From Eledone cirrhosa (Eukaryota), in NCBI GenBank assembly GCA_964016885.1, contig OZ024743.1, positions 238,266,001 to 238,330,000 on the forward strand: a stretch of DNA of 64,000 nucleotides, in the 5' to 3' direction. The notes beneath the pieces are model-generated. The model was given only the letters and a program-made list of their open reading frames with translations. It did not search any database and was not told the DNA's origin. A program made the translations under genes and the position numbers. Shown in pieces: positions 1 to 64,000 of this stretch; positions within the stretch are counted from its first letter, which is position 1, and every line of letters begins with the position of its first letter.

Positions 1-1290
1 CTATAAGGTTGACACTAGTAAAGAACGCTTAACTAAACATTACAACTTCTTCACATTGAAAGACCAAAAACCTGACCTTACAAACAGGCGTAGCACTATA
101 TTGATAAGGACAGTTAGGAAAGAATTAGAGAAACAGTACTAGCCTCTTATAGTAGGACAACACAACATCTGTCATATACTGGTTCATAGACATTTCCTCG
201 AAGAATAGGGCCAGGTTCTCGCAGTACGATATAATAGTTTTTACCTCTCTATCTATAGGCCCATTATAGACAAAATTTAAGACTCCCTCGTACTTTTGAG
301 TACACCAGGGACCAGTTTTCCAGGCCCGAAGATTATATGGGTTAAATTCAACCTAGAAGATTCATTAGACGTCTCGCTGATATCTGCGAACCGATTGGAT
401 TATGTATCCTTCATACACGTAAATGTAAATTCTCCACCAATTCGATGGCCTTTGCTTATCACATAATTGCAATGGCCACCCTCTAGACAGGTTCTGTAAG
501 GATTTAATAGAAGCCTTTGGCACACCAGGACTTAATATGACAATAGACATGAAACTTAATAACGTTAATTTCCTTGATGTGAACTTAGACTTAGCCCCAG
601 GTTATTAAAAACTAAACCCTAAATCTAAAGAAAAACTGAAATATATTAAAAGTGGTTCCTGCCACCCCCGTAGGTTTTAAAAATCTAGTCTCTAATATTT
701 TGATATAAGTCATAAGATTTCCAACCTTTCATCCACTAAGGAGATAAAAAGTTCTTGGGCCTGATATATAAGCATTTTCCCTCACAACATAGGTACAGTA
801 AACGTTTCAGTCGGCGTTCGGTGAAGATAAGCTATTCCTGCAGCTCCTTTATGAGATAAAAAATAGCTGCAAACAACAAGCTTGATGAACATCCAGGATG
901 CACTTACAGAATAAAGGAAGACTTTCCCCTGCAACAGAGTTGTAATGTTAAATCTATTGTATATGAGATTACATTTATCACTGCCGATTATGCAGAGAAC
1001 AGTGAAAGATATGTAGGTATGATACAAGATCGTTTTAAACAATGATCCTAGTGACATCGATCTTCCTTTAGGAATCTTAAACTGAAGACCAATACGGCTC
1101 TGGCGAAGAGTTTAAAAGTAAAAACATAAGATACAATTGAGAATCCGAAAGAGGTCCAGGTAATACATGAAAGGAACAAAAAGATATTCCGTCTTTCTTA
1201 GTGAAAAATGCAGAATTTTATAAGGTTTGAGTTGATTGACAAAATACCTGAACTCTGGATATGCGCTGTTTAAAGGCTGCGTACACCTCA
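1..1290 (+). pseudogene. Highly degenerate Penelope-like (Hydra-clade-like) RT-GIY-YIG remnant
   Basis: Broken frames give FTLKDQKPD, ADICEPIGL, NGHPLDRFCKDLIEAF..GLNMTID...NFLDVNLDL and PGCTYRIKEDFPLQQSCNVKSIVYE, colinear with the 9382 and 10049 ORFs. Confidence 0.8.
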
Positions 1291-1920
1291 AGAGCCATCT
1301 ACTTTTATTATGAAAGAGCCAATCAGAATGTATCCAGTCAACTGATGTACTCCATCCACCATAATTCCAAGAAGTTAACCTTTTTCTATATGCCTGTAAC
1401 TATCTTCCATAGAGGTGGGGCGGGTGTTGCAGCGGGTGTCACTGGCTATTTTCCAGAGCCCAATCATCATTCCCCTTCCCCCTTACCATTTTTTCTTTCA
1501 TATTCTCTTTTTTCTCAATATTAAACTGTATTTACATGATACATTCCACAATAATTATTAGTCCATCCTCGCATTAAATATATGAACACTAATTTAATTA
1601 TTATTTTATTCCTTTAGACTTTTACTAACTTTAGACAGTAAAGTGCGGCCATGAAAGGATTTAGTACATTGTATTGACCCCAGAAATCATTTTTTTAAAG
1701 TCTGTTATACACTACATCGATCTCTTTTTGTTGATCCACTAGATTACGGGACATAAACACCCACACACGCACCTTTCCTTACACACACACACCGTTTCAA
1801 CAGCTAGTTCCAGACTAAGCAATCGGGTCCCGATCTTTTATAGAATAACTATACACTACTACCCAAAGTATCGAGTACTCTGTTGAGTAATGGTTCAAAT
1901 AGTATCAAACTGAATCAATC

Positions 1921-1966
<46 letters not shown>

Positions 1967-1967
<1 letters not shown>

Positions 1968-2102
1968 CGAAGGAAATGTGGTAAGGAACCAGGTGGACCA
2001 TAACGCACCAAAGTACTCAATACTTAGGGTAGTAGAGTGGGTAATAGGAACGAGTAGGACCCCAACGGCTGAGCTCAAGCCGTCGGGGTCCTACTCGTTC
2101 CT
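1967..2102 (-). mobile_element. 136-bp (TA)n-flanked fold-back element, family C, copy 1
   Basis: Terminal hairpin at 2046-2102 plus a ~79-nt tail. Related copies at 4105, 31730, 38905 and 55965; the last two retain the HHR GAAA-stem III-GTC half. Confidence 0.8.
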
Positions 2103-2360
2103 ATATATATATATATATATATATATATGGAAAGTTATATTTAAAATTGTTGGGTTACAACTAGTAAATATTTATAACTGATATAAAAGCACTCGACAAA
2201 TATTTGGAGTATATTTACAATATTAAACAAATGGAAACTATATTTATAAAACCATATTTATTTCATTATATATATTTCAGGGATATCATATTAACAATAT
2301 GCTATGCCTTCCTCAGACAAAATACAATATAAACAGTTTTATAGATAAATAGATTCGACG

Positions 2361-2546
2361 GCTTGGAATATAGTCTCAAGAGGGATTCCTTTTAATTCAT
2401 CCTCTGAGACATGTGACCTCTGCGCAGAGGAGATATTCTTTATACTAAAATCTAAAAATTCCCTTAATCTACGGACAAATTTATTCAGTTGTTGCAAACA
2501 TAGATTAAACTCAACGTTTAAATATGAATTTAAATTTAAAATGTAG
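2361..2546 (+). pseudogene. PLE GIY-YIG C-terminal fragment
   Basis: Translates as TCDLCAEEIFFILKSKNSLNLRTNLFSCCKHRLN*, matching the CxLC..E..I..LN.R...CRH ending of the other PLE endonucleases here. Confidence 0.8.
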
Positions 2547-3923
2547 TATATTTAGTTTGATTTATATTTATATGGGAAACTAGCCGATAAATCTTTGATT
2601 CCTTCTTTTTATTCTTTTTATTTTTTATTTTTATTTTATTTTTATTTAAACATTCCTCATGAAAAATTAAGCTACCCTAAAAGCTGATGCTCCAAATATT
2701 TCGAATAAACGTTACACTAGATAAACTTCTATATTAAATATAAGAACACATGTAGACCAAATTGGGCATCCTAAATTTTTGAAATGATCTTTGCTAGATG
2801 TGATTTGATAGATAATTTTTGGCTTTGTCTGTTTTTCGACTCTGATGCTTATAATGAACTTGGCAATATATTGTCAATTAATTTTGAAGGGTTGATCTTT
2901 GTGGTTTATTTTTATTTTTTATTATTGTAGTATTTTCTAATATTTTTATTTTTAATATTTTTATTTTTATTTTTATTTTTATTTTTAATATTTTTAATAT
3001 GTAAATTTTTTTAATATGTAATATTTTTAATATGTAATATTCTTTCGTAATATTTTTTTAGTTTTCTATTTTATTATTACTTATTATTATTATTGTTATT
3101 TTTTAGTTTTGTTTCTGATATATATTTTTATTAGTATATTGAAAGCTGCTCTCTATTTCTGCTTGATAGATAATCTTGTAGAGTAAAGACAGGAATAATA
3201 ATACACATATATGTATACACAAATTTTTATACCACATTGAGAATGTTTTCCGTGAACTTAGGGTTTGCTGAGTTGATCATGTAGATTCACATGGATGTTT
3301 GTAGCTATCACATAAACATATGAATTTTTTAAAAAACTAAACATAAGATCATTAATTTTCACACACTATGGATACTTGTCTCATTCAGGAATACTGATAT
3401 TTACAATATAGTGGATGTTTTATAAATACTAATACCTCTACATTAAAGCATAGGGTTTTTACGCCTCGCATATATCTGGTTATTTTTAAATTTTTTCTCT
3501 CGCTATATTTTTTCTCTCTCTATATTTTTTTCTCTCTATATATATCTCCCTTACATTAATACTAGAGCTAAATAAATAAATAAATAAATAAATGTATCAT
3601 TGATACATTTACTCAACAGACCTCCCACTACCTAATTTTCTATATATATATGTATCTATCTCTATTTCCTCTCTCTCTCTATATATATATCTCCTTCTGT
3701 TTCTTTACATGAAGTTCTTCTCTTTATCTATCTTTCCATCTCTCTATTTTGTTCCATGCATTCTTCTTTTTCTTCCTTTTCTTCGTTTTCTGTCTTTCTT
3801 TCTTTTTTCTCTCTTTCTTTCTCTCTGTGTACAATTTTTTCACTGCCAAATCAACCTCTTCAAATGCAAGTCGATGTTGTTACGGTATGTCGAATCTATT
3901 TATCTATAAAACTGTTTATATTG

Positions 3924-3989
3924 TATTTTGTCTGAGGAAGGCATAGCATATTGTTAATATGATATCCTTGAAATATATATAATGAAATA
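3924..3989 (+). ncRNA. Minimal type I hammerhead ribozyme
   Basis: tattttgt CTGAGGA agg..cct GAAA tatata TA atgaaata. Stem I pairs, stem III is palindromic, and AATAAA follows. Confidence 0.8.
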
Positions 3990-4026
3990 AATATGGTTTT
4001 ATAAATATAGTTTCCATTTGTTTAAT

Positions 4027-4104
<78 letters not shown>

Positions 4105-4105
<1 letters not shown>

Positions 4106-4237
4106 CGAAGGAAATGTGGTAAGGAACCAGGTGGACCATAACGCACCAAAGTACTCAATACTTAGGGTAGTAGAGTGGGTAATAGGAACGAGTAGGACCC
4201 CAACGGCTGAGCTCAAGCCGTCGGGGTCCTACTCGTT

Positions 4238-4240
<3 letters not shown>
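4105..4240 (-). mobile_element. Family C fold-back element, copy 2
   Basis: Identical by eye to 1967-2102, including the junction and the arm mismatch. Confidence 0.85.
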
Positions 4241-4292
<52 letters not shown>

Positions 4293-4515
4293 GGGATAAC
4301 AAATTATTGTTATAGGTAGTCCACTTAGATGTAGTCCACTTAGGGTAATCCGAGTAGTGGATAGTACTAACGCTTGGCTAAGTTTGACTCAACAAGACGT
4401 TTCCATAGTGATGCTGCGAGTACGCGGTGATTTCTATGTAGTTTACACTTGGAGTAATAATAAATCAAGAAATAAGAGTGACATGGTTTGCTATACAATA
4501 AGGGCTTTATTCACA

Positions 4516-4625
4516 TTGCTGACAATTGTTTCTCTGAACTGGTAGGTCTAGAGATCGCTACCCGCCTGTTTTTGCGTCAATCGAACACCAATACTTTGTT
4601 ATAACCAGTCTATTCATCAGAGCAT
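4516..4625 (-). ncRNA. Hammerhead ribozyme with extended stem II
   Basis: Minus strand: tgct CTGATGA ..actgg..(~80 nt stem II)..ccagt.. GAAA caattg TC agca, then AATAAA. Confidence 0.75.
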
Positions 4626-5484
4626 GCGAGAATGAAGGATATACACAGGCATGGGTTCTATATATAGTAGTGGCATTAAATCAGAACAATAATAACAATA
4701 CTCAAATAAATTATCTAGATAGTAAATAGTTAAAACAATCACAACATCAATCTAAGTAAGAAATAGAGTATACTTAGCATGTAAAACGAACTGATACGAA
4801 ACAGATGTATGAAATTGACATGTGAAAGCTGTCATGGGGTACATTAAATATAGTGTAGAGATAACCTGGGGCTTGAAACAATGGACCATTTACTTTACTG
4901 TAGGTTTGCTGACCGTAAGATTTATTTATTATCTGACAGATAAAATATTTTCATTGTAATGAGGATGGTAATTTTTATGTGGTGTAAAGTGGATTCATTA
5001 TTTAAGTGGTCTATATTACATGTAGGGATTGTTAGTTCGGATCATGGGGGTTGTTTAGCTTTCACAGCATCAATAATAAATCATGCCTGAATAAGACAAC
5101 AATAACAACAGTATAGGCAATAAGGTAATACAGGGGTTAAGAAAGCAAGGTATATATAGAGAACATGATGAATACTATTACGGATACATTGGGGTGTTCA
5201 TTATAACAACAGGAGGAAGGTGATATTTCAAGGACTGCGGTAGTAGTCAAATAATGTACTTAGAATTAAGTTCATCTGTTGAAAATCATGAGTGCTAATG
5301 TGAGGAGGTGGTGTTGACAGCAGCCGAGAGGAGATATGTTTATGGGTTGATAAGATATTTGCAGACATTACTGTCGTATAAAATTAAGGAGGCTAGAAGC
5401 TGTTTAAAGAATATTATAGTTCTGTGGTGGTCTGTGTGAGAGTGCGGATTTCATATGTTGAATGTTAAGTTATGTTGGTTCGAA

Positions 5485-7602
5485 TCACGGTGGCTTAAAT
5501 CTTGTGAATTTAGTAGCGATCCTGTGTCTGCAGAAAATTGACCTTTCTATTTTGTTGTTGAGTAGCCTTTTATCGTTCCTAAGGATATACAGTAATTCAA
5601 GGTCGCAGAGCCTACATTAGGACATACCGGTACTATATGCCCTTGCGGCCGACAACCTCGACCAGTTGATATTGTAGTCGATGTTATTGTCCTTAAGTTC
5701 CCAGATTTTTTTGGCGAGGGTTGTAGAACCTATTAGTGCACGGTTCTTCATCGAATGTCTGTGCACATACCATCTTTTTTTAAACGTACCCGCGGTGGAT
5801 CCAATGTAATGCCAGGTGGAGTTGCCCGAGTTCACCGTACACATGTACACTAGGCTCGAATCAAGGCACCTGTTCGCCAATGGGCACCTATCTGGTAGGT
5901 GACAATTGCAGTTTGAGGTGTTATTCCGTGCAATTTCCACATTGCTGTTTTGTACACTGCTATAAGTGGGTTGTGATTCATACCCGTTGAGGTTTTGCTG
6001 CGGCGCGCTCGTATGCGTTTGTGGTTGTGATATGGTGATCTGTTTATGTTTAGAATTTGGTGCTATGTTGCGTATAGGTGGGGTGGTTTCCCTAGAGGTA
6101 TTTATGTGGTTGATCTTGCGTATGTGGGATTCTATATTTGCAGCCGTAAAGTATGAGAGTTTTATAGTTTTTCTATTGAGGATTTTATCATATCTATGTG
6201 ATATAGGGAAGTGCTTATCTGTTAGTTTAAAAAACTTAGAAGGCAGTCTAGTTTTTACAGAGGAGTTGAGGATTGGATTAATCCATAGGTATTTTCTTTC
6301 TCTAATTCTTCTATAGTTTCTAGGGTTTACATTATTCGTGTTTGGACCACCTACTCTAGATGATATTTGCCTACGTCTATGTCTAGACCCGTTACCTCTA
6401 TTTTTGTGTGAGCGGTTGGTGTCAGTGTTAGTGGGTTTGTTTGAGTTGTCCATATCCTTTATAAACTGTAGATTTTCTTGGTGTCCGGCCCTATGTAATG
6501 CCGCGTTATAATAGTTAGCATGCTCATTAAAATTTTTTAGGTTTGAGGATAAGCGGGATATTCTAAGTGATACACTACGTGCTATGGATCTGATTATGGA
6601 TCGGGGGTGGTTTGAGTTATAACTAATGTAGGCCAGATTTTCATTATTTTTGTGGAAGGATTCTATTAATCCCGTATTTAGATTTAGAGTTACGTCTAGA
6701 AAGTTTGCCTTTTTATGATTCAGTTCGTAGGTAATACTTAGGCCTAGTTTTTTGAAGAATGTTCTAATGTTTTTTTCTTAATCTTTCCATGCTCTGGTTA
6801 TTTAAGTTCCTAGCTATAAGGAGCGTGTCATCTCTATAAATCCCTCATTGGAGGTTACTAAATTCTTTATGTAGGTTGTGTGCTATAAATAACCCCACGA
6901 CGTCAGTGATTTGCGCTGAATCGTTCGATCCCATTGTGATATCGAAGCTGTTTATCCTATCCTTTCTTATCCAATAGCTATTTTCAAATTTTATGATAGT
7001 CCTTCTAGCAGCTAGTATTATTGTTAACTTTGCCTTTCATCCTTACGGGGTTGATAAAATAAAGTACCAGTAATGTACTGGGTAATTGATGGCCTTGTGC
7101 CAAAAGTAGAAACAATTATTTCAATTTCATCAGGGGTACGATCGGAGTTATTTTGGGCAAATATAAGCGCTTTATCTAGGGTGGCTGGGGATATGGATGC
7201 GTAGTAATCGTTTATATCGAATTGTATGAAGTTACATGTTTCTCTATTTCCTATTTTACTGAACCATTCAATCGCTTCGTTAGTGTTACCCCATAAAATG
7301 ATTTCTAGTTTTCCCTTTATTTGTGCGATTACCCATCTAGAATATTCTTGCTAATTTTACCTATATCTGTCTTAGATGGGCATATTAATCTAATAGTAGG
7401 ATTTGCTTCAAAATATTTTTGTGATCTTATGGTTAAATGTGGGGTTGCATGGGGTTAGAGGTTCGGTTCTATCGGATATTCCGAGTTTATTTACTATCCT
7501 AAGACCTTCCTTATTAATGCTGGTGAGTGTGGGTTCATTTGTTTTTTTGTATTTTTTGTGTAGTTCACGCTGAATGAAATTATTGTATGTGTTAAGGTCC
7601 AT
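5485..7602 (-). pseudogene. PLE RT + GIY-YIG endonuclease, disrupted
   Basis: ORF 5617-6453 continues past a TAA as CRLCDLELLYIL...FCRHR. The RT part is broken by frameshifts and a SINE. Confidence 0.85.
7023..7120 (+). mobile_element. 5'-truncated SINE (gcctttcatcc..gataaa..gtaccag core) inserted in the PLE RT
   Basis: Near-identical to 15178-15297. ATTATT target-site duplication; removing it restores PLE DEIEIILAARR. Confidence 0.8.
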
Positions 7603-7642
7603 AGAATATACGTTTGATGTTTTGTCTGCCTTTCATTTTCAT

Positions 7643-7817
<175 letters not shown>

Positions 7818-8002
7818 CCAGCACACAAATAAAAATACATATCTCTACTTTCTTTATTTCAATAGAAAGTCTGAATTTTGACACCTCAGCATATCAGCCA
7901 TACTCACTGAACCAGAACAATTCTCTCCATCCCTTTTTTCTTGACCATTATCTTTTGTTTGGCACAAAATTCTCTAAATGGCTACACAAAAAATTCCCAA
8001 AT

Positions 8003-8350
8003 ACGGGCGCGAAATTTATTGTACTTGTTCACGTGACAGTCATAATTTCATTTATAACCAATCAAATTACATTTATAAAATAAACTTTTTTGAGCCACTT
8101 TTTTAAAGTGAAAAGAAACTCAAACACAAACTGGCGCGAAAGTTGATGTGCTTATTCACGTGACTGCATCAACCAACCAAATTTCACTCATATATGAAAA
8201 AACCCAATCTGAGCCCCTTTTTTTAAAGGCAAATATAATAAGAACTTTGTAACGCAGACTGGCGCGAAATTTACCATACTTATTCACGTGACAGTCTTCA
8301 ACCAATCGAATTACTTTTCTAAAAACCTAGCATTTCGAGCCACTTTTTTC
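8003..8350 (+). repeat. Three ~128-bp tandem units with GGCGCGAAA, TCACGTGA and CCAAT motifs
   Basis: GGCGCGAAA at 8006, 8133 and 8261; TCACGTGA at 8029, 8156 and 8284; CCAAT at 8058 and 8302. Confidence 0.85.
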
Positions 8351-8510
8351 TATATGAAACAGAAGTAACATTCGAACCCCAACCAGATGCGAGAAAAACC
8401 ACAAATCCTCCATGTCAATTCTACTTTTGAAAAGAACAAGAACAGCACCGGTAAAGGAACCAAATAAATATTGTTAAAAAGACTCCAGTTGCATTCGATT
8501 TAATCTTTTT

Positions 8511-8545
<35 letters not shown>

Positions 8546-9023
8546 CATAATCGGAGAAAGCTAATAGCGATACTCCGGCCAAATCCCAACTCACTCAACA
8601 AACATTAGGAAATAACTAAGTATAACGTTCGGGGTGCTAACTAATTGTATTGTGTGGAAAATTGGCTGTATCATTTCATATGAGATATATCAAATATATC
8701 CCTTCCCAGACGGACGTCTCGTTTCATTATAAGATTTCTACAAGTTGGGTGAAATTATACCAATTTATGTAGAAGCTTGTATAAGATCAACAGATACTTA
8801 TTCAAGTGGGTGGCCAATAATATCATTATCTAGCGATAATCACCATCAGTGCTTGAGGTAGCTGCTAGGTTGTTAGCCCAGCAGTTCTAAAGAAAATCTC
8901 ACACTGTCTCAAAAAAGGAGGAAAGGAGATTGCCGCCAAAAAACAATACATGCGCAGGTCAATGAATTCCGAAAAGAATTCAAGCCACGTGCTAGAACTC
9001 AATTGGATATATATATATATATA

Positions 9024-9217
9024 AATGAAGTAATTCCGTCGGAAAGGTACAGGAAGAAAGAGTTCTCTATGTAGGCTACAGAGCTTATTAGTTATGTAAT
9101 AAACAACATAAGATAATTATTTCATTTACCAGTGGTTTCTTGAAAGCAGATATATCTGTTTTCAGTCGTCAGAATGAATAAAACATGGTGTTTTATAAAT
9201 ATGGATTTGGAAACAAA
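9024..9217 (-). mobile_element. Inverted pLTR (family B) with HHR at 9121-9178
   Basis: Minus strand: ttcatt CTGACGA ctgaa..ttcaa GAAA ccactgg TA aatgaa, then a tail to (TA)n. Homologous to 16858-17050. Confidence 0.8.
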
Positions 9218-10530
9218 TTACTGAATCCTTATTAACAAAAGCCTTAGATTTTGCAAGACCTTTCATTAATATTTCTAAATTAAAAAAAGACGTTATCTTT
9301 CATGCTAGGAAAACACTACTGTTTACTAATGAAAGTATTTGGGTTAAAAAGTCAAGCCCTGAAAACTCTTTTGATGTTGCGTTGGGCTCATATGATAGTG
9401 CCGATGTGTGCGACTTAGTAGGATTATTCCTCCTCCACACCCTTAAAGAGAAATTTCCTTGCCATAATATAGGTTTATACCGAGACGACGGTTTGGCAGT
9501 TTCTCAAACCACCAACGGCCACAACCTTGATAAATTCCGTAAAGATTTAATCAATACCTTTGCTAACCTAAACCTTAAAATTACTATAGATACGAATCTT
9601 ACTAATACTAACTTGCTTGATATTAATCTTGATCTCCTTACTGCCTCTTTTAAACCTTATCATAAACCTAACGAGAATTTAAGATATATACACAAAGAGT
9701 CTTGCCATTCCCCTATAGTCTTTAAAAATCCTATTCCTAACATTAGCCGTAGGATATCTACCTTATCTTCGCCTCTAGAGATTTTTAACAACGCCGCCCC
9801 TTATTATAATAAGGCCCTCAATAACAGCAGCTTCACTGAACGTATTCAATATTTACCTACTCCTCCCTCTAACACTAAACACAATAATAGGAAAAGAAAA
9901 ATTATTTGGTTTACCCCCCCCCCCCCCCTTCTCTCTAACTGTCAAAACTAATGTAGGAAGGAAATTCCTCGACCTCCTAGACAAACATAGATATAATAAG
10001 ATATTTAATAGAAATGTAGTCAAAATCAGTTACTCTTGTTGCCCATCAATGAAGTCTAAAATTACCAACTCTAATTGTACGAGAGTAAATCCAGGATGCA
10101 GTTGCAGTAAGCCGAAAGAATGCCCATTGCAGGGTAAATGTAATACCAAATCCATTGTGTATGAGGCCAAATTGACACCGATGATTAATAACCAGCCAGC
10201 CAGGAGTGAACGATATGTCGGCATTCCCCAGGACAGATTCAAAGCCAGGTATTATGCACATGTCGCTTCTTTTAAACACTCTGAAAAAAGAACAACAACG
10301 GCGCTCGCAAATAAAGTGTGGGAATTCAAAGACAAAAACATTCCGTACACTATTGATTGGTCTATTTTAGACCATTCAAGAAAATACCAAAGTGGCACAT
10401 AGAAATGTTCTTTGTGCACCACGGAAAAATTTAGAATTCTCCAAAATTGAAAGCCCCTTCCACTTGCCTCAACTCCAAGACCAAGATCTTCAGATGTTGT
10501 CCACATCTGAAATCGCATCTACTTTTTAAC
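9218..10530 (+). pseudogene. PLE RT (YRDD) + GIY-YIG, frameshifted
   Basis: ORF 9382-9951 (MGSYDSADVCDLVG, GLYRDDGL) and ORF 10049-10402 (CSCSKPKECPLQGKC, IVYEA, YVG, FKARY). Confidence 0.9.
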
Positions 10531-11077
10531 TGGTTTGACATTCCTACGATGTCTCAACCACATTGAGCTTCTTCTTTACTCATTACGCCTTCCACTCACC
10601 ACGAATATTATTACTCTAAGAACTCATACTTCTTACCCATATATACTTTTTCTCCCTAGTGTCCTTCTATATCTCTTTATATTTATTTATTTTTTCTTAT
10701 TATTTAAACATTTTTTTCAGTTGACTTATAATCCCCCCTACTGTCTACACATACACACCCACCACCTTTATCCTTTACTCAGTTCACTATTTAACTTGAT
10801 ACTCTTATCTAGTTCTCATTGCAAACCTTTTACAGCACTTTTTTCCCTTACCTATTCTTAATAATTGTGTTTATTCTTTCAATTTTACTCCCCTTTTGTC
10901 CTTATTTACCCACTAGGTTTTTATGTTCTCACATAGGGCTGTGTGCGGGCGCATTTGTAGACAGGCTTATGTGTACATACATTTATAGTATTTTGATTAT
11001 TTATTTGTACGTGTGTGTGTATGTGTGTATGTGTGTATGTGTGCATGTATGTATATGTATATGTGTATATATATATA

Positions 11078-11159
<82 letters not shown>

Positions 11160-11160
11160 T

Positions 11161-11708
11161 GTCGGGTCGTTGGCGACTAAACTGGCAACCCCAGCAATGT
11201 TTCTTGGTGAGGAGGGTGACTTTGGACATCCTGCAGGATTAAAAACAAAACCTGTCAAGGGGAAAAGGAGCTCTTAAAAGTCAATGGCGATCCAACATCA
11301 CCGGGAGAGATGACCCCTTAGCCTTTGTCAAGGCAGAATTCTAGGAGAAGGAAAACTCTGATATAACACCTGCAACCCTGATGGTGTCCAATGATGTTGA
11401 CTTGTTCTTCTTTTTGGTAAATATCATCTTGGTTAAGAGAGTGGGACTGGCTTTGTGCAATGCCTTTGCTCACTATAAAAGCTTCACGGCACAGGCATTG
11501 CTTTGTATCTGGAGATGTCTCTGCACTTGTCGTCACATGGTACCATGGGTCCAGCACTGTGTCAATAATTGTCACAAGTGTAGTGTTTGTACCAGAGTTT
11601 TCAAGTCTCTGGCTGGACTAAAAAGTCACACTCGTTCAGCACATCGGTAAGGGTTCTCCTACATGGATATAAAGTAGTGGCCGTACTCGAAAACGAGTTG
11701 GCAGCCAC
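11161..11708 (+). mobile_element. Bipartite non-autonomous RTE derivative, copy 1
   Basis: RTE-like 5'UTR motif ggagaaggaaaactctga. 3' C2H2 remnant CSVCTRVFKSLAGLKSHTRSAH*, stem-loop actcg-aaaa-cgagt and (tatg)n tail. Second copy at 13183. Confidence 0.7.
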
Positions 11709-11778
11709 TATGTATATATGTATGTGTACGTATGTATGTCTGTGTGTATATATGTGTGTATATATATGGATATATATG

Positions 11779-11819
<41 letters not shown>

Positions 11820-11849
11820 GCGTGTTTATGTATTTGTGTGTATGTGTGT

Positions 11850-11887
<38 letters not shown>

Positions 11888-12508
11888 ATACACATACACA
11901 CAAATACATGTACATATACATATGGCTGTGTGTGAGCGTATGCCGATATGTGTGGGCAGGGATGTGCGTATGTGTTTTATGTTGTGTGTCTTTATACAAC
12001 AATATATGTGCACATATATACATATATGTGTGTACGTATACGTATATACAAGGTATCTGTCAGACGAAGAGCGTCTAACTATGTATCTATGTAAGGACCT
12101 GAAGCCACCAATACATCCACCACACCACCACAAACGCCGCCACCATAGACAAAGGCACCACTACCACACCCCCACCTACACGCCAACCCGTCTACTGACA
12201 ATCCACTAACCTCATACCACAGCCCATCCCACTAAATAACCTTAACCACCACCATATCATCACATCCACCCCCACATACTCTACACGGCAAGGCCAACCC
12301 ACCACCACCACACCACAGCCCACCTCATCCACAGACCGTCACCAACATCTCACCATCACACCCACCCCCATATACACTACAGGCCAGTACATCGCCTTGA
12401 TCCTGCCCACCAATCAAAACAACTCATTTTGTCAAACTCTTGAAACTCTGACTTTACCACATAGCATGTATTACATTTTCTTATAGCATTTTAAGAGGGT
12501 CCGTCGAG

Positions 12509-12580
12509 CTGCCGATTATTGCGTCGGGTAGGATCGATATAGATCGAACCTTGAGCTGATCAGTGGCGAAACGCGCGTCA
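12509..12580 (+). ncRNA. Degenerate hammerhead of a PLE-like 3' end
   Basis: CTGCCGA ttattg..cagtgg c GAAA cgcgcg TC, followed by AATAAA. The core is mutated and stem I is weak. Confidence 0.5.
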
Positions 12581-13035
12581 CCTGTCAATAAATGCAATGA
12601 AGGAATAATCAATCGTCCTTTTTATCATTTCTATATATATATATGTATGTGTTTGTATGTGTATATATATTTGTGTGGGAGTTTATTTATGTTTATATTA
12701 TACTTATATATGGTTCTATGTTTGTTTTACGTATATAGTTGTGTGTATGTGGTTGTATATATGCTTTTGTTTTTGTCTGTATAGTCTTACGTATGGTTTT
12801 GTATGCGTGTGTTGATCTCTTATTACGTGCGAGTGCGCGCACGCATGTGTATACGTTTGTATGTAGGTTTTGTACAAACGCGCTTTTTTGTAAGGTTTAT
12901 ATGTGTGTGTTAGTATATTTGGTTGTATGAATGTCTTTATATACGTGTGTATGCATGTGTATGTGTATATGTATTTTTGCACGCATGTGTAAGTGTATGT
13001 GGATATGTACGTATGTTTATTTTTATATTTTTGTG

Positions 13036-13072
<37 letters not shown>

Positions 13073-13182
13073 ATAGATATATGTATATACACATACACAA
13101 ATGTATGTGTTTTTATACGTGTGTATGAGTATTTGTGCATGTTTTTGTGTGCGTGTGTATGTATGTGTGTATACATATATAT

Positions 13183-13790
13183 GTCAGGTCACCAGTTGGT
13201 GCTACTGGTAACATGTATCCCAGTACAACCTGTCTCATGGTCGGGTCGTTGGCGACTAAACTGGCAACCCCACCAAGGTTTCTTGGTGAGGAGGGTGACT
13301 TTGGACATCCTGCAGGACTAAAAACAAAACCTGTCAAAGGGCAAGGGAGCTCTTAAGAGTCAATAGCCATCCAAAATCACCGGGAGAGATGACCCCTTAG
13401 CCTTTGTCAAGGCAGAATTCTAGGAGAAGGAAAACTCTGATATAACACCTGCAACCCTGATGGTATCCAATGATGTTGACTTGTTCTTATTTTTGGTAAA
13501 TATCATCTTGGTTAAGAGAGTGGGACTGGCTTTGTGCAGTGCTTTTGCTCACTATAAAAGCTTCACAGCACAGGCATTGCTTTATATCTGGAGATCTCTC
13601 TGCACTTGTCGTCACATGGTACCATGGGCCCTGCACTATGTGTCAATAATGGTCACAAGTGTAGTCTTTGTACCAGAGTTTTCAAGTCGCTGGCTAGACT
13701 AAAAAGTCACATTCGTTCAGCGCATCGGTAGGGGTTCTCCTACATGGATATAAAGTAGTGGCCGTACTCGAAAACGAGTTGGCAGCCACC
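13183..13790 (+). mobile_element. Bipartite non-autonomous RTE derivative, copy 2
   Basis: Colinear and highly similar to 11161-11708, with ~57 nt of extra 5' sequence. Confidence 0.7.
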
Positions 13791-13828
13791 ATACATATAT
13801 ATATATGTATATATATTTTATATACATA

Positions 13829-14253
13829 CGATATTAAACAAATGGAAACTATATTTATAAAACCATATTTATTTCATTATACATATTTCGGGGATACCAT
13901 ATTAAAAATATGGCATGCCATCTTCAGATAAAATACAATATATAAACAGTTTTATAAATAATTTTGACGTACCATAAATATTGAGCAACCGTTATGTAGG
14001 AAGGTTGCTCAATATTTATGGTACGTCAAAATTATTTATAAAACTGTTTATATATTGTATTTTATCTGAAGAAGGCATGCCATATTTTTAATATGGTATC
14101 CCCGAAATATGTATAATGAAATAAATATGGTTTTATAAATATAGTTTCCATTTGTTTAATATCGTATATCTACTCCAAAACTTGTCGAGTGCTTTATATC
14201 AGTTATAAAATATTTACTTGTTGTAACCCAACAATTTTAAATAAAACTTTTGC
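13829..14253 (+). mobile_element. Family A fold-back (pLTR + inverted pLTR only), HHR at 14058-14123
   Basis: 162-bp arms (13829-13990 and 14003-14164) with a 12-nt loop and an 89-nt tail. Core CTGAAGA..GAAA tatgta TA. Confidence 0.9.
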
Positions 14254-14666
14254 ATATATTTTATATACATATATATTTATGTATATGCACACCTCGTGTA
14301 TTTGTTTATTTTTATTTGTTTTTATTTTTCCCCTCCCCCTCTCACTTATCGTTGTCAACACGTTACTTTTATTTTTGACTTTGTAATTTTTGTTCTTATT
14401 CATTTATTAGTTCATGTATATGTATTTTGTCCATGCCTCTAGATACATATACACTTATGTGACAAAGTTACGTCTACGTACTTTTTAAGTATATGTGCGT
14501 GGTTGAGTGTGTGTATGTTTATATATTTATTGTTTTTATATTTATATATGTATTTTTCCTTTTTTCTCTTCTTCTTCTTCTCCCGTTGTTTCCTCAGCCT
14601 CACTTTCTTATTTCTTATATTTTGTTTTCAAATCCATATTTAATAAAAACACCATGTTTTATTCAT

Positions 14667-15177
14667 TCTGACGAAAGAACATTTTCGATGATAAGGCTGA
14701 ATATTATAATGTAGCTTTAAATAGAGCAGGGTATACGAATAAAATTAAATACATTGACAACAATAATAAGGCAAATCACCCTACTATTAATTGTAATAGT
14801 AATAAACAATTTAACTTAAACTCTAAAACTAACAAAAGACTAGAAATATTATTTGGTATTCACCCCCATTCTCATTAAGCATTAAAACACCTTTAGCAAA
14901 GGTATTCTTTAAAGCACTAGACAAATGTTTTCCTAAAGCCCACAGATACCACTCAATCTTTAACAGACATACCATAAAACTATCCTACTCTACTACTATG
15001 AATATAGCACAAAATATAAATAGAACTAATAATAGAAACTTAAATTTAAACCCTAACCAAAATAACCAAAATAGCAATAATAATATTTCTAGCAATATCC
15101 AACATAATAGTACCGTTCCGAGCAACAATAACTCCGCAAAATTTAACTGTAGAATTAAATCAAACTGTCCTTTACGA
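14667..15177 (+). pseudogene. PLE thumb/linker fragment of another family
   Basis: DDKAEYYNVALNRAGY..IIWYSPPFS..LDKCFPKAHRYHSIFNRHTIKLSYS..KFNCRIKSNCPL. Confidence 0.8.
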
Positions 15178-15297
15178 TCTGAGTTCAAATCCCGCCGAGG
15201 TTGACTTTGCCTTTCATCCTTACGGGGTCGATAAAATAAAGTACCAGTAATGTACTGGGTAATTGCTGGCCTTGTGCCTAAAGTAGAAACAATTATT
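15178..15297 (+). mobile_element. 5'-truncated SINE
   Basis: B-box gagttcaaatcc plus the core shared with 7023 and 61416. Confidence 0.8.
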
Positions 15298-15453
15298 TTT
15301 AATATATTGATATCTCTAAATCATAATATCTCTAACATTTACTGTACTTCCACTTTGTAAAAATGTTCTTATAATATATACGTATATAATTCTAATTTTT
15401 ACATTTTTAAATTTTTAATTTTTTAATAATTTTATAATTTTTTATTTTTATTT

Positions 15454-15489
<36 letters not shown>

Positions 15490-16844
15490 ATTTTTTTATT
15501 TTTTTTATTTTTTATTTTTTTTTTATTTTTTATTATTTTTTTATTTTTATTTTTTATTTTTTATTTTTTTTTTTTTTTTTTTTATTTTTTATTTTTTATT
15601 TTTTTTTTTTTTTTAAATTTTTATTTTTTATTTTTTATTTTTTATTTTTTATTTTTTATTTTTTATTTTACTTTTTTTTTTAAATTTTTTTTTTAATTTT
15701 TATTTATTTTTATTTTTTACTTTTTATTTTTTATTTTTTATTTTTTATTTTTTATTTTTTATTTTTTATTTTTTATTTTTATTTTTATTTAAGAAAAGTA
15801 TTTTTATTTATTTTTTCAAAATCTTCAAAATTTTTTCAAAATTTCAAAATTTTTTCAAAATTTTTTAATTTTTTAATTTTTTAGTTTTCTTAATTTCTTA
15901 ATTCTTAAGTCTTTATTAAATATAAAGACACCCTCAAAAGCCATTATTTAAATGAAGATAATAACCACTAACTGATTCTGGCTAAATGTATCTTAAGCAT
16001 CCATGCTTATTCTGACTAAATAGTCTCACACTAACGAATAAATAAAATCGGAGTTTATCTTTCCTTATCTTTCCTTTTCAATCATATAAATATTATTAAT
16101 TAACTCCGTTAATTTAATTTTAAATCATTCTCAATTTTAAAAACATATTCATTTACATAATATACGCATTTATTTATTTATTTATCTACATAAAACAGAA
16201 CAAAAACATCCCTCGTAACTCATATTATAAACAAATTATAAACAACTAATAATTGTAAATTATCCTTTTAATATAAATACACATACTATTAAAATATATA
16301 GTTACATATACATAGATAACTGTTCAAATATATTTCCCTCAAATTAACGTTATATGAGCTTTTCATTTATCTTTGCTTTTTTCCTTCTTCTCTCTCTCTT
16401 ACTATTTTTTCCTTCTTCTCTTCTCTCTCTTACTTTTTCCTTCTACTCTCTCTTACTATTATATATTATATATCTAAACTCTCCATAGTCGTTTAAATTA
16501 ACGGTTGTTTTTCAATTATTTACATATTCATTTGCATATTCACCCATAAGTTTGAAAAATCCATTATACATTTCCACTATCCAGGGAATATTCAACTAAG
16601 GTATGATTTTCCTGGGTATGTCTCAATCTATAAAACAAACTTTGTATTTTATCTGAAGAAAGCGTACCAAAGTGTTTTCGTGTCCTTGAAATATATATAA
16701 TGAAATAAATATGGTTTTATAAATATAGTTTACATTTATTTAATATCATTGAATATTTACTCCAGAAAGCTGTCGAGTGCTCTGAATCAGTTATAAACAT
16801 TTATATTTGTCAGATTTCCAACAAATTAAATATCCCTTCTACTT
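15298..16844 (+). mobile_element. PLE 3'UTR with (TTTTTTA)n tract and terminal HHR (16645-16707)
   Basis: tattttat CTGAAGA..GAAA tatata TA atgaaata, with a family A-like tail ending at (TA)n. Confidence 0.7.
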
Positions 16845-17725
16845 ATATATATATATAAATGAAGTAATTCCGTCGGAAACGTCCAGGAAAAAAGAGTGCT
16901 CTATGTAGGTAACAGAGCTTAATAGTTATGTAATAAACAACATAAGGCAATTATTCCATTTACCAGTGGTTTCTTAAAAGCAAAAAATTTTGCTTTCAAT
17001 CATCGGAATGAAAAAATCCTGGTCTGTTTATTGAATTTGGATTTTAAAAACAAAAATGCAATCTATATGAAAGTGAGGCTGGAGAAAGAAGGAGGAAAGG
17101 AAAAATATAATAAAAACACACATGCACCCCCCCCCACACACACGCACACACAAATGCATACATACACACACATATATATATATATATATGTATACATACA
17201 CTCTTACATACACACACATATACACATATATATGTGTATATAGATACACACATATACATACATATACACATACATACGCACATAAATATCAACACATCCA
17301 TACATATACATACATATATACAACCACACACACATATATACACATATATATATAGAGAAATATAAATATATATATATATATATATATACATATATATATG
17401 CATACACATACACATACATAGCCATACACACATACATATACATACATACATACATGCAGACAATCATACCTATATACACACGTACATACATACACATACA
17501 TATATGCATACAAATACGTACATATCACAAACACGCACAACCAAATCTTAGATAATTCATATGAACCTTATATAACTCCAAAATATACATATACATATAT
17601 ATAGTAATGTAATAAACAACATAAGGTAATTATTCCATTCACCAGAGGTTTCTTAAAAGCAAAAAATGTTTGCCTTCAATCATCAGAATGAAAAAAACCT
17701 GGTCTATCTACATATATATATATAT

Positions 17726-17808
<83 letters not shown>

Positions 17809-18262
17809 CACATACACATACATACACATACATTTTAGTATGTGAAGGGTAAGGCAAAAAGAATATATGGGGGGAGGGTGGAAGACATAGGAAAAGGGGC
17901 GGTTTTATTAAAAATGTCTATAGACGAAGATAAGGTAGAAGTCCTACGGCTAATGTTAGGAATAAGATTATTTAAAAAATGTCTATAGACATTTTAATAA
18001 AGCCGCGCCTTATTATAATAAGCCCTTAAGAACAGCGGTTTTACAGAACATTTTTTTATTTACCTACTCCCCCCCTAAAACTAACCACAATAACAGGAAA
18101 AGGAAAATTATTTGGCTCACACGCCCCTTCTCTCTAACTGTCAAAACTAATGTAGGAAGGCAATTCCTTGTACTCTTAGACAAACATTTTCCTCCTAATC
18201 ATAGATATTATAAGATATTTAATAGGAACATAGTTAAGATCAGTTACTCTTGTTGCCCATCT

Positions 18263-18736
18263 ATGAAGTCCAAGATCACTAGTTCAAATCATACGAGAAC
18301 AAATCCAGGATGCAGTTGCAGGAAGCCGGATGAATGCCCATTGCAGGGTAAATGTAACACCAAATCTGTTGTTTATGAGGCTAAAATAACACCGTTAATT
18401 AACAACCAGCCAGCCAGGAGTGAGCGATATGTCGGCATGACCCAGGACAGGTTTAAAACCAGATTTTACTCACATGTCGGTTCTTTTAAGCACTCCGGTA
18501 AACGAACATCAACGGCCCTCGCAAGTAAGGTGTGGGAATTCAAGGATAGTAACATCCCGTACTCTATCGATTGGTCTATCTTAGACCATTCGAGGGAATA
18601 CCAAAGGGGCAAAAAGAATTGTTCTTTGTGTACCACAGAAAAATATAGGATTTTGCTAAACTGGAGAGCCACTTCTGCTTGCCTAAACTTAAAGAGCGAG
18701 ATCTTCAGATGTTGTCCTCATCTGAATCACATCTGA
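18263..18736 (+). CDS. PLE GIY-YIG endonuclease domain (open fragment of a truncated element)
   Basis: CSCRKPDECPLQGKC..VVYEA..YVG..FKTRF..CSLCTTEK..LNLKSE..CPH. Confidence 0.85.
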   Translation: MKSKITSSNHTRTNPGCSCRKPDECPLQGKCNTKSVVYEAKITPLINNQPARSERYVGMTQDRFKTRFYSHVGSFKHSGKRTSTALASKVWEFKDSNIPYSIDWSILDHSREYQRGKKNCSLCTTEKYRILLNWRATSACLNLKSEIFRCCPHLNHI

Positions 18737-19186
18737 TCAGTAACTGGATTGACACTCCTATGATAACTCAACCGCCTTGAACTCCTTCTCTTATCTTTAC
18801 GTCTACTACGGATTTTTACCTGCTTAATCCACGTTCTGTACTCTTGTATTCTTTTTCTCTTTTTCTCCCCTATCTCCCCTTATATTTTACCTTTTCCTGT
18901 CTCTTTTCCCTCCCCTCCTCATATATTCTTTTTGCCTTACCCTTCTCATACCAAAATGTATGTGTATGTATGTGTATGTGTATATATATATATATATGTG
19001 TGTATATATATATATATAGATAGACCAGGTTTTTTTCATTCTGATGATTGAAGGCAACATTCTTTTGCTTTTAAGAAACCACTGGTGAATGGAATAATTG
19101 CCTTATGTTGTTTATTACATTACTATATATATGTATATGTATATTTTGGAGTTATATAAGGTTCATATGAATTATCTAAGATTGAG

Positions 19187-19346
<160 letters not shown>

Positions 19347-19464
19347 TTGTATTTGGTTGTGCGTGTTTGTGATATGTACGTATTTGTATGTGTATAATTG
19401 TATAGCTATGTATGTATGTGTGTGTGTATGTATGTATATATATATATGTGTATATGTGTGTGTG

Positions 19465-19515
<51 letters not shown>

Positions 19516-19518
<3 letters not shown>

Positions 19519-19871
19519 AAAGTTATATTTAAAATTGTTGGGTTACAACGAGTAAATATTTTATAACTGATATAAAAGCACTCAACAGATTTTGGAGTAT
19601 TTTACGATATAAAACAAATGGAAACTACATTTATAAAACCATATTTATTTTATTATATATATTTCAGGGATATCATATTAAAAATATGGTATGCCCTCAT
19701 ACCATATTGGAAGTTGTAAAATCCTAAGGTATGTCAAATTTATTTATAAAACTGTTTATATATTGTATTTTATCTGAAGAGGGCATACCATATTTTTAAT
19801 ATGATATCCCTCAAATATATATAATGAAATAAATATGGTTTTATAAATGTAGTTTCCATTTGTTTTATATC

Positions 19872-19872
<1 letters not shown>
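19516..19872 (-). mobile_element. Family A fold-back, third copy
   Basis: Long arm on the left; the short arm ends at atatcg|TA as in the other two copies. The plus-arm HHR has GAAA changed to CAAA. Confidence 0.85.
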
Positions 19873-19951
<79 letters not shown>

Positions 19952-20357
19952 GTGTGTGTATATATGTATATGTGTGTGTGTGTGTGTTTGTGTATGTATT
20001 TGTGTATGCGTATGTATGTGTTTATGTATTTGTATATGTATATTTATGTGTGAGAGTGTGTGTATGTATTTACTTTTTAGTACGTATGTGTACGTGCATT
20101 TGTGTGTATTGCTTACCACGCGTGTTTGTTCATTTATTCGTCGCTTGTATCGCTGTCAACTGTATAATAGTCTTTATTATTTTATTTTTTATATATATTT
20201 TTTCTTATATTTATTTGCGTGTGTGAATATGTAGAGGTGTAATTTTGTACATGCATATGTATGCATTTATGTATGTGTATATATGTACGTGTGTATATAG
20301 GTATAATTGTGTGCATGTATGTATGTATATGTATGTGTGTATGGCTATGTATGTGTA

Positions 20358-20402
<45 letters not shown>

Positions 20403-20421
20403 CTATTTCTATATATATATG

Positions 20422-20569
20422 ATTATTTCTGAAGACGGCATATATATGAGTTGGTATGTATATTTAATTTTGATAGTTTGTATAATTTTGTATAATTTTG
20501 TACATAGATCTGTTAAATATACATGCCAATTCTAACACATATATATCCCAGAAACGATCGTTAAATAAT
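20422..20569 (+). ncRNA. Hammerhead ribozyme with ~115-nt stem II; tail to ~20769
   Basis: attattt CTGAAGA cggcatatatatg..catatatatccca GAAA cgatcg TT aaataat. Confidence 0.7.
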
Positions 20570-20766
20570 GAACTTTTTTTGTTTAATATAAGGAACTGTT
20601 TCATTGTTTTATTCATTATTTTTTTAATATTTTATCTTGACTCTGTATTCCGTTTATCTTTCACCGAAAGTGATTTTTCATTGCATCTCTTCTTTCCATG
20701 ATATCCGGATTACATTGAGTTCTTCATACGGATTGGACACTACCGTAAACTCTTGGTAGATTTATC

Positions 20767-20849
<83 letters not shown>

Positions 20850-20852
20850 TTC

Positions 20853-21138
20853 AATGTAAGTATGCATGTATACGTACATACATATATGTATACAGACGTA
20901 CAGTAGCATGCACATATATATATATATATATACATATATATACATACAGGCTGTTCAGTTTGTTTACAAGCGAACAAAGCGACGTTATAATAAGCGCCGC
21001 TAAACTGATACGTGCATATATGTATGTGTACCTGTATGCATATGTATGTATATATATGTATATATATATATATATATGTGCATGCTACTGTACGTCTGTA
21101 TACATATATGTATGTACGTATACATGCATACTTACATT
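20853..21138. repeat. Fold-back with ~95-bp microsatellite-like inverted arms
   Basis: aatgtaagtatgcatg..cagacgtacagtagc on the left and its reverse complement on the right, with a ~80-100 nt unique centre. Confidence 0.75.
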
Positions 21139-21414
21139 TAAGTAAGTGCCATACTAAGAGTGAGAAATGAAATTTCGTTTTCATTTTGTTTCAATTTATA
21201 TATATTTCTATTTCTATATATATATGTGTGTATATGTCTGTGTGTGGTTGTATATATGTATGTGTATGTATGGATGTGTTGATATTTATGTGCGTATGTA
21301 AGTATGTGTATATGTATGTGTATGTGTGTATTTATATACACATATATATGTGTATATGTGTGTGTATGTATGAGTGTATGTATATATATATATATGTGTG
21401 TGTGTGTATGTATG

Positions 21415-21465
<51 letters not shown>

Positions 21466-21660
21466 ATGTGTGTTTTTATTATATTTTTCCTTTCCATCTT
21501 CTTTCTCCAGCCTCACTTACATATATATTGCATTTTTGTTTTTAAAATCCAAATTCAATAAACAGACCAGGATTTTTTCATTCTGATGATTGAAAGCAAC
21601 ATTTTTTGCTTTTAAGAAACCACTGGTAAATGGAATAATTGCTTTATGTTGTTTATTACA

Positions 21661-21748
<88 letters not shown>

Positions 21749-21752
21749 TATA

Positions 21753-22021
21753 TTATTGGAAATGTAAGCTATCACCGTATTTTGACTAAAGAAATTAAAG
21801 AAATTATTTAGCCTGATAGTGGGGTTAAGAACCCTCAGAGAAATGGAAAAAGATGAGTATTGATTTAACGTCAGTACTCATCTTTTTCCATTTCTCTGAG
21901 GGTTCTTAACCCCACTATCAGGCTAAATAATTTCTTTAATTTCTTTACTCAAAATACGGCGATAGCTTACATTTCTAATAATTTCAAACCAACTCGCTGC
22001 TTCGAAAATATTCTTACTTGA
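21753..22021 (+). mobile_element. Fold-back of the tRNA-headed family (truncated at the tRNA 3' end)
   Basis: ~110-bp arms (21753-21863 and 21871-21981) plus a 40-nt tail. Same body as 31904-32491. Confidence 0.85.
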
Positions 22022-23084
22022 GTATAAATATATAAATGAAAGGTATAGAAAGTATTGTAGCAAGAAGCCAATAGTATTCCATAATATATAAGTGAATATA
22101 GCGTCAAAATGGGAAAATAGTTAACGTAAGATGTGGGAAAAATAATTCAAACTCAATTCAAAAAGAATCAGGATATAGATTTATCCAACAGAATTTAGTG
22201 AAATCCAAGGAAAAATCAATAGAGCCTTAACTCATGATAAAACAAATTTTAAAATACTCATCCTTCAATTTGGAACAACTACAAATTCTCTGTATATACT
22301 TGAAAAGACTATTTCACGAAAACTTTCAGTGGGGATGGTCACGGTTGGAATTCGATAGTCAGCAGAGCTCAACACGATAACCAAAATCTCACTGATTAAT
22401 ATGCCAAAAAGGGAATTTAAAAGCAGGCTAGTTTAACATCATACATGATTATGAAAATAAAACGCACATGTGGAAAAAAAGGGCTGGTGACGTCAGAATG
22501 ATACGAATGTTTGTTTCCATGAAACAACAGTCAAAAACATTCCGAAAAAAACTCTACAATAAGGAGTTCAGCAAAAAGCAATATTATCGCGTTTTTTTTT
22601 TAAAATACCAGGATTAGTCACAAATAATTTAAGCACTCTAGAAAAGAAATCCGAGTATAAATATATAAATGAAAGGTATAGACAGTATTATAGCAAGAAG
22701 CCAGCCACACGGACCTGATGGTATTCACTTCAATTCATTACACATTTCCAGTTGGTTGCTTTAATAATCGGATGGTTGTTTATTTAATATCAAATCTCTT
22801 TCGTTATTAAATAACCCAACTGGAAACTTAATTTTTATTTCTCTACAATCAGGCGATGTCAGATTAAAATGTTCAAAACAGGATATGGGACAATAACCAC
22901 TCAGCAGGGTATTGTGGAATTATATACTGTGTAGTATTTGAGTCAGGTTACAATGACCTGTATATGTAACGTGCGGTAAATAAATATATACATATACACC
23001 ACATCCGAACATAAAGGAACCAAACTCCCACTGTCACAGCCTCCGTCTATCCCGCTCTCCCAATCTCTCACTATTATGAGCAAT

Positions 23085-23400
23085 GGGGGCTCCGGATAGA
23101 ATAGAGAAGGTGTTTTCCCCGGAGGATAGTGAGGGAGACGCGCTAGAGGAGCCATTCCAGCTCGCGAGGCTCTCACTTGCGGGTAGTCAACTCTGTGTCG
23201 ATGGAGGTGAGTAAGGAGGTGGCCCTAGGGCCAAGGACGCCATAAGTCTCCATTGCTACGGGCTCGACCACAAATCTGTCGGAGAGCGACCCATATTTGG
23301 AGAGTTTACCCTCCTCGGCCCGAAGTGTAGCAGAGCCTGGGTTAGTCGCAGACTGCATCAGGTTGCTGTTGGAGAATATGTTGATGCATGTCAGGGGCGG
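23085..23400 (-). pseudogene. CRE-clade non-LTR RLE C-terminal fragment
   Basis: AEEGKLSKY..FVVEPVAMETYGVLG..RELEWL..RVSL..RG. Confidence 0.75.
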
Positions 23401-23574
23401 TGGAAGCATTTCTGAATTGGATGGGGGGTCAAATTGGTCAATTTAGTTGTAGTGATTAGTTTAGTTCTTTGCACTCTAAAATTGTCAGAAAACTTCGATA
23501 TCCAATAATCATATGTATTAGATTGTAGAGCATATCCAAATAGATGTGTGTTTTAGTAGTATGAATTTCCCATT

Positions 23575-23740
23575 CTTTTTTCTGATGAAGTAGCGTCCGA
23601 AACGTTAAGACCCTCTTCCTGCTATTTCAAGCGTTAAACTAATATATTCCTTCGAAATACTGTACCGATTGTGTTGTTATTTCTGTTTACCTTTTACACA
23701 CACTGCAGTGGTAGGCAGCTAGCGAAACAATTGTAAACGG
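23575..23740 (+). mobile_element. PLE-type pLTR remnant with two HHR-like cores
   Basis: CTGATGA agtagcgtcc GAAA cgtta at 23582 and GAAA caattg TA at 23724. Shares caagcgttaaac.aatat with 39092. Confidence 0.55.
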
Positions 23741-23741
23741 A

Positions 23742-23782
<41 letters not shown>

Positions 23783-23783
<1 letters not shown>

Positions 23784-25652
23784 AGTTGCATTTATCTTGC
23801 TTTATGTTCATACGAGTTATCACCAAGTCACAACCAGTGACCTCAAGAGACAACAAGGTCCGCCATGTTCAAGAAAGAACATACATATTCACACATGCAT
23901 CTTTAGTGTTTAGACTTGTGATGTATTTATATTGACAGAATCTTCCTTAGTATATGGGCAGTTCCCATTAGTACTATCTTTTGTATTTCTCCTATACGCG
24001 GGTTTCCTGGGATTTGCGATAAGTAATCATTAGACCCCTTAGGTATCATTCCCAGAGCGCCTACAACCACTGGTATTGTTTTAGTTCTCAATTTCCACAT
24101 TTTTCCAATTTCTATCTCCAGGTCCTTATACTTGCTCAATTTTTCAAATGTTTTTATAGATACATTCTTGTCTATTGGAACAGACATATCAATTAGCAGG
24201 CATACCCTCTTTTGAAAGTCTTTCAATATTATATCAGGTCTGTTTGCATCTATTTTTCGGTCTGTTTGGATGCTAAAGTTCCACAAGATTGAGATGTGAT
24301 CTTTTTCAAGTATGGGAGGTGGTTGATGCTCCCACCAATTCTTTTGATGGGGCAGGTCAAAATGCTTACACATTATCAAATGTATGTATTGTGCAGCTCT
24401 GTCATGCCTGTTTAGGTATTCGGTTGGAGCTATAGGACTGCACATTGAAATTATATGGTCAATGGTCTCTGGTTGTTTTTTGCATACACGGCATAATGGG
24501 CTGCACCCATTTTTTATTATGTTGGCTTGGTAATTTTTTGTTGGCAGACACTGATCTTGTGCTGATATAATCAGTCCTTCAGTCTCCGATTTCAGTCCAG
24601 AGGATGCCAACCACTGATGGGTTAAAGTTTTGTCAACATCAGGATTGTTAGCTCGCTCTGGGTATTTTCCATGCAGAGGCTTTTCTTGCCATTTCTTAGC
24701 CAGTTTCTGTAGCAGTTCTTTCTTTGCAGTTACTTTTACCTGCTTTGCTTTTTCTGTTTTCCATTTCAGCAGTAAATGGGACTTCTGAAATTTGTATTCC
24801 ATTACTGTATCTTTGTGCATCTTTTGTAATGGAATATGATCTTTTGATGCTTTCGTGTTTCAAAACGAGTTTGATCATCCAATCATGTGATTCCCTTAGA
24901 TATGTAGATAATCCAATTGTTGCAGTTTTCAACGCAATGTCTAACTGGATTAACCCACGTCCTCCTTCTTTCCTAGGGAGATATATTCTATCTATATCTG
25001 CCTTAGGGTGATGCATTCTGTGCATGGTTAAGAATTTTCGAATTTTTGTATCGAGCCTACGGATCTCTGTGCTTGACCAGTTGATGACATTGTAACTGTA
25101 GGTTACTACTGGTATGGCAAGCGTGTTTATGGCATCGATCCCATTCCTTGCATTCAATTCCGTTCTTAAGATTGCTCTTACTCTGCGGTAACATTTCTTC
25201 CTTATCCTTTCCCTCATTGTCGAGTGCTTGATTCCGAATCCTTCACAAACACCTAAATATTTGTAAGATTTTTCTTGATCAAGTTCTCTTATCACGTTCC
25301 CCCGATCAAGATTAATGTCTGAACTCTTCAGCAGCTTTCCTCTGGTGAACGTTGCTTTGGCGCATTTATCTAGTCCAAACTCCATTTTAATGTCATCACT
25401 GAACTGCTTCACAGTGGATAATAGCCCTTGCAATTGTTCATCATTTTTTGCAAATAGTTTCAGGTCATCCATGTAGAACAGGTGACTAATGGTTTTGTCA
25501 TAGACTTTATATCCATGTTTTGTTTCATTGAGCATTTTACTTAATGGTATAAGTGCGATGCAGAATAAAAGCGGTGATAAAGAGTCACCCTGAAAAATTC
25601 CACAATTAATATTAACTTCTCCAGCTTCCAGTGATTTTGTTTCACTATTCAA
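23783..25652 (-). mobile_element. R4/Dong-clade non-LTR retrotransposon, 5'-truncated, one frameshift (RT + CCHC + RLE)
   Basis: GIFQGDSLSP, YMDD, CRVC..ETIDHIISMC, RHD, NRPDI..IDMSVP..KLSKYKDL, IPVVVGALG. (TAA)n on both sides of its own strand, as known for Dong. Confidence 0.9.
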
Positions 25653-25884
25653 TTATTATTATTATTATTATTATTGGCGACCTACGTAGGAAATCGTATT
25701 ATCGTGAGCTCCGCAAAGGTTTGTTATTTCCGTTTGTTTAAAAATTGCCATTTATGGAAAATTTTATTGTTAACTGTTTATAAGCACACATACATTGTTT
25801 TCCGAAAAGGACACCTAAAAAGATTGGGGCCTTGTGCCCAAAATTTTAACTTTTATTATTATCAAAAAATTTCTTTGAGAAAAA

Positions 25885-27868
25885 ATGTCTACTTCACCTC
25901 TGCACGAAGCAGCTGAAAGCCTTCCTCACAAAATAACACCTCACACCGACACCACCATTGTAAATGTTACTACGTTTGCCAACACAAAAAAAAATATAAG
26001 CAGTAGCAATATTTTAAATTTGTCTCAGGCAGACATTCATTTCCCGCCATTACCAATGACTGCAGGTGTTAAAGCCTCCACCACCACCACCACCGCGACA
26101 GCCACCACCACGACCACCACCGCGACAACAGAAACAAAAGAAGAAAAAATAAATTAACTCGTGATGTCGAAATGAAATCAAGCAAAATGGACTCTTCCCC
26201 ACCAAAGACGACTGACGTCACCACCACAACTGAAACTAAAATTAATATTAACGATAGCAACAACAACAACAATGACATTATAACCCCCCCCCCCCTCAGT
26301 TTCGCCAGAGTAGCAAAACAATTCGAAGCATTTACCGTAACTCAAGAAGATTTAGAAAATGCCAAACAAATGGTAAAGAAAGATGGGTACAGGGTCAGCC
26401 TCACCCCCCACCTAATAAAATGGAGCATCGGCGCCTATGCACCGTGTCGTATAGAACAATAAATGTAAAATCGCGCCGAGTGGAACGGGCATCCGAGTCC
26501 CAAATCCAAAAAGCTTTGGGACATGTGTGGGCAAGAAAAACCCACATCAGACGTGGGCAAAAGTATGGAACCGTGGATGTGTTCTTTGAAACACCAGAGG
26601 AGGCTAGAGAACACTCCATGGCCCCATTAAAAAGTGACGACTTCACACTCGTCCCAAGCTATTGTGGCCAGAGACTCGTAAAGATCAGGGTGACCCACGT
26701 TCCACCGGCCATCGAAATTCCCTGGCTAATAGTGGCTGTCCTCGCCCGCATCGAGGCCAACACGAAAATAATAACAATAGCAAAAGAAAAGCAGGAAAAC
26801 TGGCCCGGATCTGGGATGGAGCTCCTGATCCAAGCGGACCAAAAAAGCATTGAGGAGATCCCAGAGGTAATAGACCTCACTGACGGCAGCCACCTCACGG
26901 TAATTGTCGAGGGCAGAAGACCTAGGTGTGTCGTTTGGGGTGAAGGAACCCACCTAAGGGCTTTCTGCCCTCAGGCTAAAAGGTTGAGGCCACCTCTCCT
27001 ACCCACCCCAGTGACACAACCATCAACACCACCAGTAGCAGAGATGCCAGCAACAACTGTAGCAGCAACAACAGAAGCAACTATAACAGCAACAACCCCA
27101 GCAACAGTAGCAAAACCAACACCACTACCACCACCAGCAAAACCAACACCACCACCACCCAACGCTTCAGAACTAGCACCAGCGCCTACACCATCCACCA
27201 CACCACAACCAAAACTAACGGCTGTGGAGGATTTTCCACTCCCCGGCCTATCACAACTGGAGACAGATTGTGACGACGAGGAGTGGGAAACGATATCCGG
27301 AAAAAAAAAAAGAAACCAAAAAAGAAAACATTCTCTTCCTTCCCCCTCCAAAAACAAAATACAGAGGGAAACAAATAAACTAAGAAACAAAAAAGTTAGG
27401 ACAGATATTCCACCATCCACACCAGCATCACCAACCCCATCAACCCAAACACCAACACCATCACCATCATTAACTCCAACACCACCATCACCTACACCAC
27501 AAAAGTCACCAAAATGCGAAACAGAAACAAACCCACAACAAACGCAAACAAAACAAAACAACCAAAACGATACACACTACACAGCATTAAATTTGAACAA
27601 CAAGCAATTATTGCACTACATCCAACACAACACCAGCATCACAGAAAAAGACTACACAACAACCCCAAAATTCACACCACCTCCACACATACAAATCACT
27701 CGCATCACACAGAAAACGTACATGACACTAAAACAAAAATTCCCCAAAGACATCGGAGACTTCCGACAAGCACTCTCCAGGAGGATTTATAAGGACATCC
27801 TTCCTGAGGAGGCCACAAGCAGTGAAAAGGATGGAAAAACCGTCCTTCCCCTACGAGAAGTAAGGTAA
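25885..27868 (+). pseudogene. LINE ORF1 (RRM-like region, zinc knuckle, Pro/Thr-rich), frameshifted
   Basis: ORFs at 25885, 26172 and 26420. The knuckle CVVWGEGTHLRAFC is intact as CFRC..H..C in copy 2. Confidence 0.8.
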
Positions 27869-27902
27869 GTGGTCTTTCCCATCTTTTCCACTCCTTTTCA
27901 AC

Positions 27903-30900
27903 ATGACCTCACTCAGAATAGGCAGCATAAATGCGCGTGGCTTGGGGTCGTCATGGAAACAGGGCCACCTGCTCAACGACCTCAGGTCACTAAACATAGA
28001 TGTAGTGGCCATCAGCGAGACCAGAATCTCCGAAGCACAGGCTTTCGCACCGATCTTCGGCGGCTACGATGTGTACGCATCTCCCAGCCGTCCGGGATCG
28101 GGGGGAGGAGTTGCTGTGCTTTTTCGGAGAGGTTTGGATCTTGCCATACGGGCCATCTTCCTGGACCCAGAAGGTAAGTTGGTGGTGCTGGACGTGACCA
28201 GCGGAGACGGCCAAGCTTTCAGGTTAGTGGCCGTCTATGCCCCGACAGGAGCAGGGCGGCCTGATTTCTTCCGGCGTCTGGAGACCTTTCTTGGAACGTC
28301 CCGCTCTTTAGTATTAGTGGGCGACTGGAACGGGATCTTAGATGCACGCTGGGATTGTGTGGGATTAGTGGATAGGGAAGGAGGGTGCAAGAGTCTCACC
28401 AACCTGCTCAGACGTTTTGAACTGTCTGACAGGTACCGAATGGATTTCCCGAATGTACCAATGTGGACTTGGACAAATCGCATAGGGTCATCCAGATCAT
28501 ATCTAGATAGAGTATTTTGTAGGGAAATAGATAGGTCTAGCATAGGCTGTCCACAATTCAAGATAGTCAGCTACACGGACCACAAATTCGTGATCTGTGT
28601 GCTTGACTTAGATAGGCTTCATAGACAAGGACCCGGCTTCTGGAAGCTAAACGCGTCCTTACCAGCGCGGAAGGCCTACAGAGACCGGATTAGCGAACTA
28701 GTTAAGCGGGCGTTGACGGGGGCCATCGTCAACAACAAGTGGTGGTTTGCTCTGAAAAGAGCAATTAGAATAGAGTCCATTAGGTTTAGTAAGACTTTAG
28801 CAATAGAGAAAAATAGAGCAGAGGGAGAATTAGTTAGAAAATTAGATGAGGCGCTTAGCAAAGGCATCGCGACCGACGTACTTGCGGCGAAATTAGCCCT
28901 TGACCAATTCTTCAATGCAAAGCACGAAGGCTGCGTTGTCAGAGCTAGGGTGCGTGCTCTCAGACACGAGGGGACGAAAGCCGTTCAATGGGCCCGAGTG
29001 GCGGAGGCGCGTCGTGGCAACAAAGCCACGATCTGGTCTTTGGTGGACCACGACGGGCGCATGCTACTCGATCCCGGGCAAATGTGTGAAGCTTTTCAGC
29101 GACACTTCGCTCAACTGTTCGGGGGCAGTGGCGGGCCGGATCGAGGGATGGACTTTAGTGTCTACCTCGACGGACTGCCGCGGCTTTCGGCCACTGAGGC
29201 GGAGTGTTGCGAAAAGCCGATAACAACCGCTGAAGTACGGGATGCAATGACTAGTTGCACAAGGGGTAAATCGCCTGGTTTGGATGGTCTGCCCTATGAA
29301 CTTTACGTACAAATGCCAAACTTGTTCGGAGGCCTCTTGGCGGACGTCTACTGCAACTGGCAACAGAACGGGAGAATTCCCAGCTCTGTGAGCCGAGGAG
29401 CGGTGGCGCTGCTGAGAAAGGATCCGAACAAGGTGGATAACATAGATAATTTTAGGCCCATAACTCTGCTAAACACAGAGTTCAAGATTTTGGCCAAGGT
29501 GCTAGCAAAGAGGTTGGCGCTTGTCGTTGGTGGTCTGGTGGGAGAGGCACAGACATGCGCCATTCCCGACAGATCCATCCACGACAACCTCCACCTCATG
29601 CGATACATCGTAGAGAGGGTAGCTAGGGAACCTGGCACGGGTGGGTCTTTGATCAATTTAGATCAGTCGAAAGCCTTCGATAGGGTCGACCATCGTTACC
29701 TAGCGGCAGTCCTGAGGGCGGCTGGCTTTGGGCCCGTCTTCAGAGGCTGGATCGCTGCCATGCACAGCGACATCTGCTCTGTAGTGAGAGTGAACGGTCA
29801 CCTTTCGGAACCGTTCAACATCATGCGCTCGGTCCGCCAAGGATGTCCCCTCTCGTCCCTCTTGTACGTATTGACTCTCGAGCCATTACTGCACAAACTG
29901 GAGACGTTGAGGGGGATCCCGCGCGAACCAGGATGCGGAAGATCCGTGTCAGCATATGCGGACGATGTCACCTTAGTGGTGTCGAACGCCAAACAATCGA
30001 GGCGATCGGCACTACACTAAGAGAATACGAAGCGGTGACAGAAGCAATGATCAACCAGGAAAAGTCAGTGGGCCTGCAGCTCGGCACCTGGAGAGGCAGG
30101 TCCATGCCGTCCAACAGCGTCGTCGGGCGCTGGACGGACGGACCGGTTAAATTGCTAGGGGTCTGGTTCGGTCCAGACCTCCAGACGGACAAAAACTGGG
30201 ACGAGGTGACGAGCAGGGTGGCTTCTCTCACCCAGAAATGGGCCGAGAGGAAGCTATCCCTGAAAGGTCGAGCGGAGGTGGCGAATGCGTACATCGCATC
30301 CGTCATCTACTACCGCCTGACCGTCGTACCTTGTCCTAAGCCCCGCCTGACTGCGCTGGAGCGTTTGCTCTTTCGCTTCTTGTGGAAGGGACGCGCTCCG
30401 ATGGCCAGGCGGTCTATCTGCTGTCAACACCCGCTACGTGGAGGGCTGGGCATGCCGTGGCTGATGATGCGCAGACACGCGCTCAGGCTACGACATCTCC
30501 ACCTCTTCCTCGACGGTGATCAGGTGTGGTCGCCGTTTGCAAGACACGTTTTTCCCCAGCTCGTCTCCTTGACGGAGCTGCAGTCCTGGGTCAAGCGAAG
30601 ACCGAGAGGGAGCGCTTGGAGACTGTAATGTCTTCAGGCGCTCACAGCCCTCGACCAATCGGGCAATGTGATCGGTGGAAACTCCACCTTGGCGTTCTAT
30701 AGGGGATTAGTGGAGGGGAAGAGCGACGACGTACTTGGAGAAACTCTAGGCGTCGACGAAAATCAACTAGCCAATCTCTTCGGAAGGACTTTCAGGCCGG
30801 GGCCTATGGACAACTTCCAGAAATCCCTGGCCTGGCAGTGCTACCGAGGAGCTTTGCCAGTTCGGGATAAACTCTACAGGCATGGAGGTGCCGTCAGCCG

Positions 30901-31321
30901 GGCATGTCCGAGATGCGCGCAGGGCGACGAAACCGTCCTGCACGCACTCGTCCAGTGTCCGAGCATTGCTGACTTGTGGGTTTATGTCGAACACCTGCTG
31001 TCACGTGTAGGACGGATCCAGCTATCAGCTGAGTCCATCGTGAGGATTGCCCCGCCCCCTTCCTTTAGCCTGGAAGGGCAGGCAGTTTTTATCTGTCTGG
31101 TGGCCATGGCGAAAGAGATAGTATGGTGGACACGTTTGAAAGGGCTGAAGACGAGCACTTACCTCTTCGGTGATGCCCTGATTAACTTTTTCAAATTTCA
31201 TTTGAAAAGGAAAATCAGGGTAGAGAGGGAAGTGCTCTCTTCCCAGCATTTTGTTGAAAGATGGGTGAGAGAAGCAATTTTGGCCCGAATGAATGGGCCT
31301 TCTCTGAGTATGTGTCTGTAA
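27903..31321 (+). pseudogene. LINE ORF2 APE endonuclease / reverse transcriptase
   Basis: SINARGL, ISET, VYAP, GDWN, YLDR, TDH; KSPGLDGL, DQSKAFD, RQGCPLS, YADD; CPRC..H...C. One frameshift near 29995 and a stop at 30626. Confidence 0.92.
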
Positions 31322-31563
31322 ATTAAAGGTGGAAAACTGGGAGAGGGCACTTGCCCTGGTGGTCAGGGCCACTGTGGTCTTTTAATGGGCTTTCTCCACA
31401 AATGTCCCTTGGAAGTCTCCCCCCTATTGGGGAATTTTTCTTTGTTATTTTATTTCAACCTCTGTTTTTTTACACGCAGAAATGCCCATTTGTACCGTCC
31501 TGTATTGTCCTGTACTGTCCTTAATGTCTACTTTATGTGAACCCTTGTGGTTAATAAAGAAAA

Positions 31564-31595
<32 letters not shown>

Positions 31596-31729
31596 CTTAC
31601 ATTAAACTATAATTACACTCCTTATTCCTTACATTAAACTGCAACTATGTTGACACTCTTTAAATAATGTCTTCCTTGTGAAACTTGTGGTCTTGTTTTT
31701 CTTAACTAATGAATATATATATATATATA

Positions 31730-31887
31730 CACACAACAAAGAAGGTTGTTAAGATAACAGGTGGACCATAACGTACCAGAGTACTCTATACTTAGGGTAG
31801 TAGAGTCAGGACCCCGACGGCTGAGCTCCGCCGTTGAATCTAGCTGTCCAAACGGAGCTCAGCCGTTGGGGTTCTGACTATTTTCCT
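31730..31887 (-). mobile_element. Family C fold-back, copy 3
   Basis: Shared tail and hairpin with a different junction; TA-flanked. Confidence 0.8.
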
Positions 31888-32009
31888 ATATATATATATA
31901 TACATTAGAAATATAAGCTATCGCCGTATTTTGACTAAAGAAATTAAAGAAATTATTTAGCCTGATAGTGGGGTTAAGAACCCTCGGAGAAATGGAAAAA
32001 GATGAGTAT

Positions 32010-32080
32010 TGACGTACATGGGAGTCGAACCCACATCTGCGGTTATCCAGACCACTGTGCTACCATTACACCAACACATG
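32010..32080 (-). tRNA. tRNA-like cloverleaf (Gln-like D arm, loop CTGGATA), probably element-borne
   Basis: (G)ATGTGT TG GTGT AATGGTA GCAC A GTGGT CTGGATA ACCGC AGAT GTGGG TTCGACT CCCAT GTACGTC A. A and B boxes present; TTTTT 9 nt downstream. Confidence 0.7.
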
Positions 32081-32109
32081 TTGATGTGTTGGTATAATGG
32101 TAGCACAGC

Positions 32110-32344
32110 AAATGTTAGAGATATTATGATTTAGAGATATCAATATATTAAAAATAAAGTAGATGAGCTTGTTATGGAGATTAATAGGAATATTATAAGT
32201 ATAATTATAAGTTATATACAGTTCTGAATGTTGAATTCTGGCGATGTCTACAAGAATTAAATAAATTCGTTCTGAGATTAATAGAGTTTATACAGTTAAT
32301 TATATAAAAAATTTCATCAATACACAATTTACAGAATCTAAATA
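32110..32344 (-). pseudogene. PLE GIY-YIG C-terminus + start of 3'UTR
   Basis: FCKLCIDEIFYIINCINSINLRTNLFNSCRHRQN..*. 32110-32157 matches the reverse complement of 15293-15340. Confidence 0.8.
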
Positions 32345-32488
32345 CCATGTGCGTCAATACTCATCTTTTTCCATTTCTCCGAGGGTTCTTAACCCACTAT
32401 CAGGCTAAATAATTTCTTTAGTCAAAATACGGCGATAGCTTATATTTCTAATTTCACACTCGCTCGCTGTTTCGAAAATATTCTTGCT

Positions 32489-32520
<32 letters not shown>

Positions 32521-32527
<7 letters not shown>

Positions 32528-32976
32528 GAATATAAAATGAAAGTGCTTTTATAAAGGAATTTATTAGGTATTGACATATGTTTCTGTAACAGACGGAATA
32601 CCTATGTATCGCTGCTTGCGTAATCATATAATGTTAACAAGTATTCGATAGCAAATGTATAAGTTGTCACTTCTTCAGAGATATTGGATAAATTGAATTT
32701 ATCCAATATCTCTGAAGAAGTGACAACTGATTATACATTTGCTATCGAATACTTGCTAACATTATATGATTACGCAAGCAGCGATACATAGGTATTCCGT
32801 CTGTTACAGAAACATATGTCAATACCTAATAAATTCCTTTATAAAAGCACTCTCATTTTATATTCATCTTTTCTACATTTTCACCGGAATATAATTTATA
32901 CTCGTTGAGCAAACCTACACGTACGCTGTTCATCTCTAACGTGGCGATATATTATCACTACATTATTGATAACTTG

Positions 32977-32981
<5 letters not shown>
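32521..32981 (+). mobile_element. Family D fold-back with HHR at 32705-32825
   Basis: ~173-bp arms, 3-nt loop and 109-nt tail. CTGAAGA agtgaca..tgttaca GAAA catatg TC. Confidence 0.85.
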
Positions 32982-33996
<1,015 letters not shown>

Positions 33997-34087
33997 TAAA
34001 GGAGGAAATAGGAAAAAGAAATGTAAAATGAAATGAAAACCAGAGATGAAGTTACATTGGAATCAATAATCCCTATATTTCTCCTCG

Positions 34088-34477
34088 ATTCTGTGCTGAA
34101 TGTTCGTCTTAAGAGAGAAGCTGAGCTTTCAACTGATCACCATCTAGTTATCTGCAACTTGAAACTACTTGAAGCCAAAGAAGCCCACAAAATTGGCAGG
34201 TCCAGGGCAACCTACAGGATAAAGTGGGAAGTCAGGACTCGGTATACTATTGCATCCAAATTCAGATAACTCCTTGGGCAAACTGAGGACGTTGAGAAAG
34301 AATGGAGGTTGTTCAGTTCAGTAACCTCAGTTTCAGCTGTTAAATGTTGCGGGTAAAAGAGGCTTGGTGTGGCGCCGGATGGCAAGAGGACCCGTTGGTT
34401 CAACCAAGAAGTCACAGATGCCATCCGAGCAATGAAGGAGGCTTACAAAGCTTGACTCGGAAATAAATCCTCCCGCA
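34088..34477 (+). pseudogene. RTE (Expander/REX3-like) APE-region fragment
   Basis: VRLKREAELSTDHHLVICNL..RIKWE..DVEKEW.LF..CG.K..RTRWFNQEV.DAI. Confidence 0.75.
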
Positions 34478-34554
<77 letters not shown>

Positions 34555-34571
34555 GTGACTTTATATATATG

Positions 34572-34752
34572 TTTAATATAGAAATGGCTTTTACAGGGCT
34601 AGAACTGTTTCGTTCAAAAGAAATCATCATTCTTTCGAATGAAACAGTTTTAGTCCTGTAGAAGTCATTTCTATATTAAAATTGTTGTTTACACTCTACT
34701 AATGTATTGAGTACCTTACTTATTGTGGTTACCCCGTTTGAAGCTGGGACTC
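34572..34752 (+). mobile_element. Short fold-back (family E) with HHR 3' half and tail
   Basis: ~51-bp arms around atcatca. GAAA cagttttag TC; tail ACTCtactaatgtattGAGTACC. Confidence 0.65.
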
Positions 34753-34865
34753 ACACACACATACAGACACACACGCACGCACACACTCACATACACATAT
34801 TTATATATATAAATATTAGCATATACTTATGCATACTTACATACAGTCACAGATACTAATGAAAA

Positions 34866-35145
34866 TGGAGGCGCGTGGCTAAATGTTATGGACGTGCGAT
34901 CATAATGTGCGTTCGATTCTTGGACTAGGTTGTGTTATTTTCTTGAACAAAACACTTCATTTCGCGTTGCTCCAGTACACTAACCTGAAAATATGTACCA
35001 GCAATAGTTGGGGGTTTAACCCTGCGAGGGACAGGTGTCCTGTCCTGAGAGGAGTCATGTACTATCAGTCGCTTCACGCCTCAGAAACTGTAATAAACAT
35101 AGGCGTAATATGTCTCTGGGCTCGAAACAAAATAAACTTTTTAGA
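34866..35145 (+). mobile_element. Degenerate tRNA-derived SINE
   Basis: ggcgcgtggct head, gttcgattc B-box, ttgaacaaaacactt and ccctgcga..gtcgcttca body. Related head at 62824. Confidence 0.6.
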
Positions 35146-35929
35146 ATGATACAAGGAAGATAATAATTAAATCAAAGAATAAGGTTATAAAGAGTTATGT
35201 CCCTTCCATTATGAACTGTTCGATTTATGACAGTTTTCGAATATATTTTCAAATGTGCCCCCAAATTGCTTCATATTTTGGAAAATGATAATTATTTCGA
35301 AGTATATTTTTTAAGATTTACCAAAAGTCGTAGTTTCCATATGTTAACTCTTTCATTAATGAAACAACCGCGACAATTTTCAATTAATTTTTAAAATAAT
35401 CAACAATTTGGAAGAATTTAATAAAACAACTTCTCCGTTAATAAGCTGTTGTTTGGAACATAAGAAATTATTGTATAAAATTAAATATAAACACTTTAAC
35501 ATTTTTGTTACCATATTTTAAAAGAAAAATATTACCTATCATTTTGAAATAAGTTTGAAAATAATCAAAATTTCGAAAGATTTATTTATACTGTATTACT
35601 AACTTTCTCATTAAGTTGGTGTTTGGTACATAACCTAATGTTTCTTACATAAAATTTTGATGGGAGTTATTAATTTGAACAAAAACACTTTTAAACAAAC
35701 AATTTTGTATTGTAGATTCAGGGGAGGTTTCAGGTTCTTATATGAAATTATGATAGAAAGTTTTTAGACAAAAATAAGCACACTAACAAACATTTTTGCA
35801 CCATATAACAAAGGCTGATTTCCGGTGGTTCGGTGTCAAAACGGATAATCTACTTTTCAGGGTGTTTCTGAAGTTAGTAAGTGATTGTATCGCGTTTGTT
35901 ATTGTTGTGCTTGTTTAAACTGAGGTGCT

Positions 35930-36487
35930 TGTTTAAACCTTGTCTTTATTTGGACTCAAGTTAAACCGTGTGACATTTTAGATCCAAGTTAGACCCTGCG
36001 GTTGTTTAGACCCAAGGAGGAGCTTGTGTTTAGTTACACCCAAGTTAGACCATAGGGTTAAGGCCCAAGTTACACCCTGTGACTGTTTAGACTCAAATAA
36101 GACCATGTGGTTGTTTAGACCTAAGTTAAACCATGTGGTTGTGGTTGTTTAGACTCAAATTAGACTCTGTGTTTGTTTAGACCCAAGGTAGAGCCTGTGT
36201 TTAGTCAGACTCAAGTAGGACCGCAGGGTTATTTAGACCCAAGTTAGACCTTGCGGATGTTTTGAATCAAGTTAGACCTTGTGGTTGTTTAGACTCAAGT
36301 TTGACCGTGTGACTGTTTAGACCCAAGTTAGACCTTGTGACTATCTAGACCCAAGTTAGACCCAAGTTAAACCACATGGTTGTTTAGACTCAAGTTAGAC
36401 CTTGTGACTACCTAGACCTAAGTTAGAACACGTGGTTATTTAGATACAAGTTAGACGTTTTGGGTTTTTAGATCCAAGTGAGATCCA
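35930..36487. repeat. ~28-30-bp minisatellite (gtttagacccaagttagaccttgtggtt)
   Basis: Many degenerate tandem units visible. Confidence 0.9.
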
Positions 36488-36600
36488 CTCGAGTAAAGCT
36501 ATACCTAAATGTTTTCCAGCCGTGAACGTTTTTTGAATATAATTGGCAATAGATATTCGAAAGAAGATTAAAATATTTCACCGGATTCACTGGATATATT

Positions 36601-36818
36601 GGGTTAGAACTGGGGTTAGGGTCGGGGTTCAGGTAGAGGTTAGGTTTGGAGTTAGGGTTGTGGTTATGATTGGGGTTGGGGTTGAGGTTAGGTTGGGGTT
36701 TGGGTGGGGTTATGGCTAGGGTTAGGGTTGGGGTCAGGGCTGAGGTTAAGTTGGGGTTAGGGTAGAGGTTAGGCTTAGAGTTAGGGCTGGGGTTAGGGCC
36801 GGGGATTAGGCCTGGGTT
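36601..36818 (+). repeat. Degenerate interstitial (TTAGGG)n-like tract
   Basis: Hexamer periodicity with gggtta, ggggtt and agggtt variants. Confidence 0.85.
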
Positions 36819-37619
36819 AATTATGCCCTAGTCGGTTCATGCACACGTGCGTGTTCACACGTGTGTGTAAACAGAGCATTCGAAATGAGTCAGATGAGAT
36901 GCTTTCATTTACTTCATTCGAGATCTATTGTCAATTATTCTAGCGTTTTATTTTTTATTTTCGGAAAAAGAAGTTGGGTGAGATTTGAAGGAGATTTGGC
37001 TGCTATTTCTAGCAGGTGGAACAACTTCTTAGAGGCTCCATCATAATTCGCATTGTTTGTTATTGTTACCTCATGGAAATCTCAGAGAGATTCAACGTGT
37101 GAGATGGCCGGCCCTATAAGTCACAGCTGCAGTTCATCGGACGGGCTTCCAAATAGTTTCCCCATTACCCAATTTCACTCACAAGGCTTGCGTTCATCAG
37201 ATTCTATGGTAAATGTCACTTGTCCAACATGCCACACCGTGGGATCAAGCGCAGGATCTAAATATTTCAAAGTGAACTCCTTAATCACTATAGTACCTCC
37301 ACCTTCATTTCATAACAGTAAACTGGTGATTGTGTCTCATTCAAAAATATGAGGAGAAAAATAAAATAAAAGAAGCATTAAGCAACGAAAGAGGGGGAGA
37401 AGGAGAGGGACAGTCACTCTTTTCCCGAGTCTGAGCGGTGCCTCAGCCACGCCCCGTGGACAAAGCGGCAAAAGCGATACCACGGAGACACCCGCTGCAA
37501 CAGTAACTCCATCTCACGGTGCTCCCGCCTCATGCGAGCCGCCGTCTTTCGGACTTTACAGAGGAAATCAGCAGTATAGGACCAAGGACACCAAAGGTCT
37601 AGACGGAGACCGGGGCAAA

Positions 37620-38230
37620 GAGGAAGCGGTTGATCAGGCTCCGTATTGTGGGCAGCGGAGCTCGGGATGGTGGCCGAAACGACAAAGTTGGAGGAGAAGA
37701 ACGAGTCAATGAACGACGCGTCCCAAATTAGTAATTTGCCCCTCTCGAAAGGGAAAACAGTTACTCCACCGGGACGCTTGCCATCACTGAAGTCGAGCCC
37801 AACTAGCTCCAGTTGTGAAGGAAAACCGGCTGTGTCAAGGCTCCTTATGATGATGTCGTTCAGAGCAGTGTGACGGAGCCAGCCTGCACTAAGGCGCCAT
37901 CAGTGAGGTTCGCACACACGGAGGCAGAGGGGCTGTGCCCCTCCAATGTGGGTGCACTCCTCATCAAGAAGGGTACCGGTTGATGAGGAAGGCACCGAAT
38001 GGAGCCAAGTGCCACTGCTTGGTTGGGAGAGAGAGTGTAAGCAGGCGTGACAGTGCTGGTTTGAGGAAGACTTGATCCGCCTGAAAGCGGATTTGCACTC
38101 GCCGTCGTCCCAGTTGCGTAGGACAGCGGTACACTGGAGGACGGCAAGTCCTTCGTCGATCCAATTAGCCAGAGCTGAATCCAGTACCCGCGCCCCGCTG
38201 GGTTCTGTCGTTTTATGGTGGATGGTTGTT
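37620..38230 (-). pseudogene. CRE-clade RLE region
   Basis: RHTALNDIIIRSLDTAGFPSQLELVGLDFSDGKRPGGVTVFPFERGKLLIWDA. Confidence 0.8.
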
Positions 38231-38545
38231 TTTAACAGTGATACGTTTGGTCAGACCTCCCCCACACCCCCCCTTACTTCCATCCCACCTTCTTACTGCA
38301 AAATAGCTCTGTGTTTCGATCAATTCTCAGCAAGTTCGGTCGAAATGAACGTCTTTTTTAGTTGATGCAGTTCTAATGTGTTGTATTCTTCGGTAAGTTT
38401 GGTAGTGCGTCAGTCTGACGTGGCAGTGGGTCAGTGTTTGACCTCACCATTCTACTTGAGCTGGGCTGAGAGAGAATGAGAAAGATAGATAGAGAAGCTG
38501 CATTCATAAAATAGAGGTTATCTGATTGTATATGTGTGTTTTCTT

Positions 38546-38620
<75 letters not shown>

Positions 38621-38865
38621 TCATATATATATATATGTATATATATATAAAAATATATATACTCATATATATATATGTATATATATATATACAGTTATAC
38701 TTATATATTTATGCACATATATACATACATGTACACACACACACATACATATATATGTATATATTCATTAACATATATATACAGTTATATGTATATATAT
38801 AATATACACATATACACACACAGACATATATATGTATTCATTAACATATATACATGCGTATGTAA

Positions 38866-38904
<39 letters not shown>

Positions 38905-38907
<3 letters not shown>

Positions 38908-39053
38908 AAGGAAATGTGTTAAGGAACCAGGTGGACCATAACGCAACAAAGTACTCAATACTTAGGGTAGTAGAATGGGTAATAGGAACCAGTAAGACCC
39001 CGAATTAGCCGTCGAAACGGCTTGAGCTCAGCCGTCGGGGTCTTACTGGTTCC

Positions 39054-39054
<1 letters not shown>
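38905..39054 (-). mobile_element. Family C fold-back, copy 4
   Basis: Right arm reads GAAA cggct tgagctc agccg TC ggggtc (HHR stem III and cleavage triplet). Confidence 0.8.
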
Positions 39055-39089
<35 letters not shown>

Positions 39090-39169
39090 ATCAAGCGTTA
39101 AACAAATATTTTTCTTCACTGTACTATGTTATTTGGTTTGTTGTTTCCGTTTACTTTTTGCATAAATAG

Positions 39170-39225
39170 TTTTTTGAAAAGGCTTGCCGAATATAAGCCG
39201 AAACCGCTTCGCGTCGCGGTCTCGA
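39170..39225 (+). ncRNA. Degenerate hammerhead
   Basis: TTGAAAA ggctt..aagcc GAAA ccgc..gcgg TC. Stems intact, CUGANGA box mutated. Confidence 0.55.
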
Positions 39226-39293
39226 TTTTACCATCTTCTATATATGCTATATGTATATATGTATATAATTATATATATATATGTGTATTTGTT

Positions 39294-39338
<45 letters not shown>

Positions 39339-39384
39339 GCATATATACATTCATATATATATATATACTTGTTCATATTTTGCC

Positions 39385-39444
<60 letters not shown>

Positions 39445-39779
39445 TATATTATATATATATATATTTATATAGGCAAAATGCGAAGAAGCAGAAGAAGAAG
39501 AAGAAGAAGAAGAAGAAGAAGAAGAAGAAGAAGAAGAAGAAGAAGAAGAAGAAGAAGAAGACAAAATAACGGTAGGACCTTTATTGTTGATCTTTGAAGA
39601 AAGATGGAGAATACACAGAGTGTCCTTGTAGAAAAACCATCATAAGGTGAATATCATGAATGGAGCAAATGATTAACTAGAATGGCCTGCCTGCTCTCCA
39701 ATACCACTTTTCAATGTCTTTGGTTCATACAACCATTTCCTTCCGCCATACCACGATCTTATCTGATCAAACCATTCAC

Positions 39780-40675
<896 letters not shown>

Positions 40676-41149
40676 GGATGCCATTTCTATAAGTAATTTT
40701 CTTTTCTTTTCTATTCAATTCTTCCTGCTCTGTTTCTGTTTTCCATTCCACCTTTCTTTCTATTACTCGCTTTTCTCACTCTTTCTTCCTCCCCCATAGC
40801 CATTCCTCAGTTTTTTCTCCCGTCCTGTTACCTTTCCAATATCTGTTATTCTTTCCTATCTTCAATAAGTCTTTTCATTCCATCCCCTTGTCTCCGCCTC
40901 CTCCTTCAGTATCATCTCTTACTCTCATTATGGGATTACTCCACCTCCGTCATCCCCGCCCCCTCTCTATCTCACATACATTCTGTTCATCTATTATCCT
41001 CTATACCTTACTTTCTTACTTTTTTCACTCTTACTCTCTCTTCCTCACACACATCCTCTTCATTTCTCCATTCTGTCCCAGCCGTCGGGTCCCGACTCTT
41101 TATAATATATATATATGAATATATAACCTTACATCTTTGTAATATATAT

Positions 41150-41226
<77 letters not shown>

Positions 41227-41227
41227 T

Positions 41228-41296
<69 letters not shown>

Positions 41297-42532
41297 TTCA
41301 AAGTAAATAAGTAAATTGTTTGCGATCATATAGGTGGCAATCTTTGAATCTGGTTCTTATCCTTATGATTCATGAAGTTTGATTTGTATATTTATAGTAT
41401 ATATATATTACATGATCCTAATATAATAATTGATCTAAAACCTTAATTTTAACAATATTAACTTATTTATTATATTATATTATATTATGTTATGTATAAC
41501 TGACTAATATCGTCTTGAACTTTAGACAGTATACTCTTTGTATATATTTAGACAAATGCGTATATCTAATTTAATAATACCCTTTTTTAAGTTTAATTAT
41601 AAGGTCTTTAGATACTTTATGGCATTCTAATTGTTAATTTAAAAATTTTAAAGTTATAACTGTAATTATTTTCTAAATTATATAATGAGAATTATTATTT
41701 TAATATAAAAATTTCTTTTTTAATATAATATGAGATAATATAATTTAGTATGGATTACCTTCGTGTGGATGAAAATACTAAGTCTTTTCCTTCTCATGTT
41801 TGCAAATACTTTAAATATGATTTTATAAATTAAATATGTTAGTATACTTTAATATCAATATAGATATTTATAAACTTTTATAGCCTGAAATATTATACCT
41901 TTAGATTAATTCATTATTCTGAACTAACATAAATGATTCGAAATTTAACGGTCAGCCAGATACGTTTGGATATATATAGTATATATAATTAATTGTTAGT
42001 ATATTTCTAATTAACTAAGGACTCGAAATTAAACCCTCATATAATTACACCCAGATATATTTAATATTTAGATTGATGGATACTTCTAGATAATTCGATG
42101 ATTCGAGTTTACTCTTTCACAAAGCTATGCCCAAATATATATTCATGTATTTATATAGATATATATATATATATTTGCATTATCTAATCACACCCTATTC
42201 ATCCACGACAATACAAATCTCCCTCCTTATGCTTTACACTATAAAAAATTTTCCTCCTTGTCTCTCTATACTTGATCAATTCTCCTTTGCTTTCTATACT
42301 TCTAGTAACTATATTTTTTCCTCATCTGTTTCTCTGTGTCTTTCTTCTTTCTTTCTTCTTTCTTCAATAATTTAAATTATTTGAATCTCTAACAGTTATG
42401 TAAATTGCTATTATGTAAATTTTTTCATGTCTCAATCTTATGGTATATAAATATTGAGTTTTGTCATATCTTATTCACTACCATGACTGAATCTTAACCA
42501 TCTACTAAGTCAGGGTATGTCATGCATCATCT

Positions 42533-42599
42533 TATTTTATCTGATGAGGACGTACTGTTGAAGATAGCTCAGTACCTCTGAAATATGTATAATAAAATA
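42533..42599 (+). ncRNA. Minimal hammerhead at a PLE-type 3' end (tail to 42740)
   Basis: tattttat CTGATGA ggacgtact..agtacctct GAAA tatgta TA ataaaata. Confidence 0.8.
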
Positions 42600-42737
42600 T
42601 ACTTGATCACACGAATGTCTATTTTTCTTAATATTTTGAATTAATATTAATAACTCCGGAAAACCATAACTGTTGAGTGCTTCCAATCTATTGTAAAACT
42701 CATTCTTTGATTTATTCATCGAACCTTGTTTAACCTT

Positions 42738-42802
<65 letters not shown>

Positions 42803-43029
42803 AATTCTTCATAACGAGATCGACCTAACATATCGAACGTGTGACCGGGGATTGAAAATAAATTTCATTATACTGAAAAATTCGTGATAATGGTATTCGT
42901 TATAACGGAATTTTACCTGTTTTATATATATATATAGTAATAATACACAATCAGTAATGATAAATTCGTAGAATGGATTCATCCCCTCTTTGGACACACC
43001 AAAAAAATGAAATTACTCGCCCCTCCTAT

Positions 43030-43896
43030 CTCTCATTCTCTGGGTATACGTAAAAGGTGAAAAAAAAAATGGCTGCTTTGAGTCACTGTATTTTCATTTT
43101 GTAACAGATCAACCTTAACAGGACATGGCAGATACAATGTCTGAGAAGACAACAAGAGCCCAAATGCTAGCTCCTGCCGCGGATTTCCTTATACTACTAT
43201 AAGTGTGGCTCGCACAATCAATTCCAGGAGCAATTTCCTTCATTTTTTTTGGAACGGACAAATTCAGTATACAGAACTGGATGGAAAAGCTTGATACCTA
43301 TGGGACATTGGAGAACAGCAATACAATGTCTTCGTTCCGTCTTACTTACTCTGGACGACCCAAAAAGCGCACACAATAAGTTATTGTCATGGACCCAGTG
43401 TCTGTTGAACAGAGCCCAAAATAATCGCTGTATAGGAGAAGCCAATATCTGAGTCTCTCTACAGAAACCTGCAGAAGCGTTGTCAAAGAGGATCTTAAGA
43501 AATACATATACATAATAGAATACAGACAGAAAAATAACTTTGGAAATTGTGTGACCAGTTTGAAGACTGATATTGTGTGGGTCGCACACAGCCCTAATTT
43601 AAACTCCTCAGATTTCTATCTTTGGGGTTATCTGAATTAAAGAAAATCATCAAAGAGGAGATCGGATCCATCCTAGGTCTGTTTATAAAGACGTTTTGTT
43701 ATACTTCAGCATACGCTTAAAAAATGCATAGATTGATATGGAAATCACTTGGAATATGTTCTGTAACTCTGGACGGAAAGATCAGAGGATAGTGAATTTT
43801 TAAATTAAGGATATTCGGAGTGTCATCAGTTTTTGTTAAAAAATGAATAATGTAGACAAAAATAAAAATGGGGTAAGTTTTTTTTAATCCCCTGTA
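43030..43896 (+). mobile_element. Degenerate Tc1/mariner DNA transposon
   Basis: WVAHSPNLNSSDFYLWGYL at ~43577, C-terminal CI..G.HLEYVL*, and a 3' end cccctg|TA. The 5' limit is uncertain. Confidence 0.6.
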
Positions 43897-44436
43897 TGTT
43901 GCCTTAACAAATATTGGGTCCGACCTTTGAGTATATTAAAACTATTCTAGAAGCTTTTGGTCACCTGACATCAGATTATAAAACTAGACGAAAAATTAAA
44001 AATAGTTGAAAAATCTTCATATTTCTTCTGAATTCAATCTCTTTGGATTTGTATCTTTGAAAGCTCTTCCCGCCAAGAATTTCTTGTGGTAAAATATTTG
44101 ATTTTTATTTTGATACAAAATAATTATATTTCCACAAGATATTTATTTGTTTGGCTTAGGATTCATTAATGCTTAAAAAAAAAACATGCATACACCACAT
44201 TGAATTATTTTCTTTGTAATTAATGATAGGTTATTTGTAAGATATTTTTTTCTACGTAGGTTTGTTAAGGTAAACTTATGTAGTGTAAATATGGTAAAGG
44301 AAAAAGGTCCTGATGGAGTCGTAGGGGTATCGCTGTGACACACGTGATGATTTCGGCATGTTTGAACATGATGGAGCTCATCCATCTTCAGGTCGAAACA
44401 CAGTTGATTTTTTCCACAGAAGGAAACATAGGAAAA

Positions 44437-44600
44437 ATCGACCCAAATACTAATGTTGAATTGGTACTTTATTTATCGACCACAAAAAGATGAAAGGCAA
44501 AGTTGGCTTCAGTGATATATGAACTCAAAGCAGAGTGAATCAGAACAAATACTGAGGCATTTTTAATCCGAACCCTAACGATTCTACCAATTGGCCATCT
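44437..44600 (-). mobile_element. SINE (same core as 7023/15178)
   Basis: ggtactttatttatcgacc..gatgaaaggcaaagt..tgaactc. Confidence 0.7.
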
Positions 44601-44914
44601 TTAGTGTAAATAAAAAGATATTTCTTTGTAGGCAGTTTTCCTAGCTTGTTATTTAATAGACTGTGTTTTGGGCTTTCGGATTTTATTTTTGTACGTTTAA
44701 ACTACGAAGTTACATACTTTTATTTATTACAATTGTCTAAGCTAATAGATTCGAGCTCATATCTATTATATAGTATGATATCCCACTGGGGAATATTTAC
44801 ATCTTCAGAGAAATTTACAAAATAATTTTCATTATAGCAAAAAGTTCGTTATAATAAACCAATCCTGGCGTGCAACACGAACATATCATTAAGAGGGACG
44901 CTTAAAAAAAAATA

Positions 44915-45215
44915 CAATGCATTTAGCAAGAGACCCAGGCTTCATAGTCCGACAAGCCGAAGGTCACAAGCTGTAGAAATATCGATCTCTTTCAGATAAG
45001 TTTGTCGTTGAACATGAAGCAGTGGAGACCTCCTGCATTCTTGGTCCTCGTACCACCTCCATACAAACTATTATCGAGGTAGAGTTGGCCAACCCCAGGA
45101 GCAATCCCTGCTCCGCGTGAGTTGGAATGGTTATTCTAACGCGACCCGCCATCATCCTCCGGAGCAACACTTTCTCCATTCTGCCTACTGAAACCACGAG
45201 GCCACTAACGCCTGG
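44915..45215 (+). pseudogene. CRE-clade RLE C-terminal fragment
   Basis: AEGHKL*KYRSLSDKFVVE..AVETS.ILGP..RELEWLF. Confidence 0.7.
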
Positions 45216-45318
45216 AGTCATGCACGCCAGTGAGTGACCCCCTCCACACTGTCCGGGCTCGCAATATTGGAGTAACGATATTTGAGCTTACTTCTGGGAT
45301 TGAATGCATTCTCATATA

Positions 45319-45349
<31 letters not shown>

Positions 45350-45928
45350 CTTCTTCTTCTTCTTCTTCTTCTTCTTCTTCTTCTTCTTCTTCTTCTTCTT
45401 CTTCTTCTTCTTCTTCTTCTTCTTCTTCTTCTTCTTCTTCTTCTTCTTCTTCTTCTTCCCTTTTTAAACCTCACTAAAAAAATCTTTAATATCAAAAGAA
45501 AGAAGAAAGAGCAAAAGCTAGGTACAAAGCTTATAAACCTGATTTTAATGGAAAATAAATTATTATCAAAATAGAATATCAGAAAATTTATTATTGAATA
45601 TTGGAATCTATTATAGATTACTACTAACATATTATTATCAAATATTAACGTAGCAAAGACATAGAAAACATATTTATTATGTTAACCAACAGAATTAAAT
45701 GTATAGTGGTGATTTCATTTTATAAAGCACTTTGGTATTAATCAAGTATACGGGTATTATGTATAATATACTTAGTAAAAATATTCAATTTAATATTTGT
45801 GTAAGGAAATTAATAGAGGGGTTAAATTAGGGGTTAAATTAGAGGGGTTAAACATGATGAGAATTCTCAAATCATTGCAACGAGAATGTGCGTAGTCAAC
45901 AAATTGCAACTAATGCCACACGTGAATA

Positions 45929-45995
<67 letters not shown>

Positions 45996-46332
45996 TGGGA
46001 GATTAGATTACTAGTAACTAATAATGTGTCGAACTTACTAATAACTAATAATAATAATAATAATAATAATAATCTAAACTAAAATAAACGAAGGTCTGCG
46101 GGATTGCGTACGGTTTTGTTTTTGTATGCCGTTTGTAAAATAAGTTGGATTACTTTGAATAAATAATGAATGAATATTACATAATTTATCTACTAAATTT
46201 CGTGGCTGTTGATTAAATTTATTTTGTTTATTTAAAGATTCACTTCTTTAAAATTTCAGAAATGTCAACATTTCCGGTTGGCCATCGCTTAAATAAACAT
46301 ACTAATGTTCTCCTAATGCAGTTTATATATAA

Positions 46333-47385
46333 CTAGCAGAAGTGCTCGGCGTTGCTCGGAGTTTAATTGCTTTACAGTACTCTTAATGATTCCACTCAAT
46401 TATGATTATTGAGGCAAAGAAAGTAAATACGGGTAAGCAAGGAGGGGGGGGGGAATTTCAATTGAACACTGAATAAGTGGAAGGTGAGTACTAAGTAAGT
46501 TGTATGAAGAATGCACGTCAAATAGTAGGTCAAACCTGTAAGCCAAGCCCGTCTGAGTTATAGCACAAAAGAGCGTAAACAGGGGCGATAATTTGGAGCA
46601 CACTGGAAAAAAAATCATCAAAATCGGACGTTCCTGAAAAAAGTTTTCTCATTATTTTTTTGTCTCATATTGCTAAAAACAAAGAAAAAAATTTACAAAA
46701 AGGACAACAATAAAATATGTCTTTGTTGAGATTCAAGTAAATAAATGCTTAAGCGTCGTAATGATTACGTTTATTGTTGTATAAATTCATCTGTTGCTTT
46801 TGAATATTTGTTATTTGATGTAAAATGTAATGGTGTAAAATGTAATGGTCAAATACCGGTCGCTCTCCGACAGGTTTGCGGTCGTACCCCTGGCAGTGGA
46901 GACTTCTGGTGTCCTCGGCCCCAGGGCTACGGCCTTACTTACCACCATAGGCGCTGAGCTGGCCAGCCGCAGGTGTGAGCCCCGTGAGTTGGAGTGACTT
47001 TCCAGCGCGTCTCCCTTGCCGTTATCCGGGGAAACGCCTTCTCCATTCTGTCCGCCGGGGCTGTGGGTGGGCCCCATCGCGTACCGTTGTAGTTGTTGTA
47101 TACAGATATTAACTCACTTAGAAAATGTTCTGAATGAAATGTATTTAGTTTTATCGGCTTTTTAAGTTTTGTTATTTGATGTATGATCGTCGTTATAACT
47201 ATGTTTGTTGTTGTATAAATTGATGTGTTGCTTAGTTTTCAAAGTTTATTACGCGTTGACAATCGTTCGTAAATTTGGAGCACATTGAAGAAAAATCATC
47301 AAAATCGGTAGAGAAACGTGGAAATGCATAAAAATCATACACACACACAGACATACATCTTCCGTTTTATATATATAGAGAGAGA
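46333..47385 (-). mobile_element. Non-autonomous Helitron
   Basis: Minus strand 5' A|TC..tatatataaaacggaag..tgtgtg and 3' ccgagcaacgccgagcacttctgCTAG|T. Internal direct repeat at 46590/47272. Confidence 0.7.
46850..47080 (+). pseudogene. CRE RLE C-terminal fragment inside the Helitron
   Basis: KYRSLSDRFAVVPLAVETSGVLGPRA..RELE..RVSLAVIRGNAFSIL. Confidence 0.8.
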
Positions 47386-47560
47386 TATCGACTTTTTTAA
47401 TGTATCATGGATTACGTAACTGATTAAATAGGACAGTGTAACGCAGTCTTCGTTCAATTTCTATGTATTATATATTGTCAATTACGATTTTATTTTATAT
47501 ATCATATCTACATGTATATATATATATACCTGCGTATAATATCAATATACACACTACACA

Positions 47561-47600
47561 TGCTAGCAGAAAACCACCCGAGGGTGGTTCTTCTGCTAGT
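47561..47600 (+). repeat. 40-bp palindrome ending CTAG|T (Helitron-type 3' terminus)
   Basis: tgctagcagaaaaccacccgagggtggttcttctgctagt. Confidence 0.55.
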
Positions 47601-48344
47601 ATATATAATTGCAACAACACAGCTTGCCATTTTTCATTCATATATGCTTTCCCCTTCGCTGTGACCTGTCTTTTTCTCTTCCCTTACTGCTATCCTCTTT
47701 CTCTCTCCCCCTTCTCTCTCCTTCTCCCTCTTACTTTCACTCACCCCCTCTGCTAGTCACCCTCTCTTCGGCTAGCCTCTTCCTCACACTTTCACTCACT
47801 CACTCTCTGCTACTCACCCTGTCTCTCAACTTCGTCCCTCGTTCCACACCGCACGAGATTCTTTCCTCGCTCACATCCGCACGGCCAAGATGTGTCTTTG
47901 CCTTCTCGTCAATATTCGCACGTTCTTATGTTCGAAATGAATTATTGACTTGATTTTTTCATTTTTTCCTCTCTTTACGTTGCTTCACCATTCGTGTTCG
48001 TTTACATGTCTCTCTTTCTCCACTCAACTCTTTTTATCCCAGTAACTTAATTTAGTTATTGTATAGCCCTAGCTGGAGGTATATAGTCTGTAATGCGAAG
48101 AAATACCTATGATGGTTAGTAGACCACTGATGACGGATATTCCTAACTTCTATTTCTAATTCTTCATTTATTATACATAAATGCAACAATACATATATAT
48201 ATATATATATATACATATATATATTTATTAAAATAACAGATTAAAGTTTAAGCAAAGAATCGCTGCTTTCACCCTTAACGGGATCTTCTGAAACTAACAA
48301 AGTCAATCTGTAATTTGGATTTTAGTCTTCAAATTTATTATTAT

Positions 48345-48421
<77 letters not shown>

Positions 48422-48777
48422 GAATGTTATGGTTGATGGAGGCTCGGCTCTGTAAGGTATTGTAAATTTTGACCGCTATAACAATTGTAAATTGTTTAAA
48501 ACTTTAACCAAATTGTAGACAAAAACACCCTCCTCCTCGTGAGAGGGGTCTTTCTGCCCATTATTTGGTCCTTCGGGGTTAAATAACCGCTTATTGGGGT
48601 TTTGTGCCCAATATTTATTTTAAACAAAAAAAACATAGCTACGAAAAAGAATTTTCATAGGTCACTCCCACTCATTCCGTCTTCTTCTTCCTCAATCGTC
48701 ACTACAGCAGAGAGAAGATTGTCTCTCTCCCCCCTTCTCTAAATTTCTCTCTCTCCCTCCCTTCTCTTTCGCAAGCG

Positions 48778-50777
48778 ATGCCAGTAAAGAAAAATCACGT
48801 GAAAAGCGTGCAACATTTCTCCACGACGACGACAACAGCGACGAAAAAGGTGTGCGGGAAATACGAAAACCCATTTCATTCGTCTGACGTCATGAATAAT
48901 AGCAGTAGCAGCCGTAATAACAGCAGCAGCAGCAACAGTGACGAGGAAAACAACAGTAGCAGCCGCAACAGAATCAGCAGTAGCATAAACAACAACAGCC
49001 TTAGCAGCAACAGCAACAACAACAGCAGCAGCAGCAGCAACAACAACAACAACCACAGCAACAGCGGCGGGGGCAGTAGTCGTAGTACCTGCAGCAACAA
49101 CAAAAGTAACAGCAGCTCTGACGACAACAACAGCAACAACAACAGCAGCAAAGAAAAACCAATCTCGTTTCCATGTATCGCAAAGAACCTGGAAACCATC
49201 CTCATAACAAATGAGGAATTACAGGAAGCGAAGAAGATGTTGACGAAAACCGGACACCGAGCAATCTGCAAGGCAGCCGAAAATTCTTTCGAAACCCAAC
49301 AGCACTGTACGGTCACGTACCGTACAGTAAGCACAAAATCCCGTAGGGTTGAAAGAGCCACAGAGGCTCAAATACAAAAAGCCTGAGGGTCTGTGTGGCA
49401 GCGGAAAACGCATATCACCCGAGGCAAGAAATATGCCACCGTAGACGTGCTTTTTACTACACCCCAGGAAGCAAAGGCTCAATCCTTAGTGACCCTAAGT
49501 AGCGAGGAAATGGTGTTGGTGCCCTCATACTGCGGGCAAAAAATTGTGAGGGTCAAACTGACCCACGTCCCCCCGGGATGGCCCCTTCTTGGCTGGCCGC
49601 GTCTGTCCTCGTCGGAATCGAGGACAAAACAACTGTACTGCAAGTACAGGAAAGAGTAAGAGAAGATTGGGTCGGCACCTCCATTGAGATGTTAATCCAA
49701 ACCAACCAGGAGTGCATCGAAGCTATGCCGGATGTGATAGACTTCGACAACGGTACTCAACTGCCCATAAGTGTTGAGGGCAAACGCCCGAAATGCTTTC
49801 GCTGTGGATCGAAGACTCACCTCAGGGCCTTCTGCAACGAGAAAACCCTGAGAAAGGAGAAAACCCCCCTCCTTCCGATACCGGCTCCACTGCTACTAGC
49901 AACAGGACAAGCGGCAACCAAGAACGATAGGTCCGTGGCACCCATACCCACGCCACGGAAATCAAGAACAGCAGCAGCAGTGGAAGTATTAACAACAACA
50001 ACAGTAATACCAACTGCAGCTCCAACAGAGACTCCACTGCAAACATCACCAACAACAACAAGTGAAAGAGTGGAGCTGGTACCCCTCCCTGACCTCACAG
50101 AATCAGACATGGAGTGTGAGGTGGGAGAGGGATGGCAAAAGGTCGCAAGAAGGCACAAACGCAGAAGCAGCGCATCGTCGCCTTCGAAAAGGGAGGAAAG
50201 AAATGAAAATAGGGTAAAGGCTACTGCAAAGAGACTCACAGCAGCAACACCACCAACACCATCACCACCCACACTAGCACCACCATCACCACCGGCGACA
50301 ACCCCACCGCCAACAACAACAACACCTTCAACACCACCACCACAAGCACCAACATTGCAAACACAACAAAACACACACATCCAGCAACAACGACAAGAAA
50401 ATAGCAGAACCACACCCCACACCCAGAAAAACAAATGCACGGCAATAAATACACACAACAAGAAACTAATGACTTACATAATTGAACACACAGACATTTC
50501 ACAGCACGAATACATAATACCAGCACCAATCAAAACACCAACGAACATAAGACTGGTAAAAATAGCACAGAAACAATATACAAACATTAAAACGAAATTC
50601 CCCAACGCAGTTGGTGATTTCAGAGACTCAGGAGGGACTCTCAACCGAAGAGTATATTCGGACATACTCATAGAAGAGCCGACGACCAGCCGAAGGGACG
50701 ATTCAACGGTCCCTTCACCAGACGATCAAGTGAAAAGGGATGGAGAAACCATCCTTCCTCTACGAAAAGTACGGTAA
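48778..50777 (+). pseudogene. LINE ORF1, disrupted
   Basis: CTVTYRTVSTKSRRVERA, THITRGKKYATVDV, CFRCGSKTHLRAFC knuckle. The start is uncertain. Confidence 0.8.
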
Positions 50778-50812
50778 GTGGTCTTTCCCATCTTTTCCAC
50801 TCCATTTTAAAC

Positions 50813-53800
50813 ATGACCTCACTCAGAATAGGCAGCATAAATGCGCCTGGCTTGGGTTCGTCATGGAAGCAGGGCGACCTGCTCAACGACCTCAGGTCAC
50901 TAAACATAGATGTAGTGGCCATCAGCGAGACCAGAATCTCCGAAGCACGGGCCTTCGCACTGAAGTCCGGCGGCTACGATGTGTACGCATCTCCCAGCCG
51001 TCCTGGATCGGGGGGGGGGGGGGAGTTGCTGTGCTTTTTCGGAGAGGTTTGGATCTCGCCATACGGACCATCTTCCTGGACCCAGAGGGTAAGTTGGTAG
51101 TGCTGGACGTGACCAGCGGAGACGGGCAAGCTTTCAGGCTAGTGGCCGTCTATGCCCCGACAGGAGCAGGGCGGCCTGATTTCTTCCGGCGTCTGGAGAC
51201 CTTTCTTGGAACGTCCCGCTCTTTAGTGTTAGTGGGCGACTGGAACGGGATCTTAGATGCACGCTGGGACTGTGTGGGATTAGCGGATAGGGGTGGAGGG
51301 TGCAAGAGCCTCACCAACCTGCTCAGGCGTTTTGAACTGTCTGACAGATACCGATTGGATTTCCCGAATGTGCCAATGTGGACTTGGACAAATCGCATAG
51401 GGTCATCCAGATCATTTCTAGATAGAGTATTTTGTAGGGAAATAGATAGGTCTAGCATAGGCTGTCCACAATTCAAGATAGTCAGCTACACGGACCACAA
51501 ATTCGTGATCTGTGTGCTTGACTTAGATAGGCTTCATAGACGAGAACCCGGCTACTGGAAGCTAAACGGTCCTTACCAGCGCGCAAGGCCTACAGAGACC
51601 GGATTAGCGAACTAGTTAAGCGGGCGTTGACGGGGGCCATCGTCAACAACAAGTGGTGGTTTGCTCTGAAAAGAGCGAATAGAATAGAATCCATTAGGTT
51701 TAGTAAGGCTTTAGCAATAGAGAAAAATAGAGCAGAGGGAGAACTAGTTAGAAAATTAGACGAGGCGCTTAGCAAAGGCATCGCGACCGACGTGCTTGCG
51801 GCGAAATTGGTCCTTGACCAATTCTTCAATGCAAAGCACGAAGGCTGCGTTGTCAGAGCTAGGATGCGTGCTCTCAGACACGAGGAGACAAAAGCCGTTC
51901 AATGGGCCCGAGTGACGGAGGCGCGTCGTGGCAACAAAGCCACGATCCGGTCTTTGGTGGACCACGACGGGCGCATGCTACTCGATCCCGGGCAAATGTG
52001 TGAAGCTTTTCAGCGACACTTCGCTCAGCTGTTCGGGGGTAGCGGCGGGCCGGGTCGAGGGATCGACTTTAGTTTCTACCTCGACGGACTGCCGCGGCTC
52101 TCGGCCACTGAGGCGGAGTGTTGCGAAAAGCCGATAACAGCCGCTGAAGTACGGGAGGCAATGACTGGCTGCACAAGGGGTAAATCGCCTGGTTTGGATG
52201 GTCTGCCCTATGAACTTTACGTACAGATGCCAGACTTGTTCGGAGGCCTCTTGGCGGACGTCTACTGCAACTGGCAACAGAACGGTAAAATTCCCAGTTC
52301 TGTGAGCCGAGGAGCGGTGGCACTGCTGAGAATGGATCCGAACAAGGGGGATAACATAGATAATTTCAGGCCCATAACTCTGCTAAACACAGAGTTCAAG
52401 ATTTTGGCCAAGGTGCTAGCAAAGATCCATCCACGACAACCTCCACCTCATGCGATACATCGTAGAGAGGTTAGCTAGGAAACCTGGCATGGGCGGGTCT
52501 TTGATAAATTTAGATCAGTCGAAAGCTTTCGATACGGTCGACCATCGTTACCTAGCGGCAGTCCTGAGGGCGGCTGGCTTTGGGCCCGTCTTCAGAGGCT
52601 GGATCTCTGCCATGCACAGCGACATCTGCTCTGTGGTGAGAGTGAACGGTCACCTTTCGGAACCGTTCAATATCATGTGCTCGGTCCGCCAAGGATGTCT
52701 CCTCTCGTCCCTCTTGTACGTATTGACTCTCGAGCCATTACTGCACAAACTGGAGACCTTGAGGGGCGTCCCGCGCGAACTAGGATGCGGAAGATCCGTG
52801 TCAGCATATGCGGCCGATGTCACCGTAGTGGTGTCGAACGCCAAACACATCGAGGCGATCTGCACTACACTAAGAGAATACGAAGCGGTGACAGGAGCAA
52901 TGATCATCCAGGAAAAGTCAGTGGGCCTGCAGCTCGGCACCTGGAGAGGCAGGTCCATGCCGTCCAACAGCTTCGTCGGACGCTGGACGGACGGACCGGT
53001 TAAATTGCTAGGGCTCTGGTTCGGTTCGGACCTCCAGACGGACAAAAACTGGGACGAGGTGACGAGCAGGATGGCTTCTCTCACCCAGAAATGGGCGGAG
53101 AGGAAGCTATCCCTGAAAGGTCGAGCGGAGGTGGCTAACGCGTACATCGCGTCTGTCATCTGCTACCGCCTGACCGTCGTACCTTGTCCTAAGCCTCGCC
53201 TGACTGCGCTGGAGCGTTTGCTCTTTCGCTTTTTGTGGAAGGGACGCGCCCCGATGGTCTGGCTGTCCATCTGTTGTCAACACCCGCTACGTGGAGGGCT
53301 GGGCATGCCGTGGCTGATGATGCGCAGGCACACGCTCAGGCTACGACATCTCCACCTCTTCCTCGACGGTGATCAGGTGTGGTCGCCGTTTGCTAGACAC
53401 GTATTTCCCCAGCTCGTTTCCTTGATGGAGCTGCAGTTCTGGGTCAAGCGAAGACCGAGAGGGAGCACCTGGAGACTGGAATGTCTTCAGGCGCTCACAG
53501 CCCTCGACCAATCGGGCAATGTGATTGGTGGAAATTCCACCTCGGCGTTCTATAGAGGATTAGTGGAGGGGAAGAGCGACGACGTACTTGGGGAAACTCT
53601 AGGCGTCGACGAAAATCAACTAGCCAATCTCTTCGGAAGAACTTTCGGGCCGGGGCCTATGGACAACTTCCAGAAATATCTGGCCTGGCAGTGCTACCGA
53701 GGAGCCTTGCCAGTTCGGGATAAACTCTACAGGCATGGAGGTGCCGTCAGCCGGGAATGTCCGAGATGCGCGCAGGGCGACGAAACCCTACTGCACGCAC

Positions 53801-54155
53801 TCGTCCAGTGTCCGAAAATTGCTGACTCGTGGGTTTATGTCGAACACCTGCTGTCGCGTTTAGGACGGATCCCGCTATCATCTGAGTCCATCGTGAGGAT
53901 TGCCCCGCCCTCCTCCTTTAGCCGGGAAGGGCAGGAATTTTTTATCTGTCTGGTGGCCATGGCGAAAGAGATAGTATGGTGGACGCGTTTGAAAGGGCTG
54001 AAGACGAGCACTTACCTCTTCGGTGATGCCCTGATTGAGTTTTTCAAATTTCATTTGAAAAGGAAAATCAGAGTAGAGAGCATTTTGTTGAAAGATGGGT
54101 GAGAGAAGCAAGAATGGCCCGAGTGAATGGGCCTACTCTGAGTATATATCTGTAA
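50813..54155 (+). pseudogene. LINE ORF2 APE-RT, disrupted
   Basis: Frameshifts, a ~60-bp deletion near 52424, and YADD changed to YAAD. Confidence 0.9.
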
Positions 54156-54435
54156 ATTAAAGGTGGAAAACTGGGAAAGCGCACTTGCCTTGGTGGTCAG
54201 GGTCACTGTGGCCTTTTACTGGGCTTTCTCCACAAATGTCCCTCCGAAGTCTCCCCTCTATTGAGGAATTTTTCATTGTTATTTTTTGTTACATCCTCTG
54301 TTTTTGTTTTTTACACGCAGAAATGCCCATTTGTACCGTCCTGCATTGTCCTGCACTTTTCTTAATGTCTACTTTATGTAAACCCTTGTGGTTAATAAAG
54401 AAATCATTATTATTATTATTATTATTATTGTTATT

Positions 54436-54749
54436 CCTTGAATCTCAGTCATTGATGTTGGTTAACTGGAAAGTCCGTTGGATTGAATATCAAGCCACTA
54501 CCTGCAGCCTCAGATATTCAGGACGTATCGGAGGGTTCTTGCTGTTCCAAGCAAGCATGCCTTTTGAAGCGTTCCAAAAAGCGTGAAGGGGCCGATTTTC
54601 TTTAACCATCCCTGGAAACCTTTGGAGATAGTCCCCAGTGCGCCTATGACAATCGGGATCACTTTGACTTCATGGCAGTTCCAAATCCTTTTCACCTCCC
54701 ACTTTAGGTCCTGGTATCGGTTAATTTTCTCCCTCTCCTTCTCTTGCAC

Positions 54750-54793
<44 letters not shown>

Positions 54794-54997
54794 TTTGAGT
54801 CATTGATGTTAGTTAACTGGAAAGTTTGTTGAAATGAATATCAAGCCACTACCTGCAGCCTCAGATATTCAGGACGTATCGGAGGGTTCCTGCTGTTCCC
54901 AGCAAGCATGCATTTTGAAGCGTTCCAAAAAGCGTGAAGGGGCCAATTTTCTTTAGCCATCCCTGGAAACTTTTTGAGATAGTACCTAGTGCGCCTA
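54436..54997 (-). mobile_element. Two tandem 3' fragments of an R4/Dong element (54436-54749, 54793-54997) in (TAA)n
   Basis: EKINRYQDLKWEV..IPIVIGALG..LQKACLLGTARTLRYVL. Separated and flanked by (TTA)n. Confidence 0.85.
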
Positions 54998-55029
<32 letters not shown>

Positions 55030-55067
55030 GTTATTAGTTATTAGTAATATAATCTCCCACACTAGAT

Positions 55068-55407
55068 GCATGACGAACTAACTGGACAGATTTTACAGGT
55101 AAAACCAACCGGCAGGAGAGTCGGGGTAGGCTCCGAGCAAGATGGTTGGATAACATACATGATCTTGAATGGTCCCGCTTGGGCATCCAGCCGGATCAGT
55201 TAGAGACGTTTGATTTGACAGGAGCCGCTGGAAGGAGTGTTTGAGGACTCTGCTCCTATGACCCTCTGATAAATAAGTGGAAGAAGAAGAAGAAGAAGAA
55301 GAAGAAGAAGAAGAAGAAGAAGAAGAAGAAGAAGAAGAAGAAGAAGAAGAAGAAGAAGAAGAAGAAGAAGAAGAAGAAGAAGAAGAAGAAGAAGAAGAAG
55401 AAGAAGA
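55068..55407 (+). mobile_element. RTE 3' end with (GAA)n tail
   Basis: KPTGRR..GR.RARWLDNIHDLEWSRLGI, then (GAA)n. Confidence 0.7.
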
Positions 55408-55964
55408 GTTAGTTCGTCAAAGTCCTTTCGTTACATATTCTGCGATCTCCTCAATGACTATTTGTTTTCCTCTATGTCTCATCTCATTTCTGGTCTTACA
55501 TGGTTTACTTATTTTTGATGTGGTACAAGTCCCTGTCTGCGCATGCCTTAGCGTCTGCGTCATCGTGTGATTTTGTGTTTTGCACGTGTTTGTGTGCAAT
55601 ATTCTGTTCTCAGTCGTTAGGTTGTGGAGTGGGGTTGTTACTATTCCATTCATGTTTTCTGTTGAGGCACGGTCTACTTTCTATTATATGTGTGATGCCT
55701 GTAATTTGTCTGAGTGTTGTGTCGGTTTATCTTTACTCCTACGTTATGTATTGTAACCAATGTTCTAGTTTAGTATTGTTCTGACGAGCTTTTCTACTAT
55801 TTGAGTTCTCACCAGTGTTGCTTCATCCACTCTCCTATGCTACGGCCTGTCTCTCCTCTGTCGTGTTTCTATACCGCCCTCCTCCTGTAAACCTTATGCT
55901 ATAGACTGCATTCCTAGTTTTGCAGTTTATATATTAAATAACGACAATTCATATATATATATAT

Positions 55965-56146
55965 CAGATAGAGTGTTGTAAAAAAAACAGATGGACCACA
56001 ACACACCAGAGTACTTGGGGTAGTAGAGTGGGCCATATGAAAAGATTCAGGACCCCGACGGCTAAGCTCAGGCCATTTCTACAGCTAAATCCAAACTCGG
56101 ATCTAGCTGTCGAAATGGCCGGAGCTCAACTGTCGGGGTCCTGAAT

Positions 56147-56150
<4 letters not shown>
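55965..56150 (-). mobile_element. Family C-related fold-back, copy 5
   Basis: Both arms carry tagctgt.GAAA tggcc..g TC ggggtcctgaatcttt. Confidence 0.8.
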
Positions 56151-56777
<627 letters not shown>

Positions 56778-57479
56778 TGTGTGTGTGTGTGTGTTGTGTT
56801 GTGTGTGTGTTTGTTTGTTTGTTTGTTTGTGTGTATATATATATTCTGAATTTGAAAGATACAGATTTCGATTTTCTAAAGCGGCTGGTGGCCACTTTTC
56901 CCTCGTCTATAGGGGTATTTCATTCGCTTTTTTAAGCTATTATTATAGCAATCAATCGTGTTTACAGTTATTTTCTGCGTTTGAGATTTTCTACATTCTC
57001 GAAGAATTCAAGTCCCACAACGCTCTGATGGTTTACAAATGGTTTTACATTTAAACCAGTCATTTAGTTTCTATTTAGTTTCTAGTTGGTAATTGGTACC
57101 ATGGGTCGTTTAGCTCAACAGTACAGAGCGATCAGCCGGAATTTGAGAGGTATAGGGTTTCATTCATGTTACACCAGTCTACTCTGAGAATCGTAAATTG
57201 TCCAAGCCTCATTACACGCCATACCTCCTTGAAAGCTACATTAAGGATACACGTATCTGTTGAATGTTCAACCACTTTCACTTTAATTTCACAAGCAGAC
57301 TATTCCGTTGTTCGGACAACTGGAGCACTCACATTTGATGCTGACGGAGGTCCAATAACATTAACAAACAACAACGCCTGAAAAGAAACCTCTCACTCTT
57401 TTCCTGTGAGTTCCTGTCTCACTGTCTCTCCTTCTGACTTTCTTTATGTTCACATCTGTATGAGTGCGCGTCAGTGTTT

Positions 57480-57603
<124 letters not shown>

Positions 57604-57753
57604 GGTTATATGGTTATATGTGTATATTTTTGTGGGTAAAAAATATGTTTATTCTACTACAAAACATATTTTAAAAAAATGATACAAATATCTGCAAAAT
57701 ATAAAAATAAAAAAAGTTTGACAACGATTCAGGAAATTCGCAAAACAGCGCCA

Positions 57754-57756
<3 letters not shown>

Positions 57757-57800
<44 letters not shown>

Positions 57801-58280
57801 AAGAAGAAGAAGAAGAAGAAGAAGAGCAACGACAATAACGCCAGCTACAATAAGAACAATAACAAAAACAACAATAATGACAACAATAACGATAACAACC
57901 TCAAAAACAACAATAAGAATAACGACGACGACGACGACAACAACAACAATAATGACAATAATAACGATAACAACAACAAGAATAACTCTGATGACAACAA
58001 CAACAGCAACAAGAAGGATGATAACAACAACGAACTGGATTCCAGAAAAAAAAAAGAAAACGTTTTCTTTTCTTCCAAAGATGTATTGTTTATACGTTCT
58101 TCGCAACAATTTGTCTTCGGAAGCAATTGAAAGCAGGAAGAAGTTGAGGGAAAAACTCTACGACATTATCAGTGAGGAGGAGAAGAAGAAGAAGAAGAAG
58201 AAGTAGAAGAAGAAGAAGAAGAAGAAGAAGAAGAAGAAGAAGAAAAAGAAAAAGAAGAAGAAGAAGAAGAAGAAGAAGAC
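57757..58280. repeat. Compound trinucleotide low-complexity tract (AGT, AGA, AAC/AAT)
   Basis: Directly visible. Confidence 0.9.
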
Positions 58281-58619
58281 ATTGGCATGCATTCCACTCA
58301 TTTACAGCTGCGGTTTATTCCTTTCCCATAAATGCCATGTATGTCGACGGTATTATAACAACCCTTAGCTCCCTTTTAATGTATGTATGTATGACTGTAT
58401 GTATATATGGATGGATGGATGCCTGTATGTATATATGAATGTGCCTATGTGTAAGTATGTGTATATGAATGTACGTATGTGTGTATGCATATATGTTTGT
58501 GTTTGTTTGTAAGCATGTATGTTTGTGTATATGCATTTATGTATAGGAAAATGTGTGTTAGTATGTGTGTATGCATGTATGTATATATGCCACTGTCAGT
58601 AAATCGAATCGATTATCTT

Positions 58620-59245
58620 GCAGCACCTTCTCTGATGTGTAGGACTTATGGCGTGAATAGAGGACTGTAGGTTACTCAAACAACTCCTCTATAGCAAGCT
58701 GAGATATGGCAAAAGTCCACCTCATGAACTTAAGATGAGGTTCAGGGACTGTGTGAAAACATCTCTGATGAAAGCTGGTATCTCCGATGGAGACTGGAAA
58801 CTAAATGCCAGTGATCAAATTCTGTGGAGGGAAGCTGTGTATGAAGGCAAATACATTTTGAAACTGCCCCAAGAAATTACGAACGGTTAAAAAGGGATGT
58901 GAGGAAGGGCTTGAAAGTGGAATTGCCAGAAAGCATGGGAGACCACGGAGAGCTATGTAATTAGTGTTGGAGAGCCTGCCTCAGCAAAGCTGGATTAAAG
59001 ACTCACAAAAGGAGCCACTGTGTAACAATTTGCTTTCAATGTGGTAAAGTCTGTCAATCAGCACAAGGCCTGTGACGGCACATAAAAATACATGGCAACC
59101 AGCCATCGATTCTTGTTGCCAGAGGCCATGTCTATAACATCTGTGTCAGAGAATCTAGGACGTTTGCTGGCCTAAAAAATCACATCCGTGCTACTCACAT
59201 ACAGAAGCGTGTTTGAACATTCAAGCGAGGTAGCTGCCATCATTA
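58620..59245 (+). pseudogene. RTE 3' end with three degenerate C2H2 zinc fingers
   Basis: KQLLYSKL..RFRDCVKTSL..W.EAV, then CN*CWRACLSKAGLKTHKRSH, CFQCGKVCQSAQGL*RHIKIH and YNICVRESRTFAGLKNHIRATH; (tatg)n tail. Confidence 0.75.
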
Positions 59246-59469
59246 TATATGTGTGTATGTATGCATGTATGTATATATGTGTGCATGTATATATACATGC
59301 ATGCATGTGTGTGTTTTTATATTTAAAAATGTTTCACAAATAGAAAGGTAGCCGGTCTCTAATAAAGAAATAAAACTCTTTTATTGAAATTTAGACATCA
59401 ACTAGGTAAATATGTCTGTCTGTCTGTTATGAATGTTATTGCATATGTGGATTTGTATGTACATAATTA

Positions 59470-59580
59470 AGGATGAAAGGCAAAATTGATATCGGTGGGT
59501 TTTGAACTCAAAACACAGAGCCAAAACGAATCCCGCAAATCACTCTATCCGACGTTCTTGCCTCTATACCAAATCGCTGC
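59470..59580 (-). mobile_element. SINE fragment
   Basis: ggatgaaaggcaaa..tttgaactca. Confidence 0.6.
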
Positions 59581-60109
59581 TTATTTTTTTTATTACAAGA
59601 ATAACTAAAAGAGCAGGTTGTTAACACCGCTTTATTGCATTAATAAAAACGTATTTTGTTATCTCTCCTGATACCAAACTACCTGAAAGCTTCTTGGATT
59701 TATCATACAAAACTGCCCATTTTTATTATCCTTATATAAAAACCTTCCATTATAGTTTTATTTTAGGAATTTTTAAGTAATGCTCAAAATATCAGCTTAC
59801 TAATGAAAAACTTAGTTATTTTATTGAATACCTCTGAATTTTTGGTTATTTTCAAAATTAATTGAAGCACACGTGCAGTGTATTTAATTAGAAATACAGT
59901 AATGAAAGGGTATATATTAGAGCGGGCTTAGAAATTCAACACAGAATAATGCATAGGAATGAATTAAAACTGAAAATAACACAATTCTAGAGTTATAACA
60001 GCATAAAAAAAACCCAGCAAGATGAGAGAAAATATATAAATAACACTACTGAAGACAGCTTATATAACATGATAAAGTACAGAAAGACCGAGATGCAGAG
60101 AGAGAGAGG

Positions 60110-60172
<63 letters not shown>

Positions 60173-60414
60173 GAATAAGGTGACAGGAAGGTGTAATAAA
60201 CGTCAGAAACGAGAGCAGAATTATCAGAATGATATATATATAACCGAACAATTAGACGATGGTGAAATGGGTTTTTAAAGGAATGGATAAGAAATGAAGC
60301 TCTTTAAATGAGCTAACATAAGATTACATGAATTAAATTTCAAGATTAAATAGACAAATACAGCGAAGAGGTACATAAAGTCTCATTAGTTTCGTGTTTG
60401 TGGGAAAAGGAAAA

Positions 60415-60458
60415 AGAATGTCTTACCATATCAGACTTTAGTCCTTCATCAGGAAAGA
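60415..60458 (-). ncRNA. Degenerate hammerhead (same type as 23582)
   Basis: CTGATGA aggactaaagtct GATA tggtaagac. Confidence 0.45.
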
Positions 60459-61415
60459 GTAAAGTTAGAAGGCGGCAAAGTTGGAAAGCTGGCAAAAAAG
60501 TTTGGTTCATCATCATCTTGGTGTACTGGTAGTATGGATCACCATGACTATCTTGAGTCATGTTAATCTTTCGATGTCTAAGTTCTTACCTGCGGACGTC
60601 ACACCTCTAGATGAGTTGTAGTAGTTCGCTGATTGAACTTTATCATCCTGACCATTAATCAAGGACGTTCTTCCACTTCACATCAGATGAGATATGTCGT
60701 TGATTCTGACTTAAATTCAACCAACGTAGGTCACCATCTACCACATTACAAATACATGGCTTCCCTCTAACTCTAGCAGAGTGGCTTCTGAATGTTAGGC
60801 CTTGCCAAAGGGCCACTCGTGGTATATTCTGGGGTTGTTTATTCCCATATTCGCATTTCCTTATCCACCACCTGTTTGAAAAAATAGAATAATATCAGTA
60901 TTACATAAAAATAAATAAGTGTTTTAACAAAGTGGTTGAGTACGTTATCAGATTTTTTCAGTTATTATCTATAGTGATCGATTATTCTTATGGTCATTTG
61001 TATAGGGACGCACACATTTCAAATTTCAAATAAATAAATGTATAAACAAATAAATATAGCTATAAATAAGCTTTTTTGCATTAATATAAAACACTAAATG
61101 ATATGAGACTACTATGAAAATGAAAGCTTTTTCAGTTGTGAACTTTATTATTTGCTAAACAAACCTTGATAAGGAAAGCCAAGAATATTTTATAAGCGAC
61201 TTCACATATACGATGAAGAAAAAGCGAAGTTATAGCTCGGATAATACAAAATTGCCGACTAGATTTAGCACGCGGGCACGTAGTTTGTCGACCCTTGCAG
61301 TACGGTTTTATTTGAGGAAGATTTGATTGATTTTTCTAGTGACTGTATTGATCCTACAGAGGATCACACGTCAGTTCGTTCTGTACATAATTTAAAAGTA
61401 ATCAATCTTAACGAA

Positions 61416-61572
61416 GGCGGGAAATTGTTGGAGCCGTTAGAACATGGTATAGAATGATTTACGATATTCGTCCCGGCTCTCTGTGTTCTGAGTTCAAATT
61501 CCGCTCTGGCTAGCTTTACCTTTCATCCTTTTGAGGTCGATAAAATGTACCAGTTCAGTACTGGGCTCGATT
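61416..61572 (+). mobile_element. tRNA-derived SINE, near full head
   Basis: ggcggg..gttag A-box region, gagttcaaattcc B-box, cctttcatcc..gtcgataaaa..gtaccag core. Confidence 0.7.
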
Positions 61573-62823
61573 CTTCTATATTTCTTTTCTCATTTCATAT
61601 CTATCACGCTTTCTCCTTCTCTGGAAAAAAAACGGCTGTTCTCAGACCTGTAGAGGGGATGGGTTCCGCTAGGTTTAAAATGTCTGTATGTTACTATGCG
61701 CCTCTACGAGACCATCTGGAGTTACGGCATCATGCACATAATGTTACCTAGTATCATAGATCTTAGTAGATTAAAAGTGAAACCTGTCTCGACTCTCAGA
61801 TGAAGTTATTTTACTTCAGTTATCTTCGACAAATATACTTTTCTATTTTGTTTATGTGTGAAAAAAATTTGTTTTTGACCACCCCCAACAAGGCAATAAA
61901 CCACTAAAATGCAATAAGTTACTGAAAAGGGAAAAGGACAAGACAGAGAACATAACTCAAGGAGACAAGGAGAGAGAATATGACGATTAATGTTGCATTT
62001 GCATTTTTGCAAATTGTAGAGGAGATTATCAGCATCACCCCATAGTTTGAGACAATATAGTTTTTATGTAGAAGTGGAGGGCATCGATATCTCTCCATAC
62101 AGTGATAGAACATAGACGAGCTGTGCGAGGGAAAAAACTACCAGAACAGAATTTATAATTTCATTTTAGAACTTCAACTGTAAATGGATAGGATCTCGCC
62201 ACCAATCCAGAACTTAGTTTAAACTAGTGAAGACAAGACAATAAAGTTGGATTGACTGTACAAGTAAATAAAAAACTGACACAGTGTCACTCAGAATCTT
62301 CCTGAGAATTACGTTAAGATTAAACGTGTCTGTTGAATACATAACCACTTACACGTTAAAGTAATGAGTAGGTTGTCTCGTCGACTCATCGTCCAAAAAG
62401 GAAGGTCCCATCATCTTTTTTCACATCATGGTACTCGAACTAGGTTGATGTGCTTTGTTTCAAGTTATGTTTTACAGCATTCAATCGAATTTCTTGCGTA
62501 TATCAGTTAATGGAGTAATTTGACTGATTGTTATCTCTTGTTAATTAATATGATGTATAATTAATTGTCATTTGAAATACGATATTTGGCACTTTTATTG
62601 AAAAAATAAGCAATCAACAATCGAAAACATTTATGAACGATAAATCAAGAATATAATTTATTAATAGCATTGTGTGGCGAATGTTCTGGAAAAATAGAGG
62701 TATAAAATAAAGTGAAAGTCGAGCCAGCGGCGTAGTTTCAGTTCCTCTTTGAGGAGAATCCTTTTTCTTTACCTCTCTTACCTAATGTTAATTGGCAAAT
62801 GCTTGCGAAGATTGTAGAATTTT

Positions 62824-62960
62824 GGAGAATGCACGTGGCTAGGTGGTTAGCGTGTTCAGCTGATGATCGCCAATTGTGAGTTAGATTCTAGGTGGTGCGT
62901 TGTTTGCTTGAACAAAACAATTTATTTCATGTTGATTCCCTTCATTCAACTGACAAAAAT
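62824..62960 (+). mobile_element. Degenerate tRNA-derived SINE head
   Basis: gtggctaggtggttagcgtg..gagttagattc..ttgaacaaaaca. Confidence 0.55.
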
Positions 62961-63249
62961 GAATTGTACTTGTAATTCAAAGGGCCAACCATGTCAGACA
63001 TTGGATTAAGCTGATCCTCCATTAGAACTAATTTCCTAATATATTTAAAAATACAATCAAAGTAAATACAGTTGCATTTGACTAAAAGGATTGGTCACAC
63101 CCACACTCAAGACATATAGTAGTAACAAATTTGAGAAAATGTTTAAAAAAATGAGAAATGGCATTTTAGTGGACCTTAGAAATGTTTGGCGGAACCCATC
63201 TCATCTGTAAGTATCTAGTACCTCACTGAGTTTAACCTGCCAACAGTTG

Positions 63250-63344
<95 letters not shown>

Positions 63345-63345
63345 C

Positions 63346-64000
63346 TGACCGAGCTGCAGTCCTGGGTCAAGCAAAGACCGAGGAAAATGGGCGACTGGCA
63401 CATCGAATGTGCTCAGACGCTCACAGTCCTCTGGCAAACGGACCCGGCGATCAGTGGAGTCTGTACTTCGACATTCTATAGAGGGTTGGTCCGCAGCAAG
63501 TGCGACGACGCGGTCGGAGAAACTTTAGGCGTAGAGGAGGACGAACTGGCCAGTCTGTTCGGTATGACCTTCCGCCTGGGACCAATGGACAACTTCCCAA
63601 AGTCCCTGGCCTGGCAGTGCTACCGAGGAGCTCTACCAGTTCGAGACAAGCTCTACAGGCACGGGCTCCCGGGCAGGGACCCTTCGAAAAAGATCTGTCC
63701 GAGATGCGTGCGCGACGAGGAAACCGACCTGTGGGGCTATGTAGAACGACTATTGTCGCGGGTGGGACCAATCCAGTTGACCACCGAGTCCATTGTCATG
63801 ATCAAACCGCAACCCTCCTTCAAAAACGAGGGAGAGGCGGTTTTCCTATGTTTTATGACTATGGTGAAAGAGGTTATATGGTGGACGAGGTTAAAAGGGA
63901 TGAGGTCAGACACCTTTCTCTCCGGCGAGCAACTGATTCGTTTTTTCAAATATCATTTTGGAAGAAGAATCAGGATGGAGAGAGAGGTGCTGTACCCCAG
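63346..64000 (+). pseudogene. Divergent 5'-truncated Tx1-family ORF2 C-terminal fragment after (ATCT)n
   Basis: ctgcagtcctgggtcaagc, atggacaacttc, ctggcctggcagtgctaccgaggagc, colinear with 30570-31235. Confidence 0.85.

Follow-up and report, generated by a model that had tools for sequence, protein, structure and literature searches.

The described systems closest to the repeat family analysed here are the non-LTR retrozymes of metazoans, the SINE-like hammerhead repeats of schistosomes, and Cassandra and Helenus. As described in the accessible parts of PMC7229834 and bioRxiv 10.64898/2026.07.22.740005, non-LTR retrozymes are non-coding units of 170-400 nt that occur as dispersed monomers, tandems and long arrays and are proposed to be non-autonomous partners of Penelope-like elements (PLEs); the present family is like them in both respects. 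They are defined by a type I hammerhead, however, whereas this family has none and carries a tRNA cloverleaf instead, and, unlike them, it shows the use of PLE functions in the insertion ends themselves. The schistosome repeats likewise have a Pol III promoter inside a tandem unit, tandems being needed for their propagation; they self-cleave by a hammerhead, and PLE-type tails or fold-backs are not described for them in the accessible text of the review (PMC6765202). TRIMp3 elements (Cassandra, Helenus, Ajax) also hold a Pol III promoter derived from a small RNA within the repeat of a non-autonomous retroelement, but belong to the LTR class, with PBS, PPT and target-site duplications; the tRNA family is their PLE counterpart (PMC10886601, accessible part). 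Somewhat further away, the MRC1 element of Chlamys is a non-autonomous, head-to-tail, pLTR-forming PLE partner from a clade mostly without canonical hammerheads. PLEs of this type have 3′ sequence in common with their partners, and the accessible portion of the source (PMC8557442) mentions no tRNA in them, whereas no sequence-sharing partner of the tRNA family was found among 110 PLE loci. Finally, tRNA-derived SINEs have in common with the family a tRNA-like part with A and B boxes, small size, lack of coding capacity and high copy number. Unlike in SINEs, the tRNA here is internal to a tandem unit and followed by a run of five Ts (T5), there is no LINE tail and the ends are of PLE type.

A study of octopus repeats counts 893 recently active SINE families as unclassified (PMC13282606, accessible part). 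The unit motif is absent from one supplement of that study and from the other literature and supplements searched. No published tRNA-bearing, hammerhead-free element with PLE ends was found in a literature search conducted outside Repbase, Dfam, SINEBase and most subscription journals, so that the family may be catalogued under another label; nor did the search yield published work joining Penelope-like elements, RNase P and tRNA-like structure.

The locus and its repeat family

The window is a 64,000-nucleotide stretch of Eledone cirrhosa DNA. Within it, the 588-bp locus at 31904-32491 is one copy of a non-coding repeat family whose coordinates are given below with tRNA base 1 as unit position 1 (Table 1). 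ARAGORN and Rfam agree on the complete cloverleaf with A and B boxes seen in the original prediction, the former calling it Ser(GGA), the latter scoring it at 42.5 bits against RF00005 (cut-off 29). The centre was also read correctly, as a re-copied tRNA 5′ end plus the end of a PLE endonuclease and its 3′ UTR, the latter piece measuring 236 rather than 235 bp; its frame reads C-K-L-C..E..N..C-R-H, then stop. The layout proposed for the element, a tRNA heading a body of ~110 nt and a tail of ~40 nt, holds for the lengths (106-nt body, 39-nt tail) but not for the head: the tRNA resembles a 5′ head in this copy only through truncation, and in the family it lies inside a tandem unit, preceded by a 51-nt leader. 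T5 occurs 10 nt past the cloverleaf. The second copy was said to have the same arm boundaries; this is true of both outer ends, which are identical, but its inner stops lie at tRNA positions 65-69, leaving the tRNA almost wholly missing. The original prediction did not include the leader, the head-to-tail unit, the satellite or the predicted leader-trailer helix.

Table 1. Features of the two fold-back copies (window positions).
Feature	Position	Strand	Remarks
Left (TA)n target run	31887..31902	.	Common to the adjoining fold-back of another family (31720-31886)
Left arm, body (unit positions 72-177)	31904..32009	-	31904 is the family's "short" 3′ end
Left arm, whole (body and tRNA-like domain)	31904-32080	-	Short end
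T5 run (positions 81-85)	31996..32000	-	Pol III terminator-like; in tandem units, part of the predicted leader-trailer helix
tRNA-like cloverleaf, anticodon GGA, without long variable arm	32010..32080	-	ARAGORN, Rfam
A box; B box	32063-32073; 32021-32030	-	In cloverleaf 32010-32080
Inverted re-copy of tRNA positions 1-26	32083..32108	+	Fold-back at tRNA 5′ end
Captured piece of a separate hammerhead-bearing PLE family	32109..32344	-	Endonuclease C-terminus and 3′ UTR start
Endonuclease C-terminus in captured piece	about 32208-32344	-	CxxC..E..N..CxH, as described for Hydra
Right arm (positions 60-177)	32345..32452	+	Ends at the family's T-arm hot spot
39-nt tail (positions 178-216)	32453..32491	+	Reaches the family's "long" 3′ end
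Right (TA)n target run	32492..32521	.	Read from sequence
Second independent fold-back, same family	21753..22021	.	Both arms end at positions 65-69
Arms of second copy	left 21753-21863; right 21868-22021		Left, short end; right, long end

The genome searched comprises 3.0 Gb in 1,796 contigs. A 25-mer from the body has 1,772 exact matches (none for the reversed control), a tRNA 24-mer 1,364 and a leader 20-mer 354. An unbiased set was drawn from the first 100 body 25-mer matches on contig C1, which correspond to 83 insertions after merging 17 paired matches. A first genome search had been biased to fold-backs at the tRNA start; its 30 loci were excluded from the end statistics and retained in the junction listing and the pair counts. 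The unit spans 267-290 nt in the order leader, tRNA-like domain, trailer with T5, body and tail. In tandem copies the tail abuts the leader of the next unit with no spacer. Genome-wide tandem abundance, expressed in tail-leader junctions rather than dimers, amounts to 199 exact junctions; 15 of the 83 unbiased loci read through such a junction, and one array (L383) has 10 head-to-tail units. There are at least three subfamilies, which have tRNA and trailer in common and diverge in body, tail and leader, individual copies differing by 2-6% from their subfamily majority. The tRNA is present in every subfamily, which disposes of the possibility that it is a chance insertion.

Subfamily B also forms a satellite. 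Its 290-nt unit repeats on one strand of contig C28 from 19,440,624 unbroken to 19,600,000 (at least 160 kb), is found in all six samples taken up to 19,702,000 (L364-L373, L385-L396), and is gone at 19,730,001. The units are ~95% alike, with higher-order patterns, and vary more in the tRNA part than elsewhere. The array was considered as the donor of the dispersed B copies and rejected: two variants present in 12/12 printed array units occur in 0/21 dispersed B copies. Because these array-specific variants are missing from all 21, the satellite looks like a product rather than a source. Two other arrays were encountered. In a ~7.2-kb tandem repeat (G000:C2:314,530,199-314,622,773; L374, L375) each unit contains the same tRNA-family insertion, duplicated after insertion. 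L165 (G000:C1:131,459,450-131,462,469) is an older mixed array with further tRNA-like variants (purine after the anticodon, canonical T loop).

The window is rich in other repeats. Another TA-targeting fold-back family, with ends ~80 nt apart, is found at 31720-31886, 1964-2103, 4102-4241, 38905-39060 and 55966-56150; it has no tRNA and no hammerhead core in a regex scan, and is often found beside the tRNA family within one TA run. A further, SINE-like short repeat containing a B-box-like motif (window 7023-7121 and 15178-15298; L125:1569-1712; L156:1068-1251) is inserted into PLE copies and into a tRNA-family unit. Two LINE copies, 93-95% identical, carry endonuclease and RT frames (26276-31598, 48661-54439), and a broken RT fragment of another LINE type lies at 23927-25652.

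Insertion ends and the Penelope-type signature

According to the accessible part of PMC8557442, PLE insertions have a tail of 30-40 bp on one side, contain a truncated copy in inverted orientation, form partial tandems and are biased towards TA. The tail is produced by two internal RT starts, shown in vitro for an anole PLE (PMC11167929, accessible part). The 83 unbiased insertions conform to this description. Their outer ends lie at about position 177 or at 212-216, ~38-40 nt apart, and (TA)n adjoins 113 of 129. Among 46 two-sided insertions, 40 pair a long with a short end, three are short/short (two of these being long arms with a mutated tail), one is long/long and two run into the leader; the long-plus-short excess (40/44) departs sharply from a 50:50 expectation (p=9e-9). 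The 3′ ends point outward in the arms of 54 of the 83 loci, and an outer tail-to-tail order is seen in none. On the 5′ side, arms are limited mostly at the T-arm (44/65), just upstream of tRNA base 1, or within the previous unit. Equal geometry is displayed by a hammerhead-bearing PLE family of the same genome (ends 89 nt apart) and by an inverted Neptune-type ORF pair (L284; 60 nt apart). The one-sided tail, the 5′-truncated inverted copy, the partial tandems and the (TA)n target are thus all present, and mobilisation of PLE type of a non-autonomous tRNA-bearing unit is, in our judgement, very probable. What the original prediction had read at two loci, (TA)n targets, outward 3′ ends and one short plus one tailed arm, is a property of the family as a whole.

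Also as predicted, no hammerhead core was found in either arm of the locus. No intact hammerhead exists on either strand of the unit, and Rfam detected none in nine loci with tandem or older copies, although Rfam likewise failed to detect the minimal hammerheads that sister families have in the window. Subfamily C comes one base short of a core (CUGAGGG plus GAAA) in 18 of 150 copies and has the full core in 3 of 150, with stem I absent; the resemblance is chance or a relic. The locus is adjoined on its right, at window positions 32521-32980, by a fold-back from yet another family, in which a hammerhead-like core surrounds a long stem II and the tail measures ~100 nt.

The tRNA-like domain, its 5′ ends and T5

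The longest arm of a locus, if it reaches position 69, stops in the T-arm (55-69) in 44 of 65 cases. This amounts to an arm-stop rate of 6.6% per nt, versus 0.13% at 17-54 and 0.63% at 70-83. Stops at 55-69 also occur in 19 of 36 loci with a single anchored arm, and fold-back joints at the same site are present in the contigs of one DNA sample, which may be the assembly's own. The pattern fits RT arrest at a folded T-arm or at a methylated equivalent of A58, which we take to be position 56, a methylation candidate. The stall is no proof of tRNA folding, since the site contains CATG/GTAC palindromes and is (TA)n-like, and since the hammerhead-bearing PLE family also has a fold-back hot spot.

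The 5′ ends beyond the T-arm were analysed in 75 loci selected by the tRNA motif, three internally deleted arms and the B arms with a short reference leader having been reassigned by their flanks. Arms end at 4..16 in 9 loci, at -9..+3 in 18 and at -54..-10 in 6, and enter the previous unit in 42. The -9..+3 peak (2.1% per nt vs 0.28% in the leader) is a 7-fold excess (p=1e-11). Eleven of its 18 ends are located 1-9 nt upstream of base 1 and keep leader bases, often to -3, sometimes preceded by a non-matching base; the other seven fall at 0..+3. The upstream ends are therefore not RNase P products cut at base 1, whereas a Pol III start a few bases upstream could yield them. Ends of the RNase Z type are rare (3 of 140 arms at 71-73), and leader-trailer joins without tRNA, as expected of tRNA-less processed copies, number zero genome-wide. 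On these three counts, the suggestion that TTTTT favours RNase P/Z processing was not borne out. Some copies do start at the tRNA 5′ end, as had been asked of the family, but most stop at the T-arm or run upstream; the 42 loci that continue through the 51-nt leader to the previous unit depart from the SINE pattern of a head at the 5′ end. Templates longer than one unit account for 42/75 tRNA-selected loci and for 15/19 body-selected loci passing the tRNA; Pol III monomers are therefore not the main template.

All subfamilies retain T5 (positions 81-85), which in subfamily A constitutes the unit's main long run of Ts. Five Ts are expected to stop animal Pol III, and their conservation ten bases past the cloverleaf makes a plain Pol III route awkward. 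The leader segment -17..0 is complementary to 74-91 and would extend the acceptor stem by a predicted 18 bp across a 3-nt bulge. In 25 copies, 94% of helix cells are paired; for the structure as a whole the value is ~92% (91.8%), versus 40-60% in slid controls. At leader positions -8 and -9, which face U, A and G replace one another (one or the other in 107 and 100 of 105-106 copies). Two-sided covariation is confined to 3 cells, the unit folds no better than its shuffles (z -0.53), and the helix could descend from one old fold-back event. If it is real, either T5 may be retained because it pairs in multimeric RNA, or the helix may turn a dimer's second T5 into the true stop, by analogy with the Cassandra transcript, which starts in one repeat and stops in the next (PMC10886601, accessible part).

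Conservation of the domain was assessed by comparing subfamily majorities. Between A2 and C, tRNA plus trailer differ in 1/91 columns and the rest in 25/145 (p=3e-5); with the search motif removed, 0/67 tRNA-plus-trailer columns differ. Between A2 and B the figures are 6/91 vs 26/146 (p=0.018; p=0.059 without the motif). The test is biased, as a tRNA motif had served to pick out most copies of B and C. Variation among 573 units of the C28 satellite is greatest in the tRNA (5.1%; leader and trailer, ~1%), suggesting that conservation of the tRNA tracks retroposition and not the array. Decoding appears unlikely, given a GGA anticodon without a long variable arm and altered loop bases: the U33 equivalent is C in 18 of 37 copies, the position 37 equivalent is T in 37 of 38, and the first anticodon-stem pair is open in 25 of 25 aligned copies. 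In the search for a source tRNA gene, a motif with canonical T loop gave 22 matches, of which all that were examined belong to the family. Matches to phage tRNAs, at best 88.6% over 44 nt, were generic and were dropped.

Judging from these sequence patterns, the non-coding 267-290-nt tandem unit is probably copied in trans by a PLE RT-endonuclease, with the tRNA as its internal Pol III promoter; serving as that promoter is also the probable main role of the tRNA-like domain. The element would likely be a SINE-like parasite of Penelope elements. Of the two identities originally offered for it, the PLE-dependent SINE thus survives as the best reading, with PLE-type ends throughout the family and no ORF. 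The PLE enzyme would nick (TA)n on both strands and reverse transcription would begin at two internal RNA sites, about 177 and 212-216, as for the anole PLE in vitro; the far ends of the two cDNAs would then be joined via short matches. RT would usually halt at the folded T-arm, perhaps at the methylated A58 equivalent. Part of the templates would begin 3-7 nt upstream of the cloverleaf, at a Pol III start, and read through the first T5; others would be multimers from tandem arrays, giving rise to new tandem copies able to serve as sources.

A more tentative possibility is a retrozyme-like lineage in which the hammerhead has been replaced by a tRNA mimic seated on the 18-bp helix and acting as a switch, so that host tRNA machinery would set the RNA ends for the Penelope enzyme. 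Under such a model, equally tentative, the ends could be fixed where Pol III starts, by termination under certain conditions at the paired T5, or through cutting of the RNase P type, and the family would represent a third, PLE-dependent class of small-RNA-derived parasites beside SINEs and TRIMp3.

Replacement of the hammerhead by outright processing, with host RNase P and/or RNase Z cutting multimers of the PLE-mobilised RNA to monomers as hammerheads do in retrozymes, possibly with circularisation, strikes us as improbable. Unit size, tandem arrays and satellite do agree with non-LTR retrozymes (PMC7229834, accessible part), the tRNA sits upstream of the RT starts, where sister PLEs have their hammerhead, and the full cloverleaf has been kept rather than the boxes alone. 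Seven of the 18 ends near the tRNA start are compatible with such cutting, T5 is awkward for a plain Pol III route, and the near-core of subfamily C could be a relic. Yet that relic has neither stem I nor an Rfam match, the 11 upstream ends are impossible for an RNase P product, the 3′ counterparts and the tRNA-less joins are rare or missing as described above, and the predicted helix would bury both cut sites.

We are likewise sceptical of a scheme in which Pol II, reading through tandem arrays, supplies the templates of a PLE-mobilised unit, with tRNA domain and helix only folding, stabilising or localising the RNA, or with the domain being a captured tRNA gene that makes a short, non-functional, T5-ended RNA. 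Entry into the previous unit by most tRNA-passing arms speaks for it, as do the conserved T5 and the A/G-only changes at -8 and -9 opposite U. Against this, A-G changes are the commonest kind anyway, the helix possibly stems from one fold-back, and both the sharp 5′-end excess at -9..+3 and the intact A and B boxes are left unexplained.

The captured piece, the partner search and significance

The PLE family from which the 236-bp piece derives is abundant, with copies 92-95% alike, and has its own long 3′ UTR, minimal hammerhead and ends. Its motifs (upstream CxCx5C linker; CxxC..E..N..CxH) fit the Hydra clade as described. At the left junction of the piece, 6 of 7 nt are common to unit and PLE, and on the left-cDNA strand the piece lies in antisense orientation. 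In view of both features, a switch onto PLE mRNA would be the simplest account, and the original proposal of template switching by a PLE RT fits; capture from DNA during repair is possible too. The left cDNA probably extended to the 5′ end of the RNA and turned back on itself over 26 nt; it would then have switched to mRNA from an unrelated Hydra-type PLE, copying 236 nt of it. A single capture event does not name the partner PLE. The piece was considered as the element's own ORF and this was rejected, the unit occurring within 1.5 kb in 0 of 29 other loci of the captured family. It is a one-off from a separate hammerhead-bearing, Hydra-type family.

A search for the partner, using a 13-copy family profile against 110 PLE-bearing loci (a small part of 10,596 GIY-YIG candidates), found only the window's own copies. 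The Neptune-, Poseidon- and Hydra-type 3′ ends inspected showed no unit match and no comparable tRNA, and a protein search and Pfam scan gave nothing further. PLEs seen in the genome have differing tail lengths, 60-95 nt, vs ~38-40 in the tRNA family. Hydra-type PLE 3′ ends with minimal type I hammerheads and 89-95-nt tails are located at window positions 2130-2360, 3889-4031, 13826-14270, 16620-16860, 19490-19880 and 56210-56550 (also L211-L240). A 28-mer of the Hydra-type 3′ end has 4,821 exact matches; insertions extend beyond the point of hammerhead cleavage and have a preferred site of fold-back. Neptune-type PLEs (L271, L273, L274, L276, L284, L287) have frames to 938-1,096 codons, in inverted or tandem arrangement with (TA)n ends, several without a hammerhead core from the stop codon to the first TA run.

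The other identity originally offered, an autonomous PLE lineage with a tRNA mimic in place of the hammerhead in its pseudo-LTR, is very improbable. It has in its favour that in the locus the end of a PLE endonuclease precedes the tRNA, both being on one strand, and that partial tandems resemble pLTRs. However, no copy among the loci examined runs into a PLE ORF, the extension that had been looked for, and in every locus read the leader is preceded by another unit's tail or by the truncation point; the captured piece is the only one among the scanned loci, and its family has its own hammerhead and ends. Mobilisation as an ordinary LINE-dependent SINE (later a satellite, with inversion by twin priming) or as a MITE is already largely refuted and highly unlikely: despite the tRNA-like part with A and B boxes, the existence of SINE-derived satellites (PMC10702118, accessible part) and LINE remnants within the window, both readings fail because centres vary, ends are unequal and the same 3′ region is duplicated in both arms, where a MITE would have fixed terminal inverted repeats and constant size, and where single-arm SINEs with LINE tails and target-site duplications would differ from the two fixed 3′ ends seen here, which abut (TA)n without a poly(A) or repeat tail of their own (target-site duplications being unreadable inside a TA run), in arms of variable length and mostly in copies without head.

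SINEs are known as LINE partners and TRIMp3 as LTR partners, whereas PLE mobilisation of small non-coding units has been argued mainly from shared hammerheads. In the tRNA family, which has no hammerhead, the insertion ends themselves display the PLE signature. For an in vitro PLE assay, the unit offers a natural substrate of 270 nt in which two RT start sites are mapped. Repeat libraries, we predict, contain families of this kind under the wrong label, as SINEs, MITEs or tRNA genes. The family bears on the need for a hammerhead in PLE-type spread, and ties a retroposed unit to a large satellite.
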